From contig DASZHO010000200.1 of the NCBI GenBank assembly GCA_035937795.1, forward strand, positions 8,323 through 72,322: a stretch of 64,000 nucleotides of DNA, given 5' to 3'. Below, one piece after another: positions 1 through 64,000 of this stretch; the first letter of the stretch is position 1; the number at the start of each line of letters is the position of its first letter. Under the pieces are notes generated by a model. That model saw only the letters and a program-made list of their open reading frames with translations. It was not told the origin of the DNA and ran no database searches. Position numbers and translations under genes: made by a program. The stretch comes from Vicinamibacterales bacterium. GTDB lineage: Bacteria; Acidobacteriota; Vicinamibacteria; Vicinamibacterales; JAMQPK01.

Positions 1-602
1 GCCTCCTGCTGGGCCGGATGGAATTCGGTCCCCGCGCCCTCGGCGCCCGTTCCATCATCGGCGATCCCCGATCCCCGCGGATGCAGTCGGTGATGAACCT
101 GAAAATCAAGTTCCGCGAGTCGTTCCGGCCGTTTGCTCCTTCGGTCCTTCGCGAGCATGTGCGCGACTGGTTCGATCTCGACCGGGAAAGTCCCTATATG
201 CTGCTCGTTGCCGACGTGCTGCCGGGAAGGCGGATCCCCGTGCCATCTGAAACGCAGGCATTGTGGGGCATCGAGCAGGTGAACGTACCGCGGTCGACGA
301 TTCCGGCGGTCACGCACGTCGATTACTCGGCTCGGATTCAGACCGTCCGCCGCGAGCTGAACCCGGAGTACTACGACATCATCGACGCGTTCTACCAGCG
401 CACGGGCTGTCCGGTCATCGTTAATACGTCGTTTAATATTCGCGGTGAGCCGATCGTGTGCACGCCGGAGGATGCCTACCGCTGTTTCATGCGAACGAAC
501 ATGGACGCGCTCCTGCTCGGTCGTTTCATTCTTGAGAAAGGGCAGCAGACGCCGCTTGTGGAAGATGATTCGTGGAAGGCGCACCTGACGCATGCGGACT
601 GA
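1..602 (+). CDS. Carbamoyltransferase (NodU/CmcH family), C-terminal part; 5' end lies outside the window
   Basis: Frame is open from the window edge (the ATG at 18 is internal). Translation RMQSVMNLKIKFRESFRPFAPSVL...IPAVTHVDYSARIQTV...GCPVIVNTSFNIRGEPIVCTPEDAYRCF matches the conserved C-terminal carbamoyltransferase domain as I remember it. Confidence 0.85.
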   Translation, partial: LLLGRMEFGPRALGARSIIGDPRSPRMQSVMNLKIKFRESFRPFAPSVLREHVRDWFDLDRESPYMLLVADVLPGRRIPVPSETQALWGIEQVNVPRSTIPAVTHVDYSARIQTVRRELNPEYYDIIDAFYQRTGCPVIVNTSFNIRGEPIVCTPEDAYRCFMRTNMDALLLGRFILEKGQQTPLVEDDSWKAHLTHAD

Positions 603-610
603 TCCGCCGA

Positions 611-1585
611 ATGCCCACCCCATCCTCGCGCACGCACGTCCTGTTCTCAATCGTCTTGCTGCTCTGTTCTCTGGCACTCGCGATTGGTGCCGGCGAGGTG
701 ATCCTGCGCGTCAAGAACAGCTCGATGAAGACCTACGACATCGAGATGTGGCGGTACGCGAAAGACCTCAAGGTTCGCAGCGACGACCCCGCGCTCGATT
801 TCGATCACGTGAAGTCCCGGTCGAGCGTGCTCCAGGGGGTCACGATCCGCCTGAACGAGTGGGGCCTGCGCGGCGGCCCCGTCGAGCCGCTGCCGCCCGG
901 CGGGCGCCGGATCCTGTTTCTCGGTGGGTCGATCGCGCTCGGATGGGGCGTGCCCGAAGACGACACGGTGGAAGCGCGTCTCGAGCGGCATCTGCGCAAG
1001 AGCGGGCAGGCGGTGCAGGTGCTCAATGGCGGAGTGGGCAACTACAATGCCAAGCGCTACGTATCCCGGTTCTTCAAGGAGCTCGCCGGACTGCGGCCCA
1101 CGGACATCGTCGTCCACTACTTTCTTCGTGACGCCGAAGACCTGCCGCCCGGCGGCAACAACGTGGTCCTTCGTAACAGCGAGTTGGCGGTCACCCTGTG
1201 GATCGCGTACCACCGGCTCTTCGACAAGGCCGGTGAGGGGAGCCTGGTGGACCACTATCGATCGGTGTACCAACCCAACGCGCCGGGGTTTATCGAGATG
1301 CAGGCCAGCCTGGCGAAGCTCGCCGAGTACGCGCGGGCCAACAACATCCGGCTCTACCTGGCGATGACGCCCGATGTACACAACCTGGTCGACTACAAGT
1401 TCGGCTTCGTGCACGACACCATGCGCGAGATCGCCCAGCGCGCCGGTTATACCTACATCGACCTCCTGCCGGCCATGATGGGTCGGCCGGCAGAAGGGAT
1501 GTTCGCGATGCCCGGCGACCCTCATCCCAATGCGCTCGGTCATCAGCTGATGGCCGACGCGATCTTTCCCGTGCTTTCGCAGTAG
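611..1585 (+). CDS. SGNH/GDSL-family hydrolase or acyltransferase with N-terminal membrane anchor (AlgJ/AlgX/PatB-like partner of the adjacent MBOAT)
   Basis: ATG at 611 (the ORF opens at GTG 572, overlapping the upstream stop). Hydrophobic N-terminus VLFSIVLLLCSLALAIGAG; ILFLGGSIALGWG (Ser block), GGVGNYN, C-terminal GDPHPNALGH (Asp-x-x-His block). Confidence 0.75.
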   Translation: MPTPSSRTHVLFSIVLLLCSLALAIGAGEVILRVKNSSMKTYDIEMWRYAKDLKVRSDDPALDFDHVKSRSSVLQGVTIRLNEWGLRGGPVEPLPPGGRRILFLGGSIALGWGVPEDDTVEARLERHLRKSGQAVQVLNGGVGNYNAKRYVSRFFKELAGLRPTDIVVHYFLRDAEDLPPGGNNVVLRNSELAVTLWIAYHRLFDKAGEGSLVDHYRSVYQPNAPGFIEMQASLAKLAEYARANNIRLYLAMTPDVHNLVDYKFGFVHDTMREIAQRAGYTYIDLLPAMMGRPAEGMFAMPGDPHPNALGHQLMADAIFPVLSQ

Positions 1586-1589
1586 CCCA

Positions 1590-2987
1590 GTGCTCTTCAG
1601 CTCGCCGACATTTTTCGTCTTCTTCGGCGTCTATCTCTGTTGCCACCTCCTCGTTCCGGCGCGCTATCGGGTCTACCTGATCATCGTCGGCAGCGCGATC
1701 TTCTATTCGTGGTGGAAAGTCTCGTACACGTGGCTGCCTTTCGTGCTGATGGCCACGGCCTACGGAGGGGTGCAGTGGATGGAACACGGCCCCGATCCCT
1801 TGGCCCGCAAGCGACGGGCGGCGGCGACCATCGTCTTGCTGTTCATGCCCTTGCTCATATTCAAGTACACGAACTTCTTCTACCGCGACGTGCTGGGGCC
1901 CCTGTTTGGCTGGCAGGGCACGCTGCTGAACCTGGCACTGCCGCTCGGCGTGTCGTTCGTCACATTCACCTTGACCGCCTTTGTCGTCGACATTTACACG
2001 CGCAAGTACCCGAGCGTGCCGGCCGCATCGACGACGCTGGCATACGTGCTGTTCTTTCCGCACCTGATCGCGGGACCGATCCTGCGTCCCAACGAGCTCG
2101 TGCCACAACTCGAGCATCCGAGGCGCCGGCCGATTCGTAGATTTGCGGTCCCGGTCTCCATCTTCACGCTCGGCCTCGTGAAGAAGCTCGTGTTCGCCGA
2201 CCCGATCGCAGAGGTCGTCGACAGTATCTACGCTCAGTCGAACGGCGCGATCACTGGACCAACCGCGCTGCTCGCGATTTACGGGTTCGCGGTCCAGATC
2301 TATTGTGACTTCAGCGGCTACACCGACATGGCGATCGGGTTGGCCCTTCTACTGGGAGTGCGCCTGCCGAACAACTTCCTCCGCCCTTACGGCGCAGTGT
2401 CGATCGTGGAATTCTGGAGACGGTGGCACATCACGCTGTCGTTCTGGCTCCGTGACTATCTCTACATCCCTCTCGGGGGCAGCCGGAAGGGCCCACTGCT
2501 TCAGGCCCGGAACACCCTGGTCACGATGGTGCTCGGCGGCTTATGGCATGGCGCGAACTGGACATTTGTCGTCTGGGGATTCCTGCACGGCCTCAGTGTG
2601 GCCACCCTTCACATGATCGACGGGATTACCGGGCGGGCCCGCCTGGTGCCGAGGTGGTTCGGCGTCATCCTGACGTTTCACTTCGTCACGATTCTCTGGG
2701 TATTCTTTCGGGCGCCCAATCTGAGACACGCCCTCCAGATCCTGTCGGCGGCGGCCTTTGGTGGCAACTGGACCACGACAGCAACACTCGTGCGGGGCAA
2801 TCTGTTTGTGGTCGGTCTCATCACGCTGTTTGCCTTCGGGCATCGCTTCGACGATCACCGCCGCGTCAGATTGCTGGTGCGCTACCTGCGTCCGGAAGTG
2901 CTATGGCCAATCCTGCTGTTCCTCTGGATAACGGCCATCACCGTCAGCCAGGGGAGTTCCGCGAAGTTCATCTACTTCGACTTCTGA
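1590..2987 (+). CDS. MBOAT-family membrane-bound O-acyltransferase (AlgI/DltB/PatA-like)
   Basis: GTG start gives MLFSSPTFFVFF, a typical MBOAT N-terminus. FWRRWHITLSFWLRDYLYIPLGG and LWHGANWTFVVWGFLHG (conserved His region); polytopic. Confidence 0.9.
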   Translation: MLFSSPTFFVFFGVYLCCHLLVPARYRVYLIIVGSAIFYSWWKVSYTWLPFVLMATAYGGVQWMEHGPDPLARKRRAAATIVLLFMPLLIFKYTNFFYRDVLGPLFGWQGTLLNLALPLGVSFVTFTLTAFVVDIYTRKYPSVPAASTTLAYVLFFPHLIAGPILRPNELVPQLEHPRRRPIRRFAVPVSIFTLGLVKKLVFADPIAEVVDSIYAQSNGAITGPTALLAIYGFAVQIYCDFSGYTDMAIGLALLLGVRLPNNFLRPYGAVSIVEFWRRWHITLSFWLRDYLYIPLGGSRKGPLLQARNTLVTMVLGGLWHGANWTFVVWGFLHGLSVATLHMIDGITGRARLVPRWFGVILTFHFVTILWVFFRAPNLRHALQILSAAAFGGNWTTTATLVRGNLFVVGLITLFAFGHRFDDHRRVRLLVRYLRPEVLWPILLFLWITAITVSQGSSAKFIYFDF

Positions 2988-3104
2988 TCGAAGGACGTGC
3001 GACAGTTCCGGCGATCCACGCCCGATGGCGACGCGTTGATGTATACTCTTTTTTCGCCATCATCGTCGCGTTCCACCAGCGGACCGGCTGCCCCCGCTTG
3101 ACAC

Positions 3105-4280
3105 ATGCCAACTGATTCTCCGAACGCCCTACCCGAACGCTCCGCATGGCGCCGGGTGGCGACCGGCTGTACAACAGCAGCCGTGCTCGCCTGGCTACTG
3201 CTCGTGCTGCGGGATCAGTACGGCGTCAGATCGTTGCAGGCGTTCAACCAGGTCAGCTTCGACGAGCTATTCCTCGCCTCGATCGCCGGGGCAGGAGTCG
3301 CGCGAGCGCTTGCCCGTCGGACCGCCGCCGAGGGCCGCATGTTCGCGCTCCGGCTTGTTCTCCTGGTCGGGATGACCGTCGTCGCACTTGTCTCGACCGA
3401 ATACTTCGCACGATTTCGGTTTCGGCAGGCGCGCACGAGCCAGAATGCTGGAGACTACATCGCGCGGACGAGCGCCTGGTCGCCGGGGCCGTCCAATAGC
3501 CTCGGATTTCGCGACCGGGACGTTCCACCCCGGTCTGCCGCTCGATATCGCATTGTCGTCGTTGGCGACTCGTTCACGTGGGGCCAGGGCATCGAGCGGG
3601 CCGAACGGTTCTCGGATCTGCTCGAGCACTTTCTCGGTCCTCGATACGAGGTGTTCAACTTCGCCCTTCCAGGCGACAAAATGCCCGAGCATTTGACCCG
3701 GCTCACTCAGGCGCTGGCGGTGTCACCCGACTTCGTACTGCTCCAGCTCTACCCCAACGACTTCGAGACACCGGAGATGGAGCGCCCGCGCCCGTATCCG
3801 TTGCTGCCAGACCCCCTCGACAGCCGGCTGGGCGGGGCGTCGCTCCTCTACGGGCTGACGCTCGGCCAGTGGGCACACTTGCAGGAGATTGCCGGGGTTT
3901 CTGAAGGGTACACGCATTACATGGAACGTAATCTCCGCGATGGCAATGCTCCAAATGCCCGCGAAGCGTTCGGTCAGCTCCGCGAATTCTTCGTCCGCGC
4001 GCGCGCCGCCGGCGTGCTGGCTGGCGAGGTCCTGTTTCCCGCGACCGATGCTTCCGGTCCAAACGGGACGGGTTATCCCTTCGGCTACCTGCACGACGCC
4101 GTCCGGCAAGTATGCAAGGATGAAAAAGTGACGTGCCTCGATCTCCTTCCGCTGTTCTCGACCTTTCGCGATCCTCGGGCCGCATGGGTGAGCCCGTTCG
4201 ACGCCCATCCGAATGCCATGGCGAACCGCCGTGCGGCGTACGAGATCTTGAGAGCGTTCGGCTCCGTGTGGCAGCGCTGA
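3105..4280 (+). CDS. SGNH/GDSL-family hydrolase, membrane anchored (second copy)
   Basis: ATG 3105; N-terminal hydrophobic segments; IVVVGDSFTWGQG (Ser block) and FDAHPNAMANR (Asp-x-x-His block). Confidence 0.75.
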   Translation: MPTDSPNALPERSAWRRVATGCTTAAVLAWLLLVLRDQYGVRSLQAFNQVSFDELFLASIAGAGVARALARRTAAEGRMFALRLVLLVGMTVVALVSTEYFARFRFRQARTSQNAGDYIARTSAWSPGPSNSLGFRDRDVPPRSAARYRIVVVGDSFTWGQGIERAERFSDLLEHFLGPRYEVFNFALPGDKMPEHLTRLTQALAVSPDFVLLQLYPNDFETPEMERPRPYPLLPDPLDSRLGGASLLYGLTLGQWAHLQEIAGVSEGYTHYMERNLRDGNAPNAREAFGQLREFFVRARAAGVLAGEVLFPATDASGPNGTGYPFGYLHDAVRQVCKDEKVTCLDLLPLFSTFRDPRAAWVSPFDAHPNAMANRRAAYEILRAFGSVWQR

Positions 4281-4291
4281 TCTGTTGACGC

Positions 4292-6580
4292 GTGTATTTC
4301 TCTAATCGCTCGACACGCGGTCGTGCTCTGCTGGGCGCGGCCACATTGCTGCTCGCCCTCCTCGCAATTCTCCGAGCGCTCGACCCGCTGCCTGAAGGGC
4401 TGTACGCGATCTATTTCTCGGACGCCAACTGGAGTTCGTCCCGGGCACGGTCGCGGATTGAGCCCAGCCCATCCACCGACAGCCTCCTCGAGGCATGGGG
4501 CCCCAGCCGCCCACCTGAGGTGTTCAGCACGATCTGGACTGGCTCCTTCATCGCCTTGCGAGAGGGCACGTATACCTTCGGCACGCGCTCCGATGACGGA
4601 GCGTGGGTCTACGTGGACGGGCAACTGGTCGTCGACGACGGAGGACGGCATTCGGCGCTCGTCGCCACGGGGCGCGTACATCTCGACCAGGGCGTCCATG
4701 CGATTTTCATCAAGTATTTTCAGGATGGCGGGTCGTTCCATTTCGATCTGTTGTGGGCTCGCGACGCGGCTCCGCTCGAGCTGATGCCCGCGTGGGCGCT
4801 GTCGGCACGCCACGTGAATTTCTCACGCTTCCTGGCGAGCGTCGTTGTGAGGCGCGCATGGGCCGCGGTCGTCGTGCTTTGGGTCGTTGGGCTTGCGGTC
4901 GTCGGTGTCGCCTGGCTGCGGCGATTTTTGATGCGATGGATCAGTCTCCGCAAAGATGATCCCGTCTCCCTTGTCCTGGTCGGCGTGATTATCGGCTCGT
5001 GCGCGCTCAATCTCGGGGGCGTCTGGTGGGGTCTCCCAGGCAGCTGGGCCGGCGACGAGTTCGCGTCGCCGGCCGTGCTCGAAGGGTTAGCGAAGCGCTT
5101 CACGGGCGGGTGGTTCGACAAGTATCCGCCATTTCATTTTTACGTCTTGAGCGCGGTGTACAGCCCGTGGCTCCTCCTGAAATCGCTCCGGTTGATTCGC
5201 GTCTCCGATACTTTTGAGTTCGGAGCACTGCTCCTGCTGGGTCGATTGACCAGTGTGATCGCGGGAGCCGGCACTCTGATAGCGGTATACGTGTGCGGTG
5301 CCGATGCCTTCGGCAAACGCGCGGGCCTGTTTGCGGCCGCGACGCTTGCAGTACTGACGCCGTTCCTGTACTTCGCCAAGACGGCGAATGTGGAGGCTCC
5401 GTACGTCTTCTGGTTTGCGTTATCGCTGGTCTTCTACGTGCGGTTCGCGCGCACGGACACTCTCAGAGACGCCGTTCTGTTCTCGGTCGCCACGACGCTG
5501 GCAGTTTGCACCAAGGACCAGGCCTACGGGTTGTACCTGCCGGTGCCATTCGTGATCGCGTATCAGGGCTGGCGGTCGAATTGTGAGCGGCGGCGTTCGC
5601 ACCCCTTGCTGCGAGGCGTGCTCGCCAATGGAAGACTGGGCCTGGCGATGGTCACGGGCGCAGCCCTGTTCGTTGCGTGTTACCAGATACCATTCAATAC
5701 AGCGGGATTCATCAGCCACGTCCGTTACATCACCGGTCCGGGCAGCCAGCCATATCGCATGGTGGAGGGAACGCTTGGCGGACGGCTGACGCTGCTCCGG
5801 TTGGCGGCCGGCCTCGATGAAATGGCGTGGGGCTGGCCGATGTGCCTCGTCTGCCTGATCGGAATGGTCGCGGCCGTAAAGGATTCGCGGACGCGACGAA
5901 GCGCTGTCTACCTGCTGCTCATGGCGATGGGATACTACATCGGCTTTATCGACGTGATCTTGTACGTGTACGATCGGTTTCTCCTTCCGATCTACCTGAT
6001 GCAGTCGCTTTTCGCTGGGATCGCGTTCGATAAATTTCTTCGATCGCCCGGAGGCGTCCGGCAGATCCCGCGCATCGCGCTCGTCGCCACGGTTTTCGTG
6101 TATACGTTCCTGTATGCGGCAACCGTCGACGTGCTCATGATTCGCGACTCCCGCTATACCGTCGAGCGGTTGCTCGCCGCTCGCGTAGGCCCGGATCGTC
6201 TCGTTGGAACGATGTTTCCCGTCACTGTCCTTCCCAGGCTCGGTGGGCTTCACTCGATGGACATCGGCACGATCGACGCCTTGCGGCAGAATGCGCCCGC
6301 CGCGTATATTCTCAATGCCGACTACGCTCGCGCCGTCTCCAGGGACAGTCCGCTTGGCCGCCTCATTGCCGGACTGCAACAGGAGACGCTCGGGTACCGG
6401 CTGGTCTTTCGTTACCGTTCACCGGCGCCGTGGCCGTGGCTGCCGGCTCCGCACCACGATCTGGTTGGCCCGCGCCTCGAGACCGCAGCGTATTCTGAGG
6501 TGCGCAACATCAACCCCACCATCGAGATCTACAGCCGCGAGAGCGGCGGTGCCGTGTCACCACCCACCGCTCAACGCTGA
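4292..6580 (+). CDS. PA14-domain / GT-C-like (PMT_2/ArnT-type) polytopic membrane protein
   Basis: GTG 4292. Signal-anchor LLGAATLLLALLAILRAL, then a PA14-like block (YFSDANW...TIWTGSFIALREGTYTFGTRSDDGAWVYVDGQLVVDDGG...IFIKYFQDGG). More than 10 hydrophobic segments follow, with WAGDEF and FDKYPPFHFY (DKPPL-like loop motif). Function is inference. Confidence 0.65.
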   Translation: MYFSNRSTRGRALLGAATLLLALLAILRALDPLPEGLYAIYFSDANWSSSRARSRIEPSPSTDSLLEAWGPSRPPEVFSTIWTGSFIALREGTYTFGTRSDDGAWVYVDGQLVVDDGGRHSALVATGRVHLDQGVHAIFIKYFQDGGSFHFDLLWARDAAPLELMPAWALSARHVNFSRFLASVVVRRAWAAVVVLWVVGLAVVGVAWLRRFLMRWISLRKDDPVSLVLVGVIIGSCALNLGGVWWGLPGSWAGDEFASPAVLEGLAKRFTGGWFDKYPPFHFYVLSAVYSPWLLLKSLRLIRVSDTFEFGALLLLGRLTSVIAGAGTLIAVYVCGADAFGKRAGLFAAATLAVLTPFLYFAKTANVEAPYVFWFALSLVFYVRFARTDTLRDAVLFSVATTLAVCTKDQAYGLYLPVPFVIAYQGWRSNCERRRSHPLLRGVLANGRLGLAMVTGAALFVACYQIPFNTAGFISHVRYITGPGSQPYRMVEGTLGGRLTLLRLAAGLDEMAWGWPMCLVCLIGMVAAVKDSRTRRSAVYLLLMAMGYYIGFIDVILYVYDRFLLPIYLMQSLFAGIAFDKFLRSPGGVRQIPRIALVATVFVYTFLYAATVDVLMIRDSRYTVERLLAARVGPDRLVGTMFPVTVLPRLGGLHSMDIGTIDALRQNAPAAYILNADYARAVSRDSPLGRLIAGLQQETLGYRLVFRYRSPAPWPWLPAPHHDLVGPRLETAAYSEVRNINPTIEIYSRESGGAVSPPTAQR

Positions 6581-6613
6581 AGTCCATCGACTTGCGCGGG
6601 GCAGCATACGGCG

Positions 6614-7879
6614 TCAGTTCGAGCGCAAGCGCTGCCGCACTTGGAGGCCCAACAGCGTCACGGTCACGGCCTCCGCCAGCACCGTGGCCCATGCCGCGCC
6701 GCGAATACCCCATGGCGAAATGAGCAGCATGTTGAGTGCAACGTTGACGCCGAGGCCGATCACGGTCGTCACGAACAGGCGGCGATCGAGGTTGACTGAG
6801 ATCGCCACCGCATGAAGGATCCATGTGCAGAATACGAACACCGATCCTCCCGCAAGCACGCGGAGCGGAGCCGCAGCCGGCGTGTAGCTCTCGCCGAAGA
6901 GGACGGTGACAGCGAGAGGCGCCCCCCATACCATGGCGGCGCCGAGCAGCACCCCCAGGGCGGCCGAGGCGCCTATTCCCCACATCATCAGCCCACGATG
7001 GGCGCGTCGATCTTGCACGAAGAGGAACGACAACTTTGGGGTCAACACGGCTGCCAGCACCGACGGCGCATAGGTCAGACCTTCGTAGATCCGGTACGAC
7101 GCCGCATACCACCCTGTCTCGGCGTCGCTCCGCATGAGGCCCAGAATGACGGTGTCGATGTAGTTGTACATGTTCAGCGCGAGCATGAAAAAGCCGAGGG
7201 GCAGCGCCGAAGCCTGCAGTCCACGCCACGCCTCGCGATCGAATTGGGGACGCATCGAGCCGAGGGTGGGCCTGAGCAGCACGCCGATGACGAATAACAT
7301 GAGAAGACGCGCTGCAACGAACGCAAGGGCGAGGCCCGTCAAGCCATAGCCCCCCCACAATGCGGACCCGCCGAGGATGAGGAGCAACAGCCGATCGGCG
7401 ACCACGACGACGGCTTCCAGGTCGAACCGATCGAGTCCCTGGAGAAGCCCGCGTGCGGTCAGTAGATAAGAGCGCACCGCGGCTGAAATTCCGAGCAGGT
7501 AACAAAGACGGATGACCACGGGGTCCGACCGCAGGATTGGCGTAATGGCGACGAGGAGAAGCAGAGCCCCCGCCACCCAGACGAGCTTCAGCCCAAGGAC
7601 GTGCCGGAACAACTGCGCGGCTGTTTCCTTCTGCCTCGCCACGGCGCGCGCGGTGACTTGACTCAGACCGACGTCCATGATGGTTTCGAGGATGGTGGTC
7701 AGCGCGAGCGCAAACGAAAAGCGGCCGTAATCAGCCGCATCGAGAAAGCGGCCGGCCGCCATCAACAGGACCAGCAGGAGCACGGCGCTGCCGGCGGTCA
7801 CGGTTGCATAGCCGCTGCTGACGAGAAGCGGAAAGCGATCTCGGATTTTCGCGGCGCTCACGCCTCCGCTCAAGGTCAT
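6614..7879 (-). CDS. Wzx-like oligosaccharide flippase (MOP-superfamily polysaccharide biosynthesis protein)
   Basis: ATG 7879 overlaps the upstream stop (ATGA). About 12 TM segments; N-terminal LLVSSGYATVTAGSAVLLLVLLMAAGRFLDAADYGRFSFALAL is typical of Wzx/RfbX-type flippases. Confidence 0.8.
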   Translation of the reverse strand: MTLSGGVSAAKIRDRFPLLVSSGYATVTAGSAVLLLVLLMAAGRFLDAADYGRFSFALALTTILETIMDVGLSQVTARAVARQKETAAQLFRHVLGLKLVWVAGALLLLVAITPILRSDPVVIRLCYLLGISAAVRSYLLTARGLLQGLDRFDLEAVVVVADRLLLLILGGSALWGGYGLTGLALAFVAARLLMLFVIGVLLRPTLGSMRPQFDREAWRGLQASALPLGFFMLALNMYNYIDTVILGLMRSDAETGWYAASYRIYEGLTYAPSVLAAVLTPKLSFLFVQDRRAHRGLMMWGIGASAALGVLLGAAMVWGAPLAVTVLFGESYTPAAAPLRVLAGGSVFVFCTWILHAVAISVNLDRRLFVTTVIGLGVNVALNMLLISPWGIRGAAWATVLAEAVTVTLLGLQVRQRLRSN

Positions 7880-9126
7880 CTCTTCGCCGGGAGATGTCCC
7901 ATTTCTGTTGATGGTCCTGGTGCTGCCAGACGATCGATGACCTGCGCAAGCCTTCCGAGCACGATGCGCTCGTCGAACAGCTGGGCCGTCACGAGCGCCG
8001 CCGCGCCGAGTCGTCGTCGAAGCTCCTGGTCGGTCAGCAATCGGCGAAGCGCCGTCGTGAGCGCGCCGGTATCCTGAGGTGGAACGACGAGCGCATTGAT
8101 CTCCGTCTCCGCGAAATCGCGAGAGCCCCCGGTGTCTGACGTGACGAGGGGCAGCCCGGTCGCCATGGCCTCGACCGACGAGATTCCAAACGATTCAAAG
8201 TGGGATGGCTGCACGGCGATGTCCGCAATCTGAAGCCAGCTGGCGACCTCGCGCGTCGATTGTCCGCCTGCAAAGCGCACGAGATGCGCAAGGCCCTGGT
8301 CGACGACCAAGCGCCTCGCCTCGGTACCGACATCCCACGGATTGCCGGTCATATCCGGACCAACGATGACAAGGAGCGCGTTCTTCACTGCGGCAGCCTG
8401 CCAGGCACGCACCAACTCCATGACCCCTTTCTCCCGGCTGAGGCGCCCGACGAACACTGCGACCAGAGCCTCAGCGGGCACTCCCAGGGCCGCTCGCCTG
8501 GCGAGCCTGTCCGCGACGGTGGTGGGCGCGAATCGCGCCGTGTCGATCGGGTTCGGGATGTAGTACACAGCGTCCCGGGGCACCCCGCACGCCAGGGCCT
8601 CTTGCTCAATCGCCCGGGAGATGCAGGCGAAGGCATCCGCGTGGCCGTAGAGAAACCGAACAGGCCACGTGATGACGTGCTCAGCCGCGCTGCCAGGCCG
8701 CACGCCTAGCGGCCGCATGCGCTCGCTGAGCCCCGCCCCGCTGAGAACGCCCTCGGTTTGCGCCTGGAACAAGACGGGGACCCGCGCGAGCCGTCCGGCC
8801 AGGAGCGCCGCGAGCCCGACGCCACGATAATCTACGCAGCAAATGATCTGAAACTCTCCACGCCGTCGGGTGACCTCGCGCAGGATCCATGGCAGCGCCA
8901 GCCATTTGCTGCTCGCTCGCCGCTCTCCATGTGGTCCAGTCCGGATGACACGCACGCCCGCGAGTGTCTCCTCGGCCGGATGGTTTAACGAAGTCCGCTT
9001 CGTGACGACGAGGACGGGATGTCCCCGGCGGACGAGAAACGTCGCGAGCCGCTCGGCGGCAGCCTCGGCGCCCCCAAGTTCTGGGGGGTAAAATGTGGTG
9101 ACGATCGCCACGGAGACTTTGGGCAT
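7876..9126 (-). CDS. Glycosyltransferase family 4 (GT-B, group 1)
   Basis: VAIVTTFYPPELGGAEAAAERLATFLVRRGH...; FVGRLSREKGV; PSHFESFGISSVEAMATGLPLVTSDTGGSRDF (EX7E region). Confidence 0.85.
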   Translation of the reverse strand: MPKVSVAIVTTFYPPELGGAEAAAERLATFLVRRGHPVLVVTKRTSLNHPAEETLAGVRVIRTGPHGERRASSKWLALPWILREVTRRRGEFQIICCVDYRGVGLAALLAGRLARVPVLFQAQTEGVLSGAGLSERMRPLGVRPGSAAEHVITWPVRFLYGHADAFACISRAIEQEALACGVPRDAVYYIPNPIDTARFAPTTVADRLARRAALGVPAEALVAVFVGRLSREKGVMELVRAWQAAAVKNALLVIVGPDMTGNPWDVGTEARRLVVDQGLAHLVRFAGGQSTREVASWLQIADIAVQPSHFESFGISSVEAMATGLPLVTSDTGGSRDFAETEINALVVPPQDTGALTTALRRLLTDQELRRRLGAAALVTAQLFDERIVLGRLAQVIDRLAAPGPSTEMGHLPAKR

Positions 9127-9130
9127 GTCT

Positions 9131-10168
9131 TCACAACACCCCGCGAATGATCAACCAGTAACCGTTCAGAAATGAATTCATGACTTTGTAGCCAAACGCG
9201 AGCATCGCCGAGTCAACATACTCCGAGGAAATGAAGATCGACCCGCTTGTCATCAACTCCCTGTCATTCACCAGGCGTTTTGGCTGAATGTGGCGGCGAA
9301 CGCTCAAGATCGACCCGATATTTGCCAGGACATATTTCATGGCCGTTAGATACTGCCGCATCTCGCGTTTCTTCAGAATGAACAAGATCACCGACATTTC
9401 ATAGACGACCAGCGCCGGCGTGCATAGAATGAGCGTCTTCGCCTGGTAAAGCTCCAGCAGAAATCTCCACCGATTCCTCACCGTGCCATAGTACCGCCGC
9501 GCACCCTTCACTCTCTTGTGATAAACAACTGCGGAGGGAATGTGATAACAGAAGTGCCCGGCGAGATTCATCTTGTGGTTGAACTCCCCGTCGTCTCCCC
9601 AACCCATGACGTAGTCTTCACTGAAATTGCCCAGTTCGGCAGCCTGGCGCTTGTCGACTAATTGAACGCCCCAGCCGATGGTCAGCCGAGGTCTATCATC
9701 GGCGTCCTTGAGTGGAAAATCGCGATTGCGCGCCAGACTCGTGCCCACATAGTGAAGCACTTGACCGTCCTGGTAGATCATCGAGGGATCGCGTTCGTAT
9801 AACGTGCGAGGGATGCAAACGGCCGCCTGAGGCAGATTCTTGAGCCCGCCGAGTAACTGATCCAGACAGTCGGGCTTCAAGGTGACATCATTGTCCACCA
9901 GAAAGACGAAGTCTGTCTTGGATTCCTCGAGCGCTCGATTGCGCAGCTTGTTCAGATTGCCGCTGTTGAATCCCAGCTCAACAACACGCACGTGAGGAAA
10001 GAGCTCTCGTACTAGCGCCGGGCTACCGTCTTCGGATCCATCATCGATCATGAGGATTTCACCCGGGGGTGAAGTGAGACCTTGGATCGACTCAAAACAA
10101 TCTTTCACGACTGCAACGCCGTTATAGTTTGAGACTACGACAGTCACGTGTGAAGAACTGAACCTCAT
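9131..10168 (-). CDS. Glycosyltransferase family 2 with C-terminal TM segments
   Basis: VTVVVSNYNG...ILMIDDGSEDGS...FLVDNDV (GT-A DxD); hydrophobic C-terminal third. ATG 10168 is preferred. The ORF track opens at 10291, which would overlap the upstream gene by 19 nt. The gene is visibly lower in G+C than its neighbours. Confidence 0.8.
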   Translation of the reverse strand: MRFSSSHVTVVVSNYNGVAVVKDCFESIQGLTSPPGEILMIDDGSEDGSPALVRELFPHVRVVELGFNSGNLNKLRNRALEESKTDFVFLVDNDVTLKPDCLDQLLGGLKNLPQAAVCIPRTLYERDPSMIYQDGQVLHYVGTSLARNRDFPLKDADDRPRLTIGWGVQLVDKRQAAELGNFSEDYVMGWGDDGEFNHKMNLAGHFCYHIPSAVVYHKRVKGARRYYGTVRNRWRFLLELYQAKTLILCTPALVVYEMSVILFILKKREMRQYLTAMKYVLANIGSILSVRRHIQPKRLVNDRELMTSGSIFISSEYVDSAMLAFGYKVMNSFLNGYWLIIRGVL

Positions 10169-10272
10169 CTCCTTCTCGTCGGTGTGCAATGTTCTATATT
10201 GGCCGTGCGGATGGTGACGTATGAGCTCGACGCATGTGGATTTCGGGCCTTTCGACTTGAAGGACGAACCCT

Positions 10273-11739
10273 TCATGGGGCGCGAACCCACCAGGCGGCC
10301 CCGAGCATCCAGACCGCAAGTAACGGGACGAGGCTCGTTCGGCCGCGGAGCCCAATCCGTTCGCCAAGATTCCAGGCCTGGTGCACTTCCGGATGGTTGC
10401 GGAAAAGCTCTGGATTCCAGCCGTACGTTTCAAACGACTCCTGGTTCACGGACACATCGCCTTCGAGGAATGCAGGCCACCACAGCTGTCTGAACGGGTG
10501 ATCGAAGAGCGAGGGCGGTTGCGGCGTAACGGAAACAGCGATCAGGGTGATGCCGATCCCGCAGGCGCAAATGGCCGCGAGGCCAAAGCGGGCAGGCCGG
10601 CCGGCGGCGTTCCAGAGAGGCGCGAGCGCCAATGCCAGAAATGGCAAGGCCGGTAACATGTGGCGAGGACCGTAGCTCCAGCCGCCCTCCCAATAGAAGT
10701 AGCTGGAATTGAGGAGGAGATAGTACACGGGAATAATCGCCGCGACGGCAAGCGGTTTCCGGTCGGCGGCCGTGCGATACCACACCCAGAACCCCACCGG
10801 CGCAAGGGCGAGCACAGGCGCCAATGGCAGGAGCCCGCGGTACGCGCCGACGAGCAGCTCGCCGATGATCGCCGGCTTCGGATAGGTGAGACCGAAGACG
10901 CCGACATGGAGTTCCCCGAGCGGCGAGTTCGCGACCGCATACCCAAGGCTGAACGGTGAGCCAAATGCTGCCGCGTTGAAAGCAGCAAGCACGGTTGCGC
11001 AGATGATCGCGCCAGCAAACAGGGCGCCAAGGACGGCCAGCCAGTCGTCTCGCTTGGCCAATCGCTCGTTGGCCACGACGAGTGCGGCAATCAAAGCAGC
11101 GGGAACCGCCACTGTGTATTCCGTCACCGTTCCCCACCCGGCGGCGATGCCGACGAGAAAGGCGCAGCGGACGCGCGCGGGTGTCACGGTAAGTGTCGGC
11201 AGCGCCACGGCCGCGCCGAATGCCAAAAGCAGGCACGCTGTCGCCAGCGCATGACCGAAGAACAGCGTGGCGAAGGCCCACGCCGGTGTGGCCAACCCGA
11301 ACGACAAGGCCGCAAACGTCGCTCCCGACTCGTTGCCGAATAGCCACAGGGCAATGAGGCTCAGGCCCACGGCGGCGGCGGCGATCGCTACGCCGTCGAG
11401 GGCCACAGTCGCCGTGTACGTCAACGCGACGATGCCACGTTCGGATTTCGGATCGACGCCGATGCTCCTGAGCGCCACGGTTGCGGCGGCGACGACGGGA
11501 ACAGCCGTCAGCGCCAAACCTGGCGCCTTGTCTGAGTAGACATGCCCGTTGTAGGTGGCCTTGTCACCGGTGTTCTCGTGGAACGCGTCGATCTGCAGCG
11601 TGTGACGCTGGAGGATCGCACGGACGAGATCGAAGCGGCTGTTCTGATTCCACCCGCCGGCCTCATAAAAGTACGCATAAGAGGCGAGCAGCACGAGGCC
11701 GAGAATCAGACGCCGGCTGCCTGGTGAGTGACCGATCAT
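10273..11739 (-). CDS. Polytopic membrane protein, GT-C-like (inference)
   Basis: ATG 11739, 17 nt after the upstream stop (the ORF track opens at 11913 inside the upstream gene). At least 12 hydrophobic segments. The first loop GGWNQNSRFDL...DKATYNGHVYSDKAPGLAL resembles the DKPPL loop of PMT_2/ArnT-like enzymes. Confidence 0.6.
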   Translation of the reverse strand: MIGHSPGSRRLILGLVLLASYAYFYEAGGWNQNSRFDLVRAILQRHTLQIDAFHENTGDKATYNGHVYSDKAPGLALTAVPVVAAATVALRSIGVDPKSERGIVALTYTATVALDGVAIAAAAVGLSLIALWLFGNESGATFAALSFGLATPAWAFATLFFGHALATACLLLAFGAAVALPTLTVTPARVRCAFLVGIAAGWGTVTEYTVAVPAALIAALVVANERLAKRDDWLAVLGALFAGAIICATVLAAFNAAAFGSPFSLGYAVANSPLGELHVGVFGLTYPKPAIIGELLVGAYRGLLPLAPVLALAPVGFWVWYRTAADRKPLAVAAIIPVYYLLLNSSYFYWEGGWSYGPRHMLPALPFLALALAPLWNAAGRPARFGLAAICACGIGITLIAVSVTPQPPSLFDHPFRQLWWPAFLEGDVSVNQESFETYGWNPELFRNHPEVHQAWNLGERIGLRGRTSLVPLLAVWMLGAAWWVRAP

Positions 11740-11755
11740 GGCCGAATTATACCGA

Positions 11756-12862
11756 TCAACGCCATAACCGGCGGCCGCGGCCTGGCAGCGCAAAGAGATA
11801 GCGATTGGGCAGACGCTTGAGCCAGTACGGATGATCACCCGGGCGCACCCCGAGGGCTCCCCGCAACCGATTGGCAAACGCGCTGCGATACCCGAGCCGC
11901 TCGAGCGCTTCAACCGTGTGGCGGCCGGAGACGCCCCAGGGTAGGCAGATGTGATTCACCGACCGGATGGCAAGCCGTTCGTTCAACGTGGCGCGTCCGC
12001 GATCCAGTTCTTCTTCAATTTCTCGACGCTGTTCAGGCTCGCTCTCGAACGGCGTGCGAGTCTTCGCCTCGTTCGCAACGCGGCGCAGGGCGGCGCGCCA
12101 ATCGCCGCGTGAAAAGAACGCGGGGCCGCCCTCACGGGCGACCAGCTTCAGACACTGCTCGTGCACGTCGAGCGGTACCATCGCCCTGAGGCCATCCGAC
12201 ATGCGCGATCGCGCCGCGTACAGAGGCGCGCCGAGCTCGCTCGCGGTCAGGAACCTGAGCGCGGGGCGTGGCACTAGTTGAGGCCTGTTGAGCAGCGGCG
12301 TGCTCGCATAGTCGGGTGTGACAAACCCGCGAGCGTCGCTCGAGGAGAAAACCATCGAATGCGTATCTGTATGGCACTGCACGTCGATGACGCCGGAGAC
12401 GCTGAGCCGGCGCAGCTCGGGCCAGGTGACGAACGGCGAACCCTCCGCCGCCGGCCGGCCCTCATCATCCAGCGTGGGACGGCAGTCGGCGGCATCGACG
12501 ATGCGCGACGGGATGGCGTAAGCGATCGCCCTCATTCCATAGCGCCGCAGGAGCGGCGCGGCCACGGTCCAGAGACTTGCCCATGCATCGTCAAAGCAGA
12601 GGCCTACGAATCGACCCTTGAGCACCGTCTCGCGGCGGGCGTGCGCGGCGATCTCGGAAGAGGTCACCGTCCGGTATCCGTTCTCTGCGAGAAAATTCAG
12701 TTTTGCGTCGAGATCCGCGCGCGCGACCTCGTGAAAATGAAATACCGGCAGCAGATCGCCGGTCGGGCCGCCCAGCAGAAATGCAGGATAACGTCCGGCG
12801 GCCAGGTCGATGACGCCGCGCAGCTTCCCCCCACGCTCCTCGAAGGGCACGCCAGTTGTCAT
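11756..12862 (-). CDS. Polysaccharide deacetylase family protein (NodB-homology/CE4-like)
   Basis: ATG 12862. GLCFDDAWASLWTVAAPLLRRYGMRAIAYAI and HTDTHSMVF resemble NodB-homology motifs. First gene of the minus-strand operon 12862->6614. Confidence 0.75.
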   Translation of the reverse strand: MTTGVPFEERGGKLRGVIDLAAGRYPAFLLGGPTGDLLPVFHFHEVARADLDAKLNFLAENGYRTVTSSEIAAHARRETVLKGRFVGLCFDDAWASLWTVAAPLLRRYGMRAIAYAIPSRIVDAADCRPTLDDEGRPAAEGSPFVTWPELRRLSVSGVIDVQCHTDTHSMVFSSSDARGFVTPDYASTPLLNRPQLVPRPALRFLTASELGAPLYAARSRMSDGLRAMVPLDVHEQCLKLVAREGGPAFFSRGDWRAALRRVANEAKTRTPFESEPEQRREIEEELDRGRATLNERLAIRSVNHICLPWGVSGRHTVEALERLGYRSAFANRLRGALGVRPGDHPYWLKRLPNRYLFALPGRGRRLWR

Positions 12863-12889
12863 GCTGGGTTAACCAATGCCTATCATATT

Positions 12890-12919
12890 ATCTATCCGTG
12901 TCTCATCTATCCGTGTCTC
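12890..12919. repeat. Perfect 15-bp tandem direct repeat ATCTATCCGTGTCTC x2 in a divergent control region
   Basis: Read directly: 12890-12904 and 12905-12919 are identical. The repeat lies in the AT-rich gap between ATG 12862 (minus) and the first plausible plus-strand start, GTG 12913. Confidence 0.9.
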
Positions 12920-14766
12920 GCGCGGTTGGCACGCTGTCGGTCGCCGCCGCGCTCATTGCGATCCTCATCGCCGCAGGATCTGTGGATGTGGCGCGAAGCG
13001 GATTCGGCGTGAAGGGCGACGAAGCCACGTACGCGTCGATGGCTCTCAGCCTCGCGTTCGACCACGACCTGAGTTATCAACGAGCGGACCTCGAGCGCTT
13101 TCGCACGCTGTATGGGCAGGGGCCGGAAGGCATCTTTCTGAAGCGGGGTGAGCAGTGGCATTTCTATATCGACAGCACTCCTCCGTTCGGGCACTTCGAC
13201 AGGGTTCCGGATCCTCCTGATTCCAACCGGCTGTATTTCGGCAAGGCGTTCATCTATTCGTTGTTCGCCGCCCCGTTCGTCCGGCTGTTCGGCCTGAACG
13301 GGTTTCTCATCTTTCATGCGCTCCTGATGTTCGGGGTGATTCTCTGCGGATACGTATTTCTCTCGGCGCGGTCACGGGCCGGCCCCGCCCTCGGCTTTAC
13401 GCTTGCGTTCGTCGGACTGACCGTCGTCCCCATTTACGGGGTCTTCTTCACGTCGGACATTTTCAACTTCGCCCTCGTGTTCTACGCGTACTTTCTGTGG
13501 CTGTACAAGGAAGTCGCGCCCCCGCAGGCCTGGCGATTCCTCCGCTCGGATGGCAGCGACCTCGTCGCGGCAATACTGCTCGGCATCGCGACCTTTTCGA
13601 AACCGATCCCCGTGTTGCTCATCGTCCCACTGGTACTCTTGTTGTGGCGGCGCCGTCGATTCTGGCGTGGGATCGTCGTCGGCGTGGTCTTCGCGCTCAC
13701 AACGGCCGGCCTGTTCGGCGCGAATGCGTGGAGCTCGGGCGAGTTCAACTACCAGGGCGGCGATCGCAATACGTTCTACGGGCGTTTCCCCTTCGACGGG
13801 TCCGGCACCGTGTTCGGTCGCGGCATTCAATCGGCAACCAATGACGCCGACGCGGAAAGCGTGTTGAAGGGGTCCGAGTTCGTCAATCGCTTCGACCACA
13901 ATGTCGAGTATTTCTTCGTCGGCCGTCACTTTGGCTTCGTGCCGTACTTCTTCCCGGGCTTCGTTGGCGTGTGCCTCTGGCTGTTTTCCAGGGAGCGCTT
14001 CACCGCGTGGCGCGTGCTGGCGCTCGTCGCGCTCGTCGTGTCGACGATCGTGTTGCTGATCTTTCTGCCGTATTCGTGGAGCGGGGGCGGCGGGCCGCCC
14101 GGCAATCGGTACTTCTTGAATTTGTACCCGGTCGTGTTCTTCCTTGTCCCACCGCTGCGGTCGATGACGACGCCGGTTGTTGCCGGGATAGGCAGTGCGC
14201 TGTTTACGGCGCATATGCTGATGCATCCGTTCGTGACCGCCAAATACACCTATCTCATGACCGAATCGGGCCCCGCGCGATCTCTTCCGGTCGAGCTGAC
14301 GATGGCCAACGACCTGCCGGTGATGCTGAGTTCGTCGCCGCTGCGCGGCCATATCCCTTACGGCGACGATCCGTTCATGCTGCTCTATTTTCTCGATCAG
14401 AACGCTTTTCCGCCCGAACCGATGGGGATGTGGGTCGGCAACCACCGGGCGGATATCATCGTGAGGACCGAGGATCCGCTCGATCACCTCGTCATCACGG
14501 CCGAATCACCCATCCAGACGACGCTGACGGTATCCGCGGGTGCTGAGGCGGTAACCGTGACAATGGCGCCGAACACGCCGGTGAATTTCAATGTGCCGGT
14601 CCGCGGCGTACGCGGATTTCAGAGTTACGAGTACTTGATGTCGGCCAAAGCGTCCGAAGCCTTTGTTCCGCACCTCCTTGACCCGAAGTCCGGCGATTAT
14701 CGAACCCTCGGAGCGCAGTTGCGGTTCTCCGCGGTCAGAGCCGTCCGCTCTCAGGCCTCCCGATGA
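12913..14766 (+). CDS. Polytopic membrane protein with soluble C-terminal tail, GT-C-like (inference)
   Basis: The ORF opens at TTG 12856, overlapping the divergent gene; GTG 12913 is the first plausible start. Loop motif GDEATYASMALSLAFDHDL is shared with 16466..19108. The C-terminal tail ends FVPHLLDPKSGDYRTLG. Confidence 0.6.
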   Translation: MSRAVGTLSVAAALIAILIAAGSVDVARSGFGVKGDEATYASMALSLAFDHDLSYQRADLERFRTLYGQGPEGIFLKRGEQWHFYIDSTPPFGHFDRVPDPPDSNRLYFGKAFIYSLFAAPFVRLFGLNGFLIFHALLMFGVILCGYVFLSARSRAGPALGFTLAFVGLTVVPIYGVFFTSDIFNFALVFYAYFLWLYKEVAPPQAWRFLRSDGSDLVAAILLGIATFSKPIPVLLIVPLVLLLWRRRRFWRGIVVGVVFALTTAGLFGANAWSSGEFNYQGGDRNTFYGRFPFDGSGTVFGRGIQSATNDADAESVLKGSEFVNRFDHNVEYFFVGRHFGFVPYFFPGFVGVCLWLFSRERFTAWRVLALVALVVSTIVLLIFLPYSWSGGGGPPGNRYFLNLYPVVFFLVPPLRSMTTPVVAGIGSALFTAHMLMHPFVTAKYTYLMTESGPARSLPVELTMANDLPVMLSSSPLRGHIPYGDDPFMLLYFLDQNAFPPEPMGMWVGNHRADIIVRTEDPLDHLVITAESPIQTTLTVSAGAEAVTVTMAPNTPVNFNVPVRGVRGFQSYEYLMSAKASEAFVPHLLDPKSGDYRTLGAQLRFSAVRAVRSQASR

Positions 14767-16454
14767 GCCAGACTGATCGAGCGGTCGGGGAGATCCCCGG
14801 CGGAGGATGGCGCGAATTGCTCGCGGTTCTGGCGGGCGGCACGGCGCTCGCGGTCTGTCTCACATATCCGTTTGCTCTGCGGATGGGCGACGCCGGGCGG
14901 GTCGATTCCACTGACGGCGAGTTCTCGATCTGGAACGTCGCCTGGGTGGCCAGGACGCTGGTGGTCGATCCCCGCCACGTGCTCGACGCCAATATCTTCT
15001 ATCCGCACCTCAGAACGTTGTTGTATTCGGAGACGAACCTCGGCGCCGGCGCGCTTGGCATCCCTGCCTATTGGGCGACCCGCAATCCCATTTTCGCCAC
15101 CAACTTTGTCTTTCTCCTCTCCCTTATTCTGGGCGTCACGGGCGCGTACTATCTGGTTCGTTATCTCGTCCGCGACCGCCGAGGGGCCGCCGTTGCCGCG
15201 ATCTGTTTCGGTTTCTGTCCCTACGTGTTCGCCCACACGCCTCATATCCAACTGTTGATGACGGCAGGTCTGCCGTTCAGCATGCTCGCGTTTCACCGGG
15301 CTGCCGATCTGCCATCGGCACGTCGCGGCATCGTATTGGGTCTGTCGATGGCCGCACAGACGGCGTTTTGTGGATACTACGCGGTATTTGTAATCTTGCT
15401 CGTCGGATTCGCAACGCTGGCCGTTCCAACCCTGCGCGGATCGTGGAGCAACCTGCGTTACTGGAGGATGATCGCGGTCGCGGCGCTGACCGCCGCGCTC
15501 GTCGTGGCACCCCTCGCGGTTCCGTATCTGCAATTTCAGCGCGAGAGCGGGTTTCAACGGGCTCTCGGGGAAGCCACTCGTTACTCCGCCAACTTGACCG
15601 CATATCTGGCGTCCAATGCCATGGCACACGGCTGGATGCTGTCACTCCTTGATCGCTTCGAGCATTGGAGCGAGGTTCTCTTCCCCGGTTTCGTCGCGAC
15701 GCTCGGCGGCGCGGCTGGATTGGTGCTGGCGTGGAGAAGCGGCGGCCGGCTGAGGGAAGTTGGCGTCATTTACGGCACCATCACGCTGCTCGCATTCTGG
15801 GCATCGTTCGGACCGCAAGCCGGGCTCTACACGGTGATGTACTGGGTCATCCCGTTCGTCACCTCGCTGCGGGCGCCGGCGCGTTTTGGCCTCATCGTCG
15901 CGCTCGGACTCGCAGTGTTGACGGGCGTGGCGGTGCGTGAGGGGCTTGCCCGTGTCAAATGGCCATCGGCGGCTGGCGCGCTGCTGGTGATCGTCGCCGC
16001 GGCCGATCTCGCCGTGCCGCTGGGCACGGGCATCATGCGCGAGGTTCCGCCCCTCTCTCCGGCATACTCGCTCATGAGCAAGCTGCCTGCGGGACCGGTC
16101 ATCGAGCTGCCGTTTTGGTCGAGCGGCTCGGAACTGCACGGACACGCCCGGTACATGCGCTATTCAACCTCGCACTGGATGCCGCTCGTCAACGGCTACA
16201 GCGATTACATTCCTCCGGACTTCATCGAATCGGCGGCAAGAGTTCAAGGTTTTCCAAGTCGTGATGCCTTCCAGGCTCTTGCGGCGCGGCACCCCAGGTA
16301 CGCCGTGTTTCACATGCTGGCCTACGGCGACCAGGATCGCGCCGCGGTATCGGCGAAGCTGAATGAATTTGCGCCCTACCTTGCGCCGCTCTATATCGAT
16401 GATGAAACGCGGCTCTATGAGATTCTGAAATTTCCGCCGGCGCCCGCGCCATGA
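14763..16454 (+). CDS. Polytopic membrane protein (family not recognised; GT-C-like by context)
   Basis: ATG 14763 overlaps the upstream stop (ATGA). About 12 hydrophobic segments; loop RVDSTDGEFSIWNVAW. Confidence 0.55.
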   Translation: MSQTDRAVGEIPGGGWRELLAVLAGGTALAVCLTYPFALRMGDAGRVDSTDGEFSIWNVAWVARTLVVDPRHVLDANIFYPHLRTLLYSETNLGAGALGIPAYWATRNPIFATNFVFLLSLILGVTGAYYLVRYLVRDRRGAAVAAICFGFCPYVFAHTPHIQLLMTAGLPFSMLAFHRAADLPSARRGIVLGLSMAAQTAFCGYYAVFVILLVGFATLAVPTLRGSWSNLRYWRMIAVAALTAALVVAPLAVPYLQFQRESGFQRALGEATRYSANLTAYLASNAMAHGWMLSLLDRFEHWSEVLFPGFVATLGGAAGLVLAWRSGGRLREVGVIYGTITLLAFWASFGPQAGLYTVMYWVIPFVTSLRAPARFGLIVALGLAVLTGVAVREGLARVKWPSAAGALLVIVAAADLAVPLGTGIMREVPPLSPAYSLMSKLPAGPVIELPFWSSGSELHGHARYMRYSTSHWMPLVNGYSDYIPPDFIESAARVQGFPSRDAFQALAARHPRYAVFHMLAYGDQDRAAVSAKLNEFAPYLAPLYIDDETRLYEILKFPPAPAP

Positions 16455-16465
16455 CTGGCAGTGAG

Positions 16466-19108
16466 CTATCGCGTGGCGATCCAGACGCCCAGAAATCGGT
16501 CGTCCTGACTCGTGGCGTCGACATCCGACGGACGAAACCCGGAGAGCGACCGAACCGTCAAGGGCGTTCCCGGTCCTTCATGCACTGGAATCTCGATGAC
16601 GCTTTCCTCGCTCGGCGCGAGGTCCAAATTGCGAAGCCAATCCCCGCTTTCCAGGGTGACCTGGTTCTTGACCGCGCCGTTTCGTACGAACAAGTGGAGC
16701 GTTTCGCGAACATCGGGCGCGATCACGAAGTCCGCGTCCGCTCCGCGGCCAATCCAGGTGCCGTCGGGCTCGACCCACACAGGCCCGCTGAGGTGAAACA
16801 TGACCGCAGAGCCATAACGGGCCCCGTGCCCGGCTTCAGAGCCGCTCTCGATTCGATCGCGGGGCGGGAGTACTGACACCGCACGAAGCTCCACATTGCG
16901 CAGGCTGCCTCTTGCGGCCTCATCGAGGTCGAGCTCGAGCGCCGCGACAGCAACCGGAAGCGACACCGTGTTTTTCCAGGTCGTTGAAAGGGATGCAACA
17001 GTCCAATCCCCGATTGCGGGAGAGTCGGGATCGGTCATCACCCGAATTCGTCCAGCCGGATGACCGCGCACGGTACCGGTGATTTCATAGATGCCCGGTG
17101 GCAGGTGCACCATTTTCGACCATTCGCTGCGATTGGCTGTTACAAGCCGCGCCAACGGAATCTCGGCGGGTAAGCTCTGCAACGGGATTCGCCGAAACGG
17201 TCGGTACTCCAGCGCCAGTTGACCGCTGCCGTTGTCGTACTGGCGTAGAACCGAAGCCCCGCCGGAAGATGGGATCGGCGCAGCGGCATGATTGGTGCGC
17301 CAGACGAGCGACACCGCACAGGTAATTGTCACTTGCATGGCGAGGCTCAGAACCACAAGCGAGCTCCCCCAACGCTGGACCGCCATCGTCGCGGCCATCG
17401 CGGCCGCGACCGCGGCGAGCCAGATCGCTGTTTGGCCCACGACGACAGATGGCGGATTCTGGAACAGGCTCGGGAGTGCCCTGGTCAGATCGACCGCCGG
17501 CAGCAGCCACGCAGCCAGGCGTGAGCTGCCATCGCGGAAGTTGAATACCAGCTCGCCGCGAGCGACCCACGTCATCGTGGCGGTAATCAGCACACTCGTG
17601 AACAACGCGCCGACGCCAAACGCTCGCGCGGCCGCTCCGCGTATGTCGGCGAACCACGTCGCTGTCGGGATCGCAAGCACGAGGGTGAGCGGCACCAGGA
17701 ACCTCGCTGGGGCACTGGTGCCGCCCCACCACATATAGAAGAACGTGACGACCACGAAGTACGGCAGCGTGACGATGAGCAACTCCACGGCGAGCCGCCG
17801 CGGACCACGCCACAGCATGACCGCCAGCCCTGCAAACGCACACAAGTAGATCGGCGCATTGGGCAACAATCCGAACTGCTGATCGAACAAGAGACCCGGG
17901 GCCCCGCGCACGATATTGCCGGCGGCGGTTTCCAGCGTTCCGCCATAAGGCGCCGATGGATTCGGAGTTCCATAAATGATTTGGAAAAAACACAGCCAGC
18001 CGACAGCGCTCACCGCGGGTACGGTCACCAGCGCCGCCAGACGTTTGGCGCGGCCGTGTTCGCTGAGTAGCCGGCCGGCAACCACCAGCGCGCAGCAAGC
18101 CGCGAGTATCGCGAACCGCGAGTGAAGCCACGGCAGCATCGCCAGCGCCGCGCCGACGGCAAACAGCCAGCGCGGCTGGCGCGCACGGGCGCTGACGAGC
18201 GGAACGATTCCGGCGAGCACCAGCGCAGCGGCCGGTCCGTCAGGAAACACAGTGCCCGTCAGGAAAAAATACGGCACGGAGAGGCTCACCCCGGCCCACC
18301 CGAACCAGCTGGCGGCCTGATTGCGCGTGACCTGCCAGGCAACATACCAGGCCAGACCGCTGGCGAACGCGCTCAGGGCAAGCAGCGCACCGACCACGCC
18401 ATGATAGCCAAACGCCGCAAAAAACGGCGCGACGAGCAGCGGAAGGCCGGGCGCGTGGATCGAGTAGATGGCGCCGTTTTTTCCGCGAGCCCGATAGTCT
18501 GGCTTCAGGGTGGTCGTCGAGTACGCGCGGTAGTCGCGCTGGAGATGATTGTTTTCAATCTGCAGATCTCGATCCTCGAGCAGGCTCTGCGTGATGATCA
18601 GGTAATGAGGCTCGTCGCCGTTTGGGTGCTGCGGTGCGGTGGCCCAGACACCGAGACCGTATACGACAAGGCCGATTCCTCCAGCCAGGAGCGCTGAACC
18701 TGACGCCGAATGCAATCTGTTTTGCAGCGGGCGGAGCGCTCCCCGAACCAGCGGCGCCGCAAGCATGGCCCCGATCGCAATCCAGACCCACACCGCGACA
18801 TGGCCTGTCCAGACAAACACCGACAACGGCAACCGGACGGGCAGCCACGGCAGCAGGAGCATCCCCGACAGCCACAGGGGAGCCGACCCGCGCGCGGTTG
18901 GGCGCACCTCGTACGCGAGAACCGCGGCCACCAGAAAGGCCGCCAGGAGCCAGATGGGAGCGGGAAGGATGCCAACGTATCGCGCGCGATTGCCGGTGTC
19001 GAGAAACGCGATTGCGCCGAACGAGACCCAGAACGCAGCGGCGGCGCAGACCAGCGCGCAGGTTGCGGCCGCGGAGATGTGTTTACCCGTTGCGTGCAGA
19101 AGAGCCAC
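16466..19108 (-). CDS. Large polytopic membrane protein with ~280-aa C-terminal beta-rich domain, GT-C-like (inference)
   Basis: GTG 19108. N-terminal ~600 aa polytopic with NGDEPHYLIITQSLLEDRDL and YSIHAPGLPLL. The C-terminal soluble region ends FRPSDVDATSQDDRFLGVWI. Confidence 0.6.
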   Translation of the reverse strand: MALLHATGKHISAAATCALVCAAAAFWVSFGAIAFLDTGNRARYVGILPAPIWLLAAFLVAAVLAYEVRPTARGSAPLWLSGMLLLPWLPVRLPLSVFVWTGHVAVWVWIAIGAMLAAPLVRGALRPLQNRLHSASGSALLAGGIGLVVYGLGVWATAPQHPNGDEPHYLIITQSLLEDRDLQIENNHLQRDYRAYSTTTLKPDYRARGKNGAIYSIHAPGLPLLVAPFFAAFGYHGVVGALLALSAFASGLAWYVAWQVTRNQAASWFGWAGVSLSVPYFFLTGTVFPDGPAAALVLAGIVPLVSARARQPRWLFAVGAALAMLPWLHSRFAILAACCALVVAGRLLSEHGRAKRLAALVTVPAVSAVGWLCFFQIIYGTPNPSAPYGGTLETAAGNIVRGAPGLLFDQQFGLLPNAPIYLCAFAGLAVMLWRGPRRLAVELLIVTLPYFVVVTFFYMWWGGTSAPARFLVPLTLVLAIPTATWFADIRGAAARAFGVGALFTSVLITATMTWVARGELVFNFRDGSSRLAAWLLPAVDLTRALPSLFQNPPSVVVGQTAIWLAAVAAAMAATMAVQRWGSSLVVLSLAMQVTITCAVSLVWRTNHAAAPIPSSGGASVLRQYDNGSGQLALEYRPFRRIPLQSLPAEIPLARLVTANRSEWSKMVHLPPGIYEITGTVRGHPAGRIRVMTDPDSPAIGDWTVASLSTTWKNTVSLPVAVAALELDLDEAARGSLRNVELRAVSVLPPRDRIESGSEAGHGARYGSAVMFHLSGPVWVEPDGTWIGRGADADFVIAPDVRETLHLFVRNGAVKNQVTLESGDWLRNLDLAPSEESVIEIPVHEGPGTPLTVRSLSGFRPSDVDATSQDDRFLGVWIATR

Positions 19109-19141
19109 CCTCGGCTTGAATCATAGCCACACCATGCGGCG

Positions 19142-20701
19142 CTAGTCGAGAGGGCAGAAGTAGACGCCGTCGATGATCGGTTTCGCGTCGCCGCAAGCCG
19201 TCCGCGAGATTTTGACGGCCACGTCGCGATGAGAGGCCACTTCCTGGTCGTAGGAATGAATCCGCCGGAAATCGTCAGCGGCCACCACGATTCGCTCGTT
19301 GGTGAAGAACGTGATGTAGTACGCGATCCAATAATCGGACACCGCGTAACGAATATCGCGAGCGTCGAGCGCACGAATGATGAGGATCTTGTCGGCGATT
19401 CGAGGATGATGGCTGTATACACTGTAGATGCGCGCGTGCGCGACGCCCGAGACGAGAGCCCAGCATAGCAGCACGGCGATCTCGGTTCGCCGGATCCACG
19501 GCCGCGATTCCACCGACAAGCCCCAGGCGGCCAGCCCCACGGCGCCCACAAGGGAGAGCAGGTCGTAGCGCAAGACCGTCACATCACCACACCGGCTGAC
19601 CGCGATCGCAAGTGCCGAAATGGCGCCGACCAGGATGAGATACGCGCAGAATTCGTATCGCGTCCACCAGTCGGCGCGCCGGCTCGCGTGCGCGATAATG
19701 CGCGCCGCAAACAGCACCATTGTCGCTCCGAGCACGATTCCGCTCCACGCGAGCCCTTGGCGTGAATCGCTTTCGAGCCCGAGGTCGAGAACGGGCAGTG
19801 GTGCCGTCCCGAACAGCCGTGACCAGTGCACGGTGACAAGGCTCGCCACGCCGCCGAGTACCGTGCCGGGATCGAAACAGAATTTACCGATCGCTTCGAT
19901 CAGGTCGTTTCCGCGTAAGGTGATCATGCTGGCGTCGGTACCGGGTCCGGCGGCCGACGCCCACTGCCGGAGGAATTGCGAGACGAGCCACACCTCGGCG
20001 ACCACGCGCAACACCTGAAAGGCGCCGACGAGCTCGGCCTTGGCTTTGCCGCGCCAGCGTCCGCTGATGAGCTCCAGCAACACAATCGCAAGCGCGCCAT
20101 AGGCGGTGAATTCGCGATGCAGAAAGCCCACGCCGAGTACGACGCCGAACCACACTGGGCGCGTCCGCAGCAGCCAGAGCAGGAGCACGTAGAGGAACGG
20201 CTCGACGTTCCCGCCGCTCGCGGCGAGCAGTTCCGCGGCGGTGCCGGGCGGGGCGAGTACGAAGAACAAGCTGGCGATGAGCGCCAAGGTCGGACTGAGG
20301 CCGCTTTCCCGATACAGCAGCGTGACGAGCAGCAAGCCGATCGCCACGTTGATGACGAGGAGCGGCAATTTGAGCGCCGCCACCGACACGCCGGCGACGA
20401 GAAACACGGGCGCGGCCAGCCAGGCCTCGACCCCCAGAAGGTAGTTCTGCCCGTAGATGAAGAGCGGAAACGCCCGGCCTTGGATGAGATGCTTTGCCAT
20501 AAGACCGATCACGCCCTGATCGGCGTGAAACGCCAGTTGCGGCTGAAACACGATCATCGCCGAGCGGAAGGCGATCAGTACGAACGCCGCGGACCACGCA
20601 AGAACAAGCCCGCGCGGCACGCGAGTGAAGCCTCCAGCGGGATCATCCGATAAGACTCCGTGGGCAGGTACCGTCGCGGCCGGCATGGGCAGGAGAATCA
20701 T
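19142..20701 (-). CDS. Polytopic membrane protein, ArnT/GT39-83-like (inference)
   Basis: ATG 20701 with AAGGAA 7 nt upstream. ADQGVIGLMAKHL...IYGQNYLLGVEAWLAAPVF resembles N-terminal regions of ArnT-type enzymes (from memory, unverified). Confidence 0.6.
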   Translation of the reverse strand: MILLPMPAATVPAHGVLSDDPAGGFTRVPRGLVLAWSAAFVLIAFRSAMIVFQPQLAFHADQGVIGLMAKHLIQGRAFPLFIYGQNYLLGVEAWLAAPVFLVAGVSVAALKLPLLVINVAIGLLLVTLLYRESGLSPTLALIASLFFVLAPPGTAAELLAASGGNVEPFLYVLLLWLLRTRPVWFGVVLGVGFLHREFTAYGALAIVLLELISGRWRGKAKAELVGAFQVLRVVAEVWLVSQFLRQWASAAGPGTDASMITLRGNDLIEAIGKFCFDPGTVLGGVASLVTVHWSRLFGTAPLPVLDLGLESDSRQGLAWSGIVLGATMVLFAARIIAHASRRADWWTRYEFCAYLILVGAISALAIAVSRCGDVTVLRYDLLSLVGAVGLAAWGLSVESRPWIRRTEIAVLLCWALVSGVAHARIYSVYSHHPRIADKILIIRALDARDIRYAVSDYWIAYYITFFTNERIVVAADDFRRIHSYDQEVASHRDVAVKISRTACGDAKPIIDGVYFCPLD

Positions 20702-20712
20702 GCATTAGTTCC

Positions 20713-20741
20713 TTGACAGCCACCAGCCGAACGCGTACTAT
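20713..20741 (+). promoter_or_regulatory. Near-consensus sigma-70-type promoter for the lipoprotein gene at 20866
   Basis: TTGACA (20713-20718), 17-nt spacer, TACTAT (20736-20741). Confidence 0.5.
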
Positions 20742-20812
20742 TTGCCAACCTTCCCGGGCAAGCGACGAGCCTCCCAGCACTGTCGCACGTGATCAGCCGA
20801 GCGGCGTTCCTT

Positions 20813-20834
20813 GTGAAGGCGGAGTCGCCTTCAC
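20813..20834 (+). promoter_or_regulatory. Perfect 9-bp-stem hairpin in the predicted 5' UTR
   Basis: GTGAAGGCG (20813-20821), loop GAGT, CGCCTTCAC (20826-20834). No U-tract follows. Confidence 0.4.
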
Positions 20835-20865
20835 TCACCAACAATTCGTCACACGTTCTCTTGCG

Positions 20866-21921
20866 ATGGGAGCCATGAAACACAAATTTGCGCCCGGCCT
20901 TGTCACGTTTGCGGTGGCGGCGATCACCACCGCGTGCTCGAGCAGCAATCCACTCCAGCCGACGAACTCGTCGGCGGCATCCACGTCGGTCTCATTTGTC
21001 GCGCCGCACGCGACGACGCCGGCAGGCGACTCGCAGATCCCGTGGAGAAGCCAGCCGATCACCATCACGGTCGCCAACGGAGCCGCCACGGCGAGCGGCG
21101 CTTCAACCTACACAATTGAGGTGGCCACCGACGCCGGCTTCAGCAACATCGTCTTCTCGAACGGCAACGTTCCGCAGGGAAGCGGTGGCCAGACGGGTCT
21201 GGCGATCGGCACGCTTCCGGGCGACACCACCTACCACTGGCGAGTCAGAGTAACGACCGGCGGTGTCACCGGTCCGAATTCGGCGGCGAGTGCGTTCTCG
21301 ATCGGAACTCAACCTACCGTGCAGACGCCCGCGCCGTTGTCTCCTGGCCAGAACGGGATGGGCGCGTCCCCAACGACGACACTGACGACGCAGAACGCTC
21401 AGACGTCCGGCCCCGTAGGTGCGATCGTGTATCGATTCCAGGTCGCCGATTCGTCGGCATTCACAAATATTGTGTTTGATAGCACGACTGCGCAGCAGTC
21501 GGGCGACCAGACGTCCATCGCGGTGACCGCCAGATTGACGGAGGGCGCGACATACTACTGGCGCGTTCAGGCCATCGATTCAACTGACGGTATTACGACA
21601 TCCTTCTCGACGGTTTTTGCGTTCCAGATGCCCGTTGGTGTGCTCTTCGATCATCCGTGGACCGGCAGGGTGGAGACCGTCTTACACGATCTGCTCGCCA
21701 GCGGCCTCGCCGGGCCGGATGGTTCGAACGGGCAGGCCGTCGTCGACCAGATGAACGCGATGGGCGGTATTTTTGCGGGCGCTGTCTTCCAGCCGCATCA
21801 CAACGGAATCGGAGACCCCACCTTCGGCTTCGGATGGTTCTACGTGTCGTTCGTTCCGATCGGCAACGGGACAAGCTTCTATCAGATCGTCGAATATGGG
21901 GCGCCGCCATTCGGCGACTAA
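20866..21921 (+). CDS. Lipoprotein P1: Ser/Thr/Pro linker, two 'YYW' repeat modules, conserved C-terminal domain (unknown function)
   Basis: ATG 20866 (the ORF opens at 20713, across the promoter). MGAMKHKFAPGLVTFAVAAITTAC is a signal peptide with a lipobox-like Cys. Two ~95-aa repeats end in TYHWRVRV and TYYWRVQA. The last 93 aa are conserved with 32881..34038. Confidence 0.75.
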   Translation: MGAMKHKFAPGLVTFAVAAITTACSSSNPLQPTNSSAASTSVSFVAPHATTPAGDSQIPWRSQPITITVANGAATASGASTYTIEVATDAGFSNIVFSNGNVPQGSGGQTGLAIGTLPGDTTYHWRVRVTTGGVTGPNSAASAFSIGTQPTVQTPAPLSPGQNGMGASPTTTLTTQNAQTSGPVGAIVYRFQVADSSAFTNIVFDSTTAQQSGDQTSIAVTARLTEGATYYWRVQAIDSTDGITTSFSTVFAFQMPVGVLFDHPWTGRVETVLHDLLASGLAGPDGSNGQAVVDQMNAMGGIFAGAVFQPHHNGIGDPTFGFGWFYVSFVPIGNGTSFYQIVEYGAPPFGD

Positions 21922-21930
21922 CGGAGCCCG

Positions 21931-22009
21931 CGTTCGGGCGGCCGCCTGCTGCGAGCACCTCGCGGCAGACGGCCGGCTCGAACGGCCCGGCGGGATAGAG
22001 ATCGGCGAC
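21931..22009 (-). pseudogene. Relic of a second xylose-isomerase-like TIM-barrel gene (paralogue of 23971..24774)
   Basis: Blocks of 11 nt, 28 nt (21953-21980 identical to 24310-24337) and 17/18 nt are colinear with 24288-24396. The minus-strand translation VADLYPAGPFEPAVCREVLAAGGRPN aligns in frame with VADLHPDLLFLFENHDGASSEPAVCREVLLAADRPN. Confidence 0.6.
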
Positions 22010-22159
22010 CTTCTTTCGACCTGCCTTTCATTTTCTATTTCCATAAAATAAAGGGGCCTTGTGGACATTGTTTCGAAATAATTGCGCCACCCATGATAAT
22101 CCATGCTATCCTTGCGCCATTCGTGGCTTCAGGGTCCTCCTGTTTGACCAGACAACGCA

Positions 22160-22699
22160 TTGGCTTCTGAACAACGGGCGCGAGGATCGCGCCGGCGGGG
22201 ACGGCCTCCGAAGTTCGACCGGCCGAGCCAGCTTGTCGCGCTCACGCTGCCCACGCAAGTGATCCGGGGGCTGCGAAAGGTTCACTCCGATTTGGCGTGG
22301 GCCATCGTGGCGCAATTCGAAAAACGCGCGCCGACGAGCAACGGCAACCCCGGCGCGGAAAGCGGGCTGGTCAGCATCGGGCCACGCGATGCGTTCCTGA
22401 TCGTGATCAATCGAGCGCTCTTCAAGCGGCTTCCCGGCGTGAATATCGTGCCTCTGAGCGCCGATCGCGCGTTTCTGGCTCTTGAGCCCGGATGCGGTTT
22501 CAGCGATTTGGAAGTGGCAGTCAGGGATCGGCTGGAGAGCTCGGCCGTCGCTGCGTCGGAGCGCCGCGCATTGCTGCATTTCCGCAAACAACTTCGCGCG
22601 TGGCGGCGCAATCGGGCACTCCGTTTCCACACTCGCACAATCATCGTAGTCGAGCGCTTACGCTCTCACGAGCGGAGGAGCGAGAGGCAGGAATCATGA
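22160..22699 (+). CDS. Small Arg-rich protein of unknown function, translationally coupled to lipoprotein P2
   Basis: TTG 22160. N-terminus RARGSRRRGRPPKFDRP. Third-position G+C is about 74% in my hand count of the first 50 codons (coding-like). The stop overlaps the downstream ATG (ATGA, 22696-22699). No family recognised. Confidence 0.55.
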   Translation: MASEQRARGSRRRGRPPKFDRPSQLVALTLPTQVIRGLRKVHSDLAWAIVAQFEKRAPTSNGNPGAESGLVSIGPRDAFLIVINRALFKRLPGVNIVPLSADRAFLALEPGCGFSDLEVAVRDRLESSAVAASERRALLHFRKQLRAWRRNRALRFHTRTIIVVERLRSHERRSERQES

Positions 22700-23886
22700 C
22701 GACAGACACTCATTTCATGCGGCGGCGTCCTTTGGCTCCGGTCACGCCTCAGCGCGTCCTGAAGCAAGTCCTCTCTCTGACGGCCGCAGCGTGGTTGCTC
22801 GCGTCGGTGGCCTGTTCGAGCACTCCGTTGGCGCCCGCCGCGTCGGTCTCCACGCCGACCGCGCAGGCGCCGGCAAGCGGCGCGCAGATCGCGAACAGTG
22901 CGCAGCCGGTCACACTGGTCGTGCAAAACGCCACCGTGACCCAGAGCGCCACCGCCGTGACCTACAACTTCGAAGTCGCGGCCGACGCGGCATTCGCCAC
23001 CAAGGTGCAGACCAAACCCGGCGTGGCCGCGGGCAGCGGCGGACAGACCAGCATCACCCTCGATCCCTTGCCCGCGAGCGCGAGTTACTACTGGCACGCG
23101 CAGGCGATTGCCGGCGGCACGACGGGCCCCTTCAGCGCCACCGCTAATTTCACGATTGGGTCGGCGATAACCATCAATGCGCCGGCGGCCGTCGCCCCCG
23201 CGAACGGCTCGACCGTGATCAACCCCCCGACCCTGACCGTCGCCAATGCGATGCGCACGGGGCCGGTCGGCGTACTCGCGTACCGCTTCGATATTTCTAC
23301 GAACGCGGATTTCTCGACCCTCACCACGCAGGGGAGCGTCGGCGAGGGGGCCGGCCAGCAGACCTCATTCACGCCGGGCTCGCCCCTTGCGAACGGTGTG
23401 AAGTTCTACTGGCGCGCGACCGCGATCGACCAGATCAACCTGGTGACGAGCCCGGCGAGCGCCACCGCAACCTTCACGACGATCCAGTTCCCGGGTGTGG
23501 CGGCGGGCATCGCCGCTAGACTGGGTATCCTCCTCTGGCCGGGCGCTGTGCCGACCGGCGTCAATGGGCATGCCTTTCTTGGTAATAACTGCAATGGAAG
23601 CCCTAACTGGGCAATCGCGACCTGTCATTCCCCCACCGCCGGCGTCGACTTCCAGAGTCCGACGATCGAAATGCTCCGGGTTTTCGATCTGCTTGATCGA
23701 GGTTACGATCCACAAAGCGCCATCAATTGGATGTTCAACAACGGCTATCCAACGTCGGCCGCATGGTATCCATATCCGAAGTTCGTCATCGGTTTTCCGT
23801 TTGTCTATATCTCCGCCCGCGACGGGAATTTCGGCACAGGGGGGATTTGGGACGTCCAGATTAGCCTGGGATTGAGAGAGTGGTAG
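22696..23886 (+). CDS. Lipoprotein P2: two 'YYW' repeat modules and a divergent Cys-containing C-terminal domain
   Basis: ATG 22696 preceded by GAGGAGCGAGAGG. ...LTAAAWLLASVAC is a signal peptide with lipobox-like Cys. Repeats end SYYWHAQA and KFYWRATA. Confidence 0.75.
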   Translation: MTTDTHFMRRRPLAPVTPQRVLKQVLSLTAAAWLLASVACSSTPLAPAASVSTPTAQAPASGAQIANSAQPVTLVVQNATVTQSATAVTYNFEVAADAAFATKVQTKPGVAAGSGGQTSITLDPLPASASYYWHAQAIAGGTTGPFSATANFTIGSAITINAPAAVAPANGSTVINPPTLTVANAMRTGPVGVLAYRFDISTNADFSTLTTQGSVGEGAGQQTSFTPGSPLANGVKFYWRATAIDQINLVTSPASATATFTTIQFPGVAAGIAARLGILLWPGAVPTGVNGHAFLGNNCNGSPNWAIATCHSPTAGVDFQSPTIEMLRVFDLLDRGYDPQSAINWMFNNGYPTSAAWYPYPKFVIGFPFVYISARDGNFGTGGIWDVQISLGLREW

Positions 23887-23970
23887 CTGCGGCCTCGACG
23901 AGCGCCAGGCCGGCGCGCACGCGGCCCGGTCCGGCGCCCGCAATCGGGATTGGCCTCGTTTGCGGCCGTC

Positions 23971-24774
23971 TCAGACGACTGCGGCGCCGTCAGAGGGGCT
24001 TGCGAGAGCCGCGACCGTCGCCCTCGCGCATTTCAGGCCTTCGTAGAGCCGCAGCGTCCGGTCGAAGCGTCCTTCGTACTCCGCGGTGAAGCCGCCACGG
24101 TAGCCGCCGGCGATCAGCGCCTTCACCATCGGCTTCAAATCGACGTCGCCGGCCCCAAACTCACAGAAGCCCTCGGCCTCCATTCCCTTGAGGTGGACGT
24201 GGGCGATGAGCGGCCGCAGCATGGTCAAAGCATCCATCGCACGTACGCCGGCGTGCTCGAAATTGATCGGGTCGAAGTTGAGACCGACGTTCGGGCGGTC
24301 GGCCGCCAGGAGCACCTCGCGGCAGACGGCCGGCTCGGACGACGCGCCGTCGTGGTTTTCGAATAGGAAGAGCAGATCGGGATGGAGATCGGCGACTCGT
24401 TGGATGTTGGCCGCGATCGTCTCGCGCGCCGCCTCCGAGTACGCCTCCTTCGTCAGACGGCCGAAAAATAGCCGAAGACGATCGACCCCGAACTGCCGCA
24501 CCAGCGCGACCTGACGCGCGACTGATGTGAACGTCTCTTCGATCTTTGGGGCTGAATCAAAGAAATCACACCAACCGCCCGACACGACCCACACGCGCTG
24601 GCCGTTCGCCTCGAGCGCTCGCACGACCTCCTCTGGCGGTTGCCCGGCCTCGACCATGTGGCTCAGGTTCAAGTCCAGATCGAGCAGACCGAGGCGCGCG
24701 AATATCTCCAGCGTCGGCACGAGTGGTTCGTGTTTGTGCGACGTGGTCGAGGGGAGGACCTGCAGTGGCCGCAT
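23971..24774 (-). CDS. Sugar phosphate isomerase/epimerase (xylose-isomerase-like TIM barrel)
   Basis: ATG 24774 shares one nucleotide with the upstream stop (TGATG); the ORF track opens at 25218 inside the neighbour. FENHDGASSEPAVCREVL...VGLNFDPINFEHAG...AHVHLKG. Confidence 0.8.
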   Translation of the reverse strand: MRPLQVLPSTTSHKHEPLVPTLEIFARLGLLDLDLNLSHMVEAGQPPEEVVRALEANGQRVWVVSGGWCDFFDSAPKIEETFTSVARQVALVRQFGVDRLRLFFGRLTKEAYSEAARETIAANIQRVADLHPDLLFLFENHDGASSEPAVCREVLLAADRPNVGLNFDPINFEHAGVRAMDALTMLRPLIAHVHLKGMEAEGFCEFGAGDVDLKPMVKALIAGGYRGGFTAEYEGRFDRTLRLYEGLKCARATVAALASPSDGAAVV

Positions 24775-26066
24775 CAGACGGGATCGAACTCGAGGCTCTT
24801 GAGATACGCGGAGTTGACCGTCTCGGGCATACCCCAGTACTTGAATTCGGCGTGCCGGCCGACATATCGGAGGTTGGAAATTTTCTTGCCGCGCTCGAGG
24901 TATGCGTAATAGGTCCCGAAAGCCTGCTGGGATTGCTGCGGGTAGGCTTTTTCGGTGAACAGGTTCTGATCGAGCGCGTAGTCGATCGTGTTTTTCGGGA
25001 AGCACTTGGCCGCGCCTGGCAGAACCGGCACTTCGATGAGAATCAGCGTGTCGGGACTCTCGTGCCTGGTGATCGCCTTCATCTCCGTCACACGCGTTTG
25101 AAACTCGCACGACGAATAGTGCAATGACTCCGCGCCTTCGGGAAACGCGCTCTCGAGGCCGGGAATCAGGAGCGGAATCATCATGCGGCCCGTGTAGGGA
25201 AGCGTGTCCTCGCCCCACAGCTCATCGATATCGATCGAGCTGAATACGGTATGGTAGTCGGCGAAGTAGTGTTTCTGGCCGCTCGCCAGCAGCACGTGCG
25301 GCCGTTTGTGCTCGTCCTGGATGCCGACGACGCGATCGCGGACCACCACGCACTTCTCGACCATGGCATTCCAGACCGAGTTCCAGCCGCCTTTGGGATA
25401 GACCTGAAAGCGAATGCCCTTGCCAAGCGTGTGGTCTTCGAACTTGATCGGATCGTACCCGCGCAACCCGCGAGCGGCGGTCTGTTCGCCGCTCTTGGAG
25501 TACGCGTGATGGAACCGATCGGCCCAGACCATGGAGGTCTGAAGCTCGTCGCCGGGGATGTTCCACATCTTCCAGGTATAGTTCATCATGAACTTCCGGT
25601 AGAGCGTCTCACCGATCGCCTCCGTGAAGTAATCGGCGAACGTGCACTGGCCGAGTTCCGGCAACTGGCTGTCGATCAGCTTGTGCGACGCATCACGGTT
25701 CCTGGCGAGCTCGCGATGAATCGTCTCGCGCTCCGGCATCTCCTCAATGTCCTGATAGTGCACCGGATAGCGGTACTTCCGCCGATCGGCCTCGACGTAC
25801 GTGAAAAGTCGGCGATCGATGTAGAACAGCTCGTCGTTGGTGAGCTTGACGATCGTCTGATTGATCGGGTCGTCCTTGCCTCCGGGCCAGAACCAGATGT
25901 GCGGCCCGAACTCGTAGGGATGGCCGCTGTAGTAGCACGTGCGCGCCAGCCCGCCGACTCGGCTGTTCTTCTCGACGAGGGTGATCTCGTAGCCCTTCTC
26001 CGAGAGGTAGAACGCCATCGAGGACCCCGCCACGCCGCCGCCCAGTATCAGTACCTTCTTGTTCAC
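24774..26066 (-). CDS. FAD-dependent UDP-galactopyranose-mutase-like flavoenzyme
   Basis: GTG 26066 with AAGGAAGG 4 nt upstream (the ORF track opens at 26120 inside the upstream gene). KKVLILGGGVAGSSMAFYLSEKGYEITLVEKNSRVGG is a Rossmann FAD motif. YTWKMWNIPGDEL and VGRHAEFKYWGM resemble the Glf family from memory. Confidence 0.7.
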   Translation of the reverse strand: MNKKVLILGGGVAGSSMAFYLSEKGYEITLVEKNSRVGGLARTCYYSGHPYEFGPHIWFWPGGKDDPINQTIVKLTNDELFYIDRRLFTYVEADRRKYRYPVHYQDIEEMPERETIHRELARNRDASHKLIDSQLPELGQCTFADYFTEAIGETLYRKFMMNYTWKMWNIPGDELQTSMVWADRFHHAYSKSGEQTAARGLRGYDPIKFEDHTLGKGIRFQVYPKGGWNSVWNAMVEKCVVVRDRVVGIQDEHKRPHVLLASGQKHYFADYHTVFSSIDIDELWGEDTLPYTGRMMIPLLIPGLESAFPEGAESLHYSSCEFQTRVTEMKAITRHESPDTLILIEVPVLPGAAKCFPKNTIDYALDQNLFTEKAYPQQSQQAFGTYYAYLERGKKISNLRYVGRHAEFKYWGMPETVNSAYLKSLEFDPV

Positions 26067-26077
26067 GCTGCCTTCCT

Positions 26078-27031
26078 TTACGCCAGAGCGAGCTGTTTCA
26101 TCCATTTGACGTTGTAGCACGCCGCCTCGTCCTTGATGCGGCCGCCATGGTAAGCCGCCACCATCTCGCGGATAGCCGTCTCCACATCCTTTTTCGGGTG
26201 AAAGCCCGCCGACAGCAGGCGGTCGGAGCAGATCGCGTACGATCGCGGATCGTCGGACGGGAGCAACTTGACCTCGGCCGACACGTAGCGGCGCACCAGC
26301 GCGGCGATGTCGCTCACCTTCAGATTCTCGAAGCCCGCGTTGTAGATCCCGGCGAGGCGGTGCTCGAGCGCAAATAGATACACATCGACAAGATCATCGA
26401 TGTGGATGTTCGGGCGGGTTTGCTCGCCGCCGAGCACCGTGATGCGGCCCGTTCCGAGCGCCTGCATCGTGAGCAGGTTGACCACGACGTCCAGGCGCAT
26501 TCGTGGCGAATAGCCGCAGACGGTTGCAGGACGGATGATCGTCGTCGTCATGGCGCCGGCATAACTCATGTACACGCGCTCGGCGACCATCTTCGTCTTG
26601 TTGTACTCGGAAAGCGGAAACAATTCGAGATCCTCGGTCACGCGAGGCTCCGATTTCACGCCGTACACGCTCGCCGAGGATGCGAAGACGAACTGTTTCA
26701 CACCGTGGCGCGCAGCCCGGTCGGCCAGGCGCATCCCGGCAAGGACGTTCACGTCCCACGAGAGATAGGGATTGAGATCGACGGACGGATCGTTGGCGAT
26801 GTTGGCCAGGTGAAAGACCGTGTCGAACGTCGAGAGGTCGTAGTCGTCTATCGTGCGCACGTCGGCGGTCCAGAACGTCAACCTTGGATCGGACGGCAGG
26901 TGGTTGCCGAACCATTGCGTGTCCAGAATGGTGACCCGGTGTGGCGTGTGGGCCAGGAGCGCCTGCGTCAGCATCGTGCCGACGTACCCGCAGCCGCCAG
27001 TCACAAGAATGTTCACGGGCGCGCCAATCAA
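26078..27031 (-). CDS. NAD-dependent epimerase/dehydratase (extended SDR)
   Basis: NILVTGGCGYVGTMLTQALL (GxxGxxG) and SEYNKTK (YxxxK). TTG 27031 overlaps the upstream stop (TTGA); GTG 27016 is an alternative. Confidence 0.85.
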   Translation of the reverse strand: MIGAPVNILVTGGCGYVGTMLTQALLAHTPHRVTILDTQWFGNHLPSDPRLTFWTADVRTIDDYDLSTFDTVFHLANIANDPSVDLNPYLSWDVNVLAGMRLADRAARHGVKQFVFASSASVYGVKSEPRVTEDLELFPLSEYNKTKMVAERVYMSYAGAMTTTIIRPATVCGYSPRMRLDVVVNLLTMQALGTGRITVLGGEQTRPNIHIDDLVDVYLFALEHRLAGIYNAGFENLKVSDIAALVRRYVSAEVKLLPSDDPRSYAICSDRLLSAGFHPKKDVETAIREMVAAYHGGRIKDEAACYNVKWMKQLALA

Positions 27032-27612
27032 ATGGCGTCCTGACGGTGGGTGTTCAAGTACTGATCGAACCAGTAGTGGAGAAGGATTTGATGAGCGGAC
27101 TCCGCCCAGCCGTAGCGTTGAAGCGGCACGTAGAAATTCAGATCCCCGAGCCCCCGCGACCGGTTGTCGGGGCGCTGACCCGAAAGCGTCACCACCTCGA
27201 GGCCCATGCCCCGGGCGGTCTCGAGCGCCCGCACAATATTAGGCGAGTTGCCGGAGCTGCTGATGGTGACGAGCAGATCGCCCTTTCGGGCCAACCGCTC
27301 GAGGGGCAGCGAGAACACTTGATCGTAGGAGAGATCGTTGCTCGTGGCGGTGATCATGGCGGCATCGTTCAGCGCCAACGCGCGCAGGTGGCCGTTCTTG
27401 CACGCGTCGGCGGCCATGTGGCTCGCCATCCCTGCGCTTCCGCCGTTGCCTATGATAAAAAGACAGCCGTCGCGTTCGTGCAGCTGATGCGTCATGGCCA
27501 CCCAGCGGCTCAGGGCCACGGGCGGCGACAGGTCGGAGGCTTGGCGATCGGTGACCGCGAGTCCTCTCAGCCCTTGTGCAATCGTCTCGACATACTCGGC
27601 CCAGGTTTCCAT
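27028..27612 (-). CDS. gmhA: SIS-domain phosphoheptose isomerase (GmhA-like)
   Basis: ATG 27612. LFIIGNGGSAGMASHMAADA, LLVTISSSGNSPNIVRALE. 194 aa, typical of D-sedoheptulose-7-phosphate isomerases. Confidence 0.8.
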   Translation of the reverse strand: METWAEYVETIAQGLRGLAVTDRQASDLSPPVALSRWVAMTHQLHERDGCLFIIGNGGSAGMASHMAADACKNGHLRALALNDAAMITATSNDLSYDQVFSLPLERLARKGDLLVTISSSGNSPNIVRALETARGMGLEVVTLSGQRPDNRSRGLGDLNFYVPLQRYGWAESAHQILLHYWFDQYLNTHRQDAI

Positions 27613-27614
27613 CG

Positions 27615-29135
27615 TCAGATGACAATCTTTGCGATCGTGAGGAACTCCTGATCGGAGATGGGCCGCTCATTGCAGCGGCGTTGGGCCATGGCTGCGGCCG
27701 CGATCCCACCCGCCAGCGCCACCATGGATGCCGGCAGACGCAGGCACGCCGCAAGGCTGCTCAGCGCGAAAAGCGCGTCGCCACAGCCGATGGTGTCGAC
27801 CACGCTCGTGCTGAGCGTGGGCAATGTGAACCGATCGCCGTGAATGCGCACCCTCGCGCCATTGGCGCCGTCGCTGACCGATAGTTGGTCGCATTGGAGC
27901 AGCCCGGAGATCCGCTCGAGCAGTTCCGGCAATGCGAGACCCTGTTGGTGCAGACACAGTTCCGCTTCGATTCTGTTCAGGCTGTAATAATCGGCGCCCA
28001 CGTACTTCGTCGGCAAATTGTACCCGTAGTTGCTCGAATTGACCTGCGCCATTGCGGCGACGAACGCGCGGCGGCCGCGCGCGAGCTGTCCATTGAGCAC
28101 GGCAACGTCGAGAAGGCCGTGTCCGAAGTCGGCCAGCAGCACCAGGTCGTAATCGTCGAATGCCGGCAGCCGTTCCCGCGTGACACCCTCGAGAGCCAAC
28201 TGCTTGGACTCGAACAGCGGAAAGCCCGTGTCCTTGTCCACGAACCGCGTCTTCACCAGCGGGCTCGAAGCGAGCGACGTCACTCTCACGTTCGGCGGCA
28301 CGGCCGCTTGATCGAGCGCGTTGGTAAAACAATCCACCGTGGCCGCAAAGCTCGAGAGATGCAGCGCGATGATGCCCGCGCCGCCGATCTGCCGGACCCG
28401 CGCAGTCTCGAGGCCCGCGACACAGCGCGACTTCTGCGAAATGTTCTCGACGGTGACGTCGACCCATTCGTCCACGATTGTCTCGCCGATGAGGCAGACC
28501 CGCAGCCGTCCGGCATCGACCAGAAAGCTCTTCACCTGCTCGAGCGTGAAGCCAAACGCCGAGACGTCCCGGAACATGACGCGGTCGTTTCGCAGCAGCG
28601 GGTTGTCCTGGACCGCTTCGGACGACGACAGCAGGAAATGCGAGAGCTTGGTCGACGAATACGTTTCGCCGGACGTGAAATGGATGCGGCCGCCGAGCGC
28701 TTCGATCAGTTCCTTCTCGTGCGAGATGTTCGACGTCTTGTCGAGGAGCAGGTTCGCGTATTCCGGGCCCTTGATGTACACGTCCGGCTGCAGCGCACGG
28801 ATGGCGTCGAGCGCCGATGGCTCATCCACGATGGCGACATAGTCAACGATTTCCAGCGCCGCGATCTGGCGCGCCCGGGCGTTCTCGTGGAGCGAGACGG
28901 CCCGCTTCTTCGCGATGTGGCTGTCGCTGGTAATCGTGACCACGAGCACGTCGCCCAGCGATTTGGCCTCTTCGAAGTGCGTGAGGTGCCCGATATGCAC
29001 CAGGTCGAAGGCGCCGTGGCAGAGGATGATCTTCTTGTCGCGGAGACGCTCGCGAATCTTCGGGAGCTCCTCGAGCGTCACGATCTTGTCGCGCTGATCG
29101 ACGCGATCGACGGTGCCGGTACGGCTTGGCGTCAT
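27615..29135 (-). CDS. Bifunctional heptose kinase / nucleotidyltransferase (HldE/RfaE-like) with inverted domain order
   Basis: ATG 29135 overlaps the upstream stop (ATGA). The N-terminal block IILCHGAFDLVHIGHLTHFEEAKSLGDVLVVTITSD is cytidylyltransferase-like. The C-terminal block ending DTIGCGDALFA is PfkB/ribokinase-like. Confidence 0.75.
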   Translation of the reverse strand: MTPSRTGTVDRVDQRDKIVTLEELPKIRERLRDKKIILCHGAFDLVHIGHLTHFEEAKSLGDVLVVTITSDSHIAKKRAVSLHENARARQIAALEIVDYVAIVDEPSALDAIRALQPDVYIKGPEYANLLLDKTSNISHEKELIEALGGRIHFTSGETYSSTKLSHFLLSSSEAVQDNPLLRNDRVMFRDVSAFGFTLEQVKSFLVDAGRLRVCLIGETIVDEWVDVTVENISQKSRCVAGLETARVRQIGGAGIIALHLSSFAATVDCFTNALDQAAVPPNVRVTSLASSPLVKTRFVDKDTGFPLFESKQLALEGVTRERLPAFDDYDLVLLADFGHGLLDVAVLNGQLARGRRAFVAAMAQVNSSNYGYNLPTKYVGADYYSLNRIEAELCLHQQGLALPELLERISGLLQCDQLSVSDGANGARVRIHGDRFTLPTLSTSVVDTIGCGDALFALSSLAACLRLPASMVALAGGIAAAAMAQRRCNERPISDQEFLTIAKIVI

Positions 29136-29845
29136 TTGCCGGCGGCTCCCCACTCGAGACCGCACAGCAGCTTCAGCGTTCGCATCACATCGATGGCATT
29201 CTTCATCCGAAAGGCCTTGCTTTCGCCGCGTTCGCGTTCGGTCAGGTCCATGGGCACCTCGATGAACGTTTTCGTCAGGCGCAGAGCCCTGACGAGCACT
29301 TCCGCCTGGAAGCCATAACCGGTCGACTGGATCGTCAGGCTCTTCAGTACTCCGGCTCGGTGAATCTGCAGGCCGTTATAGTACTTCAGTCGGCGGCCGG
29401 TGATCACATTCACGATGAACGTGAACGTCTTGGAGATGACCGTCCGCATCAGCGGGCGCGAATGCCACATATCGCGCGTGTAGCCGATGATGATGTCGGC
29501 ATCTCCGACGTGAGCAAATAGCTCGCCGAGCGTCGCCGCGCCCCAGGCGTTGTCGCCGTGGACCATGACTGCGTGGGCGAGCGACGCGGCCTCCACGCCG
29601 CGGCGGTACGACCAGCCGAAGCCCATGTTCCGTTCGTTCTTCAACAGCTGTACGTTCGAGAAGCGAGACAAAGACGACGCCACGAGATCGGCGGTATTGT
29701 CGCGGCTGCCGTCGTCGATCACCAGGATCTCATAGGGAAGCGATAACGGCGCCAGCGCCGTTGTGACGTTCTCGAGAGTCGCCAGGATGTTTTCGTACTC
29801 GTTGTACGCGGGAATGATCACGGACAGGGACCGTGCCTGGTTCAT
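29132..29845 (-). CDS. Glycosyltransferase family 2, DPM1/GtrB/ArnC-like (candidate polyprenyl-phosphate sugar synthase)
   Basis: ATG 29845. LSVIIPAYNEYENILATLENV...ILVIDDGSRDNT. About 237 aa with no obvious TM segment. Confidence 0.8.
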   Translation of the reverse strand: MNQARSLSVIIPAYNEYENILATLENVTTALAPLSLPYEILVIDDGSRDNTADLVASSLSRFSNVQLLKNERNMGFGWSYRRGVEAASLAHAVMVHGDNAWGAATLGELFAHVGDADIIIGYTRDMWHSRPLMRTVISKTFTFIVNVITGRRLKYYNGLQIHRAGVLKSLTIQSTGYGFQAEVLVRALRLTKTFIEVPMDLTERERGESKAFRMKNAIDVMRTLKLLCGLEWGAAGK

Positions 29846-29981
29846 ATGTCAAATACGACACGATAGCACAGGGCGTCGCCGTTCCTTGATTCAAACGCGG
29901 GCGTTGTGCCACGCTCTCCGGCACGTGAATAGGTTTCCGCGGCGCTTTTGATATCGCAATGACTGTCGTACGCCAGCGGAA

Positions 29982-32735
29982 ATGCTGACGCGATGCCGGC
30001 TGCCGCTGCTGACTCTGCTGACCGGCCTTGTCTTCTGGGCGGCGTCAGGAATCGTGCGTCCGGCCCTGCACGCGGGTGACGGCCTCTCGGCGCGGTATTA
30101 CGACAATCCAAACTGGAGTGGCTGGCCGGTCTTTTCTGCCGTCGACGCCGAGCCATCGACGGCGCAGATCAGGCGCCGCTGGCACGATACGCCGCCGGCG
30201 GCGTTCAGTGTCATCTGGACGGGCTATCTGAGCGTGGCGCGGACCGGTTTCTACAAGTTCGCCACGACGTCCGATGATGGCTCGCGTTTGTTCATCGATG
30301 ACCAGCTGATTGTCGACAACGCCGGTGCTCACGCGAACACCATGCGGTCTGGAGGCGTGCGGTTGAACGCAGGCGCGCACCAGGTCCGCCTGGAATTCTT
30401 CCAGGCCGGCGGTGATTTCGGTCTGAATTGGTCCTGGGCTCGCGACACCGGCAGCTTCAGGAGTATCCCTGCCTGGGCGCTTTCGCAGCGGCGAGTGCAT
30501 TACCGGACAGTGGCGGCCGCACACCTGGTCGATCTTGCCCGTTCAGTCGCTCCTTTCGTGGTGCTCTTCGGAGCCATCTGGTGTGTGGTCGTCATTCTCG
30601 ATCGTGCTGCAGGAGTCACCGCCCTCGAGACAGGTTTGTTCGCTGCGGCGGGATATGCCCTCCCCCTTCTCCTCATCTTCCATTCGATCGGATTCTGGGG
30701 CCGCGGCATCGTGGATCAAGAAGGAGAAGGATTCGTCCTGAACTATCTGGCCAAGCGACCGCTCTTCGCGACCATTTTCGACCCGCGCCTGACGGAATAT
30801 GGCTCGTTTCAGGCTCGTGAACTGAGCTACCTCTTCGACTATGTCGATGCCAGGGTGTTCGCGGCGTTGCTCGACCGGCACGTTCTGTCCTTCATTCCTG
30901 TCAGCGGCGCGCTCGGTATCATTGCGGCTGCCGCGATCTATCTCTACGGCAGCCGCAAAGTCCTCCGCCTCGACGGCATCACCGCTGGTCTGCTGCTTTC
31001 GGTCTTCCTGAGTTCCATCGTCACGCAGGCATCGACGGCAGTCCTATATCGCTCGGCGAAAATTGTGCTCACGGTCGCGCTTCTCGCGTTTCTGTTTCAG
31101 TTGACGTATCTGCTTCGCGAGAACGGGACGCGGCGCAGGTCGGTGGGGCAGCTCGCAAGCCTGTTCCTCCTCGGGTTCGTGATGTCGGTGAGCGATCGAC
31201 AGGGCTTCTTCTATCTCGTGACCGCGACGGGAATCGTCGCAATCTTGTGGATGAAGCAGGACATCCAGGCCGGGCACTCGCAAAGCAGGTACCGATGGGT
31301 CGTTGCGACTGGTGTGTGCGCGATCGCCACCGCGATCCTCTACAACAACCTGCTCGCACCAGTGATCATTCGGTGGACGAACGGGTACGGGCCTGACTTC
31401 TCGTATCAGCACATTCCCTTCAGCCGGCTCGACTGGACGCTGACTCAACACGCCTTTCAGATGTTTACGGCGCAGGTGAGCTTCTTCTTCGGCAATGCGC
31501 CCTTCATCGTCGTGTGCGCCGTGGGCCTCGCGTTTGGCGTCGGCTCCAACAGGCGGCTCTTGGCAAGCGATGCCCTTCTTGTGCTGCTGGCTTCTTCTGC
31601 AGCGTTGGTCGGGCTCCTCGGCCTGATGATCATGCGTCATCCTCCTGTGTACACAATCCCCGATCACGCGCTCTGGTACTACACACTGACCATGCAGGCC
31701 GTCCTCCTGTTTGGCGCCACGCTGTGCGTCAGCCAGGCAAACGGTGCGCGCGACGGGGGGAGAAACCTTGTAGTCTACGTGCTGTTGATGCTGATGATCG
31801 TCAGCAATGTCTTGCATTACGAGGCGCAGCGGAAGGTGATGATCGACTCCATGGAGTGGCTCGGGAGTCAGTACGTCTCATCACAGAGTCTGTCGCGGCA
31901 GTTTGAGGCTACGGAGGGCGGCGAATCGGCCGGCGCCTCGTCGCGGTCGTGGATTCGGCTTGGCCCCGCTGGCGCAACTGCCGAGCTGCCGATTCAACAA
32001 ACAGATTTTCTCGAGATTGTTCGAGTCGCGCACGCCACGCTCGTGGGCCGGCTGCCGCTGGCAGATGCTGGTGGTCCCTACTGGCGCAAGCTCGGTGCCT
32101 TTCTGGCCGGCCCGACCTCGCCGTTGAACGACCCCGCCCAGATCCCGCCGGTCGTGGAAGCATTCCAGTCGATTGGCATTCGCCAGATCGTGCTGGAGCG
32201 AGATCGCTATCAAAATCCGGAGCTGGCACAGGAAACCGCCGAGGCCGCGCTGGCGGCAACCGGGTCGATCCTCAGGACGTGGGACGATGGCAGAGTACTG
32301 ACTCTCGATCTTGTGAATGATCGCGTGGCATGGCCGGATGAGCAGGTCTCGCGCCGTATTCCCCCGCGCGAGTTACAGGTTACCGCCCGGACAGACTCGA
32401 TCCGGATCGACCTCGATCGACCCCACGCTGTGCGCAGTATCCGCATCGAGCTCACGGAACGAGATCTCGTTGGCTACCCGCGCACGCTGATCTACCCGCA
32501 CACGCTCAGCATCGAATCAGTTGACGGGGCGCAGGTTCGAACGCTGACGAATGCGAGTCCGCTCGGGGCAGTCATGAGGGCCCTGCTCATGCAGCCCGTG
32601 CCGGCGTCGATAGAGATCGGACTGCCGCCAAACCGCTGTGGGACGCTCGTGCTGCGGCAGACCGGTCAAGACCGCTCGTGGAACTGGACTGCCCACGAGT
32701 TGATGTTGTTCGAGACAGACGAAAAAGCGCAGTAG
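29982..32735 (+). CDS. PA14-domain / polytopic membrane protein with large soluble C-terminal region (paralogue-type of 4292..6580)
   Basis: ATG 29982. Signal-anchor, then a PA14-like block GLSARYYDNPNWSG...VIWTGYLSVARTGFYKFATTSDDGSRLFIDDQLIVDN...LEFFQAGGDFG. A polytopic body follows, then ~280 non-hydrophobic C-terminal residues. Confidence 0.65.
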   Translation: MLTRCRLPLLTLLTGLVFWAASGIVRPALHAGDGLSARYYDNPNWSGWPVFSAVDAEPSTAQIRRRWHDTPPAAFSVIWTGYLSVARTGFYKFATTSDDGSRLFIDDQLIVDNAGAHANTMRSGGVRLNAGAHQVRLEFFQAGGDFGLNWSWARDTGSFRSIPAWALSQRRVHYRTVAAAHLVDLARSVAPFVVLFGAIWCVVVILDRAAGVTALETGLFAAAGYALPLLLIFHSIGFWGRGIVDQEGEGFVLNYLAKRPLFATIFDPRLTEYGSFQARELSYLFDYVDARVFAALLDRHVLSFIPVSGALGIIAAAAIYLYGSRKVLRLDGITAGLLLSVFLSSIVTQASTAVLYRSAKIVLTVALLAFLFQLTYLLRENGTRRRSVGQLASLFLLGFVMSVSDRQGFFYLVTATGIVAILWMKQDIQAGHSQSRYRWVVATGVCAIATAILYNNLLAPVIIRWTNGYGPDFSYQHIPFSRLDWTLTQHAFQMFTAQVSFFFGNAPFIVVCAVGLAFGVGSNRRLLASDALLVLLASSAALVGLLGLMIMRHPPVYTIPDHALWYYTLTMQAVLLFGATLCVSQANGARDGGRNLVVYVLLMLMIVSNVLHYEAQRKVMIDSMEWLGSQYVSSQSLSRQFEATEGGESAGASSRSWIRLGPAGATAELPIQQTDFLEIVRVAHATLVGRLPLADAGGPYWRKLGAFLAGPTSPLNDPAQIPPVVEAFQSIGIRQIVLERDRYQNPELAQETAEAALAATGSILRTWDDGRVLTLDLVNDRVAWPDEQVSRRIPPRELQVTARTDSIRIDLDRPHAVRSIRIELTERDLVGYPRTLIYPHTLSIESVDGAQVRTLTNASPLGAVMRALLMQPVPASIEIGLPPNRCGTLVLRQTGQDRSWNWTAHELMLFETDEKAQ

Positions 32736-32769
32736 CCCGGCGTGTGGGAGCCACACCCGCCCGAGGCTG

Positions 32770-32778
32770 TGCTATAGT
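32770..32778 (+). promoter_or_regulatory. Extended -10 element (TGcTATAGT) upstream of lipoprotein P3
   Basis: TGC at 32770-32772 followed by TATAGT at 32773-32778. There is no good -35. It lies ~100 nt upstream of ATG 32881. Confidence 0.35.
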
Positions 32779-32880
32779 AGTTGACGCTCGTTCTGCCCGG
32801 GATTGTTCCGGCCCAGGTCCCCAGCCTGGCTTGGTAAAGCGTTTCCACCCTGCATCCGATAGTCAGAAGCACAACCATCG

Positions 32881-34038
32881 ATGAAAAACGTCTTGTGTCT
32901 CCTCGTCGCATTCGCCGCCTTTTCAGCGTTCGCCGGCTGCAGCTTCCAACATTCGAGTAGTTCGCTGCTCCCAACGAATCCGTCCAGTCTGCCGAGCGCA
33001 AGTATCGCGGCCACCATGCCGGCCACCCCGGTCACCGTGTCGTCGGAACCGTCGCTGATGGGCAATTGGGCTTCCCAGAGCATCGCCGCACCGAACCCCA
33101 AATCCTGCAGCAACTTTCAGTGGAGCGTGACAAGCCAGACGACGGCATCGCTCAGCGGCACTTTTTCAGCCGTGTGCGCCGGTGGCGTGACCATCTCCGG
33201 CACGGCTTCGGGGCAGTTGGTCAACACCACAACCGTGCCAATCACGGTCACCGGAAACGCGAGTCTGCCGGCATTCCCGTCCTGTCCGTTTTCGCTGAGC
33301 GGCACGGGTACGATTGAAGACAGCGGCAATACGCTCACCGTGCCGTACACCGGCACGACATGTCTCGGCCCCGTGAGCGGCACTGAAAGGTTGCACCGGC
33401 CGCAGCCCGCAACACCGGTTGTGATCCAGGCCCCGGTCCTCGTTGCGCCCGAGCCGAACGCGATGGTCACGACCCTCCAGCCGCAGCTTGCCGTGACGGA
33501 TGCCGTTCGCACGGGTCCGGCAGGTGCCGTGACGTACCTCTTCGAAGTCGCAACCGACGCACCGTTCTCGAACAAGATAGGGTCGTGGATGACTGCGGAA
33601 CAACCAGGTCAGACGACCTTCATCGTGCCCCAGCCCCTCGCAAGCAACACGGTCTACTACTGGCACGTCCAGGCGCACGACCCGGCGACGGCCGGTCCGT
33701 GGTCGGCGACCCAAGGCTTCCAAACACCGGCGCCGGCGCCCCCGCCGCCACCTGCCGTGCTCTTCGATCATGCGTGGACTGGCACCGTCGAGCTCCAGCT
33801 GCGGGCGCTGCTCGCGAGTGGCCTCGCCAGACCTGACGGTTCGAACGGCCAGGCCGTGGTCGACAGGCTGAACGCGATGGGTGGGATCTACGCGGGTGCT
33901 GAGTTCCAGCCGCATCACAACGGGGTGGGCGACCCGACGTACGGCTTCGGATGGTTCTACGTTTCGTACGTCCCGGTCGGCGCCGGGACGAATTTGTATC
34001 AGATCATCGAGTTTGGAACGCCTCCACCAGGGGACTAG
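32881..34038 (+). CDS. Lipoprotein P3: Cys-containing N-terminal module, one 'YYW' repeat, conserved C-terminal domain
   Basis: MKNVLCLLVAFAAFSAFAGC is a signal peptide with lipobox FAGC. Ser/Pro/Thr-rich linker; repeat ending VYYWHVQA. The last 93 aa are 71/93 identical to P1 by hand alignment. Confidence 0.8.
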   Translation: MKNVLCLLVAFAAFSAFAGCSFQHSSSSLLPTNPSSLPSASIAATMPATPVTVSSEPSLMGNWASQSIAAPNPKSCSNFQWSVTSQTTASLSGTFSAVCAGGVTISGTASGQLVNTTTVPITVTGNASLPAFPSCPFSLSGTGTIEDSGNTLTVPYTGTTCLGPVSGTERLHRPQPATPVVIQAPVLVAPEPNAMVTTLQPQLAVTDAVRTGPAGAVTYLFEVATDAPFSNKIGSWMTAEQPGQTTFIVPQPLASNTVYYWHVQAHDPATAGPWSATQGFQTPAPAPPPPPAVLFDHAWTGTVELQLRALLASGLARPDGSNGQAVVDRLNAMGGIYAGAEFQPHHNGVGDPTYGFGWFYVSYVPVGAGTNLYQIIEFGTPPPGD

Positions 34039-35218
34039 ACCTCACTTGCGTCTGGACCTCCAGGGCATGCTCCGCCGCGTAAGGCAGCGTGACGAGCACG
34101 AGAAACAACATCAGGAATTCCGAGTCGCCGAAATTGTATTCGAACAATCCGGCGGCCAACATCGCCGCCAGGGCTGCCACTGCGGCGGCTGGAAACATCG
34201 GCTCTGCTGCGCGTCGTAGTTTTTTCGTCAGATCCAGAGCCAGCGAGAGCACGAACCACAGCCAGGCGCCAAGAGCGGGCAAGCCCCGCTCGGCCGCGAT
34301 CTGGACCAGCACGTTGTGGAGATGCTGGTTGTTGTGGAAAGGATCGGTCGGGGCACGGTATTCAGCGTAACGTTCCTCGACCATGTTGGGGCCAAGGCCC
34401 ACCAGCGGATGCGCCGCGACCATGCGCGCCCCCTCGCGCAGCATGGCGATCCGTTCGATATTGGTCACATCTACGGGATCGAAGATCGAATAGAAGCGAT
34501 GCGTGACGCCGTGGGGGGCGAGCGCGAAGAACGCCGCCGCCAGAAATGGAAGGACGACGAGCAGCCGGACGTCCTTCAGGCTGAGTAACACTCCGAGTCC
34601 GGCGAGCGTCCCAATCCAGGCGCTGCGGGTAAAGGTCAGCGTCAGGGCGACGAGCAGCAGCGACAGACTCAGCGCCGGCCAGAGTCGCCGTCGGCCGAAC
34701 AACAGCTGGGCGGCCGCCGCGCAAACGACGAGCATCATCAGCCCGGAGTAGGTCATGTAGTGGCCCATGACGCCGTGGGGTCTCCGGGCCAGATTGTCGT
34801 ATCCCATCAGGGCGTACTGCAGAATTCCGATCGTCGCGCTGGCCGCGCCCACGACAATGATCACCGTGAGCACCGCCCTGGCGCGCCGTCCTCTGGCAAG
34901 CTGATACACCGCCGGGACCACCAGAAAGAGCACAAGCTGCTTGCACGCCATGAGGCTCACGCGCGGGTCGCTGGAGAAACCGGTCGACACCACCGTCGCG
35001 ACAGCGTAGGCAATCAGCGGAACGAACATCGCCGGGGCCTCGATTCGCCGGCGTTCCCCGAACAGCCAGATCACCCAGAGCACGAGCAGCACCGCCAGCA
35101 GGAGTTCTGCGGCAGCAATCGAGACCTGGACCGCCGCCGCGAAACCGAGGAGCACCCCGGCCCTCGCGAGCTCGAATCTGTCCTGATAAGGCGCGTCTGT
35201 GTTGGCTGTGTGCATCAA
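34004..35218 (-). CDS. O-antigen ligase / Wzy_C-family membrane protein
   Basis: 10-12 TM segments. LTFTRSAWIGTLAGLGVLL resembles the Wzy_C loop motif. Start is TTG 35218 or ATG 35215. The 3' end overlaps the convergent P3 gene by 35 nt. Confidence 0.75.
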   Translation of the reverse strand: MMHTANTDAPYQDRFELARAGVLLGFAAAVQVSIAAAELLLAVLLVLWVIWLFGERRRIEAPAMFVPLIAYAVATVVSTGFSSDPRVSLMACKQLVLFLVVPAVYQLARGRRARAVLTVIIVVGAASATIGILQYALMGYDNLARRPHGVMGHYMTYSGLMMLVVCAAAAQLLFGRRRLWPALSLSLLLVALTLTFTRSAWIGTLAGLGVLLSLKDVRLLVVLPFLAAAFFALAPHGVTHRFYSIFDPVDVTNIERIAMLREGARMVAAHPLVGLGPNMVEERYAEYRAPTDPFHNNQHLHNVLVQIAAERGLPALGAWLWFVLSLALDLTKKLRRAAEPMFPAAAVAALAAMLAAGLFEYNFGDSEFLMLFLVLVTLPYAAEHALEVQTQVRSSPLVEAFQTR

Positions 35219-35242
35219 ATCCTGGGTTCAACCCGTATTGGC

Positions 35243-36226
35243 TCAGTCCGGCGAGGCCGATGGGATCGGCTGCGGCGCGGGCCCGAGGTAGTAGAGAGCC
35301 CCGGGAAGGTTGGCGAGAATCCCCAGCGCCACAAAGAGCACCGAGAGCGCGAACGCCTCGGCGCCGGACGTGCCGGCTCGCCTGAACAGCCAGACGAACG
35401 CCGCCTGACTCGTACCGATGCCATTGGCGGTGATCGGCAGGAACATGATCAGAAGAATCAGCGGAATGAAGGCGAAATAGGTGAGGCTGGGCTGCTGAAT
35501 CCCGAGCGCCACTCCGAGGTAATACGCCTGGAGCACGCGCAGGATTTGCACGGTCACCGAGCCGACGAGCACCGCGCTGAGCGCGTCGTGGTGCTTCGCA
35601 TACCGTCTGATAGAGGCAATCAGCGAGCCCGCCGCCTGGCGCAGCCGCACCCACGGAATTCGCGCAAACAGGAGTTCCGCGAACGCATCGGCCGCGTTGC
35701 TGAAAATCAGCAGCGCCGCAATCACGCACGCGGCGCTCGTGACGCCCAGCGCCAGCATCACGCCGGGGTTCGCAGCCAGATCGCGGGCGATGGCCAGGCC
35801 GGCCAGCGCCATGATCAACACCGACAGGACGCCGAGCATCCGGTCCACGAAGACCGACGCCATGGCGTCGGCGATGGGAACGCGGTGATTGGACAGGCTG
35901 TACGCGCGAACGGCGTCGCCGCCGATACTCGCCGGCAGAAATGTCCCGACGAACGTGCTGACAAAGAAAATTCGAAGCACGGCGCGCCATGGGGGAAAGT
36001 GCCCTCCTTCGAGCGGCCGCAGGAGGACAAACCAGCGATACGCCATCAACGTGCGATCGGCGAGAACCAGCAGAACCGCGACGAGCAGTGGCGCGACCGA
36101 GGCTTGCGTGCAGATCCGCCACACATCCTGGGGATTGCTTTTCCAGAGGGTGTAGCCGACAAGAACAGCCGCGAAGATGAGGCGAGAAATACCGTTGAGG
36201 GTTGGCCGCTTCACACGCCGCCGCAT
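35243..36226 (-). CDS. UPF0104 / MprF-type flippase-like transmembrane protein
   Basis: ATG 36226; polytopic, 327 aa. FAAVLVGYTLWKSNPQDVW...LADRTLMAYRWFVLLRP is typical of the lysyl-PG-synthase TM (flippase-like) family, from memory. Confidence 0.7.
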   Translation of the reverse strand: MRRRVKRPTLNGISRLIFAAVLVGYTLWKSNPQDVWRICTQASVAPLLVAVLLVLADRTLMAYRWFVLLRPLEGGHFPPWRAVLRIFFVSTFVGTFLPASIGGDAVRAYSLSNHRVPIADAMASVFVDRMLGVLSVLIMALAGLAIARDLAANPGVMLALGVTSAACVIAALLIFSNAADAFAELLFARIPWVRLRQAAGSLIASIRRYAKHHDALSAVLVGSVTVQILRVLQAYYLGVALGIQQPSLTYFAFIPLILLIMFLPITANGIGTSQAAFVWLFRRAGTSGAEAFALSVLFVALGILANLPGALYYLGPAPQPIPSASPD

Positions 36227-36259
36227 AGTAGCACGAAACCTGGGCTACAATCGGCGTGG

Positions 36260-37462
36260 ATGCACATCCTGATGATCGCGCCCGAGCCGTTCTTCGAGCC
36301 GCGCGGCACTCCATTCAGCGAGTATCACCGCATCCGGGCGCTCGCCGATCTCGGGCACACCATCGACCTCGTCACCTATCCCTTTGGAAGCGACGTGGAG
36401 TTGCCGGGGCTCAGGATTTTTCGCGCCGCGCGCCCGCCATTCGTCACGCGCGTGAAGATCGGCCCGTCGGCGGCGAAGCTCTTTCTCGACCTGACGCTGG
36501 CGTGGACGGCGCTGAATCAAGCACGACGCGGACGCTACCACGCGGTGCACTCGCACGAAGAAGGCGCCGCCATCGGCATCCCGATCTCGGCGGCGCTCGG
36601 CATCCCGCATCTCTACGACATGCACTCGAGTCTGCCGCAGCAGCTCGAGAACTTCGCCTTCAGCGACTCGGCCGTGTTGCGCTGGCTGTTCGCGCGCCTG
36701 GAGCGGATCGCGGTTCGCCGTTCGCGCGTCACGATTGTGATTTGCCCCCACCTCCAGGAAACCGCCAGAAAAGTCGCGCCGGATGCGCAGACCATCCTGA
36801 TTGAGAATGCGCCGGGATCGGGGGACATGCCGGAGGCCGGCGCCGGCCTTCATGTCCGGCGTTCGTTCGGCGTCGGCGACTCGGCGCCGATGGTGTTGTA
36901 CACCGGCACCTTCGAGTCTTATCAGGGACTCGACTTGCTGTTCGCGGCGGCGAAAGCGGTGCTCGCCGATCGCCCTGACGTGAGGTTCGTGCTCGCCGGC
37001 GGGAAGCCCGAGCAGGTGGCGCGCGCCAGAGCGCAGGCCGCCGGACTGGGCGCCGAGGGGATCATCTTCGCAGGAGAGCAACCCTCGGAGGCGATTCCCG
37101 GCTTCCTGGATGCCGCCGACGTGCTCGTCTCGCCCCGTCGAACGGGGACGAACACTCCGCTGAAAATCTATCAATACTTGCGATCGGGCCGGGTCATTGT
37201 GGCCACGCGGCTGCTCACCCACACTCAGGTCCTGTCGGATGAGGTGGCGATTCTTACCGACCCCGCGCCGGCCGACTTCGCACGAGGCATCCTGCGCGCC
37301 GTCAATGAACCGGAGCTCGCAGCACGGCTCGGCCAGGCAGCCAGGCGCCTCGCGGAGACGCGCTACACCTACGACGCCTATCTCCAGCGGACGCGCGAAG
37401 CGTGCGCCGCGTTGAGCCTCCCAATCAAAAGGGGACGGGAGTCGTTTTCCCGCGCGCTGTGA
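36260..37462 (+). CDS. Glycosyltransferase family 4
   Basis: ATG 36260 (the 900-aa ORF 34760..37462 is open upstream only because of high GC). MHILMIAPEPFFEPRGTPFS...; VSPRRTGTNTPLKIYQYLRSGRVIVAT. Confidence 0.85.
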   Translation: MHILMIAPEPFFEPRGTPFSEYHRIRALADLGHTIDLVTYPFGSDVELPGLRIFRAARPPFVTRVKIGPSAAKLFLDLTLAWTALNQARRGRYHAVHSHEEGAAIGIPISAALGIPHLYDMHSSLPQQLENFAFSDSAVLRWLFARLERIAVRRSRVTIVICPHLQETARKVAPDAQTILIENAPGSGDMPEAGAGLHVRRSFGVGDSAPMVLYTGTFESYQGLDLLFAAAKAVLADRPDVRFVLAGGKPEQVARARAQAAGLGAEGIIFAGEQPSEAIPGFLDAADVLVSPRRTGTNTPLKIYQYLRSGRVIVATRLLTHTQVLSDEVAILTDPAPADFARGILRAVNEPELAARLGQAARRLAETRYTYDAYLQRTREACAALSLPIKRGRESFSRAL

Positions 37463-38217
37463 AGCGGGGCCCGGAACCTGCCTCTCATTATTCATACACC
37501 GCGTATGCCGATCCGGCGATGGCGTCCGGCTTCGATGCGGGGCGCTTCGGCGGACCCATCGGCCGGCTGCTGCTCGAAGACCAGGAACGCGCGCTCTTCG
37601 CGTTCCTCGGCGAGGTGTCCGGACGGCGCGTGCTCGACGTCGGCACCGGGACCGGACGCGCAGCCATCGCGTTGTCGAAGCGTGGCGCAACGGTCACCGG
37701 CGTCGACGCCTCGGGCGAGATGTTGAAGGTTGCGAGGCGGCGTGCGGCCGAGGAAGGGGTCTCGATCGAATTTCTTGAAGGCGATGCCCATGCACTGGCC
37801 TGGCCGGACCGCGCCTTCGACGCCGTCGTCTGCTTCCGCCTGCTGATGCACGTGCCGGCGTGGCGGACCGCCATGGCCGAGCTCTGCCGCGTCGCAGACA
37901 GAGGGGTGATCTTCGATTACCCGTCGATCGCGAGTATCGCGGCTCTGCAAGCCCTGTGGCGCCGCGCGGCGCTGAAAATGGGCAGCCACGTGGAAGCCTA
38001 CCGGGTGTTCAGCGCGGGCGAGGTCCGCGACGAGCTGGCGTCCCATGGCTTTCGGATTGTCGGCGTCGAGCGTCAATTCGTGTTGCCGATCGCGCTGCAC
38101 AAGCTGGTTGGATCGCCGCGTTTCACTCGAAGTGTCGAAGGCGCATTGTCCGCCGGCGGGTTGCTCCGCGTGGCGGGTTCGCCGGTTACCGTGGCGGCCG
38201 AGCGGTGCGCGTCCTAG
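37459..38217 (+). CDS. Class I SAM-dependent methyltransferase
   Basis: GTG 37459 overlaps the upstream stop (GTGA). VLDVGTGTGRAAIALSKRG (motif I); FDAVVCFRLLMHV. Confidence 0.8.
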   Translation: MKRGPEPASHYSYTAYADPAMASGFDAGRFGGPIGRLLLEDQERALFAFLGEVSGRRVLDVGTGTGRAAIALSKRGATVTGVDASGEMLKVARRRAAEEGVSIEFLEGDAHALAWPDRAFDAVVCFRLLMHVPAWRTAMAELCRVADRGVIFDYPSIASIAALQALWRRAALKMGSHVEAYRVFSAGEVRDELASHGFRIVGVERQFVLPIALHKLVGSPRFTRSVEGALSAGGLLRVAGSPVTVAAERCAS

Positions 38218-39185
38218 TCACAGGGGCGACCGGGTTTACCGGAGGTCATCTCGCCAGAAGCCTTGCGCGGCGCGGATACCAGGTCCGCGGCCTCGCACGA
38301 ACCGCGCCGGCGGCGGCGGATCTGAGTGCCGCGGGCATCGAGCCGGCCGTCGGGGTGCTGGAGGACGGCGCCGCTGTGGCGCGTGCAGTCAAGGACGTTG
38401 ATGTCGTCTATCACATCGCCGCGATTTACAGGCAGGCGGGGATTCCCGCCGCGCGGTACCGCGCCGTCAACGTGACGGCGGTAAGCGATCTGATTGACCT
38501 GGCTGCCGCGGCCGGCGTGACGCGTCTGGTGCACTGCAGCACCGTCGGGGTCCACGGCGACGTCGAGCATCCGCCGGCCGGCGAAGAGGCGCCGCTCAAT
38601 CCGGGCGACGTGTATCAGCGCACCAAGGTCGAAGGCGAGCGCGTCGCGCGCGCTGCCGCGGCGCGGACCGGTCTGGCGGTCACCATCGCGCGACCGACCG
38701 GAATCTACGGACCCGGCGATCGGCGGCTCCTCAAACTGTTCAGGGGCGTGTCTCGGAGGCGCTTTGTCATCCTCGGGTCTGGAGACATCTTCTATCATCT
38801 GACGTACATCGACGATCTCGTGGAAGGCCTCCGGCTGTGTGGGGAAGTGCCGGCTGCCGCCAACCGCACCTACATCCTGGCTGGAGGAGAGGTCACCACG
38901 CTGAACGAGCTCGTCGCCATCATCGCCGAGCAAGCCCACGTCGCGCCGCCGTCTCTGAAGCTGCCCGTGTGGCCCGTGTGGCTTGCCGGCGCCGCCTGCG
39001 AGGCGATCTGCGTCCCGTTCGGAGTCGAGCCGCCCCTCTATCGCCGTCGCGTGGACTTCTTTACGAAAAGCCGCGCCTTCGATATCACGCGCGCGCGGCG
39101 GGAGCTGGGGTACGCTCCGCAGGTCGGGCTGCGCGAGGGGATCCGCAAAACCTTGGAATGGTACCGGGAGCATCGATGGCTGTGA
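38205..39185 (+). CDS. NAD-dependent epimerase/dehydratase (extended SDR)
   Basis: GTG 38205. VLVTGATGFTGGHLARSL; DVYQRTK (YxxxK). The ORF track opens far upstream at 37860. Confidence 0.85.
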   Translation: MRVLVTGATGFTGGHLARSLARRGYQVRGLARTAPAAADLSAAGIEPAVGVLEDGAAVARAVKDVDVVYHIAAIYRQAGIPAARYRAVNVTAVSDLIDLAAAAGVTRLVHCSTVGVHGDVEHPPAGEEAPLNPGDVYQRTKVEGERVARAAAARTGLAVTIARPTGIYGPGDRRLLKLFRGVSRRRFVILGSGDIFYHLTYIDDLVEGLRLCGEVPAAANRTYILAGGEVTTLNELVAIIAEQAHVAPPSLKLPVWPVWLAGAACEAICVPFGVEPPLYRRRVDFFTKSRAFDITRARRELGYAPQVGLREGIRKTLEWYREHRWL

Positions 39186-39907
39186 CCGGCGTCCCGCGGG
39201 CGCAGGACGATCTGTTCAAGCCGGGGATGACCGCGCGCCAGAGATATTCCGCGCTCGTCGTCGGTAAGAGCGGCTGGCTCGACCTGCTCGCTTACGAGGC
39301 CGTCGTGCTGATGACGCAGAGCGTCCCGGGTGCGCTCGGCCTCGCGCTGCGCCAGACCTTCTATCCGTCGCTCCTCGGATCGTGCGGGCGCAATGTGGTC
39401 TTCGGTCAGAATGTCGTGCTGCGGCACCCGCACAAGGTTCGCATCGGCGACAACGTGGTCATTGACGACAACTGCCTCGTCGACGCAAAAGGATCGACCA
39501 ACTCGGGCATTCGGATTGGAACGGGCGTGTTCATCGGCCGGAATTCGATCCTTTCCTGCAAGAACGGCGACATCGAGATCGGCGACGGCGCGAACATCGG
39601 CTTCAATTGCGAGATCTTTTCCGCCAGCCGGGTGACGATCGGCGAACGGACGCTGATAGCCGCCTACTGCTACCTGGTAGGGGGAGATCACGATTTTGCC
39701 GATCCGGGGAAACCGATACTCGACCAGCCGCGGACATCGGCGGGGATCAGCCTGGGAGCCGGCGCGTGGCTGGGGGCCGGCGTGACCGTGCTGGACGGTG
39801 TCACGATCGGATCGGGCGCTGTCGTCGGCGCGGCGGCCCTGGTGCGCGAGTCGGTGCCCGACAACGCCACCGCGGCGGGTATCCCGGCGCGGATTATTCG
39901 CCCATGA
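39176..39907 (+). CDS. Left-handed beta-helix (hexapeptide-repeat) acetyltransferase
   Basis: ATG 39176. Hexapeptide repeats IGDNVVIDDNCLV, IGTGVFIGRNSIL, IGDGANIGFNCEI, LGAGAWLGAGVTVLDGVTIGSGAVVGAAALV. Confidence 0.8.
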   Translation: MAVTGVPRAQDDLFKPGMTARQRYSALVVGKSGWLDLLAYEAVVLMTQSVPGALGLALRQTFYPSLLGSCGRNVVFGQNVVLRHPHKVRIGDNVVIDDNCLVDAKGSTNSGIRIGTGVFIGRNSILSCKNGDIEIGDGANIGFNCEIFSASRVTIGERTLIAAYCYLVGGDHDFADPGKPILDQPRTSAGISLGAGAWLGAGVTVLDGVTIGSGAVVGAAALVRESVPDNATAAGIPARIIRP

Positions 39908-40947
39908 GCCGAGTCGCGGTCGTGACATCCAGCCCGTTGTTTGTGGAGGGTGGCCATCTGGTGATGGCGCGTTCGCTTGTTCGGGCGCTTCGCGAAGCCG
40001 GCCATGAATCGCAGCTCGTGATCACGCCACAGAACCGGTTCGGCCGTCAGGCGTCTGCGTACCTCGCAGCCTGGCTGACCGATCTGGGCGTCGGCCACGA
40101 TGGGCAGAAAGTCAACCAGGTTATCTCCCTGCGCTATCCGAGCTACGCCGTGCGTCACCCGTTCCATGTCTGCTGGCTCAACCACACCATGCGCGAGTAC
40201 TACGATCAGTGGGACGCCTTCAGCGCGCCCCTGAGCTGGAAGGGGCGGCTGAAGGAGAGCGCGCGCCGGCTGCTCATCCACCGGGTCGATCGACGGCTCC
40301 TCACGAAGAACGTGCGGAAGCTGTTCACGCTCTCTCGCACCGTGCAGGCCCGGCTGACGCGCTGGGGGTCGATCGGCTCCGAGGTGCTGTATCCTCCGCC
40401 GCCGCAGCGAGCCTACCGGTGCGAGGCTTACGGTGACTATATTTTTGCCGTTTCCCGTCTCGCGCCACTCAAGCGGCTGTCGCTCCTGATAGAGGCGCTG
40501 GCCGATCCGGCGGCGGAAGGGATTCGCTGCGTGATTGCCGGAGAAGGCGAAGAGCGCGCTATCCTGGAGCAGGCGATCTCCGCGCGAGGCCTGTCGCCGC
40601 GGGTCAAGTTGATCGGCCGTATAGACGACCATCAGCTTGTCGACCATCTGTCGCGGTGCCGGGCCGTGTGTTTCCCCCCCTTTGATGAAGACTACGGATT
40701 CGTGACCGTCGAGGCGTTCGCGTCGCGCAAACCGGTCATTACCTGTACCGACAGCGGCGGCGCCGCCGAGCTGGTCGCGGACGGCGTGACCGGCAGAGTG
40801 TGCGCGCCGCGGCCGCAGGCGCTCGCCGTGGCGCTGCGTGAGGTGATGGAGGATGCCGGCCTGGCGGAGCGGATGGGGGGCGCCGGCCTCGAGCGCGCGT
40901 CCCGATTGACGTGGCCTGCCGCGCTCGGCCAACTACTGATGGAGTGA
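39904..40947 (+). CDS. Glycosyltransferase family 4
   Basis: ATG 39904 overlaps the upstream stop (ATGA). FPPFDEDYGFVTVEAFASRKPVITCTDSGGAAELV (EX7E region). Confidence 0.8.
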   Translation: MSRVAVVTSSPLFVEGGHLVMARSLVRALREAGHESQLVITPQNRFGRQASAYLAAWLTDLGVGHDGQKVNQVISLRYPSYAVRHPFHVCWLNHTMREYYDQWDAFSAPLSWKGRLKESARRLLIHRVDRRLLTKNVRKLFTLSRTVQARLTRWGSIGSEVLYPPPPQRAYRCEAYGDYIFAVSRLAPLKRLSLLIEALADPAAEGIRCVIAGEGEERAILEQAISARGLSPRVKLIGRIDDHQLVDHLSRCRAVCFPPFDEDYGFVTVEAFASRKPVITCTDSGGAAELVADGVTGRVCAPRPQALAVALREVMEDAGLAERMGGAGLERASRLTWPAALGQLLME

Positions 40948-40949
40948 AC

Positions 40950-41761
<812 letters not shown>

Positions 41762-41765
<4 letters not shown>

Positions 41766-42211
41766 AGGCCGTCATTCAGCGCGTGTCTTCCGCGCAGGTT
41801 CGAGTCGCCCAGCGCGTCGTCGGTGAAATCGACAAGGGTCTTCTTCTGTTTGCCGGAGTTGAGAAGACCGACGGTCCAGACGACGTTCGATACATCGCAG
41901 GAAAGGTGCGCGACCTCCGGATCTTCGAAGACGCTCGGGGAAAGATGAACGTGCCCGTCGGCGATGCGGGCGGCGCCGTGCTGGTGGTGTCGCAATTCAC
42001 GCTATGCGGCGACTGCCGGCGCGGACGCCGGCCGTCGTTCGACGAAGCCGCAGCGCCGGAGGCGGCGCGGCCGATTTACGAGCAGCTGATTGCGGCGCTC
42101 CGCACGTCGCAGCTTGAGGTTCAGACCGGCGAATTTCAGGCCCACATGGATGTCGAGCTCGTCAACGACGGTCCGGTGACGATCTTGCTCGATAGCCGGC
42201 GCCGCTTCTGA
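41762..42211 (+). CDS. dtd: D-aminoacyl-tRNA deacylase
   Basis: ATG 41762 overlaps the ttcA stop (ATGA). [15 protein letters not shown]...[10 protein letters not shown]...RGRRPSF...NDGPVTILL. Confidence 0.9.
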
Positions 42212-42234
42212 AAGGGCGCGTTTCAGGAGATGTG

Positions 42235-43074
42235 ATGAGACTTCGAGATGCGATCTGCGGCGCCATGGTCCTCTCGGCGCTCGCGCCGGCCGGCGCACGT
42301 GCCCAGCAGCGGCCGCTGGTGACTGAAGATCCGGAAACGGTGGGCGTCAACCGCGTGCTCGTCGAAGGCGGGATGGAGTTCGACCGGGACCAGCTGTATT
42401 CGGCATACGGTCTGAAGGGCGACACCACGCATGGGCCCACCTTCGGCGTCAGCGTGGGCCTCGGCCCCAGCACCGAAATTCATGTCGATGCCGGCCTGTT
42501 GCAGCGCCTCCATGTCAACACGCGCACACCAGCGCCTCTTTCCCAGGTCCTTGATTTCACTACCGGCACCTCGTCGAGCCTCGAAGACTTCACCGTCGCG
42601 ACGAAGATTCGCCTCGCGGGGGAGCACGAGGGCCACCCGGCGTTCGGCGTTCGCTTCGGCACCAAGCTGCCGACGGCCAGGCGCGAGAGTGGCATGGGGC
42701 TCGGCACGACTGACTTTTTTGCGGCGTTTCTCGTCGGCAAGACCGTCGAGTCTGTCCGCACCGTCGGCAATGTCGGCTTGTTGGTGCTGGGCAATCCGAT
42801 CAGCGCGCAGCAACCGGTCCGCGCGCTCGCGTTGGGGCTGTCGGTCGCGCGCGCGCTGACCAACGACTTCGAGGTGGTCGGCGAAGTCAACGGTCATCTG
42901 GATCCGATGGGCCCCGCTCCTCCGCCAGGCACGGAGGGCCGGGGCATCCTGCGGCTCGCCGGCCGTTACACGCACGGGCTGCTCCGCCTGGACCTCGGCA
43001 TTCTGGTCGGCATTACCCCGCGCGACCCGGCGTTCGGCATCTCTGCGGGCGCCACCTACGTGATCGGCAAGTGA
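42235..43074 (+). CDS. Putative outer-membrane beta-barrel protein (family not recognised)
   Basis: AGGAGA 4 nt upstream of ATG 42235. Signal peptide MRLRDAICGAMVLSALAPAGARAQQ. Alternating hydrophobic, Gly/Thr-rich strand-like pattern. Confidence 0.5.
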   Translation: MRLRDAICGAMVLSALAPAGARAQQRPLVTEDPETVGVNRVLVEGGMEFDRDQLYSAYGLKGDTTHGPTFGVSVGLGPSTEIHVDAGLLQRLHVNTRTPAPLSQVLDFTTGTSSSLEDFTVATKIRLAGEHEGHPAFGVRFGTKLPTARRESGMGLGTTDFFAAFLVGKTVESVRTVGNVGLLVLGNPISAQQPVRALALGLSVARALTNDFEVVGEVNGHLDPMGPAPPPGTEGRGILRLAGRYTHGLLRLDLGILVGITPRDPAFGISAGATYVIGK

Positions 43075-43077
43075 GCG

Positions 43078-44535
43078 TCATCCGATTTCGTAGAAGTTCT
43101 TGACGGCGGCGATCTCCGAGGCGGTGCGATCGGCGGACCAGCCAAGAATCTGCTGCATACTGCTGCCGTACCTCGCGACGAGCTCATCGCCGGGATAGCC
43201 GGCGGCGCCCACGCCGGTGCGGCGAATCACGACGTCGGCCAGCGTCTGCGCCATCTCCACGTCGATCGCCCGGCGCATCGGATCGCCGGCAGGCGCGTCC
43301 TCGATTCCCGCGGTCGGCAGCTCCAATTCAGCCGTCCGGCACGCCACGGCAGGACGGCGGAGCTTCTTCAGGATCAGATCGACGGCCTGCTGCGCAACCG
43401 CGCGCGCTGTCGTGTACTTCACGCCGACGATCGACATCACGCCGGGCAAGCCGTCCTGGGCGTGGTCGATGATCTGCGAATGGCCCAGCAGCGTGAGCCG
43501 GCGGTCGCGCTTCGCTGCGGGAACGATTCCTCGATGCACCAGCGTCACTTCGGAGGCATCGAGATCGAGGCCTCGAAAAGCTTCGTTCACTTCGGCGAGA
43601 AACGAGGCCACTTCGCCGCTGTCTGCTCCCCGATCGTCCGGAGCATGCTCACGGGCCGATTCGCTGGTGCCGACCAGCGAGCGGCCTTGCCACGGGAGCA
43701 GGACGAACGCCCGTCCGCTTTTTGCCGGCGCGACGAGTGCAGCCGGGCGTGCCGGACGCGACGTCACGAGATTCATCGCCTTCAGCAGCGGCCACGAACG
43801 CGTCACCCCTGATTGCGCAAGAAGCGACGACACCCACGGTCCGGCCGCGTTCACGACCAGCCGTGCCCGGACTTCGAAGCCGGCGTTCGTCCGCACATCG
43901 CGCGCGGGGATCCGTTTGACGCCGTCGTGATCTTTGACCGGTCCCAACGCCTCGGCGTAGTTCGCCAGCACCGCGCCGCCCTCGGCCGCGCCCAGCGCGA
44001 ACGCGAGCGTGAGCCGATCGTTATGTACGGCTTCGTAGTCGTACCACATGGCACCGGCGCCGAGGTGTCCGGTCTCGAGACCCTCGAAGAACGTCCGGCA
44101 CTCCGAGGCAGGCACGAGCCGGCCTGGCGGCAGATGAAGCCTCGGCTCGAGTCCCCGGTTGCGGTCCGACGCAATCACGGCGTCAATTGCAAGCGCGGCC
44201 CGCATTGCGAGCGGATTCCTGGTGAGCGTCGGCGACGTCGGCATGACGAAAGGAAGCGGCGCCACAAATCGCGGCGCTATCCGCGCGAAGGCGCGCCGCT
44301 CGCGAATCGCCTCGCGCATGCGGCGCACGTCGGCGGTCTGCAGGTAGCGAAGCCCGCCGTGGATCGTTTTCAGATGATTGAAGGAGGTCGCCCCGCCAAA
44401 ATCGCCCCGTTCGACCAGCGCAACCGCGAGCCCGCGCTGCGCCGCGTCGTAGGCGGCCGACAGGCCGTAGATGCCGCCGCCGACGATGAGGAGGTCGAAC
44501 AGAGTGGAGGAGAGACGCGGAAGATCTCTGATCAC
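43078..44535 (-). CDS. glpD: FAD-dependent glycerol-3-phosphate dehydrogenase
   Basis: GTG 44535. FDLLIVGGGIYGLSAAYDAAQRGLAVALVERGDFGGATSFNHLKTIHGGLRYL. Confidence 0.85.
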   Translation of the reverse strand: MIRDLPRLSSTLFDLLIVGGGIYGLSAAYDAAQRGLAVALVERGDFGGATSFNHLKTIHGGLRYLQTADVRRMREAIRERRAFARIAPRFVAPLPFVMPTSPTLTRNPLAMRAALAIDAVIASDRNRGLEPRLHLPPGRLVPASECRTFFEGLETGHLGAGAMWYDYEAVHNDRLTLAFALGAAEGGAVLANYAEALGPVKDHDGVKRIPARDVRTNAGFEVRARLVVNAAGPWVSSLLAQSGVTRSWPLLKAMNLVTSRPARPAALVAPAKSGRAFVLLPWQGRSLVGTSESAREHAPDDRGADSGEVASFLAEVNEAFRGLDLDASEVTLVHRGIVPAAKRDRRLTLLGHSQIIDHAQDGLPGVMSIVGVKYTTARAVAQQAVDLILKKLRRPAVACRTAELELPTAGIEDAPAGDPMRRAIDVEMAQTLADVVIRRTGVGAAGYPGDELVARYGSSMQQILGWSADRTASEIAAVKNFYEIG

Positions 44536-44561
44536 GCCGGAGATATCTTATAGTAGGCGTC

Positions 44562-45341
44562 GTGTCGAAACCTTCGCCGCCGATCGCGTCCCAGCGCTCG
44601 GTCCGCCAGTACTGGGAAGAGCACATTCACGATCTCGACGTCACGCGTCACCCGCCCGGGTCGCCGGGATTTTTCGCCGACCTCGAGCAATACCATTTCG
44701 AGAAGCTCCACCATCTGCCGCGGCTGGTGCCCTTCGATCAGTACCGTGGCCGGCGCGTGCTGGAGGTGGGATGCGGTGCCGGCACCGACCTGATTCGATT
44801 CGCGCGAAACGGCGCGCGCGTCACCGGCGTCGACATGGCCGCCTCGGCCGTCAAACTGGCCGCCGGCAATTTCTCGATCGAAGGACGGAAGGCGGGTCTG
44901 CTGGTGGCCGACGGTGAAGCCCTGCCGTTCGCCGATCACAGCTTCGATCTCGTCTACGCTCACGGCGTCGTGCAGTACACAACCAGCGATCGCGCGCTGG
45001 TACAGGAATGCCGCCGCGTCCTCAATCCCGGCGGCCTGGCGATTTTTCAGGTCTACAACCGGATTTCCTGGCTGAACGCCTTGTCGCGCGTGACCAAGGT
45101 CGACCTCGAGCACACCGACGCGCCGGTCCTCGGGAAATATTCAATCGGCGAGTTCAAGAGCCTCCTCAAAGACTTTTCGCGGGTGCGGATCGTGCCCGAG
45201 CGGTTTCCCGTCAAGACGCGGCTGCACGGCGGGTTGAAAGGCTTGATCTACAACACATGCTTCGTGGGGCTGTTCAATGCCATGCCGAGATCGCTGGTGC
45301 GCCGGTACGGCTGGCATCTGCTGGCGTTCTGTGAGGCTTAG
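44562..45341 (+). CDS. Class I SAM-dependent methyltransferase
   Basis: GTG 44562. VLEVGCGAGTDLIRFARNGARVTGVD; FDLVYAHGVVQY. Confidence 0.8.
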   Translation: MSKPSPPIASQRSVRQYWEEHIHDLDVTRHPPGSPGFFADLEQYHFEKLHHLPRLVPFDQYRGRRVLEVGCGAGTDLIRFARNGARVTGVDMAASAVKLAAGNFSIEGRKAGLLVADGEALPFADHSFDLVYAHGVVQYTTSDRALVQECRRVLNPGGLAIFQVYNRISWLNALSRVTKVDLEHTDAPVLGKYSIGEFKSLLKDFSRVRIVPERFPVKTRLHGGLKGLIYNTCFVGLFNAMPRSLVRRYGWHLLAFCEA

Positions 45342-46157
45342 GTGAGGCCGAAGGGTATTCCGGTCGTGAAGGGCCACGCTTACGGAAACGACTTTCTGCT
45401 CGTGCCGCAATCGGCCGTGGCGGGGCTCGATCTCGGACCGTTGTCGCGCGCGATGTGCCATCGGCAGACCGGCATCGGCGGCGACGGCCTTGTCACCTAC
45501 AGGTTCGACGGCGGGCACGGCGCGGACGCGTCCTTCCGTCTCTTCAACGCGGACGGAAGCCCTTCGGAGATGTCGGGCAACGGCATCCGGTGTCTGGCGG
45601 CGCTCTTGGGCCGCGAAAATCCGGAGATGTCGACCGTCACGATCGACACGCCCGCCGGGCTGAAAGTGCTCGAGTTGATGGGAGATGCGGAAGACGCGCG
45701 CACGTTCAGGGCGTCGATGGGCGCGCCAACCGATATTCGCGTGCTCACGCTCGAGGCCGCCGGCGAGCGTGTGCGGGTGGTCGCCTTGTCGGTCGGCAAT
45801 CCGCAATGCGTGCTGCTGGAGAATTCCCTGGATGAGTCGCGGCTTCACCGGCTCGGGCCCGCGCTCGAACACCATCCGCAGTTTCCCCACCGCACCAACG
45901 TCTCGTTTGCGCATGTTGAAACGCCGGACCGCATTCGTATCCTGATCTGGGAGCGCGGGGCCGGGCCGACGCTGGCGAGCGGCACGGGCGCCTGCGGCGC
46001 AGCGGTGGCCGCCGCTGCCCATGGCGGGGCGGCGCGCGATGTCGAAGTGGTGTCTCCGGGCGGCAGCCAGCGCGTCGAGTGGCGCGAAGACGGCCTCTAT
46101 CTTACCGGCTGGGCAAAGCTGGTGTTCGAAGGCGTCTGGCTTGGACCTGTGGTCTAG
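45342..46157 (+). CDS. dapF: Diaminopimelate epimerase
   Basis: KGHAYGNDFLLV, EMSGNGIRCLAA (first catalytic Cys), GNPQCV, ERGAGPTLASGTGACGAAVAA (second Cys). Confidence 0.9.
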   Translation: MRPKGIPVVKGHAYGNDFLLVPQSAVAGLDLGPLSRAMCHRQTGIGGDGLVTYRFDGGHGADASFRLFNADGSPSEMSGNGIRCLAALLGRENPEMSTVTIDTPAGLKVLELMGDAEDARTFRASMGAPTDIRVLTLEAAGERVRVVALSVGNPQCVLLENSLDESRLHRLGPALEHHPQFPHRTNVSFAHVETPDRIRILIWERGAGPTLASGTGACGAAVAAAAHGGAARDVEVVSPGGSQRVEWREDGLYLTGWAKLVFEGVWLGPVV

Positions 46158-46170
46158 TGGGGTCTAGTGG
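46151..46170. repeat. Perfect 10-bp tandem direct repeat GGTCTAGTGG x2 spanning the dapF stop codon
   Basis: Read directly: 46151-46160 and 46161-46170 are identical. Confidence 0.9.
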
Positions 46171-46197
46171 GCCACTAAGATTAGGTGGCAGTTTTCA
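46171..46197 (+). terminator. Candidate intrinsic terminator after dapF
   Basis: GCCAC (46171-46175) pairs with GTGGC (46185-46189); extendable with one bulge to GCCACTAA/TTAGGTGGC. AGTTTTC follows. A second perfect palindrome, CTGCGCCGCGGCGCAG, lies at 46210-46225. Confidence 0.4.
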
Positions 46198-46282
46198 AAG
46201 TCGCCGGCCCTGCGCCGCGGCGCAGTTTCGACGTCCCTCGGCCCTCCCTTCAGCCTCGCGCTTCCTGTCTCGAGGCCGGCGG

Positions 46283-46873
46283 CTAACGCTTCGGACGCGG
46301 GCCGCGACCGCCATTCAGCCCATCCAGCTGAGCAATCACGAGGCGCAACTGGGCCGCGGTGTCGGAAAGCTGTTGCTGGCTGGCCTGATAGTCTCCGTCG
46401 TTGATCTGCGTGCCCGCTTTTTGCAGAGACGTATCGGCGCTGGCAATCGCCGCGCGCTGCGCGTTCAGCGATCGCCGTGGAACGTGCGCCGCCTCCACCG
46501 CGGCGAGCCGCCCATTGGCCTGCGCGAGCAGCGCCGTCACCTCGCTCAGGCGCCGTTCGGCGCCGCTGCGGAGAGCGACCTGCTGGTCGGCGGCCTGCTT
46601 GGCGGCCGCTTGCGCGCGTTCGCGGCTGTCGAGCGCATGGTTGAGCGCCAGCCGGTAGTCACGCTGGTCGACGGCGTCCTGCGCCTGCTTCAACGCGTCG
46701 ACCGCGGCTTGATATTCCTCGGTGGCGTACCGATCGGCGCCGGCGGCGCGGGCGGCATCGATGGCCCCTTGCGCCTGATCCATTTCGCGGGTTGGCGGTG
46801 TCCCGCACGCCGAGCTGAAGAGCGCAACGCAGAAAATGAGTACAGTCGCCACCAACGACAGGCGATCGAACAT
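46283..46873 (-). CDS. DUF4398-like coiled-coil lipoprotein
   Basis: ATG 46873 (the ORF track opens at 47074). MFDRLSLVATVLIFCVALFSSAC is a signal peptide with lipobox-like Cys. The Ala/Gln-rich REMDQAQGAIDAARAAGADRYATEEYQAAVDALKQA pattern is typical of DUF4398. Confidence 0.65.
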   Translation of the reverse strand: MFDRLSLVATVLIFCVALFSSACGTPPTREMDQAQGAIDAARAAGADRYATEEYQAAVDALKQAQDAVDQRDYRLALNHALDSRERAQAAAKQAADQQVALRSGAERRLSEVTALLAQANGRLAAVEAAHVPRRSLNAQRAAIASADTSLQKAGTQINDGDYQASQQQLSDTAAQLRLVIAQLDGLNGGRGPRPKR

Positions 46874-46901
46874 CACGCTGAGTATACCCCGCCACGCACA
46901 T

Positions 46902-47570
46902 ATGAAAGCGCTGTCGCCGGACGATCGGCCACGCGAAAAACTCCTCCGTTTGGGCGCCGCCGGATTGGGCGACAACGAGCTCGTCGCGATTGTGGTGGGC
47001 AGCGGCTCGCGTCGGGCCAACGCGCTGGCGCTGGCGAACCAGATTCTGGAAAATGCCGGCGGGCTGCACGGCATTCCCAGGAGCGGCGTCGACGACCTCC
47101 GGCGCCTCGACGGGATGGGGCTCGCGAAGGCGGCGCAGGTGCTCGCCGCGGTGGAGCTGGGCCGCCGGACGTTGCTGCGCTGCCCGCCCGTGCGCGTGAA
47201 ATTCAGTCACCCGCGCGACGTCGCCGGCTACCTGCTGCCGCAATTCGGCTCGCGGCCCGTCGAACAGTTTGGCCTCGTGATGCTCGACACCAAGCATCGG
47301 CTGCTGCGCACGTCGGTGATTTCGGTCGGCACGCTCGACTCCAGCCCGGCCCACCCCCGCGAAATTTTTCGCGAGGCGGCCTCCGCCTCCGCAGCCTGCA
47401 TCGTGCTGTTCCACAACCATCCGTCTGGCGATCCGACGCCGAGCGTCGACGACGTCGACTTGACGAGGCGGCTCGTGGCGGCAGGCGAGTTGATGGGCAT
47501 CGATGTGGTCGACCATTTGATTCTGGCCGACACGCGTTACTTCAGCTTCAAAGAGGCTGGTAGACTATAG
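46902..47570 (+). CDS. radC: RadC-family JAB/MPN-domain protein
   Basis: ATG 46902. MKALSPDDRPREKLLRLGAAGLGDNELVAIVVGSG...; HNHPSGDPTPS (JAMM motif). Confidence 0.85.
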   Translation: MKALSPDDRPREKLLRLGAAGLGDNELVAIVVGSGSRRANALALANQILENAGGLHGIPRSGVDDLRRLDGMGLAKAAQVLAAVELGRRTLLRCPPVRVKFSHPRDVAGYLLPQFGSRPVEQFGLVMLDTKHRLLRTSVISVGTLDSSPAHPREIFREAASASAACIVLFHNHPSGDPTPSVDDVDLTRRLVAAGELMGIDVVDHLILADTRYFSFKEAGRL

Positions 47571-47584
47571 GGCTTCGGGCTGCC

Positions 47585-47612
47585 CTGAGCCCTGAGCCCT
47601 GAGCTTTGAGCC
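47585..47612 (+). repeat. Heptamer tandem array CTGAGCC CTGAGCC CTGAGCT TTGAGCC
   Basis: Read directly. It begins 15 nt after the radC stop, and the last unit supplies the TTG start of larC. Confidence 0.85.
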
Positions 47613-48925
47613 GAATTCTCTACTTCGATTGTTTCTCCGGCGCCTCCGGCGATATGGTGCTGGGCGCGTTGCTCGATGCCGGGCTGCCGCTCGAGGAGCT
47701 TCGCGCGGCGCTCGGCAGCCTTGCCGTCGAGGGCGTCTCGGTGTCGGCTGCGAAGGTACTGCGCGCGGGGGTGTCAGCCACGAAGTTTTCCGTTCACGAA
47801 AACGGCCGGTACGGTCATCCGCATGACCATGCGCATTCGCACGATCACGACGAGCGCCATCTCCACGATCACCCGCGCGAGCAGGCAACCGCGCACACGC
47901 ACGATCACTCCGCCGCAGCGGTCGCCCAGGCGCATGGCCACCGGAGCCTCCCGGAGATTAACGCCCTCATCGAGCGGTCGGCGTTGTCGGGGTCCGCGAA
48001 GTCGCGCGCCGGCCAGCTGTTTCAGCGGCTGGGCGAGGTCGAGGCGGCCATCCACCAGATTCCTGTCGAGACCATTCACCTTCACGAGGTCGGCGCCCTC
48101 GACTCGATTATCGACATCGTCGGCGCGGTGTTCGCCCTCGAGTGGTTCAAGGCCGATCGCATCGTTTCCTCGCCGTTGAACGTCGGCGGAGGAATGGTGA
48201 TGTCCGCTCACGGCCGGTTTCCGGTGCCCGCGCCTGCGACTCTGAAGCTGCTCGAAGGGATTCCGATGTACTCGTCAGGCGCCGAGCGGGAGCTGGTCAC
48301 GCCCACCGGCGCGTTGCTGGTGTCTTCCTACGCAACGGCGTTTGGTCCGACGCCCGCGATGACCGTCGATAGGATAGGTTACGGCGCCGGCGATCGCGAC
48401 CCGTCGGACACGCCGAACGTGCTGCGCGTGATGATTGGCGAGAGCGCCGGGCACGCGGGCACCGAGCAGATCGTCGTGGTCGAGTGCGAGATCGACGACA
48501 TGAACCCGCAGCTGTTCGGATCGGTGATGGACAGGTTGTATGCCGCCGGAGCGCTGGAAGTCTATTTCGCGGCCGTCCAGATGAAAAAGAACCGGCCCGG
48601 CACGCTGCTCACGATCCTGGCGCGCCCCGAGCAGCGCGGGAGTCTCGTGTCGATCGTGTTTCGAGAGACGACGACAATTGGCGTGCGGTATCACGAGGTC
48701 ACGCGAGAGCGGCTGGAGCGCGAAATCGTTCGTGTGGAAACGCCTCTCGGCCCCATTCGTTTCAAAGTTGCCCGGCTTTGCGGGGAGGTGGTGAACGCGT
48801 CGCCCGAGTTCGAAGACTGCCTACGCGTTGCTGCCGGCGAGGCGATGCCCGTCAAGGAAGTGCAGGCGATCGCCGTGAAGGCTTACCTGGACCGGGAGAA
48901 CGCCGGGCGCAACCCTCAGGGCTGA
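47606..48925 (+). CDS. larC: LarC-family nickel insertion protein (DUF111)
   Basis: TTG start gives MSRILYFDCFSGASGDMVLGALLDAGL, a typical LarC N-terminus. His-rich tract HENGRYGHPHDHAHSHDHDERHLHDH. Confidence 0.85.
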   Translation: MSRILYFDCFSGASGDMVLGALLDAGLPLEELRAALGSLAVEGVSVSAAKVLRAGVSATKFSVHENGRYGHPHDHAHSHDHDERHLHDHPREQATAHTHDHSAAAVAQAHGHRSLPEINALIERSALSGSAKSRAGQLFQRLGEVEAAIHQIPVETIHLHEVGALDSIIDIVGAVFALEWFKADRIVSSPLNVGGGMVMSAHGRFPVPAPATLKLLEGIPMYSSGAERELVTPTGALLVSSYATAFGPTPAMTVDRIGYGAGDRDPSDTPNVLRVMIGESAGHAGTEQIVVVECEIDDMNPQLFGSVMDRLYAAGALEVYFAAVQMKKNRPGTLLTILARPEQRGSLVSIVFRETTTIGVRYHEVTRERLEREIVRVETPLGPIRFKVARLCGEVVNASPEFEDCLRVAAGEAMPVKEVQAIAVKAYLDRENAGRNPQG

Positions 48926-48942
48926 CGAACCGCTCAAACACC

Positions 48943-50862
48943 GTGTCCTTCTACATCACCACGCCCATCTACTACGTCAATGCGGAGCCTCATCTGGGAC
49001 ACGCATACACCACCGTCGTGGCTGATGCGATTGCCCGGTCAAGACGCTTGCTGGGCGGGGATGTCTTCTTCCTTACCGGTACGGATGAGCACGGCCAGAA
49101 AGTGGAACGCGCCGCCAGGGCCCGGGGAATGACGCCGCAGGCGTTTGCCGATCTGATTTCGAGCTCCTTCCGCGAACTGTTCAGCCACCTGAACATTACG
49201 AACGACGATTTCATCCGCACGACTGAACCACGGCACATCCGCGCCGCACAGGCTCTCTGGCGGCGGGTCAGAGAGAGAGATGAGAGTCTTCTCTACAAGG
49301 CGATGTACGAGGGGTGGTATTGCACCGTGGATGAAGTCTTCGTTCCGGAAACGCAGCTGGTGGACGGGAAATGCCCCGACTGCGGCAATCCCGTCGAACG
49401 GCTCAGCGAGGAGAGCTACTTCTTCAAGCTCTCGGCGTTTCAGGATCGCCTGCTGGAGCACTACGCAAGACATCCGGATTTCGTGACCCCGGAGAGCCGC
49501 CTGAACGAGATCACGGCGTTCGTCAAATCAGGACTCAAGGATCTCAGCGTCAGTCGAACATCATTCAACTGGGGGATTCCGGTCCCGGACGATCCGCGCC
49601 ATGTGATGTACGTCTGGTTTGACGCGCTCACGAATTACCTGACCGCCGCTGGTTTCCCGGACGACCAGGCGCGCCTGCAGAGGTATTGGCCCGCCGACGT
49701 TCACCTGATGGGGAAGGAAATCATCAGGCAACATGCTGTCTACTGGCCGGCTTTTTTGATGGCGGCGGGCCTCGAGGTGCCCAGACGGATAGTGGGCCAC
49801 GGATGGTGGCTGATGAACGAAGCCAAGATGTCCAAATCGCTCGGCAACGTCGTTCGCCCGCAGGCGTACACTCGCGTGTTCGGTGTCGATGGGTTCCGGT
49901 ATTTCCTCCTGCGCGAGATGACGCTCGGCCACGATGCGAATTTCAGCGATGAGGCATTCCTGACGCGCTACAACGCCGATCTCGCCAACGATCTCGGGAA
50001 TCTCGTCAGCAGATCGACGACGATGATTCATCGGTATTGTGAGGGCCGGGTGCCTCCATCCAGTTCTCGGTACGAAGATGCGGCGCTGGCTCAAAAACTC
50101 GACGATGTGTTCGCGCTTGCGAAAACGCGGATGAGTGAGTCCTATCTGTTCTCCCTTGCACTGCGCGATATCTGGGAGCTCATCGGGGTGACCAACAAGT
50201 ACATCGCGACCAGAGAGCCATGGGCGCTGGCCCGGGACGACAGCAGGCGGGAGGAGTTGCACGAGGTTCTCCGTCAAAGCGCGAACGTGCTGCGCGTCGT
50301 CGCAGGATTGATTGAACCGGTCATGCCGGCCACCGCCGGGCGAATTCGAACGATGCTCGGAATTCAACCCGAGACGTGGCACCAGCTTCAGAAGAAGAGA
50401 ATCGAAGAAGGCACACGGCTCGGGACCGTGGAGCCTCTGTTTCCAAGAATCGACCAGAGCGTCGAGGAGTTGCGAAAAATGTCCGATCCGGTTGTTCCAG
50501 GCCAAACGCCGGCCGAAGCGCCACAGGTTGCGCCGGGCGATGCAAGAATTTCTATCGATGATTTCATGAAGGTCGAGCTGCGCGTCGCCAGAATCGTCGC
50601 GGCGGAGGCCGTGCCGAAGTCGAAGAAGCTCCTGAAGCTCCAGGTGGATCTCGGAACCGAGCAGCGCACGATCGTCGCAGGCATCGCCGAGGCCTACGCA
50701 CCCGAGACGCTGGCCGGCCGCACCATCGTGGTCGTCGCGAATCTCAAGGCCGCGAAGCTGATGGGCATCGAGTCCAACGGCATGGTGCTGGCGGCAAGCA
50801 CCGACGCCGGCAAGCCCATCCTTCTGAGCGTGGAAGGGGAGCCGGGAATGCGGGTGCGGTAA
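48943..50862 (+). CDS. metG: Methionine--tRNA ligase with C-terminal tRNA-binding (EMAP/Trbp111-like) domain
   Basis: GTG 48943 (the ORF track opens at 48484 inside larC). FYITTPIYYVNAEPHLGHAYTT (HIGH), KMSKSLGN (KMSKS), Cys knuckle CPDCGNP. C-terminal VELRVARIVAAEAVPKSKKLLKLQVDLG. Confidence 0.92.
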   Translation: MSFYITTPIYYVNAEPHLGHAYTTVVADAIARSRRLLGGDVFFLTGTDEHGQKVERAARARGMTPQAFADLISSSFRELFSHLNITNDDFIRTTEPRHIRAAQALWRRVRERDESLLYKAMYEGWYCTVDEVFVPETQLVDGKCPDCGNPVERLSEESYFFKLSAFQDRLLEHYARHPDFVTPESRLNEITAFVKSGLKDLSVSRTSFNWGIPVPDDPRHVMYVWFDALTNYLTAAGFPDDQARLQRYWPADVHLMGKEIIRQHAVYWPAFLMAAGLEVPRRIVGHGWWLMNEAKMSKSLGNVVRPQAYTRVFGVDGFRYFLLREMTLGHDANFSDEAFLTRYNADLANDLGNLVSRSTTMIHRYCEGRVPPSSSRYEDAALAQKLDDVFALAKTRMSESYLFSLALRDIWELIGVTNKYIATREPWALARDDSRREELHEVLRQSANVLRVVAGLIEPVMPATAGRIRTMLGIQPETWHQLQKKRIEEGTRLGTVEPLFPRIDQSVEELRKMSDPVVPGQTPAEAPQVAPGDARISIDDFMKVELRVARIVAAEAVPKSKKLLKLQVDLGTEQRTIVAGIAEAYAPETLAGRTIVVVANLKAAKLMGIESNGMVLAASTDAGKPILLSVEGEPGMRVR

Positions 50863-50938
50863 TCATCGTTGCTCAACCCGCCCGGCGCGGATTCCTCGCG
50901 CCGTGCGCTATAATCCCGCCCACTTCGGATCATCAATA

Positions 50939-52057
50939 ATGTTTCCAGCGGCTCCTCGCCGGCGGCTCGGGAATCCTTTTTTGCGGGGGCTCTTTGCGCT
51001 TTGCGTGCTGGCCCGTCCCATGCCGGCGGCGGCGCATCCGGTGCCCTTCAGCTATCTCGACCTGCGCCTCCAGCCGGGCCCGGCGGACGAGATCGACGGC
51101 TCGCTGGTCATCCATATTTTCGACCTGGCTCACGATCTCAATATCGATCCGCCCGAACGGCTGCTCGACCCGCGGCTGGTTGATCAAGAGGCCTCCGCGA
51201 TCGTTCGGCTCCTGAGTCCAAGACTCACAATCTCATCCGGCGGCCGCCCGTTGCGGGCGGAGTGGTCGCGGGTCGAGATCCTCGCCGAGCGGCAATCGCT
51301 GCGGGTGCATGTGCGATATCCGCTGGCGGCTGCGCCGGGGGCCCTGACGGTCCTTGCCGCGATGTTTCCCTACGACCCTGCGCACCAGACATTCATCAAT
51401 ATTTATGAGGGCGGGGCCCTCACCCAGGCGATTGTCGACGGCAGCCACCCGCGGTTTGAATACTTCGCAGGCACCGGTCAGGGGGCGCTCGCGGTGATGC
51501 GCAAGTTCATTCCCGCCGGCATTCACCATATCTTGATCGGTCCCGACCATCTGCTGTTTCTCTTCGGGCTCTTGCTGCTGGGCGGCAGCATCCGGCAGCT
51601 CGCCGTGGTCGTGACCTCCTTCACCGTTGCCCACAGCCTGACGCTGTCGCTCGCGGCGCTCAATATCGTGACGCCGCCCGTGCGGATCATCGAGCCGGCC
51701 ATTGCACTCAGCATCGTGTATGTCGGCGCCGACAACTTGCTGGTTCGTGACGGCCGCGACGTGCGCGCGTGGATTGCGTTCGGCTTCGGATTCATTCATG
51801 GCTTCGGCTTCGCGAACGTGCTGCGCGAAATGGACCTCCCGGCTCGCGCGCTCGGTTGGTCGCTGTTCTCTTTCAACGTGGGCGTGGAGATCGGCCAGCT
51901 CCTCGTCGTGGTCGCCGTCGCGTCCATGTTGAGGATAGTGAGCGCGCGCAGCGAAGCCGCCGGTCGGCGGGTCGCGTTTGCCGGTTCGATTGTCGTGATC
52001 GCGGCGGGAGCATTCTGGTTCGTTCAACGTGTCTTCTTTCCTGGAGGATGGTCATGA
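50939..52057 (+). CDS. HupE/UreJ-family membrane protein with N-terminal periplasmic extension
   Basis: ATG 50939 (the ORF opens at GTG 50903, across a TATAAT hexamer at 50909-50914). HHILIGPDHLLFLFGLLLLGG, FTVAHSLTLSLAAL, GFIHGFGFA. Confidence 0.75.
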   Translation: MFPAAPRRRLGNPFLRGLFALCVLARPMPAAAHPVPFSYLDLRLQPGPADEIDGSLVIHIFDLAHDLNIDPPERLLDPRLVDQEASAIVRLLSPRLTISSGGRPLRAEWSRVEILAERQSLRVHVRYPLAAAPGALTVLAAMFPYDPAHQTFINIYEGGALTQAIVDGSHPRFEYFAGTGQGALAVMRKFIPAGIHHILIGPDHLLFLFGLLLLGGSIRQLAVVVTSFTVAHSLTLSLAALNIVTPPVRIIEPAIALSIVYVGADNLLVRDGRDVRAWIAFGFGFIHGFGFANVLREMDLPARALGWSLFSFNVGVEIGQLLVVVAVASMLRIVSARSEAAGRRVAFAGSIVVIAAGAFWFVQRVFFPGGWS

Positions 52058-52971
52058 GACGAGGAATCCTGCTCGCGACGCTGACAGCGGTCGGAGGTTT
52101 GACGGTGGCGGCAGCGGCTTTCCAGGCGCCGGCCCGGGGACTGTCGCCGACGGCGGTCGCGGCGGTGCGAATTGAAAAGGTGCGGGACAACTTGTACATG
52201 GTCACCGGGGCGGAGAACCCGGCAGGTCCCGAAGGGTTCGCCGGCGGCAACACCGGGGTGTTCGTCACCAACGCTGGCGTGGTTGTGGTCGATACGAAGC
52301 TGACGGGGTGGGGCCAGGTGATTCTTGACAAGATCAAGACCGTTACCGACAAGCCGGTCGTGAGAATCGTCAACACCCACACGCACGGCGATCACACCGG
52401 CAGCAACAACATGTTCCCTGCAACGGTCGACATCGTCGCCCAGGAAAACACCAAGGCCAACATGCAGAAGATGGACGCGTTCAAGGGCGACAACGCGAAG
52501 TTCCTTCCGAAGCAGACATTCGCCGACAGGCTGACGCTCGGCAGCGGCAAGGATCGGATGGAGCTGTATTATTTCGGCCGCGGCCACACCAACGGCGACG
52601 CCTGGATCGTGTATCCGGCGGTTCGCGTGATGCAGACGGGCGACATGTTTGCGTGGAAGGATGCGCCGACGCTCGACCGCAATAATGGTGGCAGCGGGGT
52701 TGAATACGCCGCGACGGTCGGCAAGGCGCTGGCCACCGTGAAGAACGTCGATACGCTGATTGTCGGCCACAGTCCGCTGCGGACCATTCCCGAGCTGCGT
52801 GAATATCAGCAGTTCATGACCGACTTCGTCGCCGCCGTCAAACAGGCAAAGGCGGCGGGTAAGAGCGTGGACGACGCGACAGCGTCGATCGATTTGACAA
52901 CGAAGTACAAGGGCTACACGAAAGACCGCTACAAGGGAGCCATTCAGGCGATTTACGATGAGTTGAAATGA
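52054..52971 (+). CDS. Secreted MBL-fold metallo-hydrolase (copy 1)
   Basis: ATG 52054 overlaps the upstream stop (ATGA), with GGAGG 5 nt upstream; ATG 52048 is an alternative. Signal peptide; NTHTHGDHTGSN (HxHxDH). Confidence 0.8.
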   Translation: MRRGILLATLTAVGGLTVAAAAFQAPARGLSPTAVAAVRIEKVRDNLYMVTGAENPAGPEGFAGGNTGVFVTNAGVVVVDTKLTGWGQVILDKIKTVTDKPVVRIVNTHTHGDHTGSNNMFPATVDIVAQENTKANMQKMDAFKGDNAKFLPKQTFADRLTLGSGKDRMELYYFGRGHTNGDAWIVYPAVRVMQTGDMFAWKDAPTLDRNNGGSGVEYAATVGKALATVKNVDTLIVGHSPLRTIPELREYQQFMTDFVAAVKQAKAAGKSVDDATASIDLTTKYKGYTKDRYKGAIQAIYDELK

Positions 52972-52984
52972 ACACGGAGGCGTT

Positions 52985-53890
52985 ATGAAACGAGGCATCG
53001 TCTTGGGCGCGTTGATCGCGGTCGGAGCGCTGTCGCTCGCGGTCGCGGCATACCAGGCGCCGGCGCAGGCGCCGAAGGTCATTCAGGTCGACAAGCTGAA
53101 GGACAACCTGTACGTCCTCAAGGGAGGCGGAGGCAACACCGCCGTATTCCTCACCGCGAACGGCGTCGTCGTCGTTGACGCCAAGAATCCGGGATGGGGT
53201 CAGCCGATCCTCGACAAGATCAAGGAGCTGACGCCCAAGCCGATCTCGATGTTGATCAATACGCACACGCACGGCGACCACGTCAGCGGCAATGTGGAGT
53301 TTCCCGCGACGATCGATATCGTGACGCAGGAAAACACCAAGGCCAACATGGAGAAGATGGACATCTTCAAGCAGAGCGGCGGCAAGGGCCTGCCGAAGCG
53401 GACGTTCAAGGACAAGATGACCATCGGACGCGGGGCCGACCAGATCGATTTGTATTATTTCGGCCCGGGTCATACCAACGGCGACGCGTGGGTGGTCTTC
53501 CCGGCGCTGCGCACCGTGCACGCGGCCGATCTGTTCGCCAACAAGGGACTCCCGAACATCGACACCGATAACGGCGGCAGCGTGCTGCATTACCCCGACA
53601 CGCTCAACAAGGCTTACAACGGGATCAAGAACGTAGACACGGTGATTAACGGCCACAACAACACGACGACGACCTGGCCGGATCTGAAGACATATGCGGA
53701 GTTCAATCAGGATTTCCTCGTGTGGGCGCAGGCGGAATTGAAGGCTGGAAAGACCCCGGAGCAGGCCGCGGGTGAATGGAAGCTTCCCGAGAAGTACCAG
53801 ACCCTGGGCTATTCAGCGACCGCTCCGACGCTGTTCGGTGGTCTGGCGGGGCGGATCAAACTCCTTACTGATGAGATGAAAAAGAGGTAG
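52985..53890 (+). CDS. Secreted MBL-fold metallo-hydrolase (copy 2, tandem paralogue)
   Basis: ATG 52985 with GGAGG 4 nt upstream. Signal peptide MKRGIVLGALIAVGALSLAVAAYQAPA; NTHTHGDHVSGN. Confidence 0.85.
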   Translation: MKRGIVLGALIAVGALSLAVAAYQAPAQAPKVIQVDKLKDNLYVLKGGGGNTAVFLTANGVVVVDAKNPGWGQPILDKIKELTPKPISMLINTHTHGDHVSGNVEFPATIDIVTQENTKANMEKMDIFKQSGGKGLPKRTFKDKMTIGRGADQIDLYYFGPGHTNGDAWVVFPALRTVHAADLFANKGLPNIDTDNGGSVLHYPDTLNKAYNGIKNVDTVINGHNNTTTTWPDLKTYAEFNQDFLVWAQAELKAGKTPEQAAGEWKLPEKYQTLGYSATAPTLFGGLAGRIKLLTDEMKKR

Positions 53891-53908
53891 GCGGCCGATA
53901 ATCAGACC

Positions 53909-54634
53909 GTGAGAGTCTCCGTCATCGTTCCTGCATACAATGAGGAGCGCCTTTTAGCGGTAACGTTGCGCAGTATTTGTGAGGCGGCAAAGGAGTTCGA
54001 CCGGCAAGGCTGGTCGTCGGAAGTCATCGTGTGTGACAACAACTCCACGGACCGCACCCCGGAAATCGCCGCACAGGCCGGCGCGAAGGTCGTGTTCGAG
54101 CCGCTCAATCAGATCGCCCGCGCGCGCAATACCGGGGCCGCTCATGCCAATGGTGAATGGCTGATCTTTGTCGATGCGGACTGTTATCCAACCCCTGAGC
54201 TCTTTGCCGACATGGCCCGGACCATCCGGCAGGCGCGCTGCCTGGCCGGCGGCAGCACTGTTTCGGTGGAAGGAGCTCATCCGCTCATGAGCGCCGGGGT
54301 CTCGATCTGGAACGCGTTGAGCAGGATCAATAAATGGGCCGCCGGTTCATGTATCTTTTGTGAAGCGTCGGCGTTCCGCGAGGTGGGTGGGTTCAATCAG
54401 GCGATGTACGCGGGCGAGGAGATCGATCTGTTCCGGCGCTTGAAGCGTCTGGCCCGGCTGAAAGGTCGGATCATCGTTGTGCTCCATCGGCATCCGTTAC
54501 GGACGAGCGACCGCAAGGCCCGGCTTTACACATCGTGGGAACTGTTGACCTTCTTCGGTCGAACCATCGTGAGTGGAGGGCGGACACTGCGGAGCGCCGA
54601 GGCGTGCTACGCATGGTATGACGGCAGGCGATGA
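53909..54634 (+). CDS. Glycosyltransferase family 2 (small, soluble)
   Basis: GTG 53909. VSVIVPAYNEERLL...VIVCDNNSTDRT...FVDADC. Confidence 0.8.
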   Translation: MRVSVIVPAYNEERLLAVTLRSICEAAKEFDRQGWSSEVIVCDNNSTDRTPEIAAQAGAKVVFEPLNQIARARNTGAAHANGEWLIFVDADCYPTPELFADMARTIRQARCLAGGSTVSVEGAHPLMSAGVSIWNALSRINKWAAGSCIFCEASAFREVGGFNQAMYAGEEIDLFRRLKRLARLKGRIIVVLHRHPLRTSDRKARLYTSWELLTFFGRTIVSGGRTLRSAEACYAWYDGRR

Positions 54635-54635
54635 T

Positions 54636-54724
54636 GGGCTCAAGGATAGGGGTCTGGTGTTGTGTCATGCGGTCGATCTCTGACTGGTCACGGCACAGGG
54701 CTCAAGGCTCGGGGCTTGACAGCC
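54636..54724 (-). repeat. Weak reverse-orientation copies of the YTGAGCC motif
   Basis: GGGCTCAAGG at 54636-54645 and 54698-54707. The reverse complement of 54685-54724 reads ...CGAGCC TTGAGCC CTGTGCC GTGACC. Confidence 0.5.
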
Positions 54725-54791
54725 TGTGGTGAAAGTCGGCGCATAACGACGTGCGATACCGCGATGGAAATCGTGGCGAGCGATTTGCGAT

Positions 54792-55742
54792 TCAGAACAC
54801 GTCAAGATCCTGTCCGATGACAACCTTTCCGCGATAGATCCGCCGAATCTCCGCCAAGTATTGCTCGTCGGAGATCTCGTGACCCGGTGGACCCACGCCA
54901 CGGTGATAGACGATCAGAACTCCTGGCAGTGTCTTGTTCGCAATCTCCGCGAGCTGGGTGGTTGTCGTGTGGTACTTCGGCCGGTACTGCAGCCAGTTCA
55001 GCATGTCGGCGGGCCTGTAATCTTCGGAGAATGCCTCATGTATGAGGACGTCGCATTTTTGGCAGCTCTCGATCAGCGCAGGGCTGGGGCTCGTATCGCC
55101 TGAGATCACGACCGTGCGATCAGGCGTCTGGAATCGGTAGCCGTACGCCTGCAACTCCCCGTGCGAGACCGGAAACGCCGTCACTTTGACGCGGGAGTCT
55201 TGGTAGATCAGGCCAGGCTTCACATCGTGCGCCTCGACGGCGAGCCCGCTGGTACTGCGCTGCTCCAGACCCTTGGTCCGAACGCCGATGTCGACTTGCC
55301 ACGCGAGCATGATGTACTTCGTCATCGCCTCGAGACCTGTGGGACCGTACACTTTCAGCGGTCCGCGTCGGCCTTGCACCCATGTCGTGAAGATCAAATC
55401 GGGATAGCCGACCGTGTGGTCGGAATGCAGATGGGTGATAAATGCGGTTTGCAGGTTCACGACCGCGAGGCCTTTGATGCCTTTGTCGTAGGCGGCAGCC
55501 GCGCGTCGGACGATTCCAGGTCCCGCGTCGACGAGGTAGGGCGTGTCGTTGACGACGATGGCCGTGGCCGGTCCTGAGCGTTGCGGGTCGGCCCGTGGCG
55601 TTCCAGTCCCGAGCAGCACGACCTGTGTGTGACTCGCTGCCGGCGGCGTGGGGACCTGACGTCCGACCGCGGAATACGACGTAACGACCGTGAGCAATAG
55701 GAAGACTGCAGACACGCTGAGGAGGTGAAGTCGACTCCGCAT
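54792..55742 (-). CDS. Secreted MBL-fold metallo-hydrolase (RNase Z/beta-lactamase-fold type)
   Basis: ATG 55742. Signal peptide MRSRLHLLSVSAVFLLLTVV; VVLLGTGTPRADPQRSG; THLHSDHTVGY. Confidence 0.8.
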   Translation of the reverse strand: MRSRLHLLSVSAVFLLLTVVTSYSAVGRQVPTPPAASHTQVVLLGTGTPRADPQRSGPATAIVVNDTPYLVDAGPGIVRRAAAAYDKGIKGLAVVNLQTAFITHLHSDHTVGYPDLIFTTWVQGRRGPLKVYGPTGLEAMTKYIMLAWQVDIGVRTKGLEQRSTSGLAVEAHDVKPGLIYQDSRVKVTAFPVSHGELQAYGYRFQTPDRTVVISGDTSPSPALIESCQKCDVLIHEAFSEDYRPADMLNWLQYRPKYHTTTTQLAEIANKTLPGVLIVYHRGVGPPGHEISDEQYLAEIRRIYRGKVVIGQDLDVF

Positions 55743-55831
55743 ACTGTTCTCTGGTTCGCCATTCTACCAATGCATCGTGAATGGCGTATCGTCGGAACCT
55801 CAGGCGTCGCGCCGTGTACGACAATGCTTGT

Positions 55832-56050
55832 ATGGCCATGGGTACGCGTGAGCATGAACAGCCGCCGTTGTGGCCCCGGACCACTCGACGATTTCGCGGA
55901 CGCGGCGCCCGAGCGACGTGGATACGCATCGCGCCGTGTTTACCTGGGTGCAGCAACGGCTGGTCGAGGCCGGACTCCTGAAGGGCAAGACCGTCGCGAT
56001 CGACGCGACGACGGTGGAAGCGAATGCGGCGATGCGCAGCGGCGCAAAAT
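55832..56050 (+). mobile_element. Frameshifted, truncated relic of an IS5/IS1182-type (DUF772) transposase gene
   Basis: Homology is spread over three frames: MAMGTREHEQPPLW, GPLDDFADAAPE, and APDHSTISRTRRPSDVDTHRAVFTWVQQRLVEAGLLKGKTVAIDATTVEANAAMRS. The last block matches the conserved transposase N-terminal region from memory. No catalytic DDE part and no inverted repeats were seen. Confidence 0.6.
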
Positions 56051-56141
56051 CGATACTCCGTGAGGGATCCCAGCTGGATATTGAAGCAATTACAGTCGCT
56101 AGCAGTGGTTGGACGGTGTAACATCTGCAACTCTTCGCGCC

Positions 56142-56187
56142 ATGAGCCCTTCGCCTTGAGCCTTCGCCCTTAGCTCTGAGCCCTGAA
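56142..56187 (+). repeat. 7-nt-period array ATGAGCC CTTCGCC TTGAGCC TTCGCCC TTAGCTC TGAGCCC TGAA
   Basis: Read directly. It ends exactly at the tatD ATG (56188). Confidence 0.7.
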
Positions 56188-56967
56188 ATGATCGACTCCC
56201 ATTGCCACCTGGCCGATGACGCCTTTGCCGCTGATCTGGGCGCCGTGATCGATCGCGCGAAAGCCGCCGGGCTGACGCACGCGCTCTGCATTCTCGCCGC
56301 AGGCAACGCGACCGAAGCCGAGCGGGCGGCTCGTGCCCGGACGCTGTGGCCGGGCGTTCGGACGGCCGTAGGCGTGCATCCCCATCAGGCGGGCGAATAC
56401 GAGGACCGCGAGGACGACCTCGCGGTCATGGTCAAAAGCCAGATCTCGGGAGATCCGGCCGCGCGCGCGGTTGGCGAGATCGGCCTCGACTATCACTACG
56501 ACTTGGCGGCGAAGGAAACGCAGCGGCGTGTCTTCCGCGCGCAGATTCAGGTCGCTCGCGACATCGATCTGCCTGTCGTGATCCACACCCGCGAAGCCGA
56601 AGACGACACGCTCGCCATCTTGCGCGAGGAAGCTGCCGGCGGCTTGCGCGGTGTGCTGCATTGCTTCACCGGTACCCGCGCGTTGGCCGAGGAGGCGCTC
56701 GCCCTTGGATTACACATTTCGTTCGCCGGCATCGTCACCTTCCCCAAGGCAGGGGCGCTGAGGGATATTGCGCCCGCGGTGCCTGAAAACCGGTTGTTGT
56801 GCGAGACTGACAGTCCGTATCTCGCACCCACGCCGTACCGTGGGAAGCGCAACGAGCCCGCATGGGTGATCCGCATCGCCGAAGAACTCGCGGCGCTCCG
56901 ACAGGTGTCCGCAGACGAACTTCGGGAGCGGATGGCGGAGAATTTCGCCGCGCTGTTTCGCCCGTAA
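56188..56967 (+). CDS. tatD: TatD-family metal-dependent hydrolase/DNase
   Basis: MIDSHCHL, EIGLDYHYD, VVIHTREAEDD, GVLHCFTG, ETDSPYLAPTPYRGKRNEPAWV. Confidence 0.9.
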   Translation: MIDSHCHLADDAFAADLGAVIDRAKAAGLTHALCILAAGNATEAERAARARTLWPGVRTAVGVHPHQAGEYEDREDDLAVMVKSQISGDPAARAVGEIGLDYHYDLAAKETQRRVFRAQIQVARDIDLPVVIHTREAEDDTLAILREEAAGGLRGVLHCFTGTRALAEEALALGLHISFAGIVTFPKAGALRDIAPAVPENRLLCETDSPYLAPTPYRGKRNEPAWVIRIAEELAALRQVSADELRERMAENFAALFRP

Positions 56968-57031
56968 CGCTGCGCAAGGCAAGCGCCCGTTCGTTGACAC
57001 CCTCTCGGGAGTATGGTCTGATCATCTCGCT

Positions 57032-58039
57032 TTGAAGCACGCCGTCGAGCAACATCCGTCGTACGCCACGCTCGTCCAGATGTTCGAACCGATCCGGGCC
57101 GACCTGGAAAAGGTCGAGACCGAGTTCTACCGTCACGTCGAATCCCAGGTCGATCTCATTCCGAAAATCGGACGCTACATCCAGAACGGCGGCGGCAAGC
57201 GCGTCCGGCCGGCCGTGCTCCTGATGGCGGCAAGACTGACGGGCTACACGGGAGAGCTCGCCGTTCTTTACGCGGCGGTTGTCGAGTTCATCCACACCGC
57301 CACGCTCGTGCACGACGACATCATCGACGACTCGAAGTGGCGGCGCGGCCAACCCTCGGTGCATTCGCGATGGGGAAGCGACGTCACCGTGCTGCTTGGC
57401 GACTACCTGTACATCAAATCGATGGGGTTGGCGTTGACGCCTGACCGGCTCGATATCGTCCGCCAGCTCTGCGACGTGACGCTGCGGATGATTGAAGGCG
57501 AGCTGTATCAGCTTTCCAAGAAGGGCGACCTCGCGCTCACGGAAGACGAGCATCTGGAGATCGTCCGGCGCAAGACGGCGTATCTGTTCGGGGGCTGCGC
57601 GCGCATCGGCGGCGTGCTGGGCAACGCGAAACCGGAACAGGAACGTGCGCTGCAGGAATACGGCATCAGCCTCGGCATGTCGTTCCAGCTCATCGACGAT
57701 CTGCTGGATTTTTCAGGCGACCAGTCGGCGCTCGGCAAGCCGGTGGGCGGCGATCTTCGCGAAGGCAAGGTCACGCTGCCGATGATCCGGCTGCTTCAGC
57801 ACGCCGACGCCGACACGACCGAGATGATCACCGCAGTCGTGCGCGACGGCCTCGTGACGCCGGAAGGATGGCGCGAGTTGTGCCGCCTGCTTCACGAAAC
57901 GCGCTCGGTGGAGTACGCGATGGAGAAGGCGCAGCAATTCGCCGACGCCGCCAAGAAGCACCTGTGCGTGTTTCCGCCGTCTCCCGAGCGGGACGCGCTG
58001 ATGGCGCTTCCGGATTACATCCTCGCCAGAGATCGATAG
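57032..58039 (+). CDS. Long-chain polyprenyl diphosphate synthase (IspB-like)
   Basis: GGKRVRPAVLL; LVHDDIIDD (first DDxxD); FQLIDDLLD (second DDxxD). Start is TTG 57032 or ATG 57080. Chain length cannot be judged. Confidence 0.85.
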   Translation: MKHAVEQHPSYATLVQMFEPIRADLEKVETEFYRHVESQVDLIPKIGRYIQNGGGKRVRPAVLLMAARLTGYTGELAVLYAAVVEFIHTATLVHDDIIDDSKWRRGQPSVHSRWGSDVTVLLGDYLYIKSMGLALTPDRLDIVRQLCDVTLRMIEGELYQLSKKGDLALTEDEHLEIVRRKTAYLFGGCARIGGVLGNAKPEQERALQEYGISLGMSFQLIDDLLDFSGDQSALGKPVGGDLREGKVTLPMIRLLQHADADTTEMITAVVRDGLVTPEGWRELCRLLHETRSVEYAMEKAQQFADAAKKHLCVFPPSPERDALMALPDYILARDR

Positions 58040-60079
<2,040 letters not shown>

Positions 60080-60091
60080 TCACTAGGATTC

Positions 60092-61648
60092 ATGTCCCGG
60101 CCCTTTGTATTCGTGACGCTCGCGCTCACCGCGGCGATATCCTTCATGGTCGGTCTCCTGGTCGCCGTATCGGTAGTGCCGGCGTCAGCCCCGTCAGCCC
60201 CAATGACCGGCAGCCGCGCATGGGACCGGGCTCCATCTGCATCGCAGCCGCAGGCGCCGACGGCCGGCTTGGCGGCGGTCGTCCACGCCGGCAAGGCGGC
60301 GACGCCTCCGGTCACGGGCCTGGTGAATTTTGCCGACGTCGCCGAAAGCATCAACCCGGCCGTCGTCAACATCGAAGCCACCGCGCGGCCAGGAGAATCA
60401 GCGAACCGCCGCCGGCGCCCCCAGCCTGATTCGGGGCTCCTGGATGAAGGCGCACCCGGCCTGCAGAACATGCCGCCGCTTCATCCCCAGTCGGGCAGCG
60501 GGTTCGTGATCGAAAAGAACGGCCAGATCCTGACCAACTATCACGTGATACAGGGGGCCGAACGCATCACGGTGAAGTTTTCGGACGGCCGCAATCTGGT
60601 TGCCCGGGTGCTCGGCATTGATCCCGACACCGACATTGCCCTCATCAGAGTCGACGGCACGAATTTTCCTGTTGCTCCCCTCGGCAATTCTGATGCGCTG
60701 CGCGTCGGCGAATGGGTGTGCGCCATCGGCAATCCGCTCGCGTACGAGCACACGGTGACGGTGGGCGTGGTCAGCTATCTTGGCCGGAAGCTTTTCGACA
60801 GCAGCCTGGACAATTACATCCAGACCGACGCCGCGATCAACTTCGGCAACAGCGGCGGGCCGTTGATCAACAGCAGGGGCGAAGTGGTGGGCATCAACGC
60901 GGCCATCAGCCAGCGCGCGAGCAGCATCGGGTTCGCCGTGCCCATCAATGAGGCCACCGCGATTCTCCCGCAACTGAAGAGCGACGGCCGGGTCTCGCGC
61001 GGGTTCATGGGCGTGGGGCTCACCGACGTCGATCCGGATCTGCAACGTTCGCTGAGGCTCGGCTCGGTGCGCGGCGCACTGGTGCAGGACGTGTCTGCGG
61101 GATCCCCGGGCGAACGCGCGGGCTTGCGGCCTTACGACCTCATTACCGCCATTGAGGGCAGGGGCGTGGCCACCAACGACGAGATTATTCGCGAAGTGGC
61201 GCGCCGCGGGCCCGGCACGGTGGCTCGCCTCGAGATTGTGCGCGACGGCCAGCCGCAGGTGCTGACGGTGCGACTGGGAGAGAGGCCGAGCCGCCAGCCC
61301 CCTGATCCAGCCGAAGGCAGAGGTCACGCGATCTTGCAGGCCTCCGCCGGCATGCCCCTCGGGCTTGACGTGCGCGATCTCGACCGCGATCTCGTCCGGC
61401 GACTCCGTCTGCCGGGCGGCATGCGGGGCGTGGTGGTGACGCGCGTCGACCCCTTGAGCGCTGCGTGGGACGCCGGCATCCAGCGCGATTACGTCGTGTT
61501 GGAAATCAATCGGCGTCCCGTGACGTCTGTGGACGGTTACAACCGGCTTGCCCGAGCCGCGCGCCCCGGCGACGTCGTTGCGGTGTATGTCTATGTTCCC
61601 GGCCTCGAACAGCGCGCCATACGGGGCGTCCGCGTCGACGCGCGCTAG
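60092..61648 (+). CDS. htrA: HtrA/DegP/DegQ-family periplasmic serine protease with two PDZ domains
   Basis: TNYHVI (His), DIALIRV (Asp), GNSGGPLIN (Ser), followed by two PDZ-like regions. Confidence 0.88.
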   Translation: MSRPFVFVTLALTAAISFMVGLLVAVSVVPASAPSAPMTGSRAWDRAPSASQPQAPTAGLAAVVHAGKAATPPVTGLVNFADVAESINPAVVNIEATARPGESANRRRRPQPDSGLLDEGAPGLQNMPPLHPQSGSGFVIEKNGQILTNYHVIQGAERITVKFSDGRNLVARVLGIDPDTDIALIRVDGTNFPVAPLGNSDALRVGEWVCAIGNPLAYEHTVTVGVVSYLGRKLFDSSLDNYIQTDAAINFGNSGGPLINSRGEVVGINAAISQRASSIGFAVPINEATAILPQLKSDGRVSRGFMGVGLTDVDPDLQRSLRLGSVRGALVQDVSAGSPGERAGLRPYDLITAIEGRGVATNDEIIREVARRGPGTVARLEIVRDGQPQVLTVRLGERPSRQPPDPAEGRGHAILQASAGMPLGLDVRDLDRDLVRRLRLPGGMRGVVVTRVDPLSAAWDAGIQRDYVVLEINRRPVTSVDGYNRLARAARPGDVVAVYVYVPGLEQRAIRGVRVDAR

Positions 61649-61674
61649 CCTCCCTGTTTACGCCCACATTGGCC

Positions 61675-63069
61675 ATGAAGCCTCGAATTCTCGTGATTGA
61701 TGACGATGCGGGGATCCGCGAGTCGGTAAGACGCACGTTGGAATACCAGGGGTATCAGTTCGTGGGTGCTGCCACCGGCCCCGAAGGGCTGGCGCTGATC
61801 GAGCGCGACACTCCCGACCTCGTGTTCCTCGATATCAAGATGCCCGGCATGGATGGCCTCGAAGTGCTCGAGCGGATCAAGACATCCAATCCCGCGCTGC
61901 CGGTGGTGATGGTCTCGGGGCACGGCACCACGCAAACCGGCTTTGAGGCGCGCGACAGGGGAGCGTCGGGATTCATCGAAAAGCCCTTCTCGGAGGCGGT
62001 GCTCATCGAGCGGGTCCAGAAGGAGCTGAGTGAAAACCGCACGCAAACCGCTTACCGGGCGCTCCGCCAGGAGATTGACTCCCGTTATCAGATGGTCGGC
62101 AACGGCCCGGCGCTCCAGAAAGTGCAGGACGCCATTCACAAAGCGGGGCCCAGCAAGGCCACCGTGCTCCTGCAGGGTGAGAGCGGCGTTGGCAAAGAGC
62201 TGGTGGCGCGGACCATCCATCGCAACAGCCCGCGCAGCCGCGAGCGCTTTGTTCAGGTCAATTGCGCCGCGATTCCCGAAGATCTCATCGAGTCGGAATT
62301 GTTCGGCCACGAAAAGGGCTCCTTCACCGGAGCCACCGAACGGCAAGTGGGCAAGTTCGAGCAGGCCGACCGCGGCACGATCTTTCTCGATGAAGTCGGC
62401 GATATGAGCCTGAAGACGCAGGCCAAAGTGCTCCGCGTGCTCCAGGAAGGCGAAGTGGAGAGGCTTGGTTCGGCGAAGACCGCAACGGTGGACGTCCGCG
62501 TGATTGCCGCCACCAACAAGAACCTTGAAGAGGAAATCGAAAAGGGCAATTTTCGCGAGGACTTGTATTTCCGGCTCGCCGTCATCCCGATTTACGTGCC
62601 GCCGCTGCGCGAGCGCCCCGAAGATATCCCGCTGCTGCTAAAGCATTTCCTGGACACGTTGAGCCGCGAGAACAACCAGAAGCCCAAGCGCATGACGCCG
62701 GCAGCCATCGAAGCGTTCAAGCGTCACCGCTGGCGCGGCAATATCCGCGAGCTGAGAAACACCGTCGAGCGGCTCATCATCATGAGCTCGGGCGACATGA
62801 TCGACCTGCCCGACCTGCCCGAATCGCTGCGCTCCGACAAGGCCGCGCCGCGGCCCGCGGTCACGGGCGCTCCGGCGGTCTCGAGCGGCACGGCGGATGC
62901 CGGCACGCTGCGGCAATTCAAAGAGTCGGCCGAGCGGGCCTATCTGGTCGAGAAACTGCGCGAGAACGCGTGGAATATTTCGAAGACCGCGGAGGTGATC
63001 GGCACGCCGCGCAGCAATCTCTACAAGAAGCTGGAGCAGTACGCGATCCGGCAGGAAACCGACGGATAG
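61675..63069 (+). CDS. Sigma-54-dependent response regulator (NtrC/Fis family enhancer-binding protein)
   Basis: ATG 61675. REC domain ILVIDDD...LVFLDIKMPGMDG; AAA+ GESGVGKE; GAFTGA-type loop EKGSFTGA; C-terminal HTH WNISKTAEVIGTPRSNLYKKLEQY. Confidence 0.88.
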   Translation: MKPRILVIDDDAGIRESVRRTLEYQGYQFVGAATGPEGLALIERDTPDLVFLDIKMPGMDGLEVLERIKTSNPALPVVMVSGHGTTQTGFEARDRGASGFIEKPFSEAVLIERVQKELSENRTQTAYRALRQEIDSRYQMVGNGPALQKVQDAIHKAGPSKATVLLQGESGVGKELVARTIHRNSPRSRERFVQVNCAAIPEDLIESELFGHEKGSFTGATERQVGKFEQADRGTIFLDEVGDMSLKTQAKVLRVLQEGEVERLGSAKTATVDVRVIAATNKNLEEEIEKGNFREDLYFRLAVIPIYVPPLRERPEDIPLLLKHFLDTLSRENNQKPKRMTPAAIEAFKRHRWRGNIRELRNTVERLIIMSSGDMIDLPDLPESLRSDKAAPRPAVTGAPAVSSGTADAGTLRQFKESAERAYLVEKLRENAWNISKTAEVIGTPRSNLYKKLEQYAIRQETDG

Positions 63070-63084
63070 GAACGGGACCAAGCC

Positions 63085-63158
63085 TTGGGCCCTGAGGCTT
63101 GAGAGCCCTGCTTGAGCCCTGAGCTTGAGCCCTGAGCCTTGAGCCCTGAGCCCTTTTG
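63085..63158 (+). repeat. Largest YTGAGCC heptamer tandem array (about 10 units)
   Basis: Read directly: TTGGGCC CTGAGGC TTGAGAGCC CTGC TTGAGCC CTGAGC TTGAGCC CTGAGCC TTGAGCC CTGAGCC CTTTTGAG. It lies between the activator stop (63069) and rnpB. Confidence 0.9.
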
Positions 63159-63188
63159 AGTCACACTGTGGGTTCGTTCTTTGACAAC

Positions 63189-63694
63189 ACCGCCGCAGTC
63201 GGCCAGACGATCGCTGCCGGTGAAGGCGACCTCGTTTTCACTGGGAGAGGAAAGTCCGAACTCCGCAGGGCAGTGCGCCGGGTAACGCCCGGTCAGGGTG
63301 ACCTGAAGGACAGTGGCACAGAAAATATACCGCCCGCCTGTACGCTTCGCGCCAGGCGTTGCCGGCCCGCAAGGGCTTGCGGCGCCGAAGCCGGAGACGA
63401 AGGCGGGTAAGGGTGAAAAGGTGCGGTAAGAGCGCACCGCGTCTGCCGTAAGGCAGATGGCAGGCAAAACCCCGCACGGAGCAAGACCAAATAGGGAAGC
63501 GACGCGCTCGCTCGCGAGCGTCGAAAGGACGGCCCGTCCCAGGCTTCCGGGTAGGTCGCTTGAGTCCGCCAGCGATGGCGGAGCTAGAGGAATGATCGTC
63601 TCCCGAGGCGCGGCTCTCGTGCGCGCGACATCGCGTGCGTGGTGAGCTTCGCGGAGGGAACAGAATTCGGCTTACGGTCCGGCTGCGGCGCTTT
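63189..63694 (+). ncRNA. rnpB: RNase P RNA, bacterial type A
   Basis: GAGGAAAGTCCG (63247-63258), GGGTAACGCCCGG, GTAAGGGTGAAAAGGTGCGGTAAGAGCGCACC (63407-63438), ACAGAATTCGGCTTA (63659-63674). P1 pairing: CGCCGCAGTCGG near 63191 with CCGGCTGCGGCG near 63679-63690. The ends are approximate (+/-5 nt). Confidence 0.9.
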
Positions 63695-63702
63695 TTGGCT
63701 CT

Positions 63703-63765
63703 CAACTTTTTACTTTTAACTTTCAACTTTTAACTTTTTACTTTCAACTTTTAACTCTTTACTTT
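63703..63765 (+). repeat. AT-rich heptamer tandem array (NNACTTT) x9
   Basis: Read directly: CAACTTT TTACTTT TAACTTT CAACTTT TAACTTT TTACTTT CAACTTT TAACTCT TTACTTT. It ends 2 nt before ATG 63768. There is no G on the + strand from 63699 to 63769. Confidence 0.9.
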
Positions 63766-63767
63766 CC

Positions 63768-64000
63768 ATGACCTATCTCGTCACCGGCGGAGCCGGCTTC
63801 ATCGGCTCCCACCTTGCTGAAGAGCTGAGCCGCCGCGGAGAGCGCGTCCGCGTGGTCGACAGCTTCATCACCGGCAAGCGCCAGAATCTGACGCATCTAT
63901 CCAACGTCGAGCTGATCGAAGGCGATCTCGCGGACCTGAAGATCGCGCAGGCCGCGGTAGCCGGCATCGACTACGTGCTCCACCAGGCGGCGATCCCGTC
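63768..64000 (+). CDS. NAD-dependent epimerase/dehydratase (extended SDR), N-terminal part; runs off the window
   Basis: My own translation: MTYLVTGGAGFIGSHLAEELSRRGERVRVVDSFITGKRQNLTHLSNVELIEGDLADLKIAQAAVAGIDYVLHQAAIP (GxxGxxG Rossmann motif). It is absent from the ORF track because there is no stop inside the window. Confidence 0.8.
   Translation, partial: MTYLVTGGAGFIGSHLAEELSRRGERVRVVDSFITGKRQNLTHLSNVELIEGDLADLKIAQAAVAGIDYVLHQAAIP

Follow-up and report, generated by a model that had tools for sequence, protein, structure and literature searches.

Heptanucleotide arrays in the intergenic gaps of a Vicinamibacterales bacterium: probable slippage-driven microsatellites

Introduction

Between the stop codon of a sigma-54 activator gene and rnpB, a Vicinamibacterales bacterium (Acidobacteriota) carries a tandem array of the heptanucleotide YTGAGCC, and related arrays are found in other gaps nearby. 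What kind of element these arrays are, and how they come to occupy such gaps, are the questions that this locus raises. The window referred to throughout is the whole stretch of DNA analyzed, 64,000 nucleotides in length.

Among the long SSRs of bacteria, heptanucleotide repeats were reported in 2007 to be the most strongly over-represented class (Mrazek, as cited in PMC4679880 and PMC4692102), and STRR heptanucleotides of Calothrix PCC 7601 are cited in PMC4692102. Intergenic heptameric repeats with the units GGGAATC in Xanthomonas and GGGGA(C/T)T in Nostoc were described by Rehm et al. in 2015 (PMC4692102). About 90% of these repeats are intergenic, with a mode of 4 units and ~40% in inverted pairs; gene-strand bias is absent, divergent gaps are under-represented, and the repeats lie near the end of the upstream gene (PMC4692102). 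In sister species they are found between the same gene pairs with another length and sequence, and no function was assigned to them (PMC4692102). TAACTGA direct repeats occur in marine Beggiatoaceae, cyanobacteria, and Bacteroidetes (MacGregor 2015; PMC4679880), and a translational role was proposed for them (PMC4679880). Our literature search found no paper that describes heptamer repeats from Acidobacteria or Vicinamibacteria.

Heptamer arrays in the window

The arrays and the genes that frame the largest of them are as follows.

47571-47612, + strand: compact hairpin form, with an imperfect left arm (47571-47582) and four right-arm units (47585-47612)
54637-54716, - strand: weak reversed members, consisting of one unit (54637-54645) and four degenerate units (54688-54716)
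56139-56186, + strand: degenerate array of ~7 units
58050-58067, no strand assigned: mini-palindrome GGCTCAA-AGCC-TTGAGCC of 18 nt, with one unit per arm
61675-63069, + strand: sigma-54-dependent response regulator of the NtrC type, from its translation; context of the main array
63085-63154, + strand: largest (YTGAGCC)n array, 10 units, in the gap between the stop codon of the sigma-54 activator (63067-63069) and rnpB
63195-63690, + strand: rnpB, RNase P RNA class A (Rfam RF00010, 274.8 bits), outside the repeat family
63702-63766, + strand: (AACTTTT)9, an array of a second heptamer family with a superunit of 21 nt, lying between the 3' end of rnpB and the ATG of an epimerase gene

The preliminary description had proposed a dispersed family of intergenic 7-nt YTGAGCC arrays at five sites, and all five were recovered within 17 kb. 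Allowing at most 1 mismatch, the 14-mer YTGAGCCYTGAGCC matched 9 times where 0.06 matches were expected, and none of 100 shuffles reached that number. The hexamer TGAGCC occurs 30 times on the + strand and 20 times on the - strand (~20 expected per strand); 12 of the 30 + strand matches fall within arrays, outside which its frequency is ordinary. Every array in the window sits in an intergenic gap. The statement that arrays are missing from the gaps of the glycan locus also held: among gaps of 15 nt or more, heptamer arrays occur in 0 of the 17 that lie before 47 kb and in 6 of the 12 that lie after it (hypergeometric p ~0.002).

The YTGAGCC arrays are 18 to 70 nt long and have only the 7-nt unit in common. 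In the main array, the four 5' units are imperfect (TTGgGCC, CTGAGgC, TTGAGagCC, CTGc) and the six 3' units are near perfect (TTGAGCC, CTGAGC, TTGAGCC, CTGAGCC, TTGAGCC, CTGAGCC), with TRF scores of 63 to 87. This polarity fits recent 14-nt duplications. Alternation of T- and C-type units, noted in the preliminary description for this gap, does generate a 14-nt superunit (TTGAGCC-CTGAGCC) here but is local to this array and does not hold for the family. The degenerate array at 56139-56186 (64% matches) has another 14-nt superunit, CTTCGCC-TTGAGCC; its last complete unit, CTGAGCC, spans 56176-56182 and is followed by the partial unit CTGAA. The left arm of the hairpin at 47571-47612 is GGCTTCGGGCTG, which pairs with the right-arm units. 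The least secure member of the family is that at 54637-54716, whose units at 54688-54716 have 72% matches and a TRF score of 30; it lies in a convergent gap between the stop of a GT2 gene (54634) and that of a minus-strand metallo-beta-lactamase-fold gene (54792).

The (AACTTTT)9 array (TRF score of 109, 93% matches) was absent from the preliminary description. Heptamer arrays therefore stand on both flanks of rnpB, YTGAGCC on the 5' side and AACTTTT on the 3' side. Pfam domains Response_reg, Sigma54_activat, and HTH_8 were assigned to the NtrC-type regulator on its exact-match contigs.

Base-identical copies of the arrays are present on four independently assembled metagenome contigs, and the arrays are thus not assembly artifacts. 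Length polymorphism was sought among the contigs with exact protein matches (L121-L123 and L225), which proved 100% identical; their shared copy number gives no sign of short-term instability, but this is a weak test because they are identical elsewhere as well.

Contact with stop and start codons

Several arrays in the window touch the neighboring genes. The RadC stop is at 47570 and the array begins at 47571, and the TTG start of the LarC-like gene (47606) lies within the last unit, TTGAGCC, which supplies both the TTG start and a Ser codon. The TatD ATG (56188) comes 5 nt past the last full unit, and the partial CTGAA ends 1 nt before it. The GTG start of LigA (58070), confirmed by a 669-aa, 100% match (P0001), is 2 nt beyond the palindrome, and the epimerase ATG (63768) is 2 nt after the end of (AACTTTT)9.

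The earlier observation that arrays share the strand of the genes whose stop and start codons they touch is thus correct for the window, but it does not extend to a strand rule: in other Acidobacteriota, 34 single YTGAGCC arrays lie between genes of the same direction, and of these 21 were co-oriented with the genes and 13 were opposite. This bears on the suggestion that the TGA embedded in each unit insulates genes by halting ribosomes in any frame between them, a role that we consider highly improbable. The arithmetic behind it, a TGA in all three frames, is correct for YTGAGCC on the + strand, and to that extent the preliminary description was right. As a design feature it fails: of 31 units from unselected heptamer arrays in co-directional gaps, only 9 contain a sense-strand stop, where random heptamers would give 25%. 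AACTTTT contains no stop, and neither does GGCTCAR, which is how the 13 antisense YTGAGCC arrays are read by their neighbors.

Orthologous gaps in syntenic relatives

Homologs of LigA assign the window to the Vicinamibacterales, and ~100 contigs were found to be syntenic with it around LigA. In six syntenic relatives (L223, L224, L226, L227, L228, and L229; LigA identity of 81 to 90%), copy number at orthologous gaps ranged from 1 to 19 units, and a variant of the unit (YAGAGCC) or an entirely different unit (ATTCTAG, GGGATTN, or CAGCTTC) may take its place. The RadC-LarC gap measures 35 nt in the window and holds a 75-nt hairpin in L224 and a 113-nt hairpin in L223 (unit YAGAGCC), both followed by an ATG start; in all three genomes the hairpin reaches exactly from stop to start. 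Upstream of TatD, there are 7 units in the window and 18.6 units in L224, with a conserved upstream flank; in L223 and L226 the gap is 32 nt long and holds no array. The gap between the polyprenyl synthase and LigA genes contains 1 unit in the window, 4 to 8 units in L223 and L224, and (ATTCTAG/ATTTCAG)6 in L229. Between the NtrC-type gene and rnpB, the 10 units of the window correspond to ~10 degenerate units in L224 and to (GGGATTN)4-5 in L229, and L223 has no array there, with a different GC hairpin instead. T-rich heptamers occupy the rnpB-epimerase gap in the window (9 units), in L223 as (GACTTTT)3-4, in L224 in degenerate form, and in L229 as (TACTTTT)6; in L124 and L127, this gap holds ATTTCAG arrays.

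L229 carries four different units at four gaps. One unit can also recur at several gaps of a genome, as YAGAGCC does at 2 sites in L223 and AGCTTCC at 3 sites in L228. At an orthologous gap it is "a heptamer array" that persists and not its sequence.

The hairpin arms themselves vary. In L223 they are unequal (4 versus 7 units), which shows that one arm is able to expand alone. In L224, each arm mirrors the variant units of the other, a pattern that requires either selection for pairing or template switching.

Period-7 arrays in relatives not chosen for repeats

A census of arrays of at least three copies covered 461 kb of relatives at loci unselected for repeats. It recovered 41 tandem arrays of period 7, compared with 2, 5, 6, and 10 at periods 5, 6, 8, and 9, respectively; dinucleotide shuffles yielded 5.4 period-7 arrays. 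Only 8 of 61 arrays were genic, while coding DNA made up 83% of the sequence. Of 47 intergenic heptamer arrays, 40 lay in co-directional, 7 in convergent, and 0 in divergent gaps, against a background of 149, 24, and 19 gaps, respectively. Arrays started 2 to 20 nt past the upstream stop, and 25 of the 61 (41%) had an inverted partner nearby, giving long hairpins. Among gaps 10 nt or longer, around 20% hold a heptamer array. The unit AACTGAT, which is TAACTGA in another register, was found in two relatives of the activator locus (L166 and L167).

These distributions also speak to the resemblance of TTGAGC to a -35 hexamer, noted in the preliminary description. As a promoter or UP-like element, the array would offer repeated -35 boxes; TTGAGC agrees with TTGACA at 4 of 6 positions, and the main array precedes rnpB. 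However, a scan for sigma-70 sites (-35/-10 with 16- to 18-nt spacing) returned 0 sites in 47-64 kb, relatives have a TACAAT box beside rnpB that is independent of any array, and arrays avoid the divergent gaps. Furthermore, promoter-like boxes at 50863-50980 and 56968-57031 are conserved in relatives, and the array sequence is not. The promoter reading did not survive these comparisons, and the probability that we leave to it is next to negligible.

RNA folding, terminators, and translation

The arrays of the window differ in their predicted RNA structure. The hairpin at 47571-47612 folds at -34.4 kcal/mol (z = -3.86) and the palindrome at 58050-58067 has a z of -2.26. The structure of the main array (63085-63154) does not exceed that of shuffles (z = -0.27), no significant fold was found for 54637-54716 (z = -0.95), the array at 56139-56186 is less structured than shuffles (z = +1.77), and (AACTTTT)9 is essentially unstructured (-3.9 kcal/mol over 96 nt). 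Full hairpin forms outside the window have folding energies between -54 and -87 kcal/mol and z scores from -5 to -14. They do not resemble intrinsic terminators, defined as a GC-rich hairpin with a T-run: the scan found 6 sites versus 12 expected, with no heptamer-array hairpin among them, and there were no T-runs after the right arms of the hairpins. At the terminator-like site 54635-54656, the single unit 54637-54645 pairs with nonrepeat sequence.

The arrays might instead act in cis on translation, either by replacing the Shine-Dalgarno (SD) sequence as a standby site or as a binding site for S1, Csp, or CsrA-like proteins, or through a hairpin that couples downstream translation to upstream termination. 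The LarC, TatD, LigA, and epimerase genes do have an array that ends 0 to 9 nt upstream of the start, in the position expected of an SD, and none of them has an SD; two one-armed arrays (56139-56186 and AACTTTT) are unusually unstructured, the RadC-LarC hairpin spans stop to start, and the same arrangement was reported for TAACTGA repeats (PMC4679880). Nevertheless, SD-like motifs precede only ~6 of 50 predicted starts in the window, and their absence before the array-preceded genes is therefore not special; the spacers are so short that any array necessarily meets both neighbors. A large number of arrays sit in convergent gaps, where no start follows, the wider sample obeys no strand rule, and L223 and L226, which lack an array in front of the TatD gene, presumably express it all the same. 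Strand asymmetry of G.U versus C.A pairs, a possible mark of RNA-level selection, bore no relation to gene direction across 21 hairpin elements, the sense strand giving the more stable RNA in only 5 of 12 hairpins between co-directional genes, with rough gene calls. Taken together, a translational role seems very unlikely. SD mimicry by TGAGCC was a separate candidate; pairing with the anti-SD is limited to ~3 bp (about -1.9 kcal/mol), and it was rejected.

At the DNA level, (GGCTCAG)n yields GGG tracts, and a G-quadruplex or i-motif might form as argued for GGGAATC in Xanthomonas. On the complementary strand, runs of C-type units read as G3N4 repeats; ~18 such units are present in L224, and four-unit arms are common, as in Xanthomonas (PMC4692102). 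Set against this, the whole window has 0 canonical motifs (at least 4 G3 tracts, loops of 1 to 7 nt) on either strand, 29% of the units are T-type and interrupt the tracts, and AT-rich heptamer families behave in the same way. We regard such structures as extremely improbable here, and the G-quadruplex account offered for Xanthomonas is itself weakened, since the arrays of the window have no canonical potential of this kind.

Wider occurrence and the possibility of a mobile element

(YTGAGCC)3 occurs in several Acidobacteriota classes, accounting for 63 of 120 matches listed. At these 63 loci, the arrays are nearly all intergenic, with at least 3 to 6 loci per MAG among the matches listed; a Luteitalea sp. 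MAG has them as well. Only 19 of 2.9 million viral contigs contained (YTGAGCC)3, giving no hint of a phage vehicle.

Such dispersal might reflect a mobile palindrome of the REP/REPIN or MITE kind, (GGCTCAR)~4 - core - (YTGAGCC)~4, spread by a transposase encoded elsewhere, with one-armed arrays as decayed halves. About 20 elements in Acidobacteriota MAGs have the paired-arm layout with a common core, and they are found at different loci within one genome. A conserved palindromic core (GGCAAGATCTTCGAG...CTCGAAGGTTTTGCC) separates the arms in some MAGs, a layout that resembles a dispersed element and not in-place growth. The very stable folds, the REP-like placement after stops and rarely in divergent gaps, and the repetition of a single unit across several gaps of a genome point in the same direction. 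Several results do not. Flanking direct repeats, as expected of target-site duplications in a MITE, are no longer than chance (mean of 2.48 versus a null of 2.45) despite the inverted arms. The core is not found in the window, where a search with at most 3 mismatches gave 5 matches versus 2.5 expected and none at an array, and one MAG combines the same arms with at least two unrelated cores. Ten neighboring proteins that were scanned contained no transposase domain (Y1 or RAYT). The window copies, 18 to 70 nt in length and alike only in their unit, are not the fixed 20- to 40-nt imperfect palindrome of REP/REPIN elements. Neither Rfam, a search that had been recommended, nor any other catalogued family gave a match: at the Rfam gathering threshold, the window and 15 array- or hairpin-rich loci returned only RNase P RNA and one tRNA. 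Finally, unrelated units at orthologous gaps in sister genomes, such as the four in L229, fit an in-place origin better. On balance, a mobile element is unlikely, although it is the alternative to which we give the most weight.

Comparison with described repeats

The arrays have the properties of the heptanucleotide long SSR class (STRR, GGGAATC, and TAACTGA): they are head to tail in at least 3 copies, intergenic, dispersed, variable at orthologues, and found in inverted pairs. The preliminary description knew of no described element with this unit. This stands for YTGAGCC itself but not for the class, as over-represented intergenic heptamers, frequently in inverted pairs and variable between orthologous sites, had already been described (PMC4692102; PMC4679880).

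The Xanthomonas and Nostoc repeats are the closest in layout, with 7-nt units over many gaps, intergenic placement, ~4 units, convergent inverted pairs that form stem-loops, and few divergent gaps. The present arrays differ from them in the unit, in the acidobacterial host, and in the window's lack of canonical G-quadruplex potential. In addition, several unrelated units coexist and replace each other at orthologous gaps, and some MAGs have a palindromic core. With TAACTGA they share heptamers in 2 to 6 copies directly before starts in SD-poor genomes, a stop inside the unit, and a scattered distribution across lineages. The unit in the window is nevertheless another, and whereas the Beggiatoa copies are mostly forward before starts, the acidobacterial arrays follow no strand rule and many are inverted or convergent.

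Cyanobacterial STRRs comprise several heptamer families per genome, located in intergenic regions and transcribed spacers and variable in copy number, and in heterocystous cyanobacteria they occur in or beside rnpB. The arrays described here belong to another phylum, have other units, and flank rnpB in the window without interrupting it. REP, BIME, and REPIN elements are extragenic and hairpin forming, lie after stops or between co-transcribed genes, and occur in many copies and inverted doublets, and the REP unit is a fixed 20- to 40-nt palindrome. Unlike these, the present elements have tandem 7-nt arms of variable number, exchange units at orthologous sites, and lack a conserved core in the window. 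Contingency-locus SSRs, which underlie phase variation in host-adapted pathogens, have units of 1 to 5 nt and are located in the promoters of surface genes or at the 5' ends of their coding sequences. Slippage-prone tandem repeats close to gene starts are common to both, but here the unit is 7 nt, the neighbors are housekeeping genes (LarC, TatD, LigA, and rnpB), and copy number is identical in the four metagenome contigs.

Proposed origin

We consider it probable, short of confident, that the YTGAGCC and AACTTTT arrays are slippage-driven heptanucleotide microsatellites in nonpromoter gaps, often on the arms of post-gene hairpins. They are neither promoters nor programmed stop-codon devices. 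The orthologous gaps show that arrays grow, shrink, and change their unit in place as 7-nt blocks, and sometimes 14-nt blocks, are duplicated or lost. Arrays appear in short spacers, from a stop codon to the next start codon, and are excluded from coding DNA and divergent promoter gaps, as would be expected if they survived only where harmless. Many may begin on, or lengthen, hairpin arms just downstream of a gene; if so, the complete element would be a long palindrome whose arms repeat every 7 nt, and arrays with a single arm, among them that at 63085-63154, would be an asymmetric or decayed form.

The 7-nt step would be a property of replication slippage and the polymerase and not of a sequence-specific reader, as proposed by Mrazek in 2007 (as cited in PMC4679880). 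Beside this proposal stands the observation that different relatives hold unrelated units at one orthologous gap. Any function might be structural and independent of sequence, with hairpin forms possibly serving as 3'-end or intercistronic stem-loops and one-armed forms possibly serving as unstructured transcribed spacers in a genome poor in Shine-Dalgarno sites.

Slippage alone leaves two features unexplained, namely, the recurrence of one unit at separate gaps of a genome (as with the YTGAGCC sites of the window) and the presence of (YTGAGCC)3 across several Acidobacteriota classes. A more far-reaching reading, which we find quite unlikely, is that the 7-nt periodicity itself is the conserved property, an array, often in hairpin form, being kept at orthologous gaps through outright exchange of the unit (GAGCC-type, ATTCTAG, GGGATTN, or CAGCTTC). 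It would stem from a period-specific mutational machine common to Acidobacteriota, Xanthomonadales, cyanobacteria, and Bacteroidota or from a periodicity-dependent function for ~20% of spacers, and in some genomes one unit would be spread among sites by homogenization, through gene conversion or a small mobile hairpin.

Implications

In practice, the arrays affect the calling of gene starts, as repeat units contain or adjoin the LarC and LigA starts, and they also matter for assembly breaks and strain typing. More broadly, they add a fourth, distant phylum with the same syndrome of a 7-nt step, ~4-unit arms, inverted pairs, avoidance of promoter gaps, and fast turnover at fixed sites, for which no cause or function has been accepted since 2007. 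About one spacer in five carries a heptamer array in these abundant soil bacteria. Because cultured relatives of the Vicinamibacterales clade exist and a Luteitalea sp. MAG has the same arrays, the question is open to experiment.

Heptamer arrays in the window

The YTGAGCC arrays are real, are more widely spread than the preliminary description could see, and belong to a known and still unexplained class of repeats. All the sites described from the sequence alone were present, and a two-unit YTGAGCC pattern allowing at most one mismatch had 9 matches in the window against 0.06 expected, with no enrichment of the lone hexamer TGAGCC outside the arrays. Every window array was reported by TRF.

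Heptamer arrays in the window
47585-47612, YTGAGCC array, four units
54637-54645 and 54688-54716, lone YTGAGCC unit and array, reverse orientation, the weakest member
56139-56186, YTGAGCC array, seven units, degenerate
58050-58067, YTGAGCC palindrome, one unit per arm
63085-63152, largest YTGAGCC array, ten units, in the gap that runs from the TAG stop of the sigma-54 response regulator gene to rnpB
63702-63766, second heptamer array, (AACTTTT)9, superunit of 21 nt, in the spacer from the 3' end of rnpB to the epimerase start (ATG at 63768)

The (AACTTTT)9 tract, an AT-rich unit in a 63% GC genome, had been overlooked; AC|UUU within each of its units presumably resembles the RNase E cleavage consensus. 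The YTGAGCC arrays are not assembly artefacts, because they are base-identical in four independently assembled metagenome contigs. Their absence from the 41-kb glycan locus was borne out, with arrays in 0 of 17 gaps in the first 47 kb versus 6 of 12 in the rest of the window (p ~0.002). The alternation of T and C held in the largest array, where the 5' four units are degenerate and the 3' six are near perfect, with TTGAGCC and CTGAGCC alternating, which therefore points to recent growth in 14-nt blocks. It did not extend to the YTGAGCC family as a whole, in which Y is C in 71% of units and adjacent units are independent of each other. The complement of CTGAGCC, GGCTCAG, equals conserved 16S rRNA positions 21-27, with which the universal 27F primer site ends on its 3' side; for a 7-mer against a 1.5-kb rRNA, this is likely a chance match, and the window has no 16S gene.

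Neighbouring genes, named from Pfam and translations
46836-47570, RadC
47606-48925, LarC-type nickel insertion protein
53909-54634, GT2 glycosyltransferase
54792-55742, minus strand, metallo-beta-lactamase-fold gene; its twin in L225, a metagenome contig with exact protein matches to the window, also has a Pfam Anti-Pycsar_Apyc1 match
55870-56121, 83-aa open reading frame with no Pfam match, looking like a transposase fragment
56188-56967, TatD
57032-58039, polyprenyl synthase
58070-60079, LigA
60092-61648, HtrA-like protease
61675-63069, NtrC-type sigma-54 activator, TAG stop 63067-63069
63195-63690, rnpB (Rfam RF00010, 274.8 bits)
ATG at 63768, NAD-dependent epimerase gene, 3' of rnpB and (AACTTTT)9

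The closest named LigA homologues have 78-81% identity and are annotated as Vicinamibacterales or Acidobacteria.

The YTGAGCC unit in other genomes

A (YTGAGCC)3 scan with one genome per species gave at least 120 matches. Among the 120 listed, 63 were from Acidobacteriota (Vicinamibacteria, Luteitalea, Thermoanaerobaculia, Acidobacteriaceae, and many unclassified MAGs), often at three to six loci per MAG; other phyla, among the matches listed, had single arrays at no more than a few loci per genome. The commonest acidobacterial layout has (GGCTCAR)~4 followed, across a spacer, by its inverted partner (YTGAGCC)~4; several MAGs have a conserved palindrome, GGCAAGATCTTCGAG...CTCGAAGGTTTTGCC, as that spacer. 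The paired element forms a ~40-bp hairpin of -83 to -87 kcal/mol (z = -12 to -14), and typically its left arm begins 1-12 nt past a stop codon, with 2-15 nt separating the end of its right arm from the following gene. Many (YTGAGCC)n arrays lie at extreme contig ends (array-bearing contigs L034, L049, L059, L103, L006, L210, and L213, and the exact-match contig L121). The repeats probably break short-read assemblies, and their abundance in MAGs is therefore probably underestimated.

Heptamer arrays in unselected loci

The census sample, unselected for repeats, comprised the window and 80 metagenome loci retrieved via the activator protein, together 461 kb. Arrays of at least three copies numbered 41 at period 7, against 2, 5, 6, and 10 at periods 5, 6, 8, and 9, and against 5.4 period-7 arrays in dinucleotide shuffles. 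Nor does the excess come from the tool, since the TRF score threshold is more lenient towards periods 8 and 9 than towards 7. The units vary by genome and include ATGGCTA, GGTGCTC, CCGAGCC, AGTTTTC, CTCAATT, and AACTGAT. The last is the published TAACTGA of Beggiatoaceae and cyanobacteria in another register, found in two less closely related activator loci (L166 3930-4015; L167 388-461, 4369-4442, and 5695-5788), where (AACTGAT)n pairs with an upstream (AGTTTTC)n as imperfect inverted repeats, four such elements occurring in 7 kb of L167.

Periods 7, 14, and 21 together form a family of 61 arrays, present in about one gap of five. Only 8 of the 61 were genic, versus 83% coding DNA. Co-directional gaps contained 40 of the arrays, convergent gaps 7, and divergent gaps none (background gaps, 149, 24, and 19), and 25 of the 61 arrays had an inverted partner within 160 nt.

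Turnover at orthologous gaps

We compared the window gap by gap with six syntenic contigs of 81-90% LigA identity (L223, L224, and L226 to L229). The RadC-LarC gap is a stop-to-start hairpin in three genomes, with lengths of 35, 75, and 113 nt; in L223 the unit is YAGAGCC on unequal arms (4 versus 7 units), and L229 has (GAGCAGA)4. Upstream of TatD, seven degenerate units in the window correspond to 18.6 units beside a conserved flank in L224, and to a 32-nt gap without an array in L223 and L226. The whole GT2-to-TatD segment (54635-56187), 1.55 kb in the window, is those 32 nt in L223 and L226; in L224 the filler differs (660 nt), yet the 60 nt directly upstream of the TatD array are shared with the window. 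In the polyprenyl synthase-LigA gap each arm of the window palindrome is a single unit; L223 has ~4 units there and L224 ~8, L227 has three degenerate ones, L228 has none, and L229 has six AT-rich ATTCTAG/ATTTCAG units. The LigA-HtrA gap, 12 nt in the window, holds in L228 (82% LigA identity) a 109-nt (CAGCTTC)n/(GAAGCTG)n hairpin (12080-12188), clearly an array new to that lineage, whose unit recurs at two further gaps of that contig. Between the activator gene and rnpB, the window and L224 each have ~10 units, L223 has a GC hairpin unrelated to them, L229 has (GGGATTN)4-5, and relatives further removed have different units or no array. Between rnpB and the epimerase gene, T-rich heptamers number nine in the window, ~4 in L223, and six in L229, are degenerate in L224, and give way to ATTTCAG in L124 and L127, relatives' contigs at the activator locus. 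The sites thus persist, and copy number, the unit variant, and even the entire unit change.

These patterns fit heptanucleotide microsatellites whose arrays lengthen and shorten at fixed sites in steps of 7 or 14 nt. The arrays change at orthologous sites, and slippage would be the mechanism. They lie in non-coding, non-promoter gaps and often on hairpin arms 3' of genes; selection may be the cause, keeping them from coding DNA and promoter gaps. A microsatellite origin leaves several features unexplained. One unit is reused across gaps of one genome (five in the window, two in L223, three in L228; L229 has four different units), YTGAGCC is spread across Acidobacteriota classes, some MAGs have conserved cores, and variant units are mirrored between two arms in L224. 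All four would suit a REPIN- or MITE-like mobile hairpin, which we consider unlikely; gene conversion, or template switching from one arm to the other, could likewise explain them.

In some relatives rnpB lies 3-8 nt past the activator stop (L139 and L140), and in L223 (14972-15520) it ends ~30 nt before the epimerase ATG; these short distances suggest co-transcription of the NtrC gene, rnpB, and the epimerase gene, followed by processing. A TACAAT box lies directly 5' of rnpB in more distant relatives, and the window, L223, and L224 have a conserved TTTGACAA there instead. Two array-free gaps are strongly conserved in L223 and L224.

Conserved array-free gaps
50863-50980, conserved gtgcgcTATAATcc, before a HupE-like gene
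56968-57031, conserved cgttcgTTGACAccct..gggagTATGGTctgatcatctcgct, before the polyprenyl synthase gene

Both are probably promoters or a leader element; a simple promoter scan flagged neither.

Start codons, structure, and candidate roles

Three starts adjoin YTGAGCC units, as first described. LarC starts at the TTG of the last unit (47606-47612; TTG AGC CGA = M S R), and its orthologues start with ATG TCA CGA or ATG GCC CGT right after their arrays, so the first two codons have been replaced by repeat with the peptide kept. The TatD ATG lies 5 nt past the last full unit, a partial unit occupying all but the final nucleotide, and the LigA GTG, confirmed by an identical 669-aa database protein, lies 2 nt past the palindrome. 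The L224 LigA gene call likewise starts within an array (GTGAGCCCTGAA). Among 50 window starts predicted by a rough home-made gene finder, many of them GTG or TTG, only ~6 have a Shine-Dalgarno-like motif; the lack of such motifs before array-preceded genes is thus not special, since they are rare before nearly all starts. Low Shine-Dalgarno use is also typical of other heptamer-rich phyla (cyanobacteria, Bacteroidota, Beggiatoaceae). Position just 5' of starts in Shine-Dalgarno-poor genomes is common to the window arrays and the TAACTGA repeats (MacGregor, PMC4679880), for which a translational role was proposed. Such a role for arrays adjoining start codons is unlikely here; the suggested same-strand rule did not hold elsewhere (array versus gene strand, 21 versus 13), and the strand data give it no support.

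One-armed window arrays are unstructured as RNA, 63060-63200 giving z = -0.27 and the TatD leader +1.77, and there is next to no structure in the AACTTTT tract; the two compact window forms fold as hairpins (z = -3.9 and -2.3). The sense strand was the better-pairing RNA in 5 of 12 hairpins, showing no tendency. TTGAGC had been likened to a -35 hexamer, and the scan found no sigma-70-like promoter in 47-64 kb; the TGA recurring in three frames had drawn attention, and heptamer arrays in general showed no excess of stop codons within the unit (9 of 31 versus 25%). A sequence-specific role thus finds no support. Among element classes, heptamer arrays matched no Rfam family, no array hairpin was followed by a T-run as in intrinsic terminators, the window contained no G4 motif, and we found neither the target-site duplication of a MITE nor the fixed palindromic unit of a REP/REPIN. 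Every property sought for heptanucleotide SSRs was present.

Relation to described heptamer repeats

Cyanobacterial STRRs are the oldest example of heptanucleotide repeats. The closest described system is the GGGAATC/GGGGAYT repeats of Xanthomonas and Nostoc, at 186 sites that are 89-93% intergenic and most often have four units, with ~40% convergent inverted pairs, no gene-strand bias, under-represented divergent gaps, and, in sister species, the same gene pairs with other length and sequence; no function was found (PMC4692102). All of these properties are reproduced here, with a different unit and in a different phylum. The statement that no described element has this unit thus stands for the unit, and our literature search found no paper on heptamer repeats in Acidobacteria; the class itself is known (PMC4692102, PMC4679880). 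As relayed in PMC4679880, Mrazek (2007) found heptanucleotides to be the commonest long SSR and suggested that 7 nt matches the DNA stretch held by polymerase. A period-specific mechanism, or a function dependent on periodicity rather than sequence, is the most novel candidate and seems unlikely. These results add a clean comparative data set in which sites and periodicity persist and sequence does not, a heptamer unit that in the window lacks canonical G4 potential, and a high density of arrays in an abundant soil lineage.
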